This document shows positions 1 through 64,000 of a DNA stretch of 64,000 nucleotides, one piece after another. The stretch comes from Flaccisagitta enflata. Lineage: Eukaryota. Position 1 is the first letter of the stretch. Every line of letters begins with the position of its first letter. The position numbers and the translations under genes were made by a program. Location: assembly GCA_965153355.1 (NCBI GenBank), contig OZ231126.1, positions 33,356,001 through 33,420,000 of the forward strand. The letters are read 5' to 3'. The notes under the pieces were generated by a model that was not told where the DNA came from, did no database searches, and saw only the letters and a program-made list of their open reading frames with translations.

Positions 1-503
1 TGATGCAGAAGGTATGGTGAAACGCTTGATTTTCCTTCAAAAATTTACCGTCCTATGTAACACGTTATCATTTAAAGAATTTAGAGGAACCACGTTGACG
101 CAACGGAATTACGGATGACAAAATGCGACGAATGCAGAGATAGAGAGAAAGACCGAAAGAGAACGATGTAGAGAGCCATCATTACAAGGCCATGAAAGCC
201 GGGTTTGTTCGATGGGTGGATCATCAACCGATCGACCAACCGACCGACCGACCAACCGACCAACCAATCATCGGTCATGGCCTCTATGGGCGCACACAAA
301 ACTAAAAAAAGAAAAAGGAAAAAGAAAAAGGAAAGAAAAAAAAAAGAAACAAAACAAAAAACTTTTTGTCATTTAGTTAATCGCGACTGAAAAGGTTGTA
401 AGTAGAACTCATGAATACCATCACTGAAATTGTTTTGTAAGGATATTTTCATGAAAAACATGTTAACGAAAACTCTGATTGTGCGTGACGATAAAGAGAA
501 AAG

Positions 504-1572
<1,069 letters not shown>

Positions 1573-2032
1573 CAGAATTCAGTGACAAACAGACCAAGGG
1601 AAAGCCAAATGATACACAAACAGACCAAGAGACAAGGGTTGGCTAACAGATTGACAAATGACGGGAAAGAAACATAGATATAGATACCGATGAAGAAAAC
1701 AAACAACAACGGTTTGATGAGAATTTCATAATTTGATAAAAAGAAAAAAAAATGGAAAAGAAAAAAAAGGAAAAGGAAGAAAAACAGAAAAAAAAGAGAG
1801 GGGAAAAAAAAGGAAAACCAGGCATTTATCCTCAGAAACAGAATGAAAAAATGATTTGTTCTTTGAAATCCTATTTACATGATGGTTTCTCCCAAAAGAA
1901 AAAAAGAAATGAGATGAAAATAACTAGACTACGAAATTTGACCTGGCTCCGTTGGCGGGACTCTTGTCCGTGGGAGTGGTTTTGTTGTTGCCCACCCAAA
2001 TACGGTTTCTTTCACAAAAGCCGTTTCCAAGG

Positions 2033-2153
<121 letters not shown>

Positions 2154-2852
2154 CATCATGGGGCATTTCCATGGTGTGCCAAGGCGATTGGGCAAAGGCG
2201 TGGTCGACTTCTATCCATTGCCCATTTTTCATATTTCTCTGCTTTGGGGGAATCCTATTCTGCCTCACTGCCTCCTCTTCCTCCTCCTCCTCGTCCTTTT
2301 CCAATGTGACGCTTCATATTTTACTAGGCTGCGAATTTCTTCGGCCGCCTTTCAACCTGCACTAGCCACCATTTGGTCCTATGAGCTGGTCGGTAAGATT
2401 GGCTTGAGATGGTTCGTTGGTCAGACAGACCACTTTGGTAACGGAACATAGCCGTCATATGCAGGATTATCTTACTCCACGTCGGCGGTTTGCCCGGAGC
2501 GCCGATCACGGCGCCATTCAGTTCCGCATCTCTTTTACTGTGAAGCGGCCCTAACAAACCTCACTGACAGGATTAGTTGGTTGATTCGATCGAACCAGAC
2601 GATTAGAACGACCGATTTGTTTGGTAAATGGTACGTCTAACAAGATGGGATAGATTGGCTGTTCGGTGGTGCGCGAGTGGATAGCGACGGTGTCATTGCT
2701 TACCAAGCGAAGTTCGACATCGAAGTTAATTGGTGGTTATTTTCATCTGACCTTATCGAGACTACACAACCATGCACCCGCCGTCAAACATGGGCTATTA
2801 TGGGACTGCACCTTTTCATACCACGCCAGCTTGAGCCGCGCCGCCGAAGGTT

Positions 2853-3055
2853 AACAAGGCCGGATACACGGCTTCCCGAGTCGCGTGCGGGCGGGCGGAG
2901 CCAGAGGCAGTGATCAAAAAGGCTGACCCAAGCAGCAATGCAAAAACCTACCACAAACGCTGTTAAGCTAACGGCGACTGATAGATGGACGGACAGACGG
3001 ATCTACTGACCGACCGACATAGAGGGTTATGGAGCCGTGTGCACGCGGCTAAAAA
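2853..3055 (-). mobile_element. HINE/DINE-1-like element
   Basis: AACAAGGCCGGATACACGGC...(GACC/GACG)n...terminal palindrome AGCCGTGTGCACGCGGCT-AAAAA. Confidence 0.7.
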
Positions 3056-3332
3056 TGTAATGGTAACGCTGATGTAGGCCAACTGAGATGGAAGTCGGAC
3101 GTCAGGATAAAAATATACACGAAAAGTCGCCGTATGAAGCCTTGGTGAGATACATCAACGACCGATCTGACCTACTTGTTTTCCTAATTTGTACCAACTA
3201 CCCTTTAAACCAGAGCTTGGTCATCATGTGCACGATCAATTTTGACGTCGCACTGTCTGTACACTATCTCATTTACTGTCTGTACCAGTAGGCTTCTCGC
3301 TCTATCATTTGTGCGTGTTTGTACGTGTTTGT

Positions 3333-3500
<168 letters not shown>

Positions 3501-3884
3501 AGACTCAGCATTTGATGTCTATCTAAATGGACTGCTTTTCATTCACTGGAGATCGCCAATACGTTCTCTTTATAACGATCAATCAATCTATCTTGGCAAA
3601 GTTCCTTCTGTTTTTTTAGATGATTTTCTCGTCCGTTCATTCGTGATTCGACCTCATAACTGAATAATCACGCACGAGACATAACTTTCATTAACCATTC
3701 TAGAATTGATATTTGTTATGAAATGCAGCTGTGTATGTGTTCTTTTTCTGAATAACTAACTATCATCTCTTAGTTCCACTTGTCTGTCCAAGGCTCCCAA
3801 CATTCATCCATTCGGTTTTTTGCTCCATCTTTTCTTCCCTCCTTCCTTCCATCTGCAATCCACTCTAACATCCCTCCATCTTCG

Positions 3885-4030
3885 CTCCTCCCTTCCTTCC
3901 TTCCTTCCTTCCTTCCTTCCTTCCTTCCTTCCTTCCTTCTTTCCTTCCTGCCTTCCTTCCTTCCTTCCTTCCCTCTTACCCTTCCTTCTTTTTCCTTCCT
4001 TCCTTTCTTTTTTCTTTCCTTCTTCCTCCC
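3885..4030. repeat. (CCTT)n microsatellite
   Basis: Direct inspection. Confidence 0.95.
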
Positions 4031-4098
4031 GTCTGCCCCTTTTCCTCCATCTTTCTCTCCTTTTATCACTACTTTTTTTTCTATTCTTACATCATGAC

Positions 4099-4133
<35 letters not shown>

Positions 4134-4579
4134 GCTCTTGCCCTACTTTGTCAGGGAAGTAGAGACTCCTGACGTAAATCGCTTTCTTTGTTCAAATGCG
4201 TTCGAGATCTTTGAACGGAGAGCGCTTGACCAAAATACTCCATGACCGAAATCAGGCCGAATCATTTCCAATTTTCTGGCGAGAAAAGCAAGAAGAAAAG
4301 AGGAGAGAAAAGAATCCGTAAAAAGAATTGGCGATGAAGAAAAATCCCCCATGTTGTCAAGGTAAAACAGTTTTTATACAAAATAGGGTGAGAAAAAAAA
4401 AACCTGAACGTATTCCATAGAAAGCCTTTCCCAACACCCCTGTCCTTCCCCATCCCAAATGACCATTCTACTTTATCATGGTCGGCCAAGTAAAAGAACG
4501 TAGGAACAAAGAAAAGGAGGGAAAATAATTATCAGGGTATTGCGGAGTAGGCAATGTCGACTTATAATTTTTTCCTCCT

Positions 4580-4886
4580 TTGTCTGTCGGTCGGTCGGTT
4601 GGTTGGTTGGTCGGTTGGTCGGTTGGTCGGTTGGTCGGTCGTTCTAAGTCATTCTAAGTTATTCAAAGTCATTCTAAGTTGTTTAAAATCATTTAAAGTC
4701 ATTTTATGTCATGGTTTTCATTATAGTCCTTGACATCATTTCAAGTCATTCTAAGTCATTCTAAGTCATTTTAAGTCATTCTAAGTCATTCTTAGTCATT
4801 CTAAGGCAACAAAAAAGATACTATTAGGAGTCTGGTCAATTCATTTACTTTAGTCTTCCACGCGACTTATAGGTGTTGGCCTTGTT
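4580..4886 (+). mobile_element. 5'-truncated HINE-like element with (TTCTAAGTCA)n array
   Basis: (GGTC/GGTT)n, 10-bp repeats, 3' CACGCGACTTATAGGTGTTGGCCTTGTT; inverse relative at 41784-42136. Confidence 0.7.
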
Positions 4887-4958
4887 CTTCTACTCCTAGC
4901 CCCTAAATAGCATCATGAATATACAGTTGTTTCATTTTTGCAAAATTCGCTGTCTTTA

Positions 4959-5618
4959 GGGGGGGTGGGGCTATTTGGGACAGGGGCAATTCGGGACAAT
5001 ATTGAATAAATGGCTACATATAAATTTAACTATATGGAAGTGAACAATGGTTATAGGGTCAACCTATGACCCTTGGTATGGGGCAGTTGCGCTGCAGAAC
5101 TCAGGCTGCTGCTGCTGCCGCAGCAGCAGCAGCACCACTTTGATCCTAGGACTCTCAAGTTTGATTTTTTTAATGGTGCCGCAAACTTTGCTGTAACTAC
5201 TAGAAAATAATTTGTTTTGCTAGTTTTCGACTTTAGTTGTTGAAAGTACTCATTTATCTGTACTTTGATGAAAAAAAATATTTAAATTGCGTTATTACTT
5301 TTTTTTAAGTAAGCTTTTTTAAAAATCGGGAAATTTGGGACATAGTTCATTCTTATTGTTCACTTGGTTTGGCCCCCTGGGCCCATTTTTAAAAAAAACC
5401 TTTAAGTCCCGAATTTCCCGCCGTGGGGTAATTCGGGACAAGCCCTTTGTATAAAAAAAAAGGGGCCCCAAAGGGGCCCCTAGGAAGATTTTTGTTACTT
5501 GGCTTTTTGGAGGGAACAATTAACTATGTTTTGGCACCAGTCCCGATTTTACAATTTAATCCTAAATTTTTTTATATTTAAGAATGTTGGTTTTTTGTCC
5601 CGAATAGCCCCACCCCCC
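4959..5618. mobile_element. MITE, TA target (Tc1/mariner-pogo type)
   Basis: TIR GGGGGGTGGGGCTATT(T/C)GGGACA at both ends, flanked by TA. Confidence 0.8.
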
Positions 5619-5620
5619 TA

Positions 5621-6625
5621 CGGTGCGCCGCATTAAAAACAGGACAGTTTGCATCAATAGCATATTATTGCGCAAAAATGGATTATTGAAACCAAATACG
5701 GATGAATATGTCGCTCATGTGTTTGTAGTTAATGGATACGCCTTCGGCCTGGATGGCAAGCTCCACAGAGCGTGGCAACGTGGCAAATGAGTTGGCGAGG
5801 TAGTCGACGGTGAGGCGGCACCAAACTGTAAACGTAACTATGGCATAGGACACTTTGTAATGCTGGTTTCTGCTTAATTATTGCCCTGAGACACAAAAAA
5901 TTCATGACCATTTGAAAGCCCTGCAAAAAATCTTCCAAATGCGACGTTGCTGGTCATTGTAGCTTTATTCGTTTAGAAATGGCATAGGTTTGAAGAAAAA
6001 AATTACTGTTTGAAAAGAGTGCTCATTTCAAAATTTTCCAACAAGCAATTTAAGTCTTTCTGTTTTTGTCAATGATGAAGCTTAGGATTGTCTTTGATAC
6101 TCGATATCCATGGGCAAATTAAAGAGCTTCGAATTTTCTTTAAAATGGCGCCAAGAACAAATATCTCACTTAATGCGTTTGATTTTTATGTTAAAATAAA
6201 GATGACCCCTTAAAATCACATAGCAAATTTCCAAATTTTTGACAGCCTGTCTTCATCCTAACGCCATTTCTAAACGGTTAACGTTAGGGCATCCAGAAAA
6301 GTCTCATTTGAAAGATCTTTCGCAGAGCTTCAAAATAGTCATGGATTTTGCTATGTTTTTCTCATTGAATGGATGTAAAACACTGACATACAAGTGGTTC
6401 GCTTTTTGTTTTTTGCCATGGTTGGTTTTTTCCCATTCCTTTTTTTATAGCTTCTCTTTAGAGCGTCAGTGCGTCCAAACGAATTGACCGATTTAAACGC
6501 GGTTTGCGGCAAACACTTTGTCTTTCAAAGAGCTTCAAATTGGTCACTGATAAAGCTATGATTATATTATTTTGAGCCGAGATATATAGGTAAATGTACT
6601 GTCCTGTTTTTAATGCGCCGCACTG
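5621..6625. mobile_element. MITE, TA target (Tc1/mariner type)
   Basis: TIR C(G/A)GTGCG(C/G)CGCATTAAAAACAGGACAGT, TA at both ends. Confidence 0.85.
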
Positions 6626-6873
6626 TATTATACTAGCAGTCTTTATCAAGCCATCTCATGTTGATTAACAGTGTAGCATTGAATGAGATATGTCACCAGT
6701 CAAAACCCTAACGCGATGGCGCGGCATTTAGGGCTGAGCTATGGAGTGAGAAACACCATTGATCCCTCATTGGATATGCATTGAATATCAGTTTCTTCAT
6801 GGGCTTCATGGCAGTTCGCTTTGTTATCTTCGGTTCTTTGTTCCGTCTATTTGTCTGCCATGAATGACCTTGT

Positions 6874-6946
<73 letters not shown>

Positions 6947-7010
6947 CTACAACAACAACAACAACAACAAAGACAACAACAAAGACAACAACAATGACAA
7001 CGACAACAGG

Positions 7011-7077
<67 letters not shown>

Positions 7078-7078
7078 T

Positions 7079-7127
<49 letters not shown>

Positions 7128-7128
7128 C
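6874..7128. repeat. (AAC)n microsatellite
   Basis: Direct inspection. Confidence 0.98.
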
Positions 7129-7624
7129 GATCGATTCGTGCCACTGCCGTGGGATTTCGAGTAAACTTCACGAATTTGCGTATCATCCTTGCTTAGTGCT
7201 TACATGACCATGGGATCCGTGCAGGTGATTTCCTTGATAAAGTCTTTGTGGGCAGGCTGAGGTGTGAGCGTCTGAATGTTTAACATTATCTTCCTTCAGA
7301 GACCCTGAAGTGCCTCCTATGTTTTCCAGCATTGGTCTGAGCGTATTTTGCGAAATGTGAACTAATTGTTTTCTTCTTTGTAATGCCTAATGGCATGATT
7401 GTACTACCTAGAGCAAAAGTCTTCGTTCACCTACAAGCATGAATAACCTTACATTGATTCAAGATAAATAGGTAAAATCGGTGAGATCTGGAAACAACTT
7501 TTAAAATCTTTCATTTGAGTCCAATCCCATTCCAGTTGCTCAAAGCTTTTAGAAATGAGAGCAATTTGAAGATAGTTTGTCAATTTGGAAAATTAGGAAA
7601 TTAATTTAGGATTTTCCTGTGTTA

Positions 7625-7857
7625 CTATCTTGGTAAAAAGAAACGCGACAGTGACTTAAAGTAGCATCCACTTTAGAAAGGTGCTGATCTTGAACGAATA
7701 AAGATGAATACTTCAACTTGGTCTCATTTTGAAGATTTGACATAGACCTTTGAAATGGGACCTATCTGAGGTCTACAGCTTTATTCGTTTAGGAGCAGTA
7801 CCATTTCAAAGTTGATACTACTTTTAACAACTGTCGCGTTTCTTTCCGCCAAGATAG
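7625..7857. mobile_element. MITE, TA target
   Basis: TIR CTATCTTGG...AAAGAAACGCGACAGT, flanked by TA. Confidence 0.8.
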
Positions 7858-8393
7858 TATCTATCTTGCTATACACTTGCTTGTCTAGACATGAAAGTAA
7901 TTGACTGAACAAACGCTCATGGCTGATAAAAGTTCAAGGGCTACTAAGGCAGTTCACCAAGTATTATTTCCCAAATTAATTTTTGGATAAAGAAGATACT
8001 ATCTAGCTCATAAGTATAGACACAAGATAAGCATTAATGATTTATCCAATAAACAAAATATCATATGGTTCCAAAATATGTTTAATACTTGATGTGTTCC
8101 CCTTGGGCGTTAAAAACCGCCGTTATATGCCTATGCCTTCATAGAGAGATTTGAAGTAAGTCAGCAAGATCTTCCTCAGATTATCAGAGCCGTTTTTTTC
8201 AGCCCTACAGCCAATATTGTGAGTTTTATACTTTGAAGCTTTTTCATTTGAAACCAAAGTGAATCAATAGGGTTTAGATTGAGGCTGTTTCTAGGCTAAT
8301 TACCCTTAGGGTTGACGCCCTGTTTCACGTGCCATTGCCTTGTCATACCAGCAGAATATGCAAAAGCAATATTTTATTAACTACAATTTTTTT

Positions 8394-8470
8394 GGACGGA
8401 CAGACGGATGGACCTACCGACCTACCGACCGACACGGCAAGTTGTAGAGTCGCGTGCACGCGACTAAAAA
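8394..8470 (-). mobile_element. HINE-like fragment
   Basis: (GACG/GACC)n...GTAGAGTCGCGTGCACGCGACTAAAAA. Confidence 0.65.
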
Positions 8471-8893
8471 TGAGGAAGAATAACAAATAATAAAAAATAA
8501 ATCAGTAACATAAATATTGATATAATTTGTTAGCTGTCATAAGTTATTGCAATGAGTTTAAACAATCATTTTGTTTTTATTTATGAAAGAATCTTTTATT
8601 TTATACCCTTCAACTAATCTTTGAAATTATTTTTTCTTGAATTTATACATTTATTTATGACATTACTGGATCATCTATTTACTTTTGTTTTTCAAATAAT
8701 ATGAAATCAGGTTTTAAGGTGTATTAGTCTTGCTCCTTTCTAACTAACTAACCAACTGTTCCTGAAAGAGATCAATTTTTCATTGTTCACTAAGAATTAA
8801 TTCTATGCCAAAAGAATCATGTGACTTGCACATTGGTTCATTGGTGTACTCATAAGAAAGAGAAGGGGTTAGAGAGAGAATGAGTAAGTGAAT

Positions 8894-9250
<357 letters not shown>

Positions 9251-9258
9251 AAATAAAA

Positions 9259-9405
9259 AACAAGGCCGTATACACGGCAGCATTAGTCGCGGACGGGTGG
9301 GCAGGAGCGGAAAACCTCAAAAAACTTAGTTGTGACGGACCGACGGACCGACGGACCGACGGACCGAAAAGTGGCTTATAGAGTCGCGTGTCCGCGACTA
9401 AAAAA
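9259..9405 (-). mobile_element. HINE/DINE-1-like element
   Basis: AACAAGGCCGTATACACGGC...(GACGGACC)n...AGAGTCGCGTGTCCGCGACTAAAAAA. Confidence 0.75.
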
Positions 9406-9654
9406 GAGAGAAGAGACAGACAGCCAGACAGAAAAAATCAGACAAAGGGATAAAAGGATAGAAAAATAGATAAACACAAAAAAAGAGATAACAAAAAAAT
9501 ATACAAAAGCGATGAGAAAAAAAATCTGAGATCTAAGACAAAAAAAATATAATAACACTAAGAAGAAATAAAAAATAAAAAATGAATGAATCATATCAAA
9601 ATAAGTACTATTGAAACTGACATAATTATTGTCAGAATGGTGTCTGAATCTGAA

Positions 9655-9860
9655 ATGGAAGCGGAAGCGGAAGCGAAAGCAGAATTGGAGGTGCTTGATT
9701 ATGTCCTTTCGCTTCCGCTTCCGCTTCCATTAGGCATCAAAAAAACTTTTCGCTTCCGCTTCCGCTTCCGCTTCCACTTGATTTTGGAATTGCGCTTCCG
9801 CTTCCGCTTCTGCTTCCATGCTCAAACTACCGCTTCCACCCGCTTCCGCTTCCGCTTCTG
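9655..9860. repeat. (GGAAGC)n / (GCTTCC)n inverted hexamer arrays, probable MITE remnant
   Basis: GGAAGCGGAAGC on the left and repeated GCTTCC on the right. Confidence 0.6.
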
Positions 9861-9894
9861 CATCTCTACTAGGTAGTATTTAGCCAAAACACTG

Positions 9895-10661
9895 CAGAGT
9901 GTGATTGAGCAAGAGGCCCCCAAGAAAACTGTAGCACCCCCTTCCCCTTGAGTTCAGCACATTGAGGCTAGGGTTATGATTGAGGTATTAACTGAAAGCT
10001 TGTTAGATTACAAATGGCGCCATAAGAGGTTTTTTTTTAAGTTTTTTCCCCTAGCTTAAGTTATTGCTCTTTAAGCAATTTTAGATTTTACCCCTTTAGA
10101 AGGCTTTGATTTCAGTTTGTTAACTAAATTCAAAAACGCTCTGATGGTGCCGTTAGTATTGATACAAGCTATCACCTGATACCTCAATTATACTTGTAGC
10201 TTCAGAAAGACGCCAAGACGCCAAAACGCCAAGACGCCCGAGGAAGAAGGAATGGCCACGCTTTCGAATGTGATGTCATCGGCACCAAACGGTTTTTGGA
10301 ATGTTACGGACTTTACCTCTGTTTTGCCGGTATTTGTACTGGTAGCTCGTCGTTTTTTAAAACAAATTTTGCTTTTCACCTGTTTTTACAATGTCATTTT
10401 ACTGGAAATCGTACTTTTATGGGGATTGACCAGGACAAGCTGTCCAAAACTGGAACACTGTTCTTTTTGCTTTTATATTATTGTTGGAAGCCCCGGCTTA
10501 AGTGTGATCCCCCCTCCCCTACGTAATCATCGCGCTGCTGTGTTATCCATTTTTGCCCCATGGAGGGAATAAACCTTGTTTTCATTTTTCATTTCAATAC
10601 TAGATAGGGTCTTGGGGAGTGCTACAGTTTTTATGGGGGCCTCTCGTTCAATTGCACTCTG
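9895..10661. mobile_element. TIR element (~47-bp imperfect TIRs, CAG termini)
   Basis: CAGAGTG..ATTGA.C.AGAGGCCCCCA..AAAACTGTAGCAC.CCC at both ends in inverted orientation. No TSD recognised. Confidence 0.7.
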
Positions 10662-11029
10662 ATCTGACCGTTCTCATACCTTTATATTCAAAACGGCATT
10701 TCCCTTTCCCACGATTTCAATTGTCAGTTGCGTTTTCTCCTTTACATTTGTAAAAGTCAAAGTTTTTGTAAGATTCGTCGTCATCATTGTCGCCATTTTA
10801 TTTGTCGTCTTTATTGTTGTCATCGACTTTTCTGACTCTTTACCATCGCTGCGTGGCACATACTCTTAAATTGACTAAAATGCATTTATGTATGCATTAT
10901 ATTTTCAATCATTCACTTATGATTGCTCACTTATTCTTCAGTCATTGAAATCCGTTGAGATTCATGTAAATTTTCATGAAATGAATGCGACCGAAAAAAG
11001 ACGCAGAGTTCTCTCTTACACTCTCCTTA

Positions 11030-11483
11030 AGGTGTGTCTGCATTAATCAGCTTAATCGGATATTTCATTTGGATATTAATATCCGGATATTTTATGTAGT
11101 AAAGGTGTGTCTGCATTAATCAGCTTATTCGGATATTTTATTTGAATATTAATATCCGGATATTTCATGTAGTAAATTTTGTAAATTCACAATGTAGAAT
11201 ATCCGGATATTGATATCCAGATAAATTATCCAAATAATATGGTGAATGCAGACGCACCCTAAATCTTGTAAATTTAGGGTGCGTCTGCATTCACCATATC
11301 ATTTGAATATTCTATCTGGATATCAATATCCGGATATTCTACATAGTGAATTTACAAAATTTACTAAATGAAACATCCGGATATTAATATTCAAATAACA
11401 TATCCGAGTAAGCTGATTAATGCAGACACACCTTGATATCCAGATGAAATATCCAAATAAGATGGTGAATGCAGACGTACCTT
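11030..11483. mobile_element. Cluster of PIF/Harbinger-like MITE copies forming a large palindrome
   Basis: Unit ends GGTG(T/C)GTCTGCATT...AATGCAGAC(G/A)CACC near TAA/TTA. 11102-11264 and 11272-11434 are inverted copies of each other. Confidence 0.7.
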
Positions 11484-12084
11484 TAGACTCACAAAAAAAC
11501 GTGGTCTTAATCCAGATGAAGAATTATGATTAGTATCTGCTATAATCTGATTTCGTAGTCACAGACATTTGAGAGATATTGAGAAAAATTTAAGAAGCTC
11601 TCCCACTTCATTATTCTGCCCTCGCCTCAAAGCCAAAGGCTGAACTTGATCACCTGAAATTATTTTCAGTGGTATATAATGATATGGTGATTCCTATTCC
11701 TATTATCAACAACCTCCAATTTCTAGAATCTGAATAAACTGGTGATTTATAGCGTCTTAAAATGTGTAGACACCCCTTTTCTACGCCCAAAATATTCACA
11801 TTGCTACAGGGATAATTTGCGCAATTAGTATGGCAGTCAGTGCGATTTTGGTTTGAAATTGGTTCTGTGCAGAATCCTTGTGACAAGAATAAATACTTTA
11901 GAGATTTAGAAGTTTCTACACATTGTAAGACGCCCTAAAGTAGGAAGCGAACTTGTGCTCTGTCGGAGCGCTCAAATCCTGTAGTTAGTTTTTGCGTTTT
12001 TTCTTTGCGTGGAGCATAAGCACATATCAATAGATTGTTGTTTTCTTTTAACAATATAAGTGAAAATATGTTCAAAGACACCTA

Positions 12085-12637
12085 CAGGGTGATTTTTTTC
12101 AAGTGGGGGAAAGTATTAAGGCATCAAAATCCAATCATGATATTTAAAGATGAACTAAAGTTAGTTTATAGTTGCACACTACTTGAGATTTACTTTTCAA
12201 GAAAGAAAAAATTTTTTTGATAAATTTTGTTAGTATTTTTATCAAAACTAGATTATCAGGAAAATCAATGTTTTTTATACTTTTGTTTATGTGAACAAAG
12301 CTGAAATTACAAAATCTGAGTGAAAAACTGTTTTGAATAAAAACTGTTTTGAATATAAACAGAAGTTAAAACATCCAAATCAATGATAAAGATAAACAGA
12401 TATTCAAATTTTTGACAAAAAAAAAATTTTTGTGCATTACTTATAAAATCATTATTGTGAAAAATGATCTGAACCTAATGAATTGAAAATAGTCAACTGT
12501 GCTAGATTGATGTCAAAACTGGTCAAAAATATTTTCTTTTAGTTTATAACTATAAACTATCTTGAAATTATCTTAAAATTGTATATTAAAGATTTGATGT
12601 CTTAATACTTTCCCCCACTTGAAAAAAAATCACCCTG
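12085..12637. mobile_element. Tc1/mariner MITE
   Basis: TA-CAGGGTGATTTTTTTCAAGTGGGGGAAAGTATTAAG.CATCAAA TIR at both ends. Confidence 0.88.
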
Positions 12638-13015
12638 TATAAACATGTTTTTCGAGGGCAGGGGGGGGGCTTAGAGCAGGAAAAAATCTGGAAAAAATCC
12701 ATACATTTGAACCATGGGAATGTTGGAATATGAATAGAACTTTGACACCATGGAACTGCTATTTATAATCGAGGTCCCCTCAAGTTTCAGAAATATTTTG
12801 TAGAACAGACTATATGCTGTCTAAAACTGTTTTTGTTAAAGATTTTCTCCGATCCTAACTTACTCTATTCATCCTAGATATTAAGCATAAAATTAAGACA
12901 AACGAAGCATCTGCTTTTAAGTGCGGAGAAGGGGACAGTGTAGCAAACAATATTTTCTAAACAGTAATCGTCAAGACACATTAGTCTTGTTTGTATAGAA
13001 ATAGATCCTGGCTTG

Positions 13016-13825
13016 TGAAATGCCCGGGATATCCCCAGGGCAAGAAGTAAATCTAGCCACCTAAGAGACTGAAAGGAACGGACAGACAGACTGAACAGAC
13101 AAACCCCACGAACGAACCTCGCCTGCCATAACTAACAATAAGATGCAAACCTTAGTGATAGCGCGGGAAAATCCCCCTAGCTAAAGGGCCCAGATAAAAG
13201 AACTGCCTCAAAAGGAGGTACCTAATAAACAAAGGCTTGGGTTAGAAACGGATCAACAATATATAAATATAAACTTAACAAACGAACATTCAACAGAAAT
13301 ATCAACAGCGGCTGCTAAGGGGGAAGAAAAGGGCAAGATTAAGGTTAGCAATAATAAATAGCAATCCAGGTTATTCCTCGGAACAAGAACGGTAAATCGT
13401 GTCTTGGTGAGAATCGTCTTCGTCTTGGCGGTCGCCGTATTTAACGGAAAAGTCTGGGCAGAGAGAGAGAGAGAACCGAGGTTCCTCGATCGCTCATTGG
13501 CTGAGAGCCTTCCACATCGTCGCCTCACTCGTATTTGTCGTGTGCCGACCTCGTAGCGTGTCTGCGAGGTACGCCGACTGGGACTTGGGCGTTGGACTTC
13601 AAGACCCAGATATCGCAGACCAGGACCAGGATATCGATGATTAGGACCTGGCTGCAGCTCTTCGTTGGGAGAGAGAGATAGCGCGCGATGGAGGTGGAAA
13701 GAATAGACGATGATAAGAAAGATAGAAGAAAGTGGGAAAGAGATAGCAAAAGACAGGATGGGATAGAAAGAAAAGGGAAAGAACAGATGAGGAAAAGGGA
13801 ACCGACTAAAAGGCGCGGCACTACA
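13016..13825 (-). repeat. 3' LTR (810 bp)
   Basis: Plus strand starts TGAAATGCCCGGG and ends GCGGCACTACA, matching the other LTR; flanked by TSD GCTTG. Confidence 0.97.
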
Positions 13826-14289
13826 GTTGCTCCCGGGCGCACCCGAGATGATGTCCCTATCATCTCAACTGAACTCTTAAACCTAAACCTAACCTTAACC
13901 TAGTCTAGAATCGGGCACGATCCGAACAACGGTAGTACCCAGCTGGATATCCTGAGCTCATGTCCCTCGAAACCTAAAATAGGCAGTCGGACGGACAAAA
14001 AGAGACTGCAGAAAAGGTGAAAAGAGCAGGGGCACGTAGCAACAATGTGCATGCTCAAACAATCAAACCGAGAATCAATCATATGCATCAAACAAGCATT
14101 CGAAAACGTGAAAAGAGCCGCGGACAGCCTCTTATAGACCCGCCCAACGAACCCCTCAAAAAAGAAAAACAAAACAAAACAAATAACGAACTCGTTCTAT
14201 TTACAAAAAAAAACAAAACAGACTTCATCCAATAAAAACAAGGACAAAGTCAAACGACGGGACGGTATAAGGACGCCCATGTGGGCGTC

Positions 14290-17200
14290 TCAATGAACGG
14301 GTTCGTCCCACGGAAACCATTCCAGCACGAAGAGGCTAGCGGAGATGTGTTGGAATAGCGCCGGCGAGCAGTCGTCGAACTTCGTTACGAGGTCGTCAAA
14401 ATGCACGCAGCAGTGATTCTGCTGGAGCACGACCTGCGCGGCTTGGTTTAGGAAACTCTCCCCGCGATGGGAGACATGTTTTCCGAGAGAGCGAAGGCGT
14501 GGGAAACGGATTTCAAAGTATGTATTGCAGAATTGTTTAAACACCTCGCTCGCTTGCGAACGGATCTCCTTCGTCTCAATCGACTTGATGAACTCCCGGA
14601 TGGAGTCAGCAGGCAGAGCGTCGCAGCCGACCACGAAAAAGTGGTAAACCGTTGCGGTTAGGGTTGGCCGAATTGACAGGACAGCGATCGTTTTCGCTGG
14701 GCAACGCAAATCATTCAGGTAATGCCAGAATAGGAGCAGCTTGTCGGCGGGGGCGATTACGTCTCTAATGAGACGCTTCATCTCGTCGGCACTTTGAATC
14801 CTTTGATTATCGTCGATGAATTGATGAAAGCGGTCGTCTAAATTGCATTGGATGGAGGGCAATGACGGACACGGACCCGTGGAGGGCAAGTCCCAACTTT
14901 GCGCGCAGTGGGATGCTAGCGCCTGAGAACCCGCGGATCGGAACGAAAGGGCTTGCATAATGAGCGGGCGCAACGACGCCTCTTCGCCTAGTAAGAGTAC
15001 TTTTTGCAAGGCTCCTTGAAAGTTGGACCTGCCCTCGGTAACTGCATTTGCAATGGAACTGACCGAAACGACGACCTGTTTCCGTAGAAGCGCCGTGGGG
15101 AGTCGCAGGCCATACTGCTTGCACATTTTGTTGATAAGCGATTTTAACTGGGCGTCGTCCAATACCCGGAGATAGTGGAGTTGTTGCTGATTGTGATAAA
15201 AGATTTGCTTCTGCGCAAGGCTCATTCTCTCCTCCAGGGGCATATCGTAGACCGCCGTGTAAAAGTCGAGGTAAGGTTGCAAATCCCCCTTGTTATTCTC
15301 AAAGTGGGTCACAGCATCGCGGAGGCAGGAGCTTAAGTTCAGCATCGGGTCCATCCTTCCGTATTTGAGGCGCCTAGCTGCGACTGACACGTCCAGTATA
15401 GCTGCAGAGGCAAAACCCTTCAGAAAACGGGCCTTCTCGTTGTCCTCCCATAGCGACGCCAATTCGGTAAGGGTGGCGCGAAGAGCGGCGTCGACAATCT
15501 TGGTGTGCGTGCTGAATGTGCGGGCAGCGGCGGCCAAGTATTCTGGCGCGTTACGAGATGGGAGTTCGGATATCACACCCTTATATTCTTGTTTACCGTG
15601 CCATAATGCATTCTTGATTTTCTGAATGCGCCATCCGTAGAGGTCTGTTGCCACCTCGATTGACGGGTGTTGAAGGAGGGCGTCGATCTTGAATTGAGTG
15701 GAGGGCTCGTCATGCGGTGCTGGATGACCGTCAGAGCAGGGGGCCGGAGATGCAGTATTTTCTGGAGCCATAGCACCGCTAGCCTCCAGAACTTCGCATT
15801 CACCAACCTCCGTCTCCTCCAATTGGCCTTCCTCTTCTTCATCAATCGTCACAGCAAATGGTCCATCGGGGAGGGACTGCTCCTCTGTCTCCATTTTGTC
15901 CAATTCTGGGATAGTGACATCTGGAGCCGATTTCGTGTCCTGAACTGGCGGCTGTTTAGTTGGAGCCGACAGCTCCTGAACAAATTTGTCGCATTCAGCC
16001 AGTAAGACTTCATCTTCAGGAGTGAACTCGACGTTTGGTTCGTCCATCTGGACGACAACCAGAGTCTCCGACTCATCCTCTGATTCGGAATACACAATGT
16101 CATCCATGTGGACGACTGATGCAACATTTTCCCTCTCCTCGATGCTCTCGATCGCTTTGTCCTTTGCTTCGAACAGGAAGTTGTCCAGTGCTTGGCGAGA
16201 CGAAAAGAAATCCCCATCGGCGTTGATACCATCAAGCATGGCGTTGAGGAACTCTTCGAATCCCTCCCTAGTGCTTTTTAACCGGTCTGGGTTGGTCGGC
16301 TCATTGTCGATGTCTTCCCAATCACAATCGCCTGACCCAGTGGTCAGCTCGCGAATTCGATTCTTTTCGCTTTCTTTCCACAATCCGTAGATGTGGCGCA
16401 GGAGGAAGTGGATTTCTAGCGGACTGTTGCACGGCATTAACGCGGCGGGAAATCTTGCGGCGGCGGCCTGGCAAACTGGAAAGAACCAGTCTGGCGTTGA
16501 TGATTTAGTGACGGACAGGCAAATATCGGAGTCGAAGTCGTCCGGGCATGTGCTAACGCCAGATGGACCAGCGGAAAGACGGCGGTCGGGGAAAGTGACG
16601 CAGAAATGGTCAATCGGGTGGGTTGCGTCGTTATTGGTGGCATTGAGTATCATCTTGATGGACACCGGGTCGGCAAACGCGTACGCGAGTTGTTTTTCAG
16701 TGAGTTTCTTGACCCACCAGTGGCTCATGGCGATGAGAATGTCTTTTGGCCAGGTTAGGTCTGGGAAGGCGCGGTGAAACATGTCGAGTGCGTTCTTTTC
16801 ACAGTTTCTCCCCCAGCGATCTGCCATTATGTCCTCCATGTCCGCGTATTTGATACCGATCAAACGCCCGCCGTAGAAGGAGTTGACGATATGCGCCAAG
16901 TCGTCAAACATTGAGATGTTGACGATGCGCATGGCTGGATGGGTGAGGACTTCTCCAAACTTTGGTGGGAGCCTGCGTTCTCCTCCATATTCAGTTTCAA
17001 CCAATTGTGTGGCTTGCAGGATGAAGGTGCACTCGTCCTCCTTGTCCTCTAGGACGGCCACTTGGATTACGTGGCAGCTGGATGGGAGTAGGCCCTGTTG
17101 CGCTTTCTGCGCCTGAACCGCATAGTAGTCGCGGATTTTCTGTTCGGGGCGCTTTTTCCGCCATGCCTTTTGAATTCGCTTTGTGGTGACCTCGCGCTGG

Positions 17201-17556
17201 CGGATCTCCTCTTCGCTGACACCCGCGTTTTGGAGGGAGCGACGATGATGGTAGTACTCGTCTCCCGGAACAATTTTGCCTTCAGGGTTACGAACGCGCT
17301 GTCGTAGTGGGGTGTCTTTGTTAACCTGATCGCCTTCGCGATCGGCCAGCAACGTCACTGTTTCCCCTTTGGCTTGTGCGTCGTTTGCTAACTTGAGAAT
17401 TTTGTCCAAATAGACATCTAATTCCCAAGATCGCTTGCACGTCCTCTTCCTTCGTTCTTCGTCGGTCATGAACTCGAAAATCCTGCGTTTTGTGGTTGCC
17501 TGAAACTGTTTCTGCTTCTCATGCTCCTCTCGGATGTTGAAGCGCTTTTTCGCCAT
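14290..17556 (-). CDS. ORF4: 1088-aa protein with N-terminal DEDDy 3'-5' exonuclease, acidic linker, and C-terminal EXD3/Mut-7-like helical region + degenerate exonuclease
   Basis: ExoI LLADREG (D72,E74), VIQVA, EVLTHPAMRIVNISMFDDL (ExoII D219), SHW..KLTEKQLAYAFAD (ExoIII Y292,D296): RNase D/WRN/EXD-type pattern. Intact ORF inside the LTRs, ATG context GAAAATGG. Confidence 0.85.
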   Translation of the reverse strand: MAKKRFNIREEHEKQKQFQATTKRRIFEFMTDEERRKRTCKRSWELDVYLDKILKLANDAQAKGETVTLLADREGDQVNKDTPLRQRVRNPEGKIVPGDEYYHHRRSLQNAGVSEEEIRQREVTTKRIQKAWRKKRPEQKIRDYYAVQAQKAQQGLLPSSCHVIQVAVLEDKEDECTFILQATQLVETEYGGERRLPPKFGEVLTHPAMRIVNISMFDDLAHIVNSFYGGRLIGIKYADMEDIMADRWGRNCEKNALDMFHRAFPDLTWPKDILIAMSHWWVKKLTEKQLAYAFADPVSIKMILNATNNDATHPIDHFCVTFPDRRLSAGPSGVSTCPDDFDSDICLSVTKSSTPDWFFPVCQAAAARFPAALMPCNSPLEIHFLLRHIYGLWKESEKNRIRELTTGSGDCDWEDIDNEPTNPDRLKSTREGFEEFLNAMLDGINADGDFFSSRQALDNFLFEAKDKAIESIEERENVASVVHMDDIVYSESEDESETLVVVQMDEPNVEFTPEDEVLLAECDKFVQELSAPTKQPPVQDTKSAPDVTIPELDKMETEEQSLPDGPFAVTIDEEEEGQLEETEVGECEVLEASGAMAPENTASPAPCSDGHPAPHDEPSTQFKIDALLQHPSIEVATDLYGWRIQKIKNALWHGKQEYKGVISELPSRNAPEYLAAAARTFSTHTKIVDAALRATLTELASLWEDNEKARFLKGFASAAILDVSVAARRLKYGRMDPMLNLSSCLRDAVTHFENNKGDLQPYLDFYTAVYDMPLEERMSLAQKQIFYHNQQQLHYLRVLDDAQLKSLINKMCKQYGLRLPTALLRKQVVVSVSSIANAVTEGRSNFQGALQKVLLLGEEASLRPLIMQALSFRSAGSQALASHCAQSWDLPSTGPCPSLPSIQCNLDDRFHQFIDDNQRIQSADEMKRLIRDVIAPADKLLLFWHYLNDLRCPAKTIAVLSIRPTLTATVYHFFVVGCDALPADSIREFIKSIETKEIRSQASEVFKQFCNTYFEIRFPRLRSLGKHVSHRGESFLNQAAQVVLQQNHCCVHFDDLVTKFDDCSPALFQHISASLFVLEWFPWDEPVH

Positions 17557-17656
17557 TTTCGTCGCCGTCGTCCTTAGTTGGCGTTGAATTCAATGGTCGC
17601 AATAGTTGCGGGCGAAAAGAAAGAAAAGAGAATTTTAGAATAGTCCGCCAGTCCTA

Positions 17657-17689
17657 CCACTGGTATCCTAGCGGTATTTCTTATATATA
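17657..17689 (-). promoter_or_regulatory. Candidate internal TATA + Inr promoter for ORF4
   Basis: Minus strand TATATATAAG, then CCAGT about 28 nt downstream. No ATG between it and the ORF4 start. Confidence 0.35.
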
Positions 17690-17941
17690 GTCATTGTACT
17701 CATATCACTCTGGTCATTACCTTTATTCTAGTCGTCAATTTTGGATTGAATTTTGCCAAAGAAACTGTCCCAATTAAATCTATCGTCTTATTTTTAAATT
17801 ATCCCTGGAAAAATCAAAAAACAACAAATTCAAATACAAAACCCAATCACATTGACGAGCCACATACTAGTCACTAAAGTCACGATACAAAATCAATGCT
17901 TCAACGTCGGATCATAGAGCAAGCCCAAATAGGCTTCTGGC

Positions 17942-18715
17942 TCAGAATTTGACGCAAAATTTTCGGTTGGAGATGAAGCGGCGGCCAGGAGTGAGAGTGC
18001 GAGTGCCGAGACGGCTCATCACTTCCTTCACGCAGTAGAGGAAACCGTCGACCTCGTACGGGATGAGATGAACGTCGTCATTCTCGAACAATGAGTCCTT
18101 TGTTGGGCGACGGCCCCCATAAACTCGCTTTTTGCCCTGATTGCGTGCGGTATAGTATTTTAGAGTGTTCACGTGATGATGGTCAGGGCCAAATTGGGGG
18201 ATGCGACTTTCGAGGAGAGAAATTTGAAAGTTAATGTGGCCCGGAGATCGACGAGCGAAGGGGGACATGGTCACGATCTTTTGGCCATTGCGCTTCCTGC
18301 GATAAACCTCCTGCAGGTCCTCGACAACGTCACTGTATTTGTTTCTGGGGGCCTGATTGTTGGTGGTGGGCCCCTCGCTGAAATGGAGTCGTCGTTTTCC
18401 CTTGGGTCCGGAAACGTACTCAACGCGTGGCGGGGCGGGGATGGGTGTTGCGCGTCTACCCAAATCATTCGTCCCTAGGCCGCCAACAATGATGAACTCG
18501 GCCCTTGCCGCTATCGGGTGGGCCATCAGTGCAATGATGTCGGCGACTGTGCCGCCGCTGATAGAGAGGATGAGGGCGTCGGGCATTGGCGTGTAATCTC
18601 GGGGGTTTTCGCAGGGGCCCCGACCCTGGCTGTCCATGAGGACGAGGGTGGTGAAACGGCGAGGGTCGCCGGCTTCTTTCACCCATTTGCCATTGAACTT
18701 TCGTGGGAACACCAT
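17942..18715 (-). CDS. ORF3: SGNH/GDSL-family hydrolase (esterase-like), 257 aa from first ATG
   Basis: Block I LVLMDSQ (Ser29), block II ISGG, block III GTND (Asn83), block V DDVH (Asp213/His216), in the right order and spacing. ATG context GAAATGG. Confidence 0.85.
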   Translation of the reverse strand: MVFPRKFNGKWVKEAGDPRRFTTLVLMDSQGRGPCENPRDYTPMPDALILSISGGTVADIIALMAHPIAARAEFIIVGGLGTNDLGRRATPIPAPPRVEYVSGPKGKRRLHFSEGPTTNNQAPRNKYSDVVEDLQEVYRRKRNGQKIVTMSPFARRSPGHINFQISLLESRIPQFGPDHHHVNTLKYYTARNQGKKRVYGGRRPTKDSLFENDDVHLIPYEVDGFLYCVKEVMSRLGTRTLTPGRRFISNRKFCVKF

Positions 18716-18924
18716 TTCGATATTGTTATGAATCTCTGTGGAATTTGGAGAGGGGAGTTGCTTCAATTATCGAGTCGAGCCGTGCCCAAATGTGCACATG
18801 GAATGACAAACAGTCAACTTGGCCAGTGACAAACGGGTACAGTCGTGCGGATAAGCGCCTGCGTATTGCAGCCCTAGACAAACAATGGTTGGACTGCACG
18901 TTCATAACAATGTCTTTACCCATA

Positions 18925-19415
18925 CGATGTAACCGGTTTAACCACGCGACTTGGATTTTTTGATTATTGTACTGATGTAACCGACGTACTAACGCGACTT
19001 AGTTTTCCATCACTACGTCCCCGTCCGTCAGTTTTTGAGAGCTATCATGAGGATACACCCCGGTCCGACCAGCATGGCAGGAGTGCCCCTCAAAGATGTC
19101 GCGTTACCGCGCATCTAGGTGTTAACCAGTACCCATACAGTTCCCCATCAATATATTGACCCGGCTGACGTAACCACGCGACTGGTTTTCATTACCGCCC
19201 TTGCGTCCGTCAGTCCTTGAGAACCATTGTAAGGATACACCCCGGTCCAAACAGCATGGCAGGAGTGTTTTGAAGAGGTTGCGTTACCACGCATCCTGGA
19301 TGCTAACTAATATCTTACATAGTTTCTCATTGCTATTTATTCATCGTCAAAGCAAAAAAAAAAGGAATGATAGGGAACATGGATACACCCCGGTCCAAAC
19401 AGCATGGCAGGAGTG
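18925..19415. repeat. Diverged tandem repeats (~180 bp unit) with a 35-bp conserved core in the pol-ORF3 spacer
   Basis: Core GGATACACCCCGGTCC(G/A)A(C/A)CAGCATGGCAGGAGTG at 19051-19085, 19233-19267 and 19381-19415. Flanking unit sequence is also duplicated. Confidence 0.85.
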
Positions 19416-19655
19416 ACTTAATACCACTGATAGCCATAGTTGATAAAACTGCTTTTATTTACACTACATGTGTAGATTAAGAGTAAAAACATGTCGACAG
19501 TAATAAAAGTAACAACGAACATTGCAAATGTAAAATTTCTTCGGTCCACCAACGAGGTTCCCAAAGATCTAAATTATGGTTGTTTTTGTTTGGTTTTGTA
19601 TTTTGTTTTTTTTTTTTTTTTTTTTTTGTTCCGTTTTGTATATTTGGGTGTCATA

Positions 19656-22600
19656 CTACGATTGTTGTTTGGGCTTTGCTGCCCTTCTTGGAGGCAATTC
19701 ATCTATTGCTTGTTCGGAAAAGCCAGGGTTGTTGTGACTTTGAAGCTTTTTGAGTGCTTGAATAGTTTTCTTGCTTGCCACCAGGGCTGGACTCGCCGCT
19801 GCGGCTGTTGCCGCTGCTTCAGGCGCTGACGATGTCCTTGGTCTTGAAGTTTGTGGTGTGATTGGAGTATTCGCTTGTCGAGGCTTTTTAGGTGCTGATG
19901 TCACCGTTGTTGGGATGGACCTTGGAGTTGAAGTAGATGGTCCGGCTTTGGGAGTTCTGCTTGAGGCGCTACTCGAACGACTCGACCCGGTTTTGAACAT
20001 TGTTGGGGTTAAGCCCGTGAGTCGGAAGACATCTGAGATTGAACGCGGTTGATTTGAAGTTTCTTCGTCTGAATCATCAACTAGCTCTTGCAGTGGCACT
20101 TGCTCTGAGATTCCTTCGTTGTTTGAGATTGCTTGTAAATGTTGGTTGATATCAGATGACGTTGAAGGAGCAATTTGTAAGCGAGTTAATGATGGAATTT
20201 TACTTGCAGGAACTGCTTTTGGCTTCGGGATTGATCGAGCTTTAGGGATTGCACCCGCTGGGTTGTTGCGATTGGGTGCTGTGGCAGTCACGACTTGAAG
20301 CGGAGAAGAAGGAGTTGGCAATGGAACTGGAGGTATGGCGGCAGAGTGCCCACTGTGCCCCTGCTGCCCGTTACCGTTATTGCTTGTTTGAGAACTCCCA
20401 CCCACGTGGGCGGATGAGTTTGGTTTCTTTCTTACTCCAGTGACAACGTTGCTGACTGCTAGGAGGAGCTCCAACGCCTTTGGGTTGAGTTTCTGTTGTG
20501 AGTTTTCCTCAAGAGTGGGTGTTGGATCGATCAATTCGGTTTCCTCTTGTGGCCTTGGGAATTTTGGAGCGTGGTATTGTTTTAGGTCACACTGTGGCCT
20601 GACAAGTTCTTCGTCATCGCGCCTGATAACATATGTGTTGCCAATTTCGTGGTCTGGTGGATCGATGCGTTCGTGTACTTCCCATGGACCATCGAATTTG
20701 ACTTTCATTTTGTTTCCCTTGTTCAGGTGAAGTTCCCGCATGACTTGCTCCCCTTTTTGGAATGGGTCTGTGTGTGTTTTCCCTTTGGGTGGCTGTGCCA
20801 TTTTCTCCATGTAATTGGTGTGGAGTTCTTCCTTCAATTCATGGATCTTTTCGAGCTGCTTTTGGTGATGCTGCACGTACGCTTTCGTGTCTTTGCTCCA
20901 ATCTTTGGTTTCAGGCGGTGATGGTAGGGCGTCCTGGAGCGGCACTCGTGCTTCGCGACCAAACATTTTGAGGTGAGGCGTTAGGCCATCAGATGTGTGT
21001 GGCGTTGTGTTGTAACCCAGTTCCAGGGATGGGAGGTACTTCGTCCATTGTGGACCCCACTGGGCGACTCGCTTGCAAAGTTCGGCGATAATTGTCCGGT
21101 TCTTGCGTTCAGTCTGGCCCTGACTGGCGGGGTGGTACGCCATTCCAAACTCTTTGCGGATTCCGTACACTTTTGTTAGCGCCTCAATGAGTTGATTTTT
21201 AAACTCCCCACCGTTATCGGTCCGCCAGATGGCTGGCGAGCCGAAACGGCGGATGAACTGCCATAAATGCTTTGCAACTGTGACCGCCTGTTTCCCCGCC
21301 ATTGGATAGAAGCAACAGTACTTGGTGTACACATCCTCGATAACGAGGATGTGGTCGCAGCCGTGCGACAAAATCGGAAGTTCTAGCAGATCAGCTTGGA
21401 TGGTGTGGAGTGGATACTTTGCTTTCTGAGGGAGGACGCGGACTGCTTTTCTGTAGTTAGTTTCGCCTCGACACATTTGGCACTCTCGGCATGATTTCAC
21501 CTTTTCCTCGATGTCCTTCCTTATTGTTGGCCATACACAAAATCTCAGTGCTCTGCTTAAAGAACGTTTCTGTCCAGCATGGCCTGCAAATGCGTCGCCA
21601 TGAATTCGGTGAAGGACTTCTCCAATCAAGAGGTATGGTACTACTACGCGTAAACAAGTTTCCCCGAGCGGATTTTTGAACGACTGGTAGAGAACATCCT
21701 CGATGACTTCAAGGTTTTCAATTTGGTTGATGTACCATAAACTGAGGCTTTTTGGTGCAGGTTTGTCTTTCCCTTCATAGACCCAGCATTTTGCTAGTCG
21801 GATGTCTGGATCGTCATTTTGGCCTTCGCGGATGCGTTCTTTTAAATCTTCGTCTGCGTTGGACAAGACTTCGGCTATCGGGGCTTCTGAAGTGGACATA
21901 GCTCCTAAGAAGATGTACTCCTCGTCGGGAGTCTTTGGATTATCTGGATGAGGCGCTCTTGAGAGCGCGTCTGCGTCAGAGTTTTTCTTCCCTTCTTTGT
22001 GACGGAGGTCCATTTCGTAGGATGCTAATTCGATTGCCCAGCGCGTGCGACGACCAGTCGCATCTTTCTCATCATTGAGAGTTCGGCAAGACAAGAGTGG
22101 GCGATGGTCGGTGAAGCACAAGAACTTCCTGTATCTCAGATAATGGGAGAATTGGCGCGTTGCCCATACCAACGCCCAAAACTCTTTGTCGTACGTGCAC
22201 CAGGCTGCTTGTTGGCGCGTGAGCTTTTGTGATGCGCAGGCTACCATTTGTTCGCAATTGCGTTCATCACGTTGCGAAAGGACGCAACCAACCGTCGTGT
22301 CGGACGCATCTGTTTTCAAAATGAAGTCGCGTTTGAAATCCGGGAATGCGCACGCTGTGCCCTCAAGAAGCATTGACTTAAGCGCCTCGTAAGATTTTTG
22401 TTGCGCGTCGGACCATGAAAACGGCTGGTCCTTCAGGAGCAGGTTAGTCATGGGTTCGGAAATCTTTGCGAAGTTTGGTAAATGGCTTCTGTAGTAGTTA
22501 CAAAGGCCGATGAAGCCCCTGACCTCCGATTCGTTCTTTGGGACTGGCCACTCACTGATTTTCTTCAAGTTGTGTGGATCTGGTTTGATCCCTTCCTCCG

Positions 22601-24239
22601 ATATCACATAGCCAAGAACCACTGCTTCGGATCTGAAAAAGTTGCATTTTGCCGGATGGACTTTGAGTCCGGAGTCTGCTAGGGCTTTGAAGACGCCTCG
22701 AATCACTTCAAAGTGGGTCTGGATGTCTGGGGTACAGATGATGATATCGTCAAGGTAGGCCAACACATATTGTGTTGGCAGACCCCGCATTACAAGTTCC
22801 ATTAGAGCAGCCATCGTTGCACCGGAATTCTTCGCGCCCATGGGAGTGCGAAGATACTCCAGGTGTCGACGGCCGTCGCTAAACGCAAAAAATTTGCGGT
22901 GGGCCTCGGCTACTTCCACCTGGAAGTAGCCTTTGAGGAGATCCATGGTCGTGATGACCTTTGGATTTCTGAAGCGTCGGATGGAATCTTGTATGTTCGG
23001 CAAAGGGAATGACGCCTTTACTGTGCAGGCGTTGAGACGCCGGAAATCAGTACAATACCTCCATCCTCCTTGTTTTTTGCGCACAAGGAGGATGGGGGCA
23101 GAGTACGGCGAGTTACTTTCTTGGGCAACGCCCATGGAGATGAGTTCACTTGTTTCTCGATCAATTTCTTCGCGGACATCGGGAGGTGGAGTCTTATATT
23201 GTGGGGCTGTTATTGGTTTATCCGTGGTGAGCTCAATGTAGTGGTGGGTCAATTTGGTTTTGCCTAAATCGTGTTTGTGACGCGCAAAGATCCCCTCGTA
23301 TTCATTGCAAATTTCTCTGAACTCATCGCGTTGTTCCTTATTCAGAAGCGAACCCTCAAGAGAAACTCGGAATTCTAATTCATCGCCTTCAAGTTTAGCT
23401 TTTGGTTCACCATCGGGCTTAACAATCGGAGGATTGGATGGGCTCTCGCTTGTCGAAGCAGCCGCTAACACCGTTGTTGGCTGCTGTTGCGATTCTGTCC
23501 ATATCTCCGGATCTAAATTCTCTTCGACGGCCACAGGTGTGCCTCTACGAAGTACTACTTCCTCTTTTGTGGGATTCAATATCTCGATTACATGCGTTTC
23601 CTGCTCCAAGTCTATCACGCCCCAAGCAGACATCACTGGAAGTTCCTCCTCTCGATCCCCCATCAATGGCCGAATCAGCATAGTTTTTGGTTTGTTCGGG
23701 TTGGCCCGCGGGTCAGGTCCCTCAATGCTCACGGAAACTAAGTTCAATGATTCTGGTGCTAGGCTCACATCCTCCGTGAGGGCAACATGCGTCGGCGCTG
23801 AAGATTGGCATGGCGCGTGTCCAATTGGGACTGGGTATTGGTCAATGATAAGCTCGTTTTTTGCGAAATTTAAAATGGCGCCATGTTTTGTGAGGAAGTC
23901 TAATCCTATCAGCAGTGGGTTCACTAAGTTTTTGATGACGTTGACCTCATAATGGAATTGTTTTTGTCCAATTTGAATTGGAATTAAGAGGGAGAATGGC
24001 GAATTTAAAGGAGTTTTATTTACAGAAACACAAGTTTTGGCTCGGCGACGGTGAATGTACCGTAACAATCTGGGATCAGCATCTACCACCGTCGATGAGA
24101 TGCCACCGGCCTCGGCTCCCGTGTCCACAAGAGTGCGGACTTGCGTCCCAAGGATATTTGCAACAACGGTACATTTGAGCCCAGGAGAGGTTATGCCAGC
24201 GGTGGCCCCTGGGGGCTCGCCGCTGGCTGCTGAAAACAC
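19656..24239 (-). CDS. pol: Pol polyprotein (protease, RT, RNase H, integrase), probably made as Gag-Pol by -1 frameshift
   Basis: LVDTGA (aspartic protease). WRYCTDFRRLN, DLLKGYFQ, YLDD (RT). LKTDAS, TDHRPL, DADALSR (RNase H). H-x6-H...C-x2-C, QADL, TDNGGEF, ERKNRTI (integrase). GPW as a GPY/F-module variant. No stops over 1527 codons. Confidence 0.98.
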   Translation of the reverse strand: MFSAASGEPPGATAGITSPGLKCTVVANILGTQVRTLVDTGAEAGGISSTVVDADPRLLRYIHRRRAKTCVSVNKTPLNSPFSLLIPIQIGQKQFHYEVNVIKNLVNPLLIGLDFLTKHGAILNFAKNELIIDQYPVPIGHAPCQSSAPTHVALTEDVSLAPESLNLVSVSIEGPDPRANPNKPKTMLIRPLMGDREEELPVMSAWGVIDLEQETHVIEILNPTKEEVVLRRGTPVAVEENLDPEIWTESQQQPTTVLAAASTSESPSNPPIVKPDGEPKAKLEGDELEFRVSLEGSLLNKEQRDEFREICNEYEGIFARHKHDLGKTKLTHHYIELTTDKPITAPQYKTPPPDVREEIDRETSELISMGVAQESNSPYSAPILLVRKKQGGWRYCTDFRRLNACTVKASFPLPNIQDSIRRFRNPKVITTMDLLKGYFQVEVAEAHRKFFAFSDGRRHLEYLRTPMGAKNSGATMAALMELVMRGLPTQYVLAYLDDIIICTPDIQTHFEVIRGVFKALADSGLKVHPAKCNFFRSEAVVLGYVISEEGIKPDPHNLKKISEWPVPKNESEVRGFIGLCNYYRSHLPNFAKISEPMTNLLLKDQPFSWSDAQQKSYEALKSMLLEGTACAFPDFKRDFILKTDASDTTVGCVLSQRDERNCEQMVACASQKLTRQQAAWCTYDKEFWALVWATRQFSHYLRYRKFLCFTDHRPLLSCRTLNDEKDATGRRTRWAIELASYEMDLRHKEGKKNSDADALSRAPHPDNPKTPDEEYIFLGAMSTSEAPIAEVLSNADEDLKERIREGQNDDPDIRLAKCWVYEGKDKPAPKSLSLWYINQIENLEVIEDVLYQSFKNPLGETCLRVVVPYLLIGEVLHRIHGDAFAGHAGQKRSLSRALRFCVWPTIRKDIEEKVKSCRECQMCRGETNYRKAVRVLPQKAKYPLHTIQADLLELPILSHGCDHILVIEDVYTKYCCFYPMAGKQAVTVAKHLWQFIRRFGSPAIWRTDNGGEFKNQLIEALTKVYGIRKEFGMAYHPASQGQTERKNRTIIAELCKRVAQWGPQWTKYLPSLELGYNTTPHTSDGLTPHLKMFGREARVPLQDALPSPPETKDWSKDTKAYVQHHQKQLEKIHELKEELHTNYMEKMAQPPKGKTHTDPFQKGEQVMRELHLNKGNKMKVKFDGPWEVHERIDPPDHEIGNTYVIRRDDEELVRPQCDLKQYHAPKFPRPQEETELIDPTPTLEENSQQKLNPKALELLLAVSNVVTGVRKKPNSSAHVGGSSQTSNNGNGQQGHSGHSAAIPPVPLPTPSSPLQVVTATAPNRNNPAGAIPKARSIPKPKAVPASKIPSLTRLQIAPSTSSDINQHLQAISNNEGISEQVPLQELVDDSDEETSNQPRSISDVFRLTGLTPTMFKTGSSRSSSASSRTPKAGPSTSTPRSIPTTVTSAPKKPRQANTPITPQTSRPRTSSAPEAAATAAAASPALVASKKTIQALKKLQSHNNPGFSEQAIDELPPRRAAKPKQQS

Positions 24240-25642
24240 CCATTTCCACTGAAGGCGTGGATGCCCAATGGCTCAGGTTCATAGCCGATCGGATGGTCAG
24301 CACCCGGAAAGACTGTCCATCCGTGGCCCGTGTTGCCCAACGCCGCGGTCTCTTCGTAGATGGTGGGTGTTGGCTCTTCTGCGTTAACCTGAGTTTCCTC
24401 GCACGCCCCTAGCGTTGCGGCTGAAGCCGGTGTCTGATTATATGATCCTCGTGGACCACTTTGGGCTTGGCTCTGGTATGGGGCTGCGGGGCGTCTTGCG
24501 CCGGCCAGTGTGTTGTTAACATACTGAGACCCCTGGGTTAATCCCGGCACCATGCGAGGCTGTCCTTGGAATGAGTTTCTCACCGGTTGGCGTTGGTCTT
24601 GGAATGCAGGTGTGTATTGTGGCTTCTGGAATGATTGCTGAGACTGTGGATGGTATTGTCTCTGAGGAGCGAGATCCCTGCGTAAGCTACCAAAGCCTTG
24701 TACTATTTCCTTTTTCATTTCATCCATGCCAGCTTTGATCGATGCGACCGAATCTTTCACTTCCGCCATTTGCAATTCGCCTGCTCGAACTTTGGTTTCT
24801 AACGCGCTGAGACGGCGATCAAACCCTTCCGAATCGGCATTAGACAAGGCTGCCATTCTTGGCGTCACGGCTTGTGGTGCGGATGACGTTGCCTCTGCTG
24901 TCGGCAAACCAAAAAGCGCGGAAACGATCCCTTCAGCTCCAGCGGACCCCACATCACGTGATTCGGCAGACAGATGGATCATGGTATTCTCCCAAGAGGT
25001 AGCCGTCTGGAAAGCGTCATCAAGTGTTGCGCTGTCAGTTGGGCAATTGAGGTGGAGATGCGTGCGAAGAAGCTGGTTGCGTAAGCCCTCGCGAAACCTC
25101 TGCAGGCCAACTCGCCTCCATTCCTCGGGGACATTTTTGAGAGCCGATTGGTACTTTTCCATCTTTTGCAACAACAAGTCTTTGTAAGTGCGTAGAGATT
25201 GGCCAGGCTGCCTTTGATGTGCGTCTAAGCGCGAAAGGAACGCTATTTTCTCCTTCTGATCGGTGAAGGCCTCCGACAGAGCTGGCTTCAACAACGCCCA
25301 AGTTGCCTTCGTGGCCGCCGGCAGGTTCTCGAACGCCGCACGAGTGGGACCCGGGGAAAGTTTTGTTGATACCCATTGCACGAAAAGGCCGGGTAGGCGT
25401 GGATCATCGGCTTTTAGGTTATAGCAAGCGCGGATGTTATCTTGAAAAGTAATTATCCAGATGTCAAAATCTTGACCTATGACATAAGTCGAGCACGGGA
25501 TGTTCTTAACATGGGCAAGCTGGGGTGCTCGCTGTTGCTCAAGGCCCAATTGCCTCAGGAGGGCGCCTATTGCGTTAACTTGATCTGGTTGTAAATTTGC
25601 TAGACCAGCCAATTGGCCGGCTTCCTCATCGTTGTCAGGCAT
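24191..25642 (-). CDS. gag: Gag (483 aa): capsid-like domain, coiled coil, Q/P-rich tail, no CCHC knuckle
   Basis: ATG-initiated ORF directly upstream of and overlapping pol. Retrotransposon gag-like segments W(ALL)K..L...F, Q.PGQSLRTY and RFREGLR. Confidence 0.9.
   Translation of the reverse strand: MPDNDEEAGQLAGLANLQPDQVNAIGALLRQLGLEQQRAPQLAHVKNIPCSTYVIGQDFDIWIITFQDNIRACYNLKADDPRLPGLFVQWVSTKLSPGPTRAAFENLPAATKATWALLKPALSEAFTDQKEKIAFLSRLDAHQRQPGQSLRTYKDLLLQKMEKYQSALKNVPEEWRRVGLQRFREGLRNQLLRTHLHLNCPTDSATLDDAFQTATSWENTMIHLSAESRDVGSAGAEGIVSALFGLPTAEATSSAPQAVTPRMAALSNADSEGFDRRLSALETKVRAGELQMAEVKDSVASIKAGMDEMKKEIVQGFGSLRRDLAPQRQYHPQSQQSFQKPQYTPAFQDQRQPVRNSFQGQPRMVPGLTQGSQYVNNTLAGARRPAAPYQSQAQSGPRGSYNQTPASAATLGACEETQVNAEEPTPTIYEETAALGNTGHGWTVFPGADHPIGYEPEPLGIHAFSGNGCFQQPAASPQGPPLA
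24195..24239 (-). promoter_or_regulatory. -1 programmed ribosomal frameshift signal (slippery site + stem-loop)
   Basis: pol is in the -1 frame relative to gag. Minus strand reads G TGT TTT, a 5-nt spacer, then GCCAGCGG...CCGCTGGC (perfect 8-bp stem) enclosing a GCCC/GGGC inner stem. Confidence 0.7.
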
Positions 25643-25807
25643 TGTTTTCGGCTAATGTTCCTTCGATTTGTTCAAAGAGAAAAAAAAAAAAATGCTTATC
25701 TAAGGGTCTACTCACCGAGTTTCCCTTAGTTATTTGATGCTAACAACTGAAATAAATAATTCTCTCTTTTTATGATTTATAGTTAAGTATGTTGATGCTT
25801 TGCTTAA

Positions 25808-25978
25808 CGAGCCTTCACTTGGTTAGTTCGGCTCGATTTACGTTGCTTAAATCTTTCCTGCTGATGCTTAGGCCTAGTGAACAGTTTCCTGCGGAACTAA
25901 TATAACGAGCATAGCGCCATGTTAACAAAAGAACAGTCTATTTGCCTTTTCAAGCCTTCACTTGATTAGTTCGGCTTG
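25808..25978 (-). promoter_or_regulatory. Duplicated 28-nt stem-loop in the 5' leader (candidate packaging/dimerisation signal)
   Basis: Copies at 25808-25835 and 25951-25978. Outer stems CGAGCC/GGCTCG and CAAGCC/GGCTTG show a compensatory change. Confidence 0.55.
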
Positions 25979-28023
25979 GTTACGATTGCGGTGACTCGAT
26001 TACGATTATCATTTACTTTACCATTATCATTTACCGCCGGTGAAATGCGTTTCCACTTCAATAGTGGATTACCTATGGAGCGAAATGCGGTCCTTAACCT
26101 AGTCTAGTGCGCATGGGAACTAGTGGAGGGTATGACCGTGTCTGTTAGTCAGTACAAACAACAGGAAAACAAACGTTAAAGGGTGTCTAATAAAACGTTC
26201 CTAAGTGTATGGCAAAAATTTTACTGCTCTTGTGTGCAATGAGCAGGTGACAACGCACAGAGCCTGCTCATCTGAGGGGCTGGGGCTCCTTGTGTCCCCT
26301 ACGCATCCCCCAGGAGCCACTGGACCTCCGTGAAAACACAGCCCTCCCCGAAAGAGGGCTGAGGCGAGCGGACAATCCAAACCAAAGTCTAACCTTGCTT
26401 AGCTTTCAAGCCACACAGCTCTTAAACTCTGACCCAACTGCATGGGCTAGGAGGAGCGTGTTACAGGAAGACCAAATTATGGCCGTAGTCAACTGAATTC
26501 AAATCTGATTCAGTCCCTGTCACAAGGTTTTACTTTGGGTTGGGGCTAGGTTGCTCTCAGCCACAAAAAACAACAACAGGGCAATGCAACTAACAAGAAA
26601 ACAACAAGAAATAAAATAAAAAGAAAAAAAAAGTGACAGACAGACCCTCTAACAAGAAAAGGAAGTTGGTGCCGGATCAAGACTATCTCCGCCGACCTCC
26701 TGCCGACCACCGATGATTTGGCCTGAAAGCGGATTACCAGGGAACAGAGCGGGAACTTCAGGAGCAAGTCGACTAAGACTTGAAACGGCTTTAACTTCCT
26801 TTAAATGCTTTTTCTGAAAGTTCGACCCAAAACCCAACCACATATCACATATCGCACATCACCGTCCGACAATGGCCAAGCAACCAGACGCAACGTACCG
26901 TAACACTCAGTCCAAACGCCCCAAATGAGTAAAGTCAAAAAGTTTGTTCTAACAGTCGCGAGTCCTTGCCTGAGGGTTTGGCGCTAGGCCAGGCAAATAA
27001 CAGGCTGGACTCTTCAAGTCAGGTCCAAGTAGTACCCAGTTCGGCAGTTGGTCCGACTTACATCAACGCAGTATGACACCCGACCACCCCAATTAGGATA
27101 TCTCTTGCGAGTCAGTAAAATCAGTCGACAAGTAAAATCATTTAAAAATAGGCCGGGGCCTATGATTACTAGCACAAATGTGCTACGGTAAGATGTAAAA
27201 TGGATTATCACCAAGACAGGGAGGGGGGAGGGTTAACAGTTAAGTTCGGGTGGGGGAGGGGTGCTAAAAAAAGAAAGGATCTATGCCGCACAGACAAACT
27301 CAAGCCTTAGAAACTATGACATACAACCGTCCCTGAGCTATGGTTAGGTTTGAGGTCGGGGGCCCGTAATGATGCCTAAGGTTCCCCTTCGCGTTACCGT
27401 GTTATCTTCCACCAGCTGATCCGGAGGCTCTTGCTCCACTAGTGGGGGGTCTGGATCTGCATCCCAGCCAATGACTGTAGGAGTCTGATCAGAGTCCAAG
27501 GGGGTGATAAACTATGCTCCCTGCCTCACCGTTAATGCAAAAGCATCCAGCTATCACAGCAAGCCTACACTATGACTCGGGTTACTGGCTGTCCGATCAT
27601 GCTCGGTGTATCCCGCTTTCGCCCCTTTGAGCCCATAAAATACTACGATATTACAACTACGGGTAAACACGTGCAATGCGAACAAAGAGTGGCATACTTA
27701 CAAACCACCCTTATAGACAGAAGAAAGGACAGAAAAGACAGACAAAAAGACTACCACAAACCTCAGAAAAAGGTCGGATGGGTCCACGTGAACTCCTTCC
27801 TTCCTATTCACCAGTACCCAAGGAGCCCCCTGGTAAGGTCTGCTAAATCACACTTACCCAATTCTAAAAAAGCCAAAATTCAAGATAAAACGCAGGGGGT
27901 GTCCAAATGGACACAAGTCCCGTATCTCAGGGTTACGGTTAAAACTAGAGGTTATCCTTCTGGGTATTAGCTAGAGGGGGGGGGGTGGCTGGGGTCACTT
28001 TCTTTCAAAAAGAAAGAAAACAA

Positions 28024-28041
28024 CTCCGGCCGAAAGCACCA
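28024..28041 (-). promoter_or_regulatory. Primer-binding site (tRNA PBS)
   Basis: Minus strand TGGTGCTTTCGGCCGGAG begins 1 nt after the 5' LTR's CA, complementary to a tRNA 3' end ...CCGGCCGAAAGCACCA. tRNA identity not assigned. Confidence 0.85.
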
Positions 28042-28042
28042 C

Positions 28043-28854
28043 TGAAATGCCCGGGATATCCCCAGGGCAAGAAGTAAATCTAGCCACCTAAGAGACTGAA
28101 AGGAACGGACAGACAGACTGAACAGACAAACCCCACGAACGAACCTCGCCTGCCATAACTAACAATAAGATGCAAACCTTAGTGATAGCGCGGGAAAATC
28201 CCCCTAGCTAAAGGGCCCAGATAAAAGAACTGCCTCAAGAGGAGGTACCTAATAAACAAAGGCTTGGGTTAGAAACGGATCAACAATATATAAATATAAA
28301 CTTAACAAACGAACATTCAACAGAAATATCAACAGCGGCTGCTAAGGGGGAAGAAAAGGGCAAGATTAAGGTTAGCAATAATAAACAGCAATTCAGGTTA
28401 TTCCTCGGAACAAGAACGGTAAATCGTGTCTTGGTGAGAATCGTCTTCGTCTTGGCGGTCGCCGTATTTAACGGAAAAGTCTGGGCAGAGAGAGAGAGAG
28501 AGAACCGAGGTTCCTCGATCGCTCATTGGCTGAGAGCCTTCCACATCGTCGCCTCACTCGTATTTGTCGTGTGCCGACCTCGTAGCGTGTCTGCGAGGTA
28601 CGCCGACTGGGACTTGGGCGTTGGACTTCAAGACCCAGATATCGCAGACCAGGACCAGGATATCGATGATTAGGACCTGGCTGCAGCTCTTCGTTGGGAG
28701 AGAGAGATAGCGCGCGATGGAGGTGGAAAGAATAGACGATGATAAGAAAGATAGAAGAAAGTGGGAAAGAGATAGCAAAAGACAGGATGGGATAGAAAGA
28801 AAAGGGAAAGAACAGATGAGGAAAAGGGAACCGACTAAAAGGCGCGGCACTACA
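28043..28854 (-). repeat. 5' LTR (812 bp)
   Basis: Near-identical to 13016-13825; by eye 3 substitutions and one extra GA unit in a (GA)n tract. Minus-strand termini TGTAGTGCC...GGCATTTCA form an imperfect inverted repeat. Confidence 0.97.
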
Positions 28855-28860
28855 GCTTGT

Positions 28861-29792
<932 letters not shown>

Positions 29793-30256
29793 GTATTTTC
29801 TTATACAAATTGCATCATAGATAGCTTTAGGAGAGATTCCCCAATGAAAATCATACTTGACAGTGTACAGAATTTTGGATTCCCCTTACTACTAAAGGAG
29901 TTCATGCAGAATTATCCTTTTAGTAACCATATTGAACTGACCCCTTGGCTTCGTTTACCATCTCTGTTAAAATGAGGTTTTTTTCACAATTACATCTCCA
30001 TAACTCCTCCCTCTTTACCCAAAAAGAAGACTTGGAATACTTTCCTCATGAGGAAAAACCTAAAGCAGCATTTGTCTTTGAAAAGGTTCTCTTTCCAACC
30101 AAGTTTGGGGAAAACCAAAAGAATTTCAGGATTTAAAGGAAAATTGACAAAACGGGGAACTAAAACGAAATTTGAGGCACTTTCCTAACGAAAGATGAGA
30201 TTCTGGTTTCCAAACTCAGTGTTCAAAAAGTGGAGGCTTAATTCAATGGAGGGAGA

Positions 30257-30313
<57 letters not shown>

Positions 30314-30499
30314 GAGCAGCAGACTTCTTGACTTCCATATTTTTTCCCGCGCTTGGAGAATTGCCTTCCTTTTTGCCCTTTTATTGAATTCATGTTTGCG
30401 TTTTTGATTTCAAGTTTTTAATTATGGAACTCTTTTGTCCTTTTTTGTGTGTGCGCATGAGACTACGTGCACGCGAGAAATAATTGTTCTTTAATTCTA

Positions 30500-31052
30500 T
30501 TTTTAGTCGCGTGAACGCGACTCTAGAAGCCGCTATGTCGGTCGGTCGGTCGGTCGGTCGGTCTGTCTGTCCGTAACATTTTTGAAATATAGCTTTAGTC
30601 TTCATTTTAAAGGTATTTTATGGTACTTTAGGGTACTTAGGGGTACTTAAGGGTACTTCAGGGTACTATAGGTATCTAAGGTTACTTTAGGTACTTTAGG
30701 TACTTTAAGTACTTTAGGGTTCTTAAGGGTACTTAAGGGTACTTTAGGGTACTTTAGGGTACTTAAGGGTTCTTTAGTGTACTTTAAGGTACATTAGGTA
30801 CTTAAGGGTACTTTAGTTTAATTTAGAGTACTTTAGGTACTTAAGGTACTTTAAAGTACTTTAAGGTCATTTAGGGTACTCTAGGGTACTTTAGGTACTT
30901 TAGGTACCTTTACCTTTATTACCTTTACCTTTATTACCTTTACCTTTATTTCCTTAATTACCTTTATTACCTTTAGTACCTTTATTACCTATATTACCTT
31001 AATTACCCTAATTACCTTTATTACCACGCGACTAAGGTTTGTTGACCTTGTT
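30500..31052 (+). mobile_element. HINE-like element with (TTTAGGGTAC)n and (TTATTACCT)n arrays
   Basis: 5' TTTTAGTCGCGTGAACGCGACTCTA, (GGTC)n, 3' CACGCGACTAAGGTTTGTTGACCTTGTT. Confidence 0.75.
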
Positions 31053-31417
31053 CCCCTTTGATTTCAGTTCAGGTAAGGCATTGGGGAAAAGCTCCTTCAC
31101 TCGTTGCCTAGATATCCTCCTTATTCACTAACTGATAGGTTCATCAGATCTTTTTTTCATAATTTGTTTATTCCTAAACGGAAAAGAGAAAAATTAGGAC
31201 CGCTGTCCTAATAGCGAAGAACAATATGCTGATTTGGAATTCTAATTGTGAGCTCGATTGGGCAAGTATTTCTAATTTTAAAGCGCCGGGACTAAAAATA
31301 CAGAAAGGTAATTGTTCAAAATTATCTTTTATTTCTGATGCAATTGAGGAGATCTCTCTTTAACAATTGTGTCAGTTGCGAAGAGTTCTCTGCCTTGTTC
31401 TAACTTATTTGTTTCGG

Positions 31418-31624
31418 TTTTTAGTCGCGTGCTACGCGACTCTATTTCCCGCTTTCCCGTCCGCCCGTCCGTCGGTTGGTCAGTTGGTTGGTCCCCTACT
31501 TACATTTTCGACGATTTGGAGCTTTCTGAGCTCACTGCTCTTGCCCACATGCCTTAGTGACCTTTTCTATCACTCCCCCTGCCCACCCACACACGACTGG
31601 GGTAGCCGTGTATCCGGCCTTGTT
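31418..31624 (+). mobile_element. HINE-like element
   Basis: TTTTTAGTCGCGTGCTACGCGACTCTA...GCCGTGTATCCGGCCTTGTT. Confidence 0.75.
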
Positions 31625-32099
31625 TTTTTCTCATTGCTCCTAAACAAGCATAAATTACAGCTTTCCATATCTGCAGTATGATTCCCTCAAATGGAACAGA
31701 AGTTAACGGCATAACTTGGTTTTCGCATTGGGCTCATTATTTAGATATTATCTAGATATTCCCTATGTAATATCACGATAACTTTCCCAATGCGAAAACC
31801 CCTAAAATCAAGTTTTGAAAATAGTGCCTCAAGGAGTATGATTTGGCATTTATTTGTGCCAAATCTTAGCTTGGGACGTCAAGTACTTAAGCTTCTTTCG
31901 GTTTTTGAAGTAGATTCTGGGATCAAACTTCACCATCTATTTTTTTTTTCATTTTTTTGGGGAAAATTGAAGCAGTGAGCGGAAGTAAATCTCACCTGCT
32001 ATGAGACAAATCACATTAAAGGCTTTTTTAGTTGTATGGAGAGTCTTTTGGTGAAAAAATGAGAAAGCTAGATGATACTAGCATTGACTTTAAAAGGGA

Positions 32100-32522
32100 A
32101 CTAGTTATCCAAGGAATGCATATGGTCAGTGGTACCCGATGCCCTGCTGGGAGTGGTTAAATGGAAGTTGACTGTGAGCAGGGCAGCGGCCCCAAAGGGC
32201 TGATGTCCTGTAGGACACAGGGGGGGGGGAATTTCCATGTTATTCATGGGAATTCTTTTTTTTTTTTTTTTTGTCTATTTCCCATGTTATCTAATGGGAA
32301 TCTTTGCTTTTTTTTTATTTCTTGTCTATTTTCCATGTTATTCAATGGGGATTCATGCAATTTTGCATTTTTGGTTTATTTCCCATATTATTCAAACAGG
32401 TCGCCCAAGGGCAATATGTGGTCAGCGACACCCATTGCCCTGCTTTGAGTGATTGTGAATTGGAGTGAGGGGAAGCAGGGCAGCGGCCCAAAGGGGACCA
32501 AGTCCTGTAGAACACAGGGGGA
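32100..32522 (-). mobile_element. Two partial copies of the 697-1327 family
   Basis: Shared ...GGTCAG(C/T)G..ACCC.(A/T)TGCCCTGCT...AGCAGGGCAGCGGCCC...GTCCTGTAG.ACACAGGGG blocks. Confidence 0.7.
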
Positions 32523-32604
32523 CTTTCAATCGTCCTGCCTGATGAAGCGGGTGAGATTCTATAGGACGGCGAGCATTTGATAGCACATTTAGTGTTTCGC
32601 CTCA

Positions 32605-32835
32605 TTTTTAGTCGCGTGCACGCGACTCTACAACCCGCTCCGTCGGTCGGTCGGTCCGTCGGTCTGTAACACTTTGCTTTTTTTGCGTCATTTTTGGTCA
32701 TTTTGGGTTGTTTGGAGTTATTTTAAGTCATTTTTTTGTTGTTTTTGGTCATTTTTGGTTGCTTTTGGTCATTTTCGGTCATTTTTGATCAATTACGTCA
32801 CTTTGTTCATTTAAGTCATTTGTATCGTTTTTGGG
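32605..32835 (+). mobile_element. 3'-truncated HINE-like element with (TTTTTGGTCA)n
   Basis: 5' palindrome TAGTCGCGTGCACGCGACT, (GGTC)n. Confidence 0.65.
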
Positions 32836-33632
32836 CATTTAAAGTAGTATGGGCAAAATGGGCCACACTCCATTGAAAATTTTTGTTTTCGCGCTTGCGA
32901 CATGCCAAACCCTGTATATTCTCGCAAAATTTGCATGTGTACATGCCATTTACACTTATACATGTTATATGTCAACGATTAAGCACACTTAGGACGCAAT
33001 TTTAGACGAAAAAAGCCATAAAAAAATATGTTAGTTTAAGTCACAGAAAAAGTTGTTATTCAATCAATTACTGAGTGACTTGCCGAGGCTCTGGAAAAAT
33101 CCCGAACTTTTTGGGTAAAGCTGAGCAAATTTCTGATCCGTAGCAAAAAACCGCATCAAAATCGGATGTTGCGCACTGCTGCGCATTGCGCACATGTGTT
33201 AACTTTGCCGATCGCAAATTCGATGCTTGTGCGCTGGCGGACTTTTTACGTGTAAGCAGACAAATTTGGAGCAACCTCCGCTGAAGAAAATTTTTGTGGA
33301 GCTATTACTCACTCTGAAGAAAAGTATATAGTCCAGCATATCATTAGAAAGCTCATGACAAGAGGAAGACGGTGATGCACACCAAATCGAGCTGCTCTCA
33401 AGTAAAAATGAGCGAGCCTGCTCAAAAGTGAGCAGGCATGCTTCTGAATGAGCAAGAATCACTTTAGGAGTAGATTCAGCACTTTTTTGAGCAAGTCTGG
33501 TTAAAATAGATGGGGTTTGCAATAAAATGAATCCAACTTGCGCCTGATTGAGCAAGTCTGCTCATAAATGAGCGAGTTAGCTGAATAATATGCAGAGTTC
33601 CTCAAAAATTGGCATATCTTCCTCAAAATAGG

Positions 33633-33845
33633 AACAAGGCCGGATACACAGCTACCCTAGTCGCGTGTGGGTGGGCAGGAGCAGTGCTGGAAAAGGTCAC
33701 TAGGGCATCTGGACAGGAGCCGTATGCTCAAAAAGCTCAAAAACGCCGAAAAAGTAAAAAGGGGACCGACCGACCATCAACCGACCGACCGACCGACCAA
33801 CAGACCGACATAGCGGGGTGTAGAGTCGCGTAGCACGTGACTAAA
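33633..33845 (-). mobile_element. HINE-like element
   Basis: Near-identical to 49149-49350; same termini as the family. Confidence 0.75.
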
Positions 33846-33991
33846 TATCAGTTTGTGTCGACAGAGCAAGTTTACTCACCTTATATTTCTGCTTATTTTA
33901 CCGGAACATTATTAAAAACAACCTAAATATAAAATCACAAATAATCAAATATAATCTTGAAACAGCAGAAGCAGTAGACAAGATCGACCAA

Positions 33992-34159
33992 AACAAGGCC
34001 GGATACACAGCAGGACAGTCGCGGACGGTTGGGCAGGAGCAGTAATGTGAGAACCGCCCGGAATTCAAAAATGTGATGGACCGACGCAACGGACCGACCG
34101 ACCGACCGACAAACCGACTGACACGGCAAGGTGTAGAGTCGCGTGTCCACGACTAAAAA
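33992..34159 (-). mobile_element. HINE-like element
   Basis: AACAAGGCCGGATACAC...GTAGAGTCGCGTGTCCACGACTAAAAA; close relative at 42891-43041. Confidence 0.75.
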
Positions 34160-34408
34160 GCCACCTAAAAACTCATGTCTGGTCCGTGATTTTGCCAAGC
34201 TTTTTAGTTGCAGACACTTAACTCCACAAGAGGCTCTGTCGGTCCATTCGTCCATTGGTGATCTGTTGCGAAAATGCGCATTTTTGATGCTGCCATAGTG
34301 GTTATCTGTGTGCGAGAGTGTGTGGGGTGGGTGAGGGTGTTGATAGGGGTTGTATACTCCTACCCACCCATCCAATATTGTGACCCGCGTCACTTGTTTC
34401 TCTACTAT

Positions 34409-34615
34409 GAGCCTGTTCCTACACGAGATGATCGCGTTTTTAACAGGCCACTCGGTCGCTCGCTACGTTCGTTCGCTTACACCGCTCACTCTACAGCGCT
34501 CCGTGCATGGGCTCGCTCACTCCCTTGTGGGATGGTTGAGATTCATGTGTGTTCACGCTGAAATCGAGTCTAAAGTAAACAAACATGTTTGAAGTCTTCA
34601 CAAGAAACACGCCCT
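34409..34615 (-). mobile_element. MITE family copy (GAGCGA-rich)
   Basis: Reverse-complement relative of 61272-61527. Confidence 0.6.
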
Positions 34616-34704
34616 GTGTGTTATGGCATGGCATTAAGGACCATGAAAATTTGGTATAAATGAATGAATCTTTGAAGTCTTTAGTTTTTTAGCGGGTTTT
34701 AAGA

Positions 34705-34802
34705 TAAGGGTTAGGGTTGGGTTTGGAGTTAGGGATGGGGTTGGGGATGGTTTTAGGGTTAGGGACAGGGTTAGCGTTAGAGATAAGGGTTGGCTGGGTT
34801 TT
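34705..34802 (+). repeat. Degenerate TTAGGG-like G-rich tract
   Basis: GGGTTAGGGTTGGGTTTGGAGTTAGGGATGGGGTTGGGG...TTAGGGTTAGGG. Confidence 0.6.
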
Positions 34803-35065
34803 AGGCATTATAGCCCGAATCTGCTTGGATTAAAGCTTCACTCTGGCTGAGAATTTGGAATAAAAAACAAAAGCCCCCAAGAAGATTCTCAATTATCGCC
34901 AAAAATTCCACATTGTTAGATTAAAGCATAGCAAGTAAGGATTTGATAATCAAAAGCTGCAGCAAAATCAAATGTTGCGCACATGTATTAACCTTGCAGA
35001 TATAAAATTTGATTGTTGAGCAAAGTTTTTACACGTGCGCTTACAATTCCTCGCGTCCACGTGAC

Positions 35066-35590
35066 TTTTTCAGTCGCAGACACGTGACTACACCTTGCTG
35101 TGTTGGTCGGTTGGTAAGTCTGTCCGTCAGTGATATTTTTGAATTCCGAGCGGTTTTTGCATTACTGTTCCTGCCCAACCGTCCGCGACTGGATTGCCGT
35201 GTATCCAGCCTTGTCAACCTGCTGTATCAGTTGGTTGATCAATTGATCTGTCTGTCCATCACCATTAACTTTTTTGGCGTTTACAAGCGGTTTTTGCATA
35301 ACTGCTCCCGCCCGAATGCTTTGGTAAGCCTATTTTTTATTGCCCCTGCGACTTTGGTAGCTGTGTATCCAGCCATTTGGTCATTTATGTCATTTCAAGT
35401 CTGCTAGTTTAAGTCTGCTGGTTTAGATCTGCTGGTTTAAGTCTGCTGGTTTAAGTCTGCTGGTTTAAGTATGCCGGTTTAAGTCTGCCGGTTTAAGTTT
35501 GCCAATTTAGGTCTGCTGGTTTAAGTCTGCTGGTTTAAGTCTGCTGATTTAAGTCTGCTGGTTTAAGTGTGCTGGTTTAAGTCTGGTTTA
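35066..35590 (+). mobile_element. HINE-like copies followed by a 14-bp minisatellite (GTCTGCTGGTTTAA)n
   Basis: Family termini at 35066-35214, a second partial copy to ~35378, tandem 14-mers at 35398-35590. Confidence 0.6.
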
Positions 35591-37539
35591 GTCATTTTTC
35601 ATCAATTGGGTTGATAGAGTTGATTAATTTGACTCAATTACAAAATTCACCGCTTTTTCCAGTGGTCCCGGCCTGTAATTGGGTGGGTTTCCACGTGGAT
35701 TATTTTACGAAAGTGTAACTTTAGTTATTAAGGACTTAATCAACATGTGTTTTGATTCAGTAAGACGGTTTGATCTATCCTGGAGTGATAAATGCGGGCA
35801 GATAGGCGAACTATCCTCCCTGACATACACTTTTATTTTATTTTGTTCGTTCGGAATGATAAACATGGGTACCTACCCCGAGCGTGATAACGTACAGTGA
35901 CTGTCGGGCCATAAGGCACCGGTACGAATGGCGGAACGTAGGCCCCCTTGGAGTCCTTTTGGTAGTTTTCCCTGTCGTCTTAACTAGCTTAGCCGTCCAG
36001 ATTATAGCATAGCATGCATTTGATTTAACTTGTTTTTAAGTACGAAAATGTACGTGTACGCTGTACGTATAAAAGTTTTGTTTCTGTGATTTGGTCGTTA
36101 TATTGAAATAATGCAAACTTGTTTGACATTCCTCAATAAATGTTCTAAATTTCAAAATTTCAAATTTCCAATACCTCATTAAGATGATTTATTCATCAAT
36201 TCATTCAAGTCAATCTAGTCAACTAAATCATTTTATTCATTTCTTATATTTCTCCCTATTCAGTCATGTTGATTAAAAAAATAAAATAAGGAGTCAGGTC
36301 AATTCAGTTTTTTATGTCTCGCACGCAACTTATAGGTGTTGGCCTTGCTTTTAACTTCAGTTGAATAATGATAATGCAAAAAATATTTTCATGAGACAAA
36401 TTGTCTCCAGAAACACACTGTGTGTATGTTCTTGTCATATGCTGACATCAAAAGAACCTTAATATCAGCAATTCACATGAGCAATGCAAAGAAAATAAGG
36501 GTTTTTAATGAAGTTTTGCTTACACTTTTTTGTCAATTACTGCTGTCAAAATTATAAGATTCACAAATGCAAAGAAATTTTGCATTTTCAAAAACATAGC
36601 CGCCTCCTTAATCAATTTTGTTCTTCATTTTTGTTTTTTTTTTCATTTTCTATGCAAAGTTATGATTTTGACAAGCCTCCTTTCAGTGAACAAAAATAAG
36701 ATTTTGAATATTTTTTGGTGAATATATTCAGTCAATGGTATCAATACTTTCTCTTTTGTCCAAAATCAATGCAAATTTTGCAATGAAATATTTATCATGA
36801 TATACTACAATGATTTTTTTAATGTTATTTTTCATTTCTAACCATGGGCAAAAAAAACCGCACATGGCACTTTCTGATGCTTTTGATCGGCTTGATTTTG
36901 ATAAAAATACAAAAAATCAGTGACCGTTTGAAAGATATTCGAAAATTCTTCAAATCTAGACCAAGTAGAAATTTGTCGCTCAATTTGTTTAGAAATGGCA
37001 ACAGTTTGAAGTAAGCACCATCATAGACTGTCAATTGAAGGGATTCTATAGTTATAGTTTTGTCTTTAAAAACACGAAAAATTTATCTTATATAAGGAAA
37101 CTAACAAAAATTTAAGAGAAAATGAAAATATAACTTATTATCTACCTAATGACGCCAAGCAGACCTTTTTAAGTCAATCCATTCAGAAATGATATTGAAA
37201 CAAAGACATTTAGTCCATGAATTCAACTAAGTGAAAAACTTCATATCTGTCAGATTTCAATTTGATACTTTTTTTTTAAATTAATATAGCTTAAACAGTT
37301 TTCAAGTTAGAATTTTGTTCAACAACTCAAATGAAAGATTTTTCGAAGCTCTTTAAAATGGTCATAGATTTTACATACTTTTGAAAAAGCCACACCAATT
37401 TAGGGTAGAAATAAGCAATGTGTGATTTTTTTTTTGCCCATGGTTATTCTTATGAAATTTTCTACTTTGACCCCTGTTGACACACTAAATCTTGCCTTCA
37501 GATGCTCGCCGTCATAGAGCGCTGACTGAAGGCCTTCAA

Positions 37540-37983
37540 GAGCCTAAACCTAGGTCTAAGAAGGCTGATGTAAGGCCTGAGAATGCCTATCGGAAGGTTG
37601 ACTTGAGGCTCGAGAGAGATGGATTAGGGCTTGAAAGGTCAGAGGACTGATTTGAAGCCTGAGAGCAATGAATTGAGGTTTAGATAGCTGATTTGAGGCC
37701 TGAGAGGCCTTATTTGAGGCCTGAGAGACTGGATTTGAGGCTTGAGGGGCCAAATTTGAGGCCTGAGAGGCCAGATTTGAAGCCTGAGAGGCTGGATTTT
37801 GAGGCCTGAGAGGCTGGATTTGAGGCCTGAGAGGCCAGATTTGAGGTCTCAGAGGCCAGATTGGAGGCCTGAGGAGCCTGATGGGGGGGACGAATAAATG
37901 AACGAACGGACGAACGGACGAACAAACAAACGTCCCCCAGTGTTTTACAGGACTTTGTCCCCTTTGGGGCCGCTTCCCAAAAA
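37540..37983 (-). mobile_element. Partial copy of the 697-1327 family (21-bp minisatellite + terminal IR)
   Basis: GAGGCCTGAGAGGC...GATTT repeats ending ...CCCTTTGGGGCCGCTTCCCAAAAA. Confidence 0.75.
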
Positions 37984-38745
37984 GGATAAGAAAAAAATGT
38001 CAATTTAAGTTGAAATACCAAAAGATACTCTTTCACTTTCAGGCGCGTTTTTCAGAATTTGACTATGGCTATTGGCTCTCAAAAAATTACACTGTATCAA
38101 TTTGAAAACGAACAGTTTTTTCTTTTCTTCTTTTTTTCTTTTTTTTTTGCTGTGTCGGTCGGTCGGTCCGCAACTGGGTTGCCGTGTATCCAGCCTTGTT
38201 TTCACCTAGTTAGCCACTCTCTCTTTTTATGACATTTGGATCATAAAGACTGAAAAGAGAGAAAAAATCATTGTTAGAATCATTCAACTGGTTGAGTCGC
38301 TTGCTGTTGGTGTTTCCACAGGTAAGTCCATAGTTCTGTCCGTAATTTTGAGCGGAGAGCGTTACTACCTTGTTCTTATTACCGCGCATAAGTGGGCTAT
38401 GGAATGATGAACAGAATCAGATATAAAACCTATCAGCATCACTACCTTTTTAGTTTGTCAATCAGATGAAGCAAACGCCGGCTGATGCAAGATTTGGCAA
38501 CCCCACTCACAAGCATCTAAAACACTCATTTTTTCCACTTTTCAACTCATGCTCACGGACAAGGGACCAATGGACTGACGGAGGGACCAACACACCGATG
38601 GATGGACGGAAGGACCGATGGATGGACCGAAGGACCGATGGATGGACCGATGGACGATTAAGCCTCTTATGGCGTTGCGTGTCCGCAACTAAAAAAATTG
38701 GCACTGCCATCAGATGCACATTTCGTCTTCTGCCAACGCCGGGTC

Positions 38746-39341
38746 CTAACAGGTCTCACAAAAATTAGGCGGAAAGAGATGAAAACTCGTTGAAAAGAGG
38801 GTTAAAAATAGGAATATAATCAATCCAAGTGATGTATATCACCAATTTATGTTTATTTTATCAACATAATGCGAAAAATTCCCAAAAAAGGAAATGGCTA
38901 TCCCCTAATGAACGTAAATATGCTGATGAGTCAAAGGCAAACAAATTTGAGATTGACACACTATTCTTATTGTTTATACTTGACTTCACCTTCAATTCCT
39001 CAACTGCTGTCAACATACGCGGCTTTTTGTCTGCGCGACTGACTTTCCTGTATCCATCTATTGCATCACACGATAAATGGCGATTTTTTTTGTATTCCAT
39101 CTTCTTAAAATGACGAACGGTAAACGTTTTCCGCTCTGCTGCATTTTTCCTGTTAAAATCAGCAATAATCTGACACCTCACTTTTGGTAAAACACCCTCC
39201 ATCACGCCCTATATGCAGGAAAGTCGCCAACATCGATTTGCTATGTCAAAATACTGGGTCTTAGCTATCTCCATGTCAGGGCATTTTTACTATGTATATT
39301 GATCATTTTACTTTTCCGCCTAATTTTGTGAGACCTGTTAG
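38746..39341. mobile_element. MITE with ~30-bp TIRs
   Basis: CTAACAGGTCTCACAAAA(A)TTAGGCGGAAA at both ends. Confidence 0.8.
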
Positions 39342-40587
39342 TGTTTCATATATTTCTCAGTAACCTCATTGATCAATTCCAGTCCTAGTTCTCATAAGTA
39401 TGATTCCATAACAATAACTTTCGTAGCGTCGATGTTCAGCATTGAAAGGGGACAAAGAAGACAAAGAATCTTTATTTCATTAAGCACACAGTGTAAATGC
39501 GAAGTTCTCTTTTAGATGTGACCATTGAAAGCGATATCATTAAGCCATAAAACGTCAAAAAACTTTTTTGTTGAAAATTGTTGAGAGGAAATATAATCCT
39601 AGATACAATGTTTTTTATTGAAGTTTCTTGAATGAGGAGTTTTGAATTTAATGCGCTTTGGTTGAGGTATTCCATCTAAAAAAAAATAAAATCGAGTCAT
39701 TTCATAAATTCTTTCACAGAATTTTTAATCTTTCATTGGATTTTGCTTTGAAAAATGAATATGGAAACCTAAGGCGATCACCGACATGGTTAATCCAATA
39801 AAAACCAGACTCATATTAAATGATTTTCCTAAAATATGGTTAAAAAGATAAACAGATGTTCGAATGAATAGCGAGTGACATTTGGAAATCTTATCAACCG
39901 AGAAAAAAAGAGTCCAATAATATGTCTCGAAATTGTATTTTCTGAAGTGCTTTTTGGATAATAAAAAAAAATTCTTTGTCTGAGATTCTGATATGTTCTG
40001 ATCCCCATTGAAAGGGTTAATTTGATCGTTTAATTCGATCCTGGCTTTGCCGTCCTCAGCCGTTCTTCATTTTATGTTTTTAATCTAGTTTCTTTTTCTT
40101 TTTTTCTTTCTTTGCTTCTCGTAAATGTATTCATGTGTGCATATAATTATGCAAACGACTTGGAATTTTTATTTACGTTTTAGTTGGAATATCCCATATC
40201 AACGAGAAATGTATTTGCGCTCCTTACGCTCTAAACGGGCTGCATGTATTCAGTCACGGGACTCTTGTATGCTGCAAGAAAAGATCGAAAGACTCGCTTT
40301 AAACTGGCAAAAATAAATGAATGAATAAAAAGAATAGAATTTGTATCCAGTACCAAATTTGGTTATGAGCATTAATTAATATGTTGATGTGTTATTTGTT
40401 AATGCAATTTCATGAACTCACCTTTTGAACCTTTCTGAATTACAAAGAAGGTTGTGCCAATTTGTTCAACATGTCAGTCCGTATGTATGGTCGAAAGCCA
40501 CCATGAACCCGTAACTGATAAGATAAGATGAGATGCAAAATCCTCAGATTGTTTTTGGGAAAGGGAGAGGCAAAGAGAAAGTTAAAG

Positions 40588-40623
<36 letters not shown>

Positions 40624-40872
40624 CGCAGTCGAGACATGGTGCACGCAGACAAACAAGCACGCGCGCAAAAGGTGCGCGCGCGGGGAAACTCCGTGCGTCC
40701 GTGAACTCGAACGTGAGGAAACGTAGACAAAGATCTCAAAAGAGAGAAAAAGCGAAGGAAAAGAAATGGGGAAAGAAAAGAGGCTGTATGTGATTAAGAC
40801 GAGAGATGGAAGAAGCAGAGCAGCCGATGGAGCTGGCTGAGATGAAAAAGAATCTCCCTCTTTCGCTTTTCT

Positions 40873-41165
<293 letters not shown>

Positions 41166-41783
41166 ACAGGCAGACAGAAAGACGAATAGAGGGAAGCTTA
41201 TCTTTCACACAAACGGAAAAAAAGAATGAAAAATCGTAGAGAAAGAATTAGAGGCGATCCATCGATCGGTCGGTCCGTCGATCTGTTGGTCCGTAAGTCC
41301 ATTGATCTGCCGGTCTGTCGGTCACCTTGGTTTGTCACGCTTTCACTTTTCTGGCGTTTGTGAGATTATTAGCTCAATGGCTCCTGATCAAAGGCTTCAG
41401 GGACCTCAAATACCGTCATCCCGCAAGCGACTGGGGTAGCCGTGTATTCCACCATGTTCAGTTGGTTGTCACATTCATCTAGAACCGTGTTCGATTCCAG
41501 CTATTTACGTATACAAAATTACAAAAGTTCGTCTAAAAAAGTCGGTCTGTTGGACATTGGATCGGTTGGTCGGTGACGATTGGTCAGGCGTAAGTGGTGG
41601 CCTGGCCTTGCTTCCTTTTTATTCGAGGAACTTGTGACATAAAATCGATCACTTTTTCCCGATAAATCTACAGTATGGTAATTATCACAGTTACCAACTT
41701 AGGTAACTGTAATGTGATAATCTCTGCTATTTTGTTGGATATACAAATATGATTCGTACATTCGTAAAAGTGCACATTGGAAG

Positions 41784-42136
41784 AACAAGGCCAACACCTA
41801 TAAGTCACGTGCGAAATTTACAGACTAAGAATGACTTAGAATGACTTAGAATGACTTGAAATGGCCAAAAACGACATAAAATGACTAAAAAACCTAATGA
41901 CCAAAAATGACCTAAAATAACTTAGAATGACTTAAAATGACTTAAAATGACTTAAAATGACTCAAAATGACTTAGTATAACTATTAATGACTTAAGATGA
42001 CTTAAAATGACCTAAGAGTTGATGTTATATTACAAAAAAGTAAAGTGTGACGGATGGACCGACGGACGGATGGACTGACGGACCGACGGACGGACCGACA
42101 AAGCGGGGTGTAGAGTCGCATGCACGCGACTAAAAA
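41784..42136 (-). mobile_element. HINE-like element with (AATGACTTAA/G)n array
   Basis: AACAAGGCCAACACCTATAAGTCACGTG...GTAGAGTCGCATGCACGCGACTAAAAA. Confidence 0.75.
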
Positions 42137-42890
42137 GCTAATGAATTAAAGTATGATTTTTCTCTCTCAGGCAAATAATGGATCATTTCATCATAAACTG
42201 TCATAACCACCAGATAACTAGCGTGTCTTTTGGACTCCTACTCATATACGCAGAAAATGAAAAATTCCACATGGTTCATCCGCGGTTGTCTGAGAGGTGG
42301 CGGTTTTCTCTCCTGACAAACCTTGAAGGGTGTTGGACATATTTCCACCAAGCCATAGTTCCATTCCGCTTTCACAACTGTCAAGAAATGTATTCCCAAT
42401 CCTAAACGCGGTTTTCATTCGGAATCACAATCTAGGCCACGATAATCCATTTCTGATCTTCACCAAACACGCACATGCCCACAAACTTTTACCCCCAACC
42501 CCCCTACCACCACCATCCCCACCATCCTTGTTAAATATCATTCCCATTTATGCCTCCTTCTCCTCCTTCCTCTTACGATTTTTTCATGATTCTAACGTAC
42601 ACTTTTTCTCCTCGTCCTCCTCCACCTCCTTCTTTCACCTCTCCATGAGTTGACTTATGGCATCGACCGCCATGGAATTTTCTGCGCAATGATTAATTGC
42701 TTTGGAAACGTGAAAAAATATTCTTAGGAGGCGAACGAGAAGAAATATGGTGGAAGCGATGTTGAACCGCTTCAAATGGAGTAATCATCAACGCCAAAAG
42801 CTCTTTTCAACGGAGAAAGAGAGAGAAAATGAAGGCCAACTTGTGGCAACAAATAAAGAGAGAAAAGAAGTAGGAGAAGAAGGAGAAGAA

Positions 42891-43041
42891 AACAAGGCCG
42901 GATACACGGCAACCCAGTCGCGAACAGTTGGGCAGGAGCAATAATGCGAAAATCGCTCGCAATTCAGAAATGTTACCTACCGATGGACGGACGGACCGAC
43001 CGACACGGCAAGGTGTAGAGTCGCGTGTCCGCGACTAAAAA
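42891..43041 (-). mobile_element. HINE-like element
   Basis: Family termini and (GACG/GACC)n. Confidence 0.75.
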
Positions 43042-43141
43042 GAAGACGAAGAGGAAGGAAACGAAGAAGAAGGACGGGGCTTATGGAGCAAGGAGGAGGA
43101 AAAAGAGCCATCGTGGCCAAAAAAAGGGGATGAAGGCAAGA

Positions 43142-43162
43142 AGAGTGAGTGGCTGGGGAGAG

Positions 43163-43237
<75 letters not shown>

Positions 43238-44454
43238 ACCTTCTACAGATTGCTATCATTTTGCGAAGTAGAACATCTAAGGAAAAAAAATGAAAAAGCT
43301 TCTCCAGAAAGTGATAGTCTGCTCTCTATCGATTATTTTTAGTTGCGTGCACGCGACTCTACACCTTACCGTGTCGGTCGGTAGGTCGGTAAGTCGGTAG
43401 GTCCGTCACATTTTTAAAATTATGACTTTTTAGGTTTTTAAAGGAAATCTAAGCATTTGGAACTACTGATTTCGCCGCCTTTCCCTGGTCTAATTCTTTA
43501 TTCAAAACATTCTCTTTTATTGAATAGGAAGAAAACGATTATCTTAAACATCAATGAGTGATGTAAAATAGAAGAAGGAAGTTGTTGTCTTTCAGGGGAA
43601 TTTATCCAAAATCCTTTTCACTCTTTACTAAATAGAAAAAAATAAGAAAATAATAAAACAATAGAATTTATAAACTTCATGGAATATGCAGGGTAAGACC
43701 CCTATTTAGATTCTCCCAGCGGCACGAGTTTTTATTCATGGTACTCTAGGGTATTTCAGGGTACTTTGTGGTACTTTTGGGTACTTTAGGGTACTTAAGT
43801 TTTTCAAGGTACTTAAGGGTACTTTTAGATATTTTCGGGTACTTTTGGGTATTTTTGAGTATTTTTGAGTATTTCTGGGTATGTTTTAAGTATTATTGAG
43901 TATTTTTGGGTATGTTGAGGTATTTTTGGTTATTTTTGGGTATTTTTGGGTATTTTGGGTATATTTGGGTATTTTTGGGTATGTTTGGTATTTTGTTAAC
44001 AGTTGTTGACAGTCGTTATAAAGTTTTGTTTGTCATAACCAGATGCACGCAACTGTTGCCCTCTTGGGCTTGTTGGAACAAGATTCTAGATTTTGGATGA
44101 TATATTGATGACAAAATTGCAAGGGGCAGTATTGAGAAGAGGGACTGTTGTGAGACACATATAGGTTAAATGATAAGAGACAACACAAAGCAGAATAGTT
44201 AAAATAAGTTATTTAGTTAAAATGTGACTTTTTTGTAATGAAATTTTGATAGTGATTTACCTTCAATGTGAATGGGGTTTAGCAAATAGGGCCAAAAATG
44301 AGGTTTTACTCTACGATCAACTGTTTACGAGTTATAAGCAAAAAAAGAAAAATAGAAAAAATTTTTAATTATCAACTTTTTCACTGTATTGAATAGATTT
44401 AAAGACTATAACTTTGAGGAGCCTCCCTGAGAGGGCCATCCTATTTCGACAGTC

Positions 44455-44516
<62 letters not shown>

Positions 44517-46212
44517 ATGCGTCCTCGCATCTTTTTAAGAGGGTGTGTCAGAAGGGAGGTCCGTTAGGCGAAGGTTTCTAAACGCGATTCCCTAGGTTTT
44601 CTCTCCATCTCTATATATCAAGAAGATAAATCATATCGTATAGCTAAACTAAATGCATCTATTGGACATTTCTTGGCCTTGATTCTAAGTTAGCCACTCA
44701 CCAACCGCTATGAATTGACCTCATTTGTACTAGGTCGGGTTTTGTGTAACATCACCAATTCTTAACCCGCGTTTGCATTGTCCAATCAATTCAGGAACAA
44801 CGACAAGTTTAGGGACTCCCATCACTCGTGTCTCGTTCGTCAGTGACTCAATCGGCCAAAATTCCACCGCGATCAAAGCGGGTTCTTCTATCTGGCACGC
44901 CAATTTTTATCGAGTATTTTAAATCCTTTGAAAAAAACGTCTTTTAGAGTGAGTGGCTGGGGAGAGAGGCAGAGAGAGAGAGAGAGAGAGAGAGCACCTT
45001 CTACAGATTGCTATCATTTTGCGCAGTAGAACATCTAAGGAAAAAAAATGAAAAAGCTTCTCCAGAAAGTGATAGTCTGCTCTCTATCGATTATTTTTAG
45101 TTGCGTGCACGCGACTCTACACCTTACCGTGTCGGTCGGTAGGTCGGTAAGTCGGTAGGTCCGTCACATTTTTAAAATTATGACTTTTTAGGTTTTTAAA
45201 GGAAATCTAAGCATTTGGAACTACTGATTTCGCCGCCTTTCCCTGGGCTAATTCTTTATTCAAAACATTCTCTTTTATTGAATAGGAAGAAAACGATTAT
45301 CTTAAACATCAATGAGTGATGTAAAATAGAAGAAGGAAGTTGTTGTCTTTCAGGGGAATTTATCCAAAATCCTTTTCACTCTTTACTAAATAGAAAAAAA
45401 TAAGAAAATAATAAAACAATAGAATTTATAAACTTCATGGAATATGCAGGGTAAGACCCCTATTTAGATTCTCCCAGCGGCACGAGTTTTTATTCATGGT
45501 ACTCTAGGGTATTTCAGGGTACTTTGTGGTACTTTTGGGTACTTTAGGGTACTTAAGTTTTTCAAGGTACTTAAGGGTACTTTTAGATATTTTCGGGTAC
45601 TTTTGGGTATTTTTGAGTATTTTTGAGTATTTCTGGGTATGTTTTAAGTATTATTGAGTATTTTTGGGTATGTTGAGGTATTTTTGGTTATTTTTGGGTA
45701 TTTTTGGGTATTTTGGGTATATTTGGGTATTTTTGGGTATGTTTGGTATTTTGTTAACAGTTGTTGACAGTCGTTATAAAGTTTTGTTTGTCATAACCAG
45801 ATGCACGCAACTGTTGCCCTCTTGGGCTTGTTGGAACAAGATTCTAGATTTTGGATGATATATTGATGACAAAATTGCAAGGGGCAGTATTGAGAAGAGG
45901 GACTGTTGTGAGACACATATAGGTTAAATTATAAGAGACAACACAGGGCAGAATAGTTAAAATAAGTTATTTAGTTAAAATGTGACTTTTTTGTAATGAA
46001 ATTTTGATAGTGATTTACCTTCAATGTGAATGGGGTTTAGCAAATAGGGCCAAAAATGAGGTTTTACTCTACGATCAACTGTTTACGAGTTATAAGCAAA
46101 AAAAGAAAAATAGAAAAAATTTTTAATTATCAACTTTTTCACTGTATTGAATAGATTTAAAGACTATAACTTTGAGGAGCCTCCCTGAGAGGGCCATCCT
46201 ATTTCGACAGTC

Positions 46213-46284
<72 letters not shown>

Positions 46285-46712
46285 ATGCGTCCTCGCATCT
46301 TTTTAAGAGGGTGTGTCAGAAGGGAGGTCCGTTAGGCGAAGGTTTCTAAACGCGATTCCCTAGGTTTTCTCTCCATCTCTATATATCAAGAAGATAAATC
46401 ATATCGTATAGCTAAACTAAACGATCTATTGGACATTTCTTGGCCTTGATTCTAAGTTAGCCACTCACCAACCGCTATGAATTGACCTCATTTGTACTAG
46501 GTCGGGTTTTGTGTAACATCACCAATTCTTAACCCGCGTTTGCATTGTCCAATCAATTCAGGAACAAAGACAAGTTTAGGGACTCCCATCACTCGTGTCT
46601 CGTTCGTCAGTGACTCAATCGGCCAAAATTCCACCGCGATCAAAGCGGGTTCTTCTATCTGGCACGCCAATTTTTATCGAGTATTTTAAATCCTTTGAAA
46701 AAAACGTCTTTT
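43142..46712 (+). repeat. Tandem duplication, ~1.8 kb x2 (43142-44945 / 44946-46712)
   Basis: Near-identical copies with only a handful of substitutions and (GA)n length differences. Confidence 0.95.
43336..44074 (+). mobile_element. HINE-like element with (TTTTTGGGTA)n array (duplicated at ~45094-45832)
   Basis: 5' TTTTTAGTTGCGTGCACGCGACTCTA, 3' GCACGCAACTGTTGCCCTCTTGGGCTTGTT. Confidence 0.7.
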
Positions 46713-47352
46713 AAGGCATCGGCCGTGAAGGGCCCAATGATCTATCCTTTCACTTATTGAGGAAATCTCTCGCTCCCCTTCTTTACTCCATGCATCTTCC
46801 CCTTTGACACTCAAAAATCCAAGCCTCAAGGCCCAAATAGCTGCCTCAATGCTCATATCCCAGCCCTGAGGCTTAAAGTCCAAGCCTCTAGGCTTAGGCA
46901 GCAGCCCAAAGGCATGACGGTATATAGTCAGCACTACCTATGAGAGGGGAATGGGCAGAAGTAGAATGAGGCGGAAGTTCTGAATAACACTGGGGTATCT
47001 GTCCTTCCTTACGTCTGTCTGTTGGACTGTCCACCTGTCTGACTGTCCATCTGTCCATGATAAAGTTCCCAGAGACACGGATCTGGATGATAGAAGCCAT
47101 GATCTGTACCACGGAGACCTGAATCAAATTCCCAAAAAAAAGTTAACTCCCAGCCTTAACAATCAAATCCTAGCCTCTGTGCTCAAATTCCAGCCTTCAT
47201 TTTTCAAGCCCTCAATCATCCATACTCAAATCCAAGCTAACAAAAGGTCAACAGCTCCTGCAGGGCTGCTGCTTCTTTCACTACCATACAAAACTTTATA
47301 TTGACCACGGGGCAACGGGTTCCGCTGATCATTTGACGCTTTTCCGACTATT
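46713..47352 (+). mobile_element. Degenerate relative(s) of the 697-1327 family
   Basis: AAATCC.AGCCTC minisatellite remnants, GGCAGCAGCCCAAAGG, GGGCAACGGGTTCCGCTGATCA. Confidence 0.45.
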
Positions 47353-47670
47353 TTGACACACAATGAGAATATCCGCATTGGCTTTAAATTCGGCGCCTCG
47401 ACGCGCGTTTCAGTTAAATCTTCGTTTACCGATAAGTTCAGCGGATGAAAATTGGATTTTTGCCGAGGACGAGACGTAGCTCTAACTTTATCCGCAAATC
47501 GTTCGATAAGACCGCAGTCAGAATAAGTAACTGAAAATCTTTACGCGCTCGCAATTAAACATATTTTTCATTGTAAAACATTTATACGCATCTACGTATC
47601 TAAAAACATGAAATTTGTTGTGCCTCACTTTCTTCACTCTCTTTTTTTACGTGCGACAAAGCACCTCTAT

Positions 47671-48506
<836 letters not shown>

Positions 48507-48914
48507 ATAACTGGATGTGTCCGTTGATCGGTTGGTCGGTCGGTCGGTTGGTTGGTTAGTTGGTCGGTAACGCATTTGTTCGACGATCCAAACGTCGCAC
48601 CTATCGGCCAACTTGGCCTTGTTTAACGACCGATGTTAATCACTTCTTTTGCACTTTTGCACAGTGCGATCTGAAATTTTTTTCAGTATTTTGAAGGTTC
48701 AATAACGTCAATGATGGTCAAAAAGCGCTCCATGAAGAGTGGAGCCCGTTGGCCCTGCTTTGCAATAAGGTTAACAATTCATTATTGTACGTGTATTTTT
48801 CATCCAGAACATTATCTAGAAATGGGATTTGAGCTCCGAGGTTGGGATTTTTTCCTCTGGGGTGGGGAGCGGTTTAGCGCAACTGCCTGAATCGCTGCTT
48901 GTTACATAACCCTG

Positions 48915-48954
48915 GGTTGTACAATGTGGTTGGGCCCAACCACATTGTACAACC
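48915..48954. repeat. Perfect 40-bp palindrome
   Basis: GGTTGTACAATGTGGTTGGG|CCCAACCACATTGTACAACC. Confidence 0.95.
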
Positions 48955-49092
48955 AATACGGCAATGGGCATAAGCAGCGGTTTAGTAAATAGCCCGATTC
49001 TGAGAGAGAAAAGAAACCAATAAAACAGCTGACACATATGAGGTATGCACTATGCAGCCAAGCTGATTGTTTCTTTCAGGTAAGCATTTTTT

Positions 49093-49808
49093 CGTCTTCG
49101 GATCGGACTGTGAAATACAAAACCTTTATAGCTCCTCAATCACTTGGAAACAAGGCCGGATACACGGCTACCCTAGTCGCGTGCGGGTGGGCAGGAGCAG
49201 TGCTGGAGAGGGTCACCAGGGCACCTGGGAAGGAGCCGTATGCTCAAAAAGCTCAAAAACGCCGAAAAAAGGGGACCAACCGACCGACCGACCGACCAAC
49301 CGACGGACCGACATAGCGGGTTGTAGAGTCGCGTAGCACGCGACTAAAAAGTCATAGAATTATTAATGAATATTGTTAATATGTGACGGTTTTTGCATGT
49401 CAAAGCTCAGATCATAGTATGGAAAAGGTGAGGGGAAAACAAAATATTTAAAGAACAGTTTTTTTTTTTGGAAGGTGCTGTTTTTTTCTCAGAATATGTT
49501 GCAAATAGATAATACATAAGTTAACATCTGTCATCCAAAATAAATCCAAGAGTTTTTGTTGAAATGCAAAGCAATTTCAAGCAGATAAAGATAATTCCTT
49601 TCTAAAGAAATGGGGAAAAATTGATCTTAATTAAAAATGGGTTTTCTTTCAACATTTTTTTCATCCTCACCTTTTCTATACTATGATCTGACCTTTGACA
49701 TGCAAAAACCGTCACATGTTACCGATATTCACTGAAAATTTCATGATTTTTTTCCAAGTAGTTTAGGAGCTATAAAGGTTTTGCATTTCACAGTTCGATC
49801 CAAAGACG
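49093..49808. mobile_element. Fold-back element with ~150-bp inverted arms
   Basis: CGTCTT.GGATCG.ACTGTGAAAT.CAAAACCTTTATAGCTCCT and TGTGACGGTTTTTGCATGTCAAAG.TCAGATCATAGTA mirrored on the right. Confidence 0.75.
49149..49350 (-). mobile_element. HINE-like element nested in a fold-back element
   Basis: Family termini; interrupts the left arm of the 49093-49808 inverted repeat at an A run. Confidence 0.75.
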
Positions 49809-50029
49809 GTGTAGTTAAGGATAATTGTAAACTATCTGGAGTGAACACCATCAAAAGCTAGTAAGACTTTCATCCTTTGTATATTGGAGAATTCTGGCCT
49901 TCGAAAAGGCAATGTTGTTTCAACCTTCATGGATAGACACAGATGGTCAGACGGTCAGACGGTCTGATTGAAATTTTGCTACTCGCGCAATTTTTTTTTC
50001 CCTGCTCAACGGAATCCTTGTGTAATTAC

Positions 50030-50724
<695 letters not shown>

Positions 50725-50729
<5 letters not shown>

Positions 50730-50894
50730 AGTTGCGGACACGCAACTCTATAAGAGCCTTTGTCCGTTGGTCCGTTGGTCCGTTGGTCCGTTGGTCCGTC
50801 GGTCCTTCGGTGTCAACGAGTCGAAAAGTGAAAAACGCGCATTTCCGCCCCTGCCCACCCGTCCGCAACTGATGGCCGTGTATCCGGCCTTGTT
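50725..50894 (+). mobile_element. HINE-like element
   Basis: TTTTTAGTTGCGGACACGCAACT, (GTCCGTTG)n, 3' hairpin GGCCG-TGTATC-CGGCC then TTGTT. Confidence 0.75.
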
Positions 50895-53052
50895 TCCAAA
50901 CGATTCGCCGAAAAGCCACCGATCGCATTCCATCCCCAAGTAATCAAATTGGTCATTGCTGACCGAAACCACGATAATCTCTGCCCGATGGCAGCATGCG
51001 AGAGAATTTTCGACAAAGACTGTTTTTATGACTGCCGGCAATTTCAGTCTCTCGTGCGTCTTGATTCTACCGGCTTCGAGTCAAGATCTACCGACTTCAA
51101 GTTTTCATTTCACCAGCTTCAATTTTTTTACAGACCGGTTTTCGAGTTTTGATTCTACCGGCAATCCGAGTCTCGATTTTATGGGCATCGGGTCACAATT
51201 ACAAGCACTTCTCGGCATCCGGCATATAGCATCCTCCACAGGTTTTCTCCCGTCGCACTAAGGGCCACGGATTGCGCTAAATGGCTCCTTGGGTATTTGG
51301 GTGAAAATTTTCATCTCTGCTATATGACGCAAACTAAGTAGAATGGTCATGGTAGTATTTGAGCATACATTATCGGTCCATATGACAGCTTTTATGGCAA
51401 TTTAGGGTGAAAAAAGGCAACCTAAATGGACATTACTACGAAAAATGCTAAATTTCAAGAAAAATCAATGAATTTTTTGGATTATCTGTTAAGATTACAA
51501 AAAGCTCATGATATCTTCAATATTGGATTGGATTCCTTCATTAATGTTTAAATGTCTGGAAAAATTAAAAAACATCATTATTTTTTATAATTCAGCACTA
51601 TTAAATTAGTCTACTATTACTACATATTAGACCTAATTTGCATGCTTTTATTACCCTATAAATATAAAAAATCGCACAAGGACGCACAATGAGCCACTTA
51701 TGCCAAAATGTAGTTCAAGGGGTCCTGAATCCAGAATGCTATGGCTCAAGCGGGCCTTCGAAGTCCAAATAGCGATTTTCTTGGCCTAAAATGGACAAGT
51801 AATAATGTGGATAAAAGTAAAAATCGATATTTTATTGGAAGAAAAATGAGCAAAATGAGCTAAATGAGCAAAAAAATGTTTTTTTTTTAGCATCTTATTA
51901 AGGAATCTTATTGAACAAAGACAAAAATTTAATTGATTTGGTCAAAACTTTAGACTATTTAAATAATAACTGTAAGCGAGTTTAGCAGTATTTTTCACTT
52001 TATTTTCTCAAATTTCTCTTCTTTTGTACTCTAAGCTCATAAAGCTCTTAATCAAACAGAAATGAGTCAATATTGGATATAAATAGTTTCATAACATCTG
52101 AAAATATGCAGAAAAATGTTTTTCACTCTGTATATTTCATAAGGAACAATGTAATGGAAAAGATGTAATGTTAATCCCCAATGAGCCACCTAGCGCACAA
52201 TACAGCCCACAGTGCGTCGAGTCCTTCCTGTCTCTGCCTCCGACAAAACAACCACAGCCTTTTGTTAGATTCGTGGTAATCAGTTGGGAAAAAAAGTCGA
52301 AGTCAGTGTTCGACTTTTTGTCATATTCGAGAGAAACTGGGTTTTTTATTTTCTTATGGGAAAGTTGTAAATCTCATGGGGCTGATTGGTGCCTCCAATG
52401 AAATTAATAGGGTAAGTAAATTTGATAATTCTCGTTCATTTGGCGCCAAGCCGAATGCTCTATGACAAATATTTTTTGTGTTATAAATCTTTAAAGACCT
52501 ATATATAAAAAATTCATATTGATTTTTTTTTTCAATTTTTTTTAATTTTACATAGGATTAATAAAAGAGTGTATTTTTGTTTTTCTGAGCATGCAAATAC
52601 AAAAAAACATATTTATGAGCATGGCTGCTCATCTGTGAAGATGTTTTTGAGCATTTTAGCTCATTTTGCTCGTTTAACTCAGTCTTTTTTTTCTGATTTT
52701 AAATGTAATAGATGAATGAATATTTTGATACATGTTTAAGTAAGCAAATGTAAGAAAACATGTCACTGAGCATAGCTGCTCATCTAAGAGGATGTTTTTA
52801 AGTATTTTAGCTCATTTAGCTCGTTTTGCTCATTTAGCTCATTTAACTTAATCTTTTTTTCTGTTCCTTAATCAGATGAATAAATGTTTTAATTAAGCAT
52901 GCAAATAGATGAAAGCATTTCAGTGAATATAGCTGCATATCTGGTTGAATTATTTTGAGAATTTTAGCTCATCTAGCTCATTTGGCTCAGTTCTATTTTT
53001 CTTTGATTTTCAGTGGAATCAATACATACAATTGCTCTTGATTTGATCAGCC

Positions 53053-53266
53053 GCCGTTACTGGTAATAACATCCGAGTCATAAAATGGCCAATGAAAACT
53101 CGCGCGGTCAGATGTTCAACAACACGAGCACAGAGGCTCATCCGCATCTTTTTTCCTCACGGCGACAGTCGCCATTACTGGTAATAACATCCGAGTCATA
53201 AAATGGCCAATGAAAACTCGCGCGGTCAGATGTTCAACAACACGAGCACAGAGGCTCATCCGCATC
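53053..53266 (+). repeat. Tandem duplication of a ~95-bp segment
   Basis: TTACTGGTAATAACATCCGAGTCA...GAGGCTCATCCGCATC occurs twice. Confidence 0.9.
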
Positions 53267-53356
53267 CGCATTTGATGGCCAAATGCAACGGCTTTTTTTT
53301 TTTTTTTCTTTAATGCAAATTCAAATTTTATTTATCCAAATGCAACGGCGAGGATA

Positions 53357-53439
<83 letters not shown>

Positions 53440-54350
53440 GATGGACATGAGCCGCAAACTTCACTTATCTTTTTGGGGGCTTTTTGGGCCATCAGACATG
53501 ATAAGACATCAAATTAATCGATCATAAGTTGAGATAACAAGATTGCACTATTGTTTTCAAAGACATTACTGGTTACTACCAAAACTTTTGCATTGAGAGG
53601 ATTAAAACGTATTTCCTGCCTCTGAATTAAAAAAAAAAAAGGTTTTCTAAATCTCGTATTTAAACTTAAAAGTCGAAATTAAAACAATAAAGTCTATCTC
53701 TCATGCGAGGATAATCGTTAGCCTAAGGCACTTGAGGTTTCATTCAACTTTCTCCCCGTCTGTTCACGAATCCCTCTTCAAATTTTTGTTCCGAGATAAA
53801 ACCTCATCACTTTCTTTCTCTTCATGCTGAATAGATGCGTGTGCGATATGTTTTTAAATCATCTTCCTCTACTTCTCGCTCTCGCTCTCGCTCTCGCTCT
53901 CTCTCTCTGTCTCTGTCTCTCTCTCTCTCTCTCCTATGATACTGGCTGGGCCAAGCAGATAAATGAGGTAATTGATCAATGGGACCTTGAAAATGACTGG
54001 GAGAAAATTGGAAAAAAGACCAAAAATGAGTAGACATAGACAAAGTTCTTGAAGTAGCTCAAGTCATTCTCAAAATCTGGGATTTGGGATATGGAAAGAA
54101 CCAGATGCGACAAAACCTAAATTAGAAGAGTAGGCAGCTGTTACTTATTTATTTCTTTATTGTATTGTTACAAAGTTTTTTAAGTTGTTACATAATAATA
54201 CGTAAGATATATTGTAGACGTAAAATTGCAGCCGTGGAGTGAAAATGTGATTCTAAATCATGTCCTTGTACTTAATCTCAGTGTGGATTTTTGTATGAAA
54301 GTGCTATCACTTTAATGGACTATTAAATTCAATTCAATTCAATTCAATTC

Positions 54351-54408
<58 letters not shown>

Positions 54409-54549
54409 ATCACTCTTTCTTTCTCTTTCAATCCCTGGTTTCCGCGCGCTCTTTCTTCTCCGTTCTTCATATCGTGATTTGCTGACAAAGAAAACCGCAA
54501 GAAGAATTTCTTTCCTTCCTTTGTTTCCGATTTTTAGATGCGCCTATCC

Positions 54550-54642
<93 letters not shown>

Positions 54643-54744
54643 AAGAGGGAAAACCGCGTTCGGCCCTTGAGGAAAACTCTGCGATAATTTTCAGAGATTT
54701 TTACAATTTTGTGGTCTGGTCCAACGAGAGAAAAAATCACGAGT

Positions 54745-54811
<67 letters not shown>

Positions 54812-55243
54812 ATGTCGTAAACTCGCCGTTTTCGTCAGTATCAAGGGTCAATCGACATGGAGGATTGCCTGGGCCAGAGAGCATAGAACATACAATGAGA
54901 TCCTGAGAAAGAGGAATGAAGGAAAGAAAGAATCAAAGAATGATGAAGAAGAGGGAAAGAGGCACATCCCGTGATTTTCTTATTGCCTTTTAAAGAATGA
55001 AGCTGCTCAAGAAGTTCTCCCTCGATATACATTATACACACACACGCCGATGATATTCGCCGCACTGCCGCAGTCGTCCGCCGCTGCCGCAACATCCAAG
55101 TGGCCGCAGCGGCTGTTGTTCGTCCGCGGACAGCGCGGCGGCCATTCGTAGTAGTTTCAGTCTAATTCTGCCGCAGCCGCTGTAAAAAAAAAGGGGAGGG
55201 TGAACGAAACATAGTGTTAAGAATTAGGAACTTGAAGACAAGC

Positions 55244-55616
<373 letters not shown>

Positions 55617-55934
55617 TTTATTGATTTAGTTCATGAACAACTGTATTTATTTTACTCACTGTTACACATTTTGATGTGTGAATACTAAACAATCATCAAA
55701 CCAGTCAAAAGATTCTTCACGGAGGGACGCATTCAAATGGTGCGTTGGAAAATGGATGATACCTATGAATGAATGAATTTTATTCCGGGACAAACAAAAA
55801 TTACAAAGAAACAGTAAGCGCTTGTGACCGAGGATAGCCCATAAAAGTCAAGAAAACAACTTTTTTTCCAATGATCTACGTAGTGGATAAAACTTAAAAT
55901 GCGTGTGATCACAAAACAACGGTTATAATATGGC

Positions 55935-56192
<258 letters not shown>

Positions 56193-56637
56193 TGAGGATG
56201 GATTGACATGACAGAATAGATCTTGTCGTGTAGATCTGGTCAGTTTCAAACTTTATGATGTAATGCGGAGAAAAGTCCAGGTATTGGAGATCCTAGATTT
56301 CTCTTTTCATCACTGGCACGTTGATGATGAGCAAATGGACCCCGGGAAAAGAATATATACTTTATAGCATTGTCACTTTGAGCGGCCGAGACAGACAGTT
56401 GACCAGACAGACCAACTCACTTTTACCAGAGAACTAATCATTGCGATAAACAACTTATCTCTTGATGTTGATAACGACCACATTATCCTCGGATAAGATG
56501 GTTCTTGTACATTACCTTAAAGTCAAATGAACAGATAGGCCAAACGGAGAACGAATCATCACGATGAACAACCTATCGAGCTATCTCTTGATGTTGATAA
56601 CGACCACATTATCCTCGGAAAAAATGTATTTATTGCA

Positions 56638-58708
56638 CACACATCTCTGGATACCCCCCTAAGGATAATCGAGAATACCATTTTTTCTGACTGTGCTATT
56701 TGTCTTCAGGAACATGTGGGCTACTAAAAAAAAAACAAAAAACAAAAAAAAACATCTGAAATTTTTTCATTTATTTCACTTTTTAGGTAAAAAAAACCCA
56801 ACATTTTGAGCACTTTTAAGTCAAACATTGTTTATAAAGCATAGAAAATAAAAAAAAAGCCCGAAATGTGTGGCAATACATAGAATATACATGTCTTTTC
56901 CCTTCAGAAAAAGTTTTCTTTTTGAGTAACTTACAGATTAGAGCTTAAAAATGACCTGAAAATGGCAAAATATAGCTTTTTATAGTATTTTTAAGTCTAA
57001 ATATGCTCACACAGTATTTTAACTCTCAAAATCCTAGAAATATGTAATAGTAGTCTGAGTTTAATTACTTTTACCCTGAATAATCAGTAATCTTAGATTT
57101 CATTTAGGTTTAGAGTTTAAAAATAGCCAAAAAATAGCAAAATATTGGTTTTTTAAGTAAAATATTATTCATGCAGTCCTATAAATCCAAAAAATACTGG
57201 AAATGTGTGGCAATAGATAGAAGATACATGTTTTTACCCTTCACAAAAAGTTCTTTTAGATATCTTACAGATTAGAGCTTAAAAATAGCCTAAAAATGGC
57301 TAATAAAAGTTTTTTTCAGCATTTCTAAGTTTAATTTTGTTCATACAGAATTTAACTCCCCAAAAATCTTAGAAATGTGAAGAAGTAGTCTGAGTTTAAC
57401 TATTTTTACCCTGAACAATCAGTATTTTTTTTTTAGATTTAAAGTTTAAAAATAGTTTATAAACAGCCTAAAAATAGCAAAATATTGGTTTTTTAAGCAT
57501 TTTCAAGAAAATATCTGAAGGGTAAAAAAATGTTTATTCTATCTATTGCTACACATTTCCAGTATTTTTTGGATTCATAAAACTACATGAGCAATAATTT
57601 ACTTGAAAAAGCTTTAAAAACCATATTTTGCTGATTTTTAGCAATTTTTAAAATGTAAACCTAAAAAAATCAAAAATTACTGATTGTTCAGGGTAAAAGT
57701 AGTTAAACTTAGACTACTTCTACACATTTCTAGGACCAATGAACAAATTTAGTCTTAAAAATGCTAAAAAAAACTATATTTTGTTATTTTTAGGCCATTT
57801 TTAAGCTCTTATGATGGCAAATTTTTGAAGGAAAATGAAGTGTTTCACCATATTTTTTGCATCATTATCAGGACAGTAATGAAGCTGGAATGCTTTCAGT
57901 GGACAAATTGTCTCTAAAGATACTTGGTGCATACAAATTTTTCATATTCTGACCTAAAATGTAATTTGAACTATGCAGTTCACATGAAAAAACAGAGGAA
58001 AATGATGATCTTTAATGAATTTCTGCTTACACTTTTTTGTATTTTCTTAGGTCGAAATTCTAAGAAAGCCACAAACAGAGAAATTTTGCATTTTGAAAAA
58101 CATAGTTCTCTCTGTAATCAATTTGGGAAAAGAACTATGTTCTTGGTTTTTGCATTTTTTCATTCTCTATGCAAATTCAGAATTTCGACCAGCCCCCTAT
58201 CAGTGACCAAAAATAAAAAAGAAAGAAATTTTCAACATTTTTTTTTAAGTATCATTGGCTAAACTTGGTCCTCTTGCTAAATAAATGCAAATTTTTCTTT
58301 TGAATATCATATCTTACCCATCTCAGTCACTTTTATTCACTTGTTTTTGTATTTTCTTTTATTCATTTTTTCTATTTTGACCTTCTTTGAAACACAAATG
58401 TTGGCTTTGGAGGAACGCCGTCTTATCTATAAAATATTCAAAAAAACTTTTTGAGAAAGGTGAAAAACATGTATATTCTATTTATTGCCACACATTTCCA
58501 GTATTTTCTAAGCTGCATGAACAATTTTAAGCTTAAAAATTGCTAAAAATATCTTTTTATTACCTAAAAAGTGAAATAAATGAAAAAATTTTAGATGATT
58601 TTTTTTTTAGTAGCCCACATGTTCCTGAAAACTGTTCCTGAAAACAAATAGCACAGTCAGAAAAAATGGTATTATCGATTCTCTTTGGGGGGTATCCAGA
58701 GATGTGTG
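56638..58708. mobile_element. 2.07-kb non-autonomous DNA transposon with long TIRs (CAC...GTG ends) and internal subrepeats
   Basis: CACACATCTCTGGATACCCCCC...TTTTTCTGACTGTGCTATTTG...CAGGAACATGTGGGCTACTAAAA mirrored at the right end. ~310-bp direct and inverted internal repeats. Segment ~57900-58290 resembles 36395-36790. Confidence 0.75.
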
Positions 58709-59665
58709 AGAAAAAACCGAATGAACAGACAGACCAACATACTTCAAACGGAGATCAGATCATCCAGATGGATAAAATCTCTCACAATTTGCGGGGTTTA
58801 GTCTTGCAATTGAAGCGGCTTACAGTTGGCGGAAAAGGTCTACCAATGCGGGCGGTCTGACATCGAGAGGAAACTTGTTGGTGTAGCGTAGGCGCGTCTG
58901 AAAACATTGAATCGATCGCAGTGCGTAGGCGATAATACACCGCGTTGGCTTCCTTATTACGTATCTCACTTTTCTATTCATAGGGTTTCCATCTCACAAC
59001 CTAAAAGACAGGTTTATAACCGCGAAGGCCTCAACTATGCATATATTTGTATATTACAGCCGAGTATAATTAAAAAGAAGACGAGCAAGCGCGATCATGC
59101 GTCCTGACTGTATCACTGCGTGGTGTGAATTTCACTGGGGAATAGGATTGATATATGGTAGGGACAGATGGATGGATACTGGATAGAGTGTCATAGAAAC
59201 TTTCCACACTTTCCTTCAAACCTGCAGACATACCCGCTTGTAAAGATGTGAGGACCTACCTGAGAGCTGACTCGGTGATATCACTGATATGCGAGTCAAA
59301 GGCAAGTAAATGGCGAGCCAAACAGGTGAATTGGCTTCCATACCCTTAATAATCAAATAGCTTAGAAGGCGCGTGAGCCAGATGATAAACGCAGCATTTG
59401 ACACTCGTCTTCAAAGACGCGGCGTCGCTTCGTAATGTTCACACTCGCGCATATCTAATCAGATGCGCAACAACAATGAGGCATTCAATCTCTTTTGCGG
59501 CAAACTACGACGAGCTATGGATGAAATCTGTCGGGGAGGAAGATGGGAGGAAAAGCACACTCACTGCTTAAAAGATAATATGAACGATAAAAGCGATGAG
59601 TCATTTCCTCGACGCTTCCCCCCCCCCCTATCCCCCTCACTCTTTTCCTCGCTCGTACGGGAGAC

Positions 59666-59897
<232 letters not shown>

Positions 59898-61271
59898 AAG
59901 ACAGAAAGATAGAGAGACAAAGCAACAGATTGACAAAAGAGCGAGTAAAAAACGATGAGAGAGGAACATGAATCATGAGGGTAGGCGTTTGGGAGAGATT
60001 GAGTCAGAGAGATGGAAAACAGCGCGGATATTTCATTATGTACACGTAAATCCAGATCCATTCGATCTCCCAGTGGATGTTCATTTATTGATGAGGGCGG
60101 CTGAGAAGCCAAAACAAGTAAGACACGTTGTTGAGCTATTTTCTACACTACGTTGCTAGAAGAGTACACGTGAGAACGATGAGACGGTTTATGGGCGAAA
60201 TTAACCGGGATGTATCAAAAATGGACCAGCGCAAAAGTTAGCGAATAAAGGTAGTCTAATAGGTCCATTTGCATAACATATGACTAAAGGGAAAGGGGAA
60301 ATCCAAATTTACTGTCGTTCATGGGCACGGACGGCCATGATAGGAAATCGACGATGAGCTTGGTCAATTTCGTCCAAACATCTCTCCCTTTATTTCAAAA
60401 GTATTCGTTGCTTTCCAGCCACGCCCAAAAGCCTCCATATATTTGTATCCGCTTCCAATGACAAACGCATCTATCGGTCACGAACCCTGTAATTACTGCG
60501 CAATTCTGTCTTCATTGCGCAATTCCTTCTATCTTCATAGAATTACCTCCTCTGATAAGCCGTTAAGTCGCGCTGATGTCAATTTTTCTCTCTCTCTGGT
60601 TCTTCTCTCGCCTTAAAAAAAAACGATATTTTGCCATGTTCTGAGAGGAGAGAAGAAAAGCAATCTGGAAAGTCATTGACGCGTGGCCATTATCGCAGGC
60701 GGCGATCGGTGGCGAGCGCGACAGCTTCCACTTCTACGACAATCAAACGCGAAAGAGAAATGAATTTGTACCCAACCATATATCTGCCGTATGGAATTCA
60801 ATGGAAAATGGGAACATGTAGACTGCGTGTTGCGTCATGCTTCGTAGTTGGTGGTCCGTTAGTTTAATTGTTAAATCTGCTTTAGAGGAGGATGTAAAAA
60901 CTCTAAATCCTTTTTAGGTGAGAAAAAGCAACTCTATAACTGGCTGTGTTCGTTAGTCGGTCGGTTGGTCGGTTGGTCGGTTGGTTGGTAACGCATTCGT
61001 TCGACGATCCACACGTCGCACCTTATTAGCCTCCTTACTTTAATGATCTCATTTGAGTTTTGTATCTCATTCTCCTATTCGGAGCTCGGGTTATTTTTTC
61101 AGCAGTTGACGTTCTTGACTGTATTTTTTCCGTACCGCACAGGACAAAGATGCCTAAATCCCCTGTCTGGTAAACAATTCATCTGTACCGTTGTTTAAGT
61201 TAGTAGAAGTCATCATGATAAATCTTACTTACGGGCAATTTCCTAATATTGGATAATGGAGAGAGAGAGAG

Positions 61272-61525
61272 AGGGCTTGTTTCTAGTGAAGATGAAAAAC
61301 GCGTTTGTTCTTGTGAAACGCGATAACAGCGTGAACACATATTCAAGATTTTCAACTGTCCCACGAGGGAGTGAGCGAAGTGAGTGAGCGAGCCCGTGAA
61401 CGGAGCGAGCGAGCGAAGCAGAGCGCTGCAGAGCGAGTGAAGGGAGCGAGCGGTGCGAGCGAACGAACATAGCGAGCGACCGAGTGGCCCTTTCAAAACG
61501 CGATCGTCTTTGACTAGAAACGCCC

Positions 61526-61527
<2 letters not shown>
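61272..61527 (+). mobile_element. MITE with short TIRs (GGGC..TTTCTAGT / ACTAGAAACGCCC), inserted in a (GA)n tract
   Basis: Terminal inverted match, GAGCGAGCGAAG motifs, second copy at 34409-34615. Confidence 0.6.
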
Positions 61528-61614
<87 letters not shown>

Positions 61615-62308
61615 CAACGGTGCATTGTCGCTACGCTCTAATTATAGATTTATATCATTGTTCCCCCTTATGTCAGAACCAATTTTCGAATTAGGAATAT
61701 TTTAGACAAATGGTTTCTTCTTACTTCCCTGATCAATGATCCTCCACCAGCTTTTACGTTGAAAAGTCAATAAATCCTCCCGCATTTGCTCTCTTCTCGA
61801 TTTACAAATGGTAACGCACGACTTCGTGTTTTGTTCCTCCTACGAAACATGACATCATCTTATTCGTATCGTCGCTCGTTCTTTGGTATTAGTCGCATGT
61901 TGGTTCCTTCACTGCATTTGTTCCGTGACTAGTTCGTTTTTGTCTTCATTCGTTAATGTGTTTCTCTAGTTGTTTCATCTGTGTTTACAATACCTCTGCT
62001 TGTATTTTCTGTGTGCTTTATGTGCGCTTTTTCTACCTGTATTCTCTGCTTGTTTCCTCTGCTTGTTTCCCCTGATTTTTCTCTGCTTGTTCCCTCTGCT
62101 TGTTCGTCTGCTCTTACGTCTGTTCGTTGGATTCAAATCCATTGGTGCGTTTCTTTCATTAGTTTTGTATTCCATTTTGTATTCCCCCTCCCCCTTCTTT
62201 ATTTCTTTTTTTCTCTTTCATTTGATTTTATTTCCCTTCTTCGCTTTATTCCTTTATCTCGCGGTCCATCGATTTATTCAAACGAGAAAAAAGGGGATGA
62301 AATGAGAA

Positions 62309-62680
<372 letters not shown>

Positions 62681-63494
62681 GAATAAATACATTGCAAGAT
62701 TGATTTAGTGAAGATATTGATTGATGTAAGAAAAAGGTAGATTGGTAGAAAGATAGATTGCAATATATGCGAATAGATGCTCAAATGGGTCGATGGAAAA
62801 CGACAGACAAATCTACAGAAAACGCTCAAAGGGGGACCCACGCGCTTTGGATTTAAGAGTAGATGCAAATCAGAATTGGGGATCGGGGAAAAGGTCGAAG
62901 TATGCGTTGAAAGTTCAAACCACAACAACGGTTTTTTGTTGGTTGGAATTAACAACAACTTTTGCTCCTCAGGTAGAAACGGCATCATAAAAAAAAGAAG
63001 CCAAAGAGAGAGAGAAAAAAACCCAAAGGAACGATCAACGCATCAATAGTCTAGGATTTAAGGAAAAGGACTCGGCGTTTTTGGGGCAAAGCGTGAAAAT
63101 TTGCATACGGGGTCAGTTTTTCGTGCCGAATAAGACTAGACGGGGTACACGTCGTTTTTCAAGTGTACCCGTTTAAATACGCGTTTTGTCTCTTTCAATA
63201 CTATGGCAATGCTGAAACCAGGCCTGAGACGGATGACCATAAAAAAAAAAAAAAAAAAAATATGCCTTTTTTCACTTGCACGCAAAATTTCAGCAAAATC
63301 GTCTAGTAGAGGTTATATTGCCGTTTGAAGTTTAGCGCCTATTTTCAAAAAAGCTATTTCATTTGTGTAAAATTGTTTTTTTTGAAAGTTTGAAATTTGT
63401 TTACTTGCATATATTACCCATTTACTTAAAAACAAAAAAAATCTGTTTCTTTTTTCCATTTTATGGCAAAAAAAACTACCAAGTTCAGCTTTTG

Positions 63495-63980
63495 GCCTGA
63501 TTTTCAAGAAAGCAGTGAAAAAATGTTAAACATTGGTTTACTGGCTCTGCTGTCATAAAGTGTACCCACTTATTCCCAAACTTTCAGGAGGGGTACATTA
63601 ACTGGAAAAGACAAAATTTAATTTCAAAGTCTAAAGAAAAATTTAAAGCATTTTTTTACCCTTCTTTGATATACGAAAAAATTCAATGCTTGATTAAGAA
63701 GCTGAAATTTGGCTCAGATATGCCCCTTACATATAGGGACTTGATACACAAAATTTTAGCAAATTGGTTGCTGCAGTCAGCTACCAAATGCCCTCAGTCC
63801 AAAAATGTGAAATTTTGGGTCGTTTTTTTTTAATTCTTTTGAAATTGAATTATGTCTTTTTAGGTTAATGTACCCTCTGAAAGTTTGGGAATAAGTTGTA
63901 CACTTTATGACAATAGATTCTGAAGGCCTCCAATGATTTTCATTATTTTCGCACTAGCCCTTTTTGAAAATCAGGTTAAA
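63495..63980. mobile_element. Fold-back element core (probably extends beyond the window)
   Basis: TGTCATAAAGTGTAC..ACTTATTCCCAAACTTTCAG..GGGTACATTAAC inverted at ~63865-63912. Confidence 0.65.
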
Positions 63981-64000
63981 TTTTGAAGTGCTGATTTTTG

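Follow-up and report, generated by a model that had tools for sequence, protein, structure and literature searches.

A marine Ty3/Gypsy element with predicted SGNH esterase and DEDDy exonuclease genes between pol and the 3′ LTR

Introduction

GDSL-type esterases and DEDDy-type exonucleases have been described as products of ORF3s in the Vesta and Juno LTR elements and in the Athena/Terminon elements of bdelloid rotifers (Rodriguez, Kenefick and Arkhipova 2017, PMC5408684), and an element of Adineta sp. 11 is reported there to combine both domains in a single ORF3. According to that description, Vesta and Juno resemble the element presented here: they have LTRs, a pol in the order PR-RT-RH-IN and GDSL/SGNH and DEDDy frames after pol, they are described without transmembrane (TM) or coiled-coil env features, and homology is in both cases recognized only by sensitive methods. 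Terminon and Athena are large retroelements whose accessory genes also include DEDDy and GDSL ORFs (PMC6431247, PMC5408684), but they are described as telomere-associated elements of up to 40 kb that have a Penelope-like RT and no LTRs or integrase. A further precedent is the ORF1p esterase of CR1/L2/RTEX non-LTR elements, exemplified by ZfL2-1 (Schneider et al. 2013, PMC3905857): it is an SGNH esterase encoded by a retroelement, its catalytic set is intact, it shows similarity to PAF-AH and TAP, and it provides a biochemical precedent for lipid binding. Unlike the esterase discussed below, it comes before pol in a non-LTR element, in a place like that of gag, and forms a fusion with a coiled coil. 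Such non-LTR esterases were captured independently, in the account of Rodriguez et al. (PMC5408684).

We analysed a 64,000-nucleotide stretch of a Flaccisagitta enflata contig (OZ231126.1; hereafter the window), in which an esterase-like gene (ORF3) and an exonuclease-like gene (ORF4) occupy the env place of a Ty3/Gypsy element. A first-pass annotation knew of no description of this combination, but one exists, and the annotation's caveat that the architecture might already be catalogued holds in part: since the GDSL and DEDDy pairing of bdelloid LTR elements was published in 2017 (PMC5408684), the element is not of a new kind. What is new is this version of the layout and its marine host, which occurs in marine samples; the layout has so far been described only in bdelloid rotifers, freshwater animals according to PMC5408684. 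There are other differences, all relative to the published descriptions. The two genes are separate cistrons with spacers of 0.4-0.9 kb, versus one ORF3 in the Adineta sp. 11 element; the exonuclease protein, of ∼1,090 aa, includes a basic insert and a conserved C-terminal domain of 470 aa, unlike the bdelloid ORF3 as described; its motif is DEDD-Y, versus the DEED reported for bdelloid elements; and a Pfam search found no dUTPase in pol, unlike in the bdelloid elements. Finally, purifying selection is clear here, versus none seen in bdelloids according to PMC5408684.

Organization of the element

The element covers 15.8 kb of the minus strand (13016-28854 of the window) and comprises the following features.

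13011-13015, no strand: target-site duplication on the 3′ side, GCTTG on the plus strand
13016-13825, minus: 3′ LTR, 810 nt, TG...CA (BLAST; global alignment to 28043-28854)
13826-14289, minus: untranslated stretch from the ORF4 stop to the 3′ LTR; a weak purine tract adjoins the LTR
14290-17556, minus: ORF4, 1088 aa; basic N-terminus, predicted DEDDy exonuclease domain, acidic linker and conserved, predicted helical C-terminal domain
14293-15696, minus: C-terminal domain of ORF4, residues 621-1088, family-specific, predicted helical
15697-16146, minus: acidic linker of ORF4 (residues 471-620), with poor conservation
16627-17379, minus: predicted DEDDy 3′-5′ exonuclease domain of ORF4, about residues 60-310
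17557-17941, minus: ORF3-ORF4 spacer, AT-rich (GC 0.38)
17681-17689, within this spacer: TATATATAA
17942-18715, minus: ORF3, 257 aa, predicted SGNH/GDSL-type esterase with blocks I, II, III and V
18716-19655, minus: pol-ORF3 spacer, with an A-rich run directly after the pol stop
19656-24272, minus: pol, stop-to-stop frame of 1538 aa; encodes PR, RT, RNase H and integrase and ends in ∼350 aa rich in Ser, Pro and Thr
24191-25642, minus: gag-position ORF, 483 aa; shares 82 nt with pol, read in a different frame
25643-28042, minus: leader of 2.4 kb, without an ORF of at least 65 aa on the element's strand
28043-28854, minus: 5′ LTR, 812 nt, TG...CA (global alignment)
28855-28859, no strand: target-site duplication on the 5′ side, matching 13011-13015

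The two LTRs are 3 substitutions and one 2-nt indel apart in a global alignment, and the 5-bp GCTTG is identical on both sides. A putative primer-binding site (TGG...) begins one base past the 5′ LTR. The domain order of pol, PR-RT-RH-IN, is that of Gypsy, with Pfam E-values of 1e-25 for RVT_1, 4e-30 for RT_RNaseH, 2e-14 for Integrase_H2C2 and 2e-12 for rve; PR is weak (6e-4 to 2e-3 with aspartyl protease models). The gag-position ORF is assigned by position only, because it matches no Pfam gag model. With its LTRs, duplication, gag and pol, the element is intact and recently inserted, as the first-pass annotation had proposed, and the two uninterrupted, co-oriented ORFs lie between pol and the 3′ LTR exactly where it had placed them.

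Both spacers contain potential signals. A pyrimidine tract followed by AG is found upstream of the ORF4 ATG, and a pyrimidine tract with CAG ∼24 nt upstream of that of ORF3. For the ORF3-ORF4 spacer we only infer a promoter or acceptor role of such motifs from their letters. The pol-ORF3 spacer additionally holds a direct repeat (35-64 nt) in three copies with a spacing of 148-182 nt (19022-19415).

The length and AT-richness of the spacers, together with the A-run after pol, could suggest joints, as if an independent element or host locus lay inside a Gypsy copy, or the cassette were a product of assembly. However, contigs of two independent DNA runs span the whole stretch with even depth and show no junction from which the cassette is missing; they contain a single internal skip (18633 to 20368), in one low-depth contig of run X3. 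The cargo is not bordered by TIRs or LTRs that would mark a nested element. Elsewhere, the longest contigs with ORF3-type and with ORF4-type proteins of this family share lengths of 15,121 and 5,836 nt, and the 15,121-nt contig appears to carry both. An artefact or a nested insertion is, in our opinion, hardly credible.

The predicted esterase

Neither ORF3 nor ORF4 as a whole protein matches a Pfam family at E≤1, and single-sequence matches stay below curated thresholds throughout; the names SGNH and DEDDy are supported once relatives are included in the searches. For ORF3, Lipase_GDSL_2 was the sole Pfam family matched, with a best E of 0.069 and hits in 3 of 7 members. A profile of seven sequences found PAF acetylhydrolase Ib (PAF-AH Ib) at the top of its PDB matches (E 0.0098-0.061), and blocks I-III are aligned there; these matches do not include the ZfL2-1 chain, and hhalign to E. 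coli TesA gave a probability of 1.9% over 20 columns. Eight of nine Atlas rows were GDSL clusters, with a feature score of 0.94 and model TM values of 0.61-0.63 over 179-197 residues. The block residues are D28-S29 (I), G54-G55 (II), G81-x-N83 (III) and D213-x-x-H216 (V), and conservation among relatives is high for S29 (36/37), G54 (37/37), N83 (37/37) and H216 (34/34) and lower for D213 (26/34). ORF3 is thus predicted to be a soluble SGNH esterase, GDSL-type and PAF-AH-Ib-like, with S, G, N and H intact.

Given the position of the cassette, one possibility is that it replaces env: the esterase or lipase would breach membranes for a non-enveloped particle, in cell-to-cell or horizontal spread, and ORF4 would aid entry or uncoating. 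Phospholipase domains breach membranes for some naked viruses, and the cargo family is present in several marine metagenome studies. Yet neither ORF3 nor ORF4 has a hydrophobic N-terminus, and signal peptides, TM segments and stretches resembling a fusion peptide are absent from both, in agreement with the earlier remark that neither looks like env. The highest 19-residue Kyte-Doolittle mean is 1.31 in ORF4 and 1.9 in ORF3, where the stretch concerned (residues 47-65) is the block II strand and helix of the SGNH fold and not a terminal anchor. Moreover, the proteins of solved structure that come closest to ORF3 are the cytosolic PAF-AH Ib subunits. Membrane penetration by GDSL ORFs has been proposed, in the text of Rodriguez et al. 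2017 (PMC5408684) and of Arkhipova and Yushenova 2019 (PMC6431247), but for the present element we find an env substitute distinctly improbable.

The predicted exonuclease

The N-terminal third of ORF4 is, as judged from motifs and profiles, a DEDDy 3′-5′ exonuclease of the RNase D/WRN type with an intact catalytic set. Its motifs ExoI (D72/E74), ExoII (N213..D219) and ExoIII (Y292..D296) follow the order of cellular DEDDy enzymes (RNase D, WRN, EXD2, Mut-7/Nibbler; PF01612), and the ExoIII context ‘S-x-W ... Q..YA..D’ is common to ORF4, WRN and RNase D. Among relatives at most 50% identical to one another, the catalytic residues are kept in 35/36 (D72), 35/35 (E74), 38/43 (D219), 35/35 (Y292) and 33/35 (D296). 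PF01612 was matched in 6 of 23 family members (best E 1.9e-4), other families in at most one, and the best score in a relative, 21.7 bits, lies below the 23.6 cut-off. In PDB, six of the seven profile matches are nucleases by name or aligned motif (E 0.077-1.5): two diDNase entries, WRN twice, EXD2 and Mut-7. An hhalign comparison with E. coli RNase D (E 0.0016, probability 16%) has ExoII and ExoIII in register. Together with the ORF3 results, these matches and residues uphold the original naming of the cargo as SGNH esterase and DEDDy exonuclease. ORF4 differs from the cellular enzymes by matches below family thresholds, by a basic insert of ∼80-90 residues after ExoI, by being element-borne and multi-copy, and by a unique C-terminal domain instead of HRDC or helicase modules.

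This last domain does not bear out the two-nuclease-domain architecture that had been suggested: the C-terminal 470 residues have no match among Pfam families, PDB entries or Atlas clusters, nor any resemblance to RNase D. Long relatives have a homologous C-terminal part, and C904, H911, C1049 and H1070 are conserved; the helical content comes from a low-confidence model (pLDDT of the AlphaFold models, 46 and 35). For ORF4, 81 representative relatives were found at E≤1e-3, full-length relatives exist at 43-45% identity, and both domains are present in 8 of 13 relatives of at least 800 aa, plus P0002. Compared to P0001, a relative 93% identical, ORF4 differs at 1 of the N-terminal 330 positions and at 31 of 150 in the linker.

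A nuclease with intact, strongly constrained catalytic residues, which shares its broad DEDDy group with Mut-7, EXD2 and WRN, could serve counter-defence, as the first-pass annotation had suggested, trimming or destroying host piRNA/siRNA or their precursors, or degrading surplus nucleic acids of the element that trigger silencing or innate sensing, with the assistance of ORF3. In PMC7968707, arenavirus DEDDh exonucleases are described as blunting innate signalling. However, no result links ORF4 to small RNAs, and this scheme gives the esterase no role of its own. Nor is there a Mut-7/Nibbler subfamily signal in the PDB profile search, that is, a special affinity over WRN, EXD2 or RNase D, because Mut-7 is the weakest nuclease match (E 1.5), behind diDNase, WRN and EXD2. 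We consider counter-defence unlikely.

Ownership and selection

GC at third codon positions is higher in ORF3 (0.65) and ORF4 (0.62) than in pol (0.50) or gag (0.53), a difference consistent with a separate origin, and the two could be host genes acquired by template switching and functionless for the element; in the A. vaga genome, Rodriguez et al. 2017 report no significant departure from neutrality (PMC5408684). The copies of the present element argue otherwise. In two DNA runs, 12 of 13 listed differences in ORF3 (p 1.5e-5), 4 of 6 in ORF4 and 16 of 19 together are synonymous, and all nine listed indels fall in the non-coding 33% of the stretch (p 5e-5), four of them in the pol-ORF3 spacer and one, at 14204, before the 3′ LTR; these counts come from a sample of the variant rows (40 of 206). 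In run X1, the depth of the cargo (485-1466) is like that of gag-pol (721-2273). In a sister family, the 15 listed members include 12 distinct full-length variants of 1082 aa, with 1 of 328 positions varying in the exonuclease region versus 25 of 738 elsewhere (p 0.001). Intact full-length relatives exist down to 43% identity and, for ORF3, at 60%; catalytic residues are kept across the family, with many distinct intact variants per cluster. ORF3 and ORF4 are under purifying selection. Decay of the ORFs in related copies and a dN/dS of about 1, named beforehand as signs against a function, are not what the copies suggest: the genes are maintained by selection. They belong to the element, and the view of them as neutral passengers, very improbable to us, is already largely refuted. 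As to expression, a polyA RNA run with the same organism label, of which ∼6% was read, gave 6 partly fitting reads, and only a few short metatranscriptome contigs match, which could be DNA carry-over.

Possible roles

On balance, we favour an autonomous, recently inserted Ty3/Gypsy element that probably owns ORF3 and ORF4 as accessory enzymes of its own cycle. The sequence evidence establishes its anatomy, the families of the two proteins, the retention of their catalytic residues, purifying selection and the presence of multiple copies; for expression, substrates and role in the cycle we infer the following. Each protein would be translated from a message of its own, either subgenomic or from an internal promoter, and both would serve replication of the element rather than an envelope-type cell entry. 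Assembly or trafficking of particles may involve the esterase at a step that depends on lipids or membranes, by analogy with the ORF1p esterase of CR1/L2 elements, for which such a role was proposed. The exonuclease would take RNA or cDNA of the element itself as substrate and shorten it at the 3′ end, and its Cys/His-bearing C-terminal domain, with a fold of no known family, probably docks the nuclease onto a partner.

A complete Ty3/Gypsy element with two additional genes

The window contains a single complete LTR retrotransposon, 15.8 kb long and lying on the minus strand (13016-28854). Its LTRs were delimited by BLAST of both ends and global alignment, and its parts are as follows, in the 5′ to 3′ direction of the element.

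Features of the element and its target site
13011-13015 and 28855-28859: target-site duplication, 5 bp, GCTTG on the plus strand, identical copies
28043-28854, minus: 5′ LTR, 812 nt, TG...CA
5′ of the gag-position ORF, minus: leader, 2.4 kb, no ORF of at least 65 aa on the element strand
24191-25642, minus: gag-position ORF, 483 aa, named by position only
19656-24272, minus: pol, stop-to-stop frame, 82-nt overlap with gag in another frame
between pol and ORF3, minus: spacer, 0.94 kb
17942-18715, minus: ORF3
between ORF3 and ORF4, minus: spacer, 0.39 kb
14290-17556, minus: ORF4
between the ORF4 stop and the 3′ LTR, minus: 0.46 kb
13016-13825, minus: 3′ LTR, 810 nt, TG...CA

The global alignment of the two LTRs shows 3 substitutions and a single 2-nt indel inside a dinucleotide run. 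The Pfam domains of pol come in the Gypsy order, that is aspartyl protease (weak, its matches scoring under the curated cut-offs), reverse transcriptase, RNase H, integrase zinc domain and integrase core; this order, together with direct LTRs bounded by TG...CA and a short target-site duplication, identifies a Ty3/Gypsy element. A site starting with TGG just after the 5′ LTR is a putative primer-binding site. The protein in the gag position (24191-25642) matched no gag, capsid or zinc-knuckle model in Pfam, and reading its sequence revealed no CCHC motif. The GC content of the element is 0.49-0.52, as against about 0.40 in its flanks. No second copy was found within the window, scans of the window for tRNAs and Rfam families returned none, and the search for host genes among the remaining ORFs yielded low-complexity matches only. 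A first-pass annotation, made from the sequence alone, had reported that the two ORFs lying between pol and the 3′ LTR are uninterrupted and share one orientation; the mapping of LTRs and ORFs confirms this arrangement and its coordinates.

After the integrase core, the C-terminal ∼350 aa of pol (19656-20700) form a low-complexity tail rich in Ser, Pro, Thr and Ala, in which the only Pfam match was a faint one to SH3_Tf2-1 (E 0.23) and no chromodomain was detected. Long arrays of short period (with 8-9-nt units, and of GA/CT type) lie on both sides of the element and again elsewhere in the window (6838-7147, 8791-9300, 29359-29800 and 47600-48200); they give rise to spurious long ORFs in several frames.

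ORF3 encodes a probable SGNH/GDSL-type esterase

Taken alone, the ORF3 protein matched no Pfam family at E≤5 and no PDB entry. Relatives were collected by a word-based search, which found P0003 (99%) and P0004 (60%), and by a profile, which added P0122-P0126 (35-63% identity). Four SGNH blocks stand out in a 7-sequence alignment: (M/C/F)-D-S-Q-G, S-I-S-G-G, G-x-G-T-N-D-L and D-x-V-H-L, corresponding in ORF3 to D28-S29 (block I), G54-G55 (block II), G81-x-N83 (block III) and D213-x-x-H216 (block V). Among 38 homologues, each scored only where its sequence covers the column, S29 is retained in 36/37, G54 in 37/37, N83 in 37/37, H216 in 34/34 and D213 in 26/34.

When the 7-sequence profile was compared with the PDB, the best matches were five sequences of platelet-activating-factor acetylhydrolase (PAF-AH) Ib (E 0.0098-0.061), with blocks I to III in register, and these were followed by two entries named ‘GDSL-like protein’ (E 0.44 and 0.69), among 16 sequences at E≤10. 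The sole Pfam family touched by members of the group is Lipase_GDSL_2, matched by 3 of 7 with a best E of 0.069, under the curated threshold. The ESM Atlas holds a model of the exact ORF3 protein (pTM 0.68), which aligns to eight GDSL-family clusters, out of nine rows, with TM 0.61-0.63 over 179-197 residues; a feature search in the same resource gave 0.94 to eukaryotic clusters, some of which carry Lipase_GDSL_2. The fold predicted for ORF3 is thus the flavodoxin-like alpha/beta fold of SGNH proteins. An AlphaFold2 model built from a 3-sequence alignment was poor (pLDDT 46); Foldseek of that model against the PDB returned nothing at E≤1e-3, and SGNH entries (PAF-AH, GDSL proteins) appeared mixed with alpha/beta-hydrolases at TM≤0.29. 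With hhalign, E. coli TesA aligned to ORF3 over only 20 columns around block II, with a probability of 1.9%. Taking the blocks, the PDB profile matches, the Pfam results and the Atlas results together, we regard ORF3 as very probably an SGNH/GDSL-type esterase, a divergent member of the group that fails curated sequence thresholds.

The N-termini of ORF3 and ORF4 are hydrophilic, and no segment of transmembrane grade was found outside the SGNH core. Neither protein displays a signal peptide, a membrane anchor or a stretch resembling a fusion peptide, so the earlier view that the cargo ORFs are not env stands. That the two proteins replace env functionally, as a substitute serving membrane passage, is in our opinion decidedly unlikely.

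ORF4 begins with a candidate DEDDy exonuclease domain

The word-based search gave two full-length relatives of ORF4 (1088 aa), one at 93% and one at 43-45%. Searching 1.84 billion representatives with a profile extended the family to 81 proteins at E≤1e-3, of which 55 reach 1e-10 and 19 reach 1e-30. The matches form two units, an N-terminal one (∼10-330, with closer relatives matching as far as 480) and a C-terminal one (∼620-1086), and both are present in 8 of the 13 relatives of at least 800 aa as well as in P0002, the sister ORF4-type protein. An SGNH domain fused to ORF4 relatives was not found: hmmsearch of 121 proteins with the ORF3 profile matched ORF3 relatives only.

In the N-terminal unit, the order of the DEDDy motifs is kept. 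A D-x-E-x-D at the N-termini of the relatives is the counterpart of D72/E74 of ORF4 (ExoI), ExoII is N213...D219, and ExoIII is Y292-x-x-x-D296. Retention of the catalytic residues, counted over sequences covering the column, is 35/36 for D72, 35/35 for E74, 38/43 for D219, 35/35 for Y292 and 33/35 for D296. PF01612 (DNA_pol_A_exo1) was matched at E≤1 by 6 of 23 members, the best (E 1.9e-4, 21.7 bits) being under the gathering score of 23.6, as is the N-terminal part of ORF4 itself (12.7 bits, E 0.11); no other Pfam family was matched by more than one of the 23. PDB searches with the single ORF3 and ORF4 proteins and with 3-sequence profiles gave nothing meaningful apart from a weak match to EXD2 (E 1.5). 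With a 23-sequence ORF4 profile, seven matches were obtained at E≤10, spanning E 0.077-1.5: ‘diDNase’ (two), WRN exonuclease (two), EXD2, a Mut-7 homologue and one lectin. Comparison with E. coli RNase D by hhalign (E 0.0016, probability only 16%, 99 columns) puts ExoII and ExoIII of ORF4 on the corresponding RNase D motifs. The distance between ExoI and ExoII is ∼145 residues, compared with 55 in E. coli RNase D, and therefore a basic insert of ∼80-90 residues would follow the first strand. An AlphaFold2 model from a 3-sequence alignment is of low confidence (pLDDT 35). Since no single match is significant, our confidence derives from the convergence of weak matches and the conservation of the five catalytic residues; on these grounds ORF4 probably starts with a DEDDy 3′-5′ exonuclease domain of the DnaQ-like/RNase D group.

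The first-pass annotation had presented the cassette as a candidate anti-silencing system. For such a counter-defence against small RNAs, with its link to the Mut-7/Nibbler/EXD1 exonucleases, the Mut-7 homologue is the PDB match of interest; it comes seventh of the seven (E 1.5), behind diDNase, WRN and EXD2. We consider this explanation unlikely.

The C-terminal domain of ORF4

Between the two units lies an acidic stretch, residues 471-620, whose conservation is poor. Residues 621-1088 (14293-15696), in contrast, are conserved across the family. This C-terminal domain of ORF4 matched no Pfam family, and none was matched by more than one of 19 members; profile search of the PDB gave unrelated weak matches only, the Atlas offered no usable feature match and no cluster, and hhalign against RNase D produced no match (E 0.13). 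Alignment comparison re-found only the C-terminal parts of the long relatives. Because the domain resembles no family, PDB entry, Atlas cluster or RNase D, the ‘two-nuclease-domain architecture’ initially ascribed to ORF4 is unsupported. C904, H911, C1049 and H1070 are among its most conserved positions and could constitute a metal (zinc) site. A low-confidence model suggests that the domain may be all-helical.

Integrity of the cassette and selection among copies

The stretch bearing the element was found in 11 run rows from five studies, six of the rows having at least half of its words; they belong to one organism label and to marine metagenomes. Relatives were sought in scans of JGI metagenomes and IMG/VR as well, and none was found there. 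Contigs of X1, a DNA run of the same organism label, and X3, a marine metagenome, cover 30/30 bins of 13830-28859, and the X1 depth of the cargo (485-1466) is similar to that of gag-pol (721-2273). This full coverage at gag-pol-like depth argues against an artefact, and the absence of terminal repeats bracketing the cassette argues against both an artefact and a nested insertion; either origin is extremely improbable. The longest contigs of two ORF3-type proteins (P0128, P0133) and two ORF4-type proteins (P0001, P0094) are equal in size, 15,121 and 5,836 nt, which suggests, from the sizes only, that genes of the two types sit together on other contigs.

Variation among copies was counted from contig variant tables, on the 40 of 206 substitution rows listed. 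Among the listed substitutions, 12/13 are synonymous in ORF3 (binomial p 1.5e-5 versus the 33% expected for transitions) and 4/6 in ORF4, while 9/9 listed indels fall in the non-coding 33% of the stretch (p 5e-5). ORF3 and ORF4 are clearly under purifying selection among copies. Distinct full-length variants of 1082 aa (98.1-99.9% identical) account for 12 of the 15 members listed in the cluster of P0002, and variable positions number 1/328 in the exonuclease region versus 25/738 elsewhere (Fisher p 0.001). The cluster of ORF3 itself comprises 10 distinct 257-aa variants among 14 members. The cassette could have been a neutral passenger, but differences between copies are mostly synonymous, indels lie outside the ORFs and many distinct variants are intact, so that this explanation is very improbable.

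The leader segment 26355-27356 has X3 depths of 117 and 62, against 4-34 in its neighbours, and other repeats of greater abundance seem to contain it too; within it, about 4,900 of a depth of 5,900 in X1 show a 1-nt deletion at position 26999. One low-depth X3 contig (3.2) skips 1,734 nt (18633-20368), a gap that starts within ORF3 and reaches into the end of pol; the contig may be chimeric or may derive from a copy with a deletion.

Possible expression of the cargo genes

A pyrimidine tract and a CAG precede the ORF3 ATG by ∼24 nt, and a pyrimidine tract with TATATATAA (17681-17689) precedes ORF4. The spacer between pol and ORF3 contains three direct repeats of 35-64 nt, spaced 148-182 nt apart (19022-19415), and a long A-rich run just past the pol stop codon (19589-19646). 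In view of the pyrimidine tracts, the CAG, TATATATAA and the spacer repeats, it is plausible that the cargo would be expressed by subgenomic splicing or from internal promoters. The repeats and the A-rich run may be a regulatory array or else a scar of cassette acquisition. GC3 is higher in ORF3 (0.65) and ORF4 (0.62) than in pol (0.50) and gag (0.53), for which a separate origin of the cassette is a possible reason; the inter-gene spacers are AT-rich (GC 0.38-0.43). As to transcripts, no RNA run was listed among those bearing the stretch; the polyA RNA run X19, of the same organism label and of which ∼6% was read, contained 6 partly fitting reads, and the metatranscriptome X14 a few short contigs, observations that weigh neither for nor against expression.

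Relation to the bdelloid rotifer elements

Full-text literature searches turned up GDSL and DEDDy ORFs in LTR elements only in the work of Rodriguez, Kenefick and Arkhipova in 2017 (PMC5408684) and in papers by that group or citing it. The first-pass annotation knew of no earlier description of the combination, but the 2017 paper already reports ORF3s encoding a GDSL esterase or a DEDDy exonuclease in the bdelloid Vesta and Juno clades and in Athena/Terminon elements (PMC5408684). It describes the invariant residues of these ORF3s as intact, DEED standing in place of DEDD; in Adineta sp. 11 a single ORF3 holds both domains, some DEDDy ORFs have a Cys-His-Cys motif, transmembrane segments and coiled coils are absent, and no significant departure from neutrality is reported (PMC5408684). 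The possible roles it lists are 3′-end processing and membrane penetration; a role in silencing is listed too and called unlikely for self-limiting elements (PMC5408684). A later article repeats the Terminon content (PMC6431247). DEDDy-carrying Terminons reach up to 40 kb. For the esterase there is also the ORF1p of ZfL2-1, shown to be active, similar to PAF-AH and TAP, and able to bind negatively charged phospholipids (PMC3905857).

The present element is the same kind of thing as the bdelloid GDSL/DEDDy elements, with several differences. It has a different host and occurs in marine samples, whereas bdelloids are described as freshwater animals; its cargo is organized as two cistrons, unlike the single ORF3 of Adineta sp. 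11; its DEDD-Y set is intact instead of DEED; and selection is demonstrable, while the bdelloid study saw no significant departure from neutrality (PMC5408684). The exonuclease protein is also much larger than its bdelloid counterparts, with an insert and a novel C-terminal domain.

Possible functions and significance

On balance we favour the reading that both proteins serve the element's own cycle as accessory enzymes; our confidence in this statement as a whole is moderate, higher for the identities of the proteins and lower for their roles. The step at which the ORF3 esterase would act is a lipid-dependent one; the ORF4 exonuclease would work on RNA or cDNA of the element, at the 3′ ends, and the C-terminal domain of ORF4 would dock the exonuclease. 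A bolder proposal, which we regard as quite improbable, is that ORF4 assists the element's reverse transcriptase in trans, as an exonuclease that proofreads or edits cDNA ends, docking through its C-terminal domain. A-family DNA polymerases have a proofreading domain that belongs to the same family, PF01612, and ExoN in the large genomes of nidoviruses offers a parallel. If proofreading were true, an error ceiling would be relieved, so that retroelements could become unusually large (15.8 kb in this case and as much as 40 kb in Terminons), and no retroelement before this one would have had a fidelity device of its own.

The family bears on why some LTR retroelements swap env for enzymes, genes for which the bdelloid study could not show selection (PMC5408684). 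It is a cleaner case, having a marine host, many near-identical intact copies, both catalytic sets intact and clear purifying selection. The exonuclease protein family comprises at least 81 clusters at 50% identity, and its large conserved partner domain is unnamed in databases. Three questions become directly testable: whether the substrate of the exonuclease is RNA or DNA, whether that of the esterase is a lipid or an acetyl ester, and what the partner of the C-terminal domain is. The family is real, selected and, judged by its motifs, enzymatically intact. Should host small RNAs or nascent cDNA prove to be what the exonuclease acts on, transposons would have a counter-defence or fidelity device of a new kind; otherwise, what was a rotifer curiosity would still be extended to a wider phenomenon.
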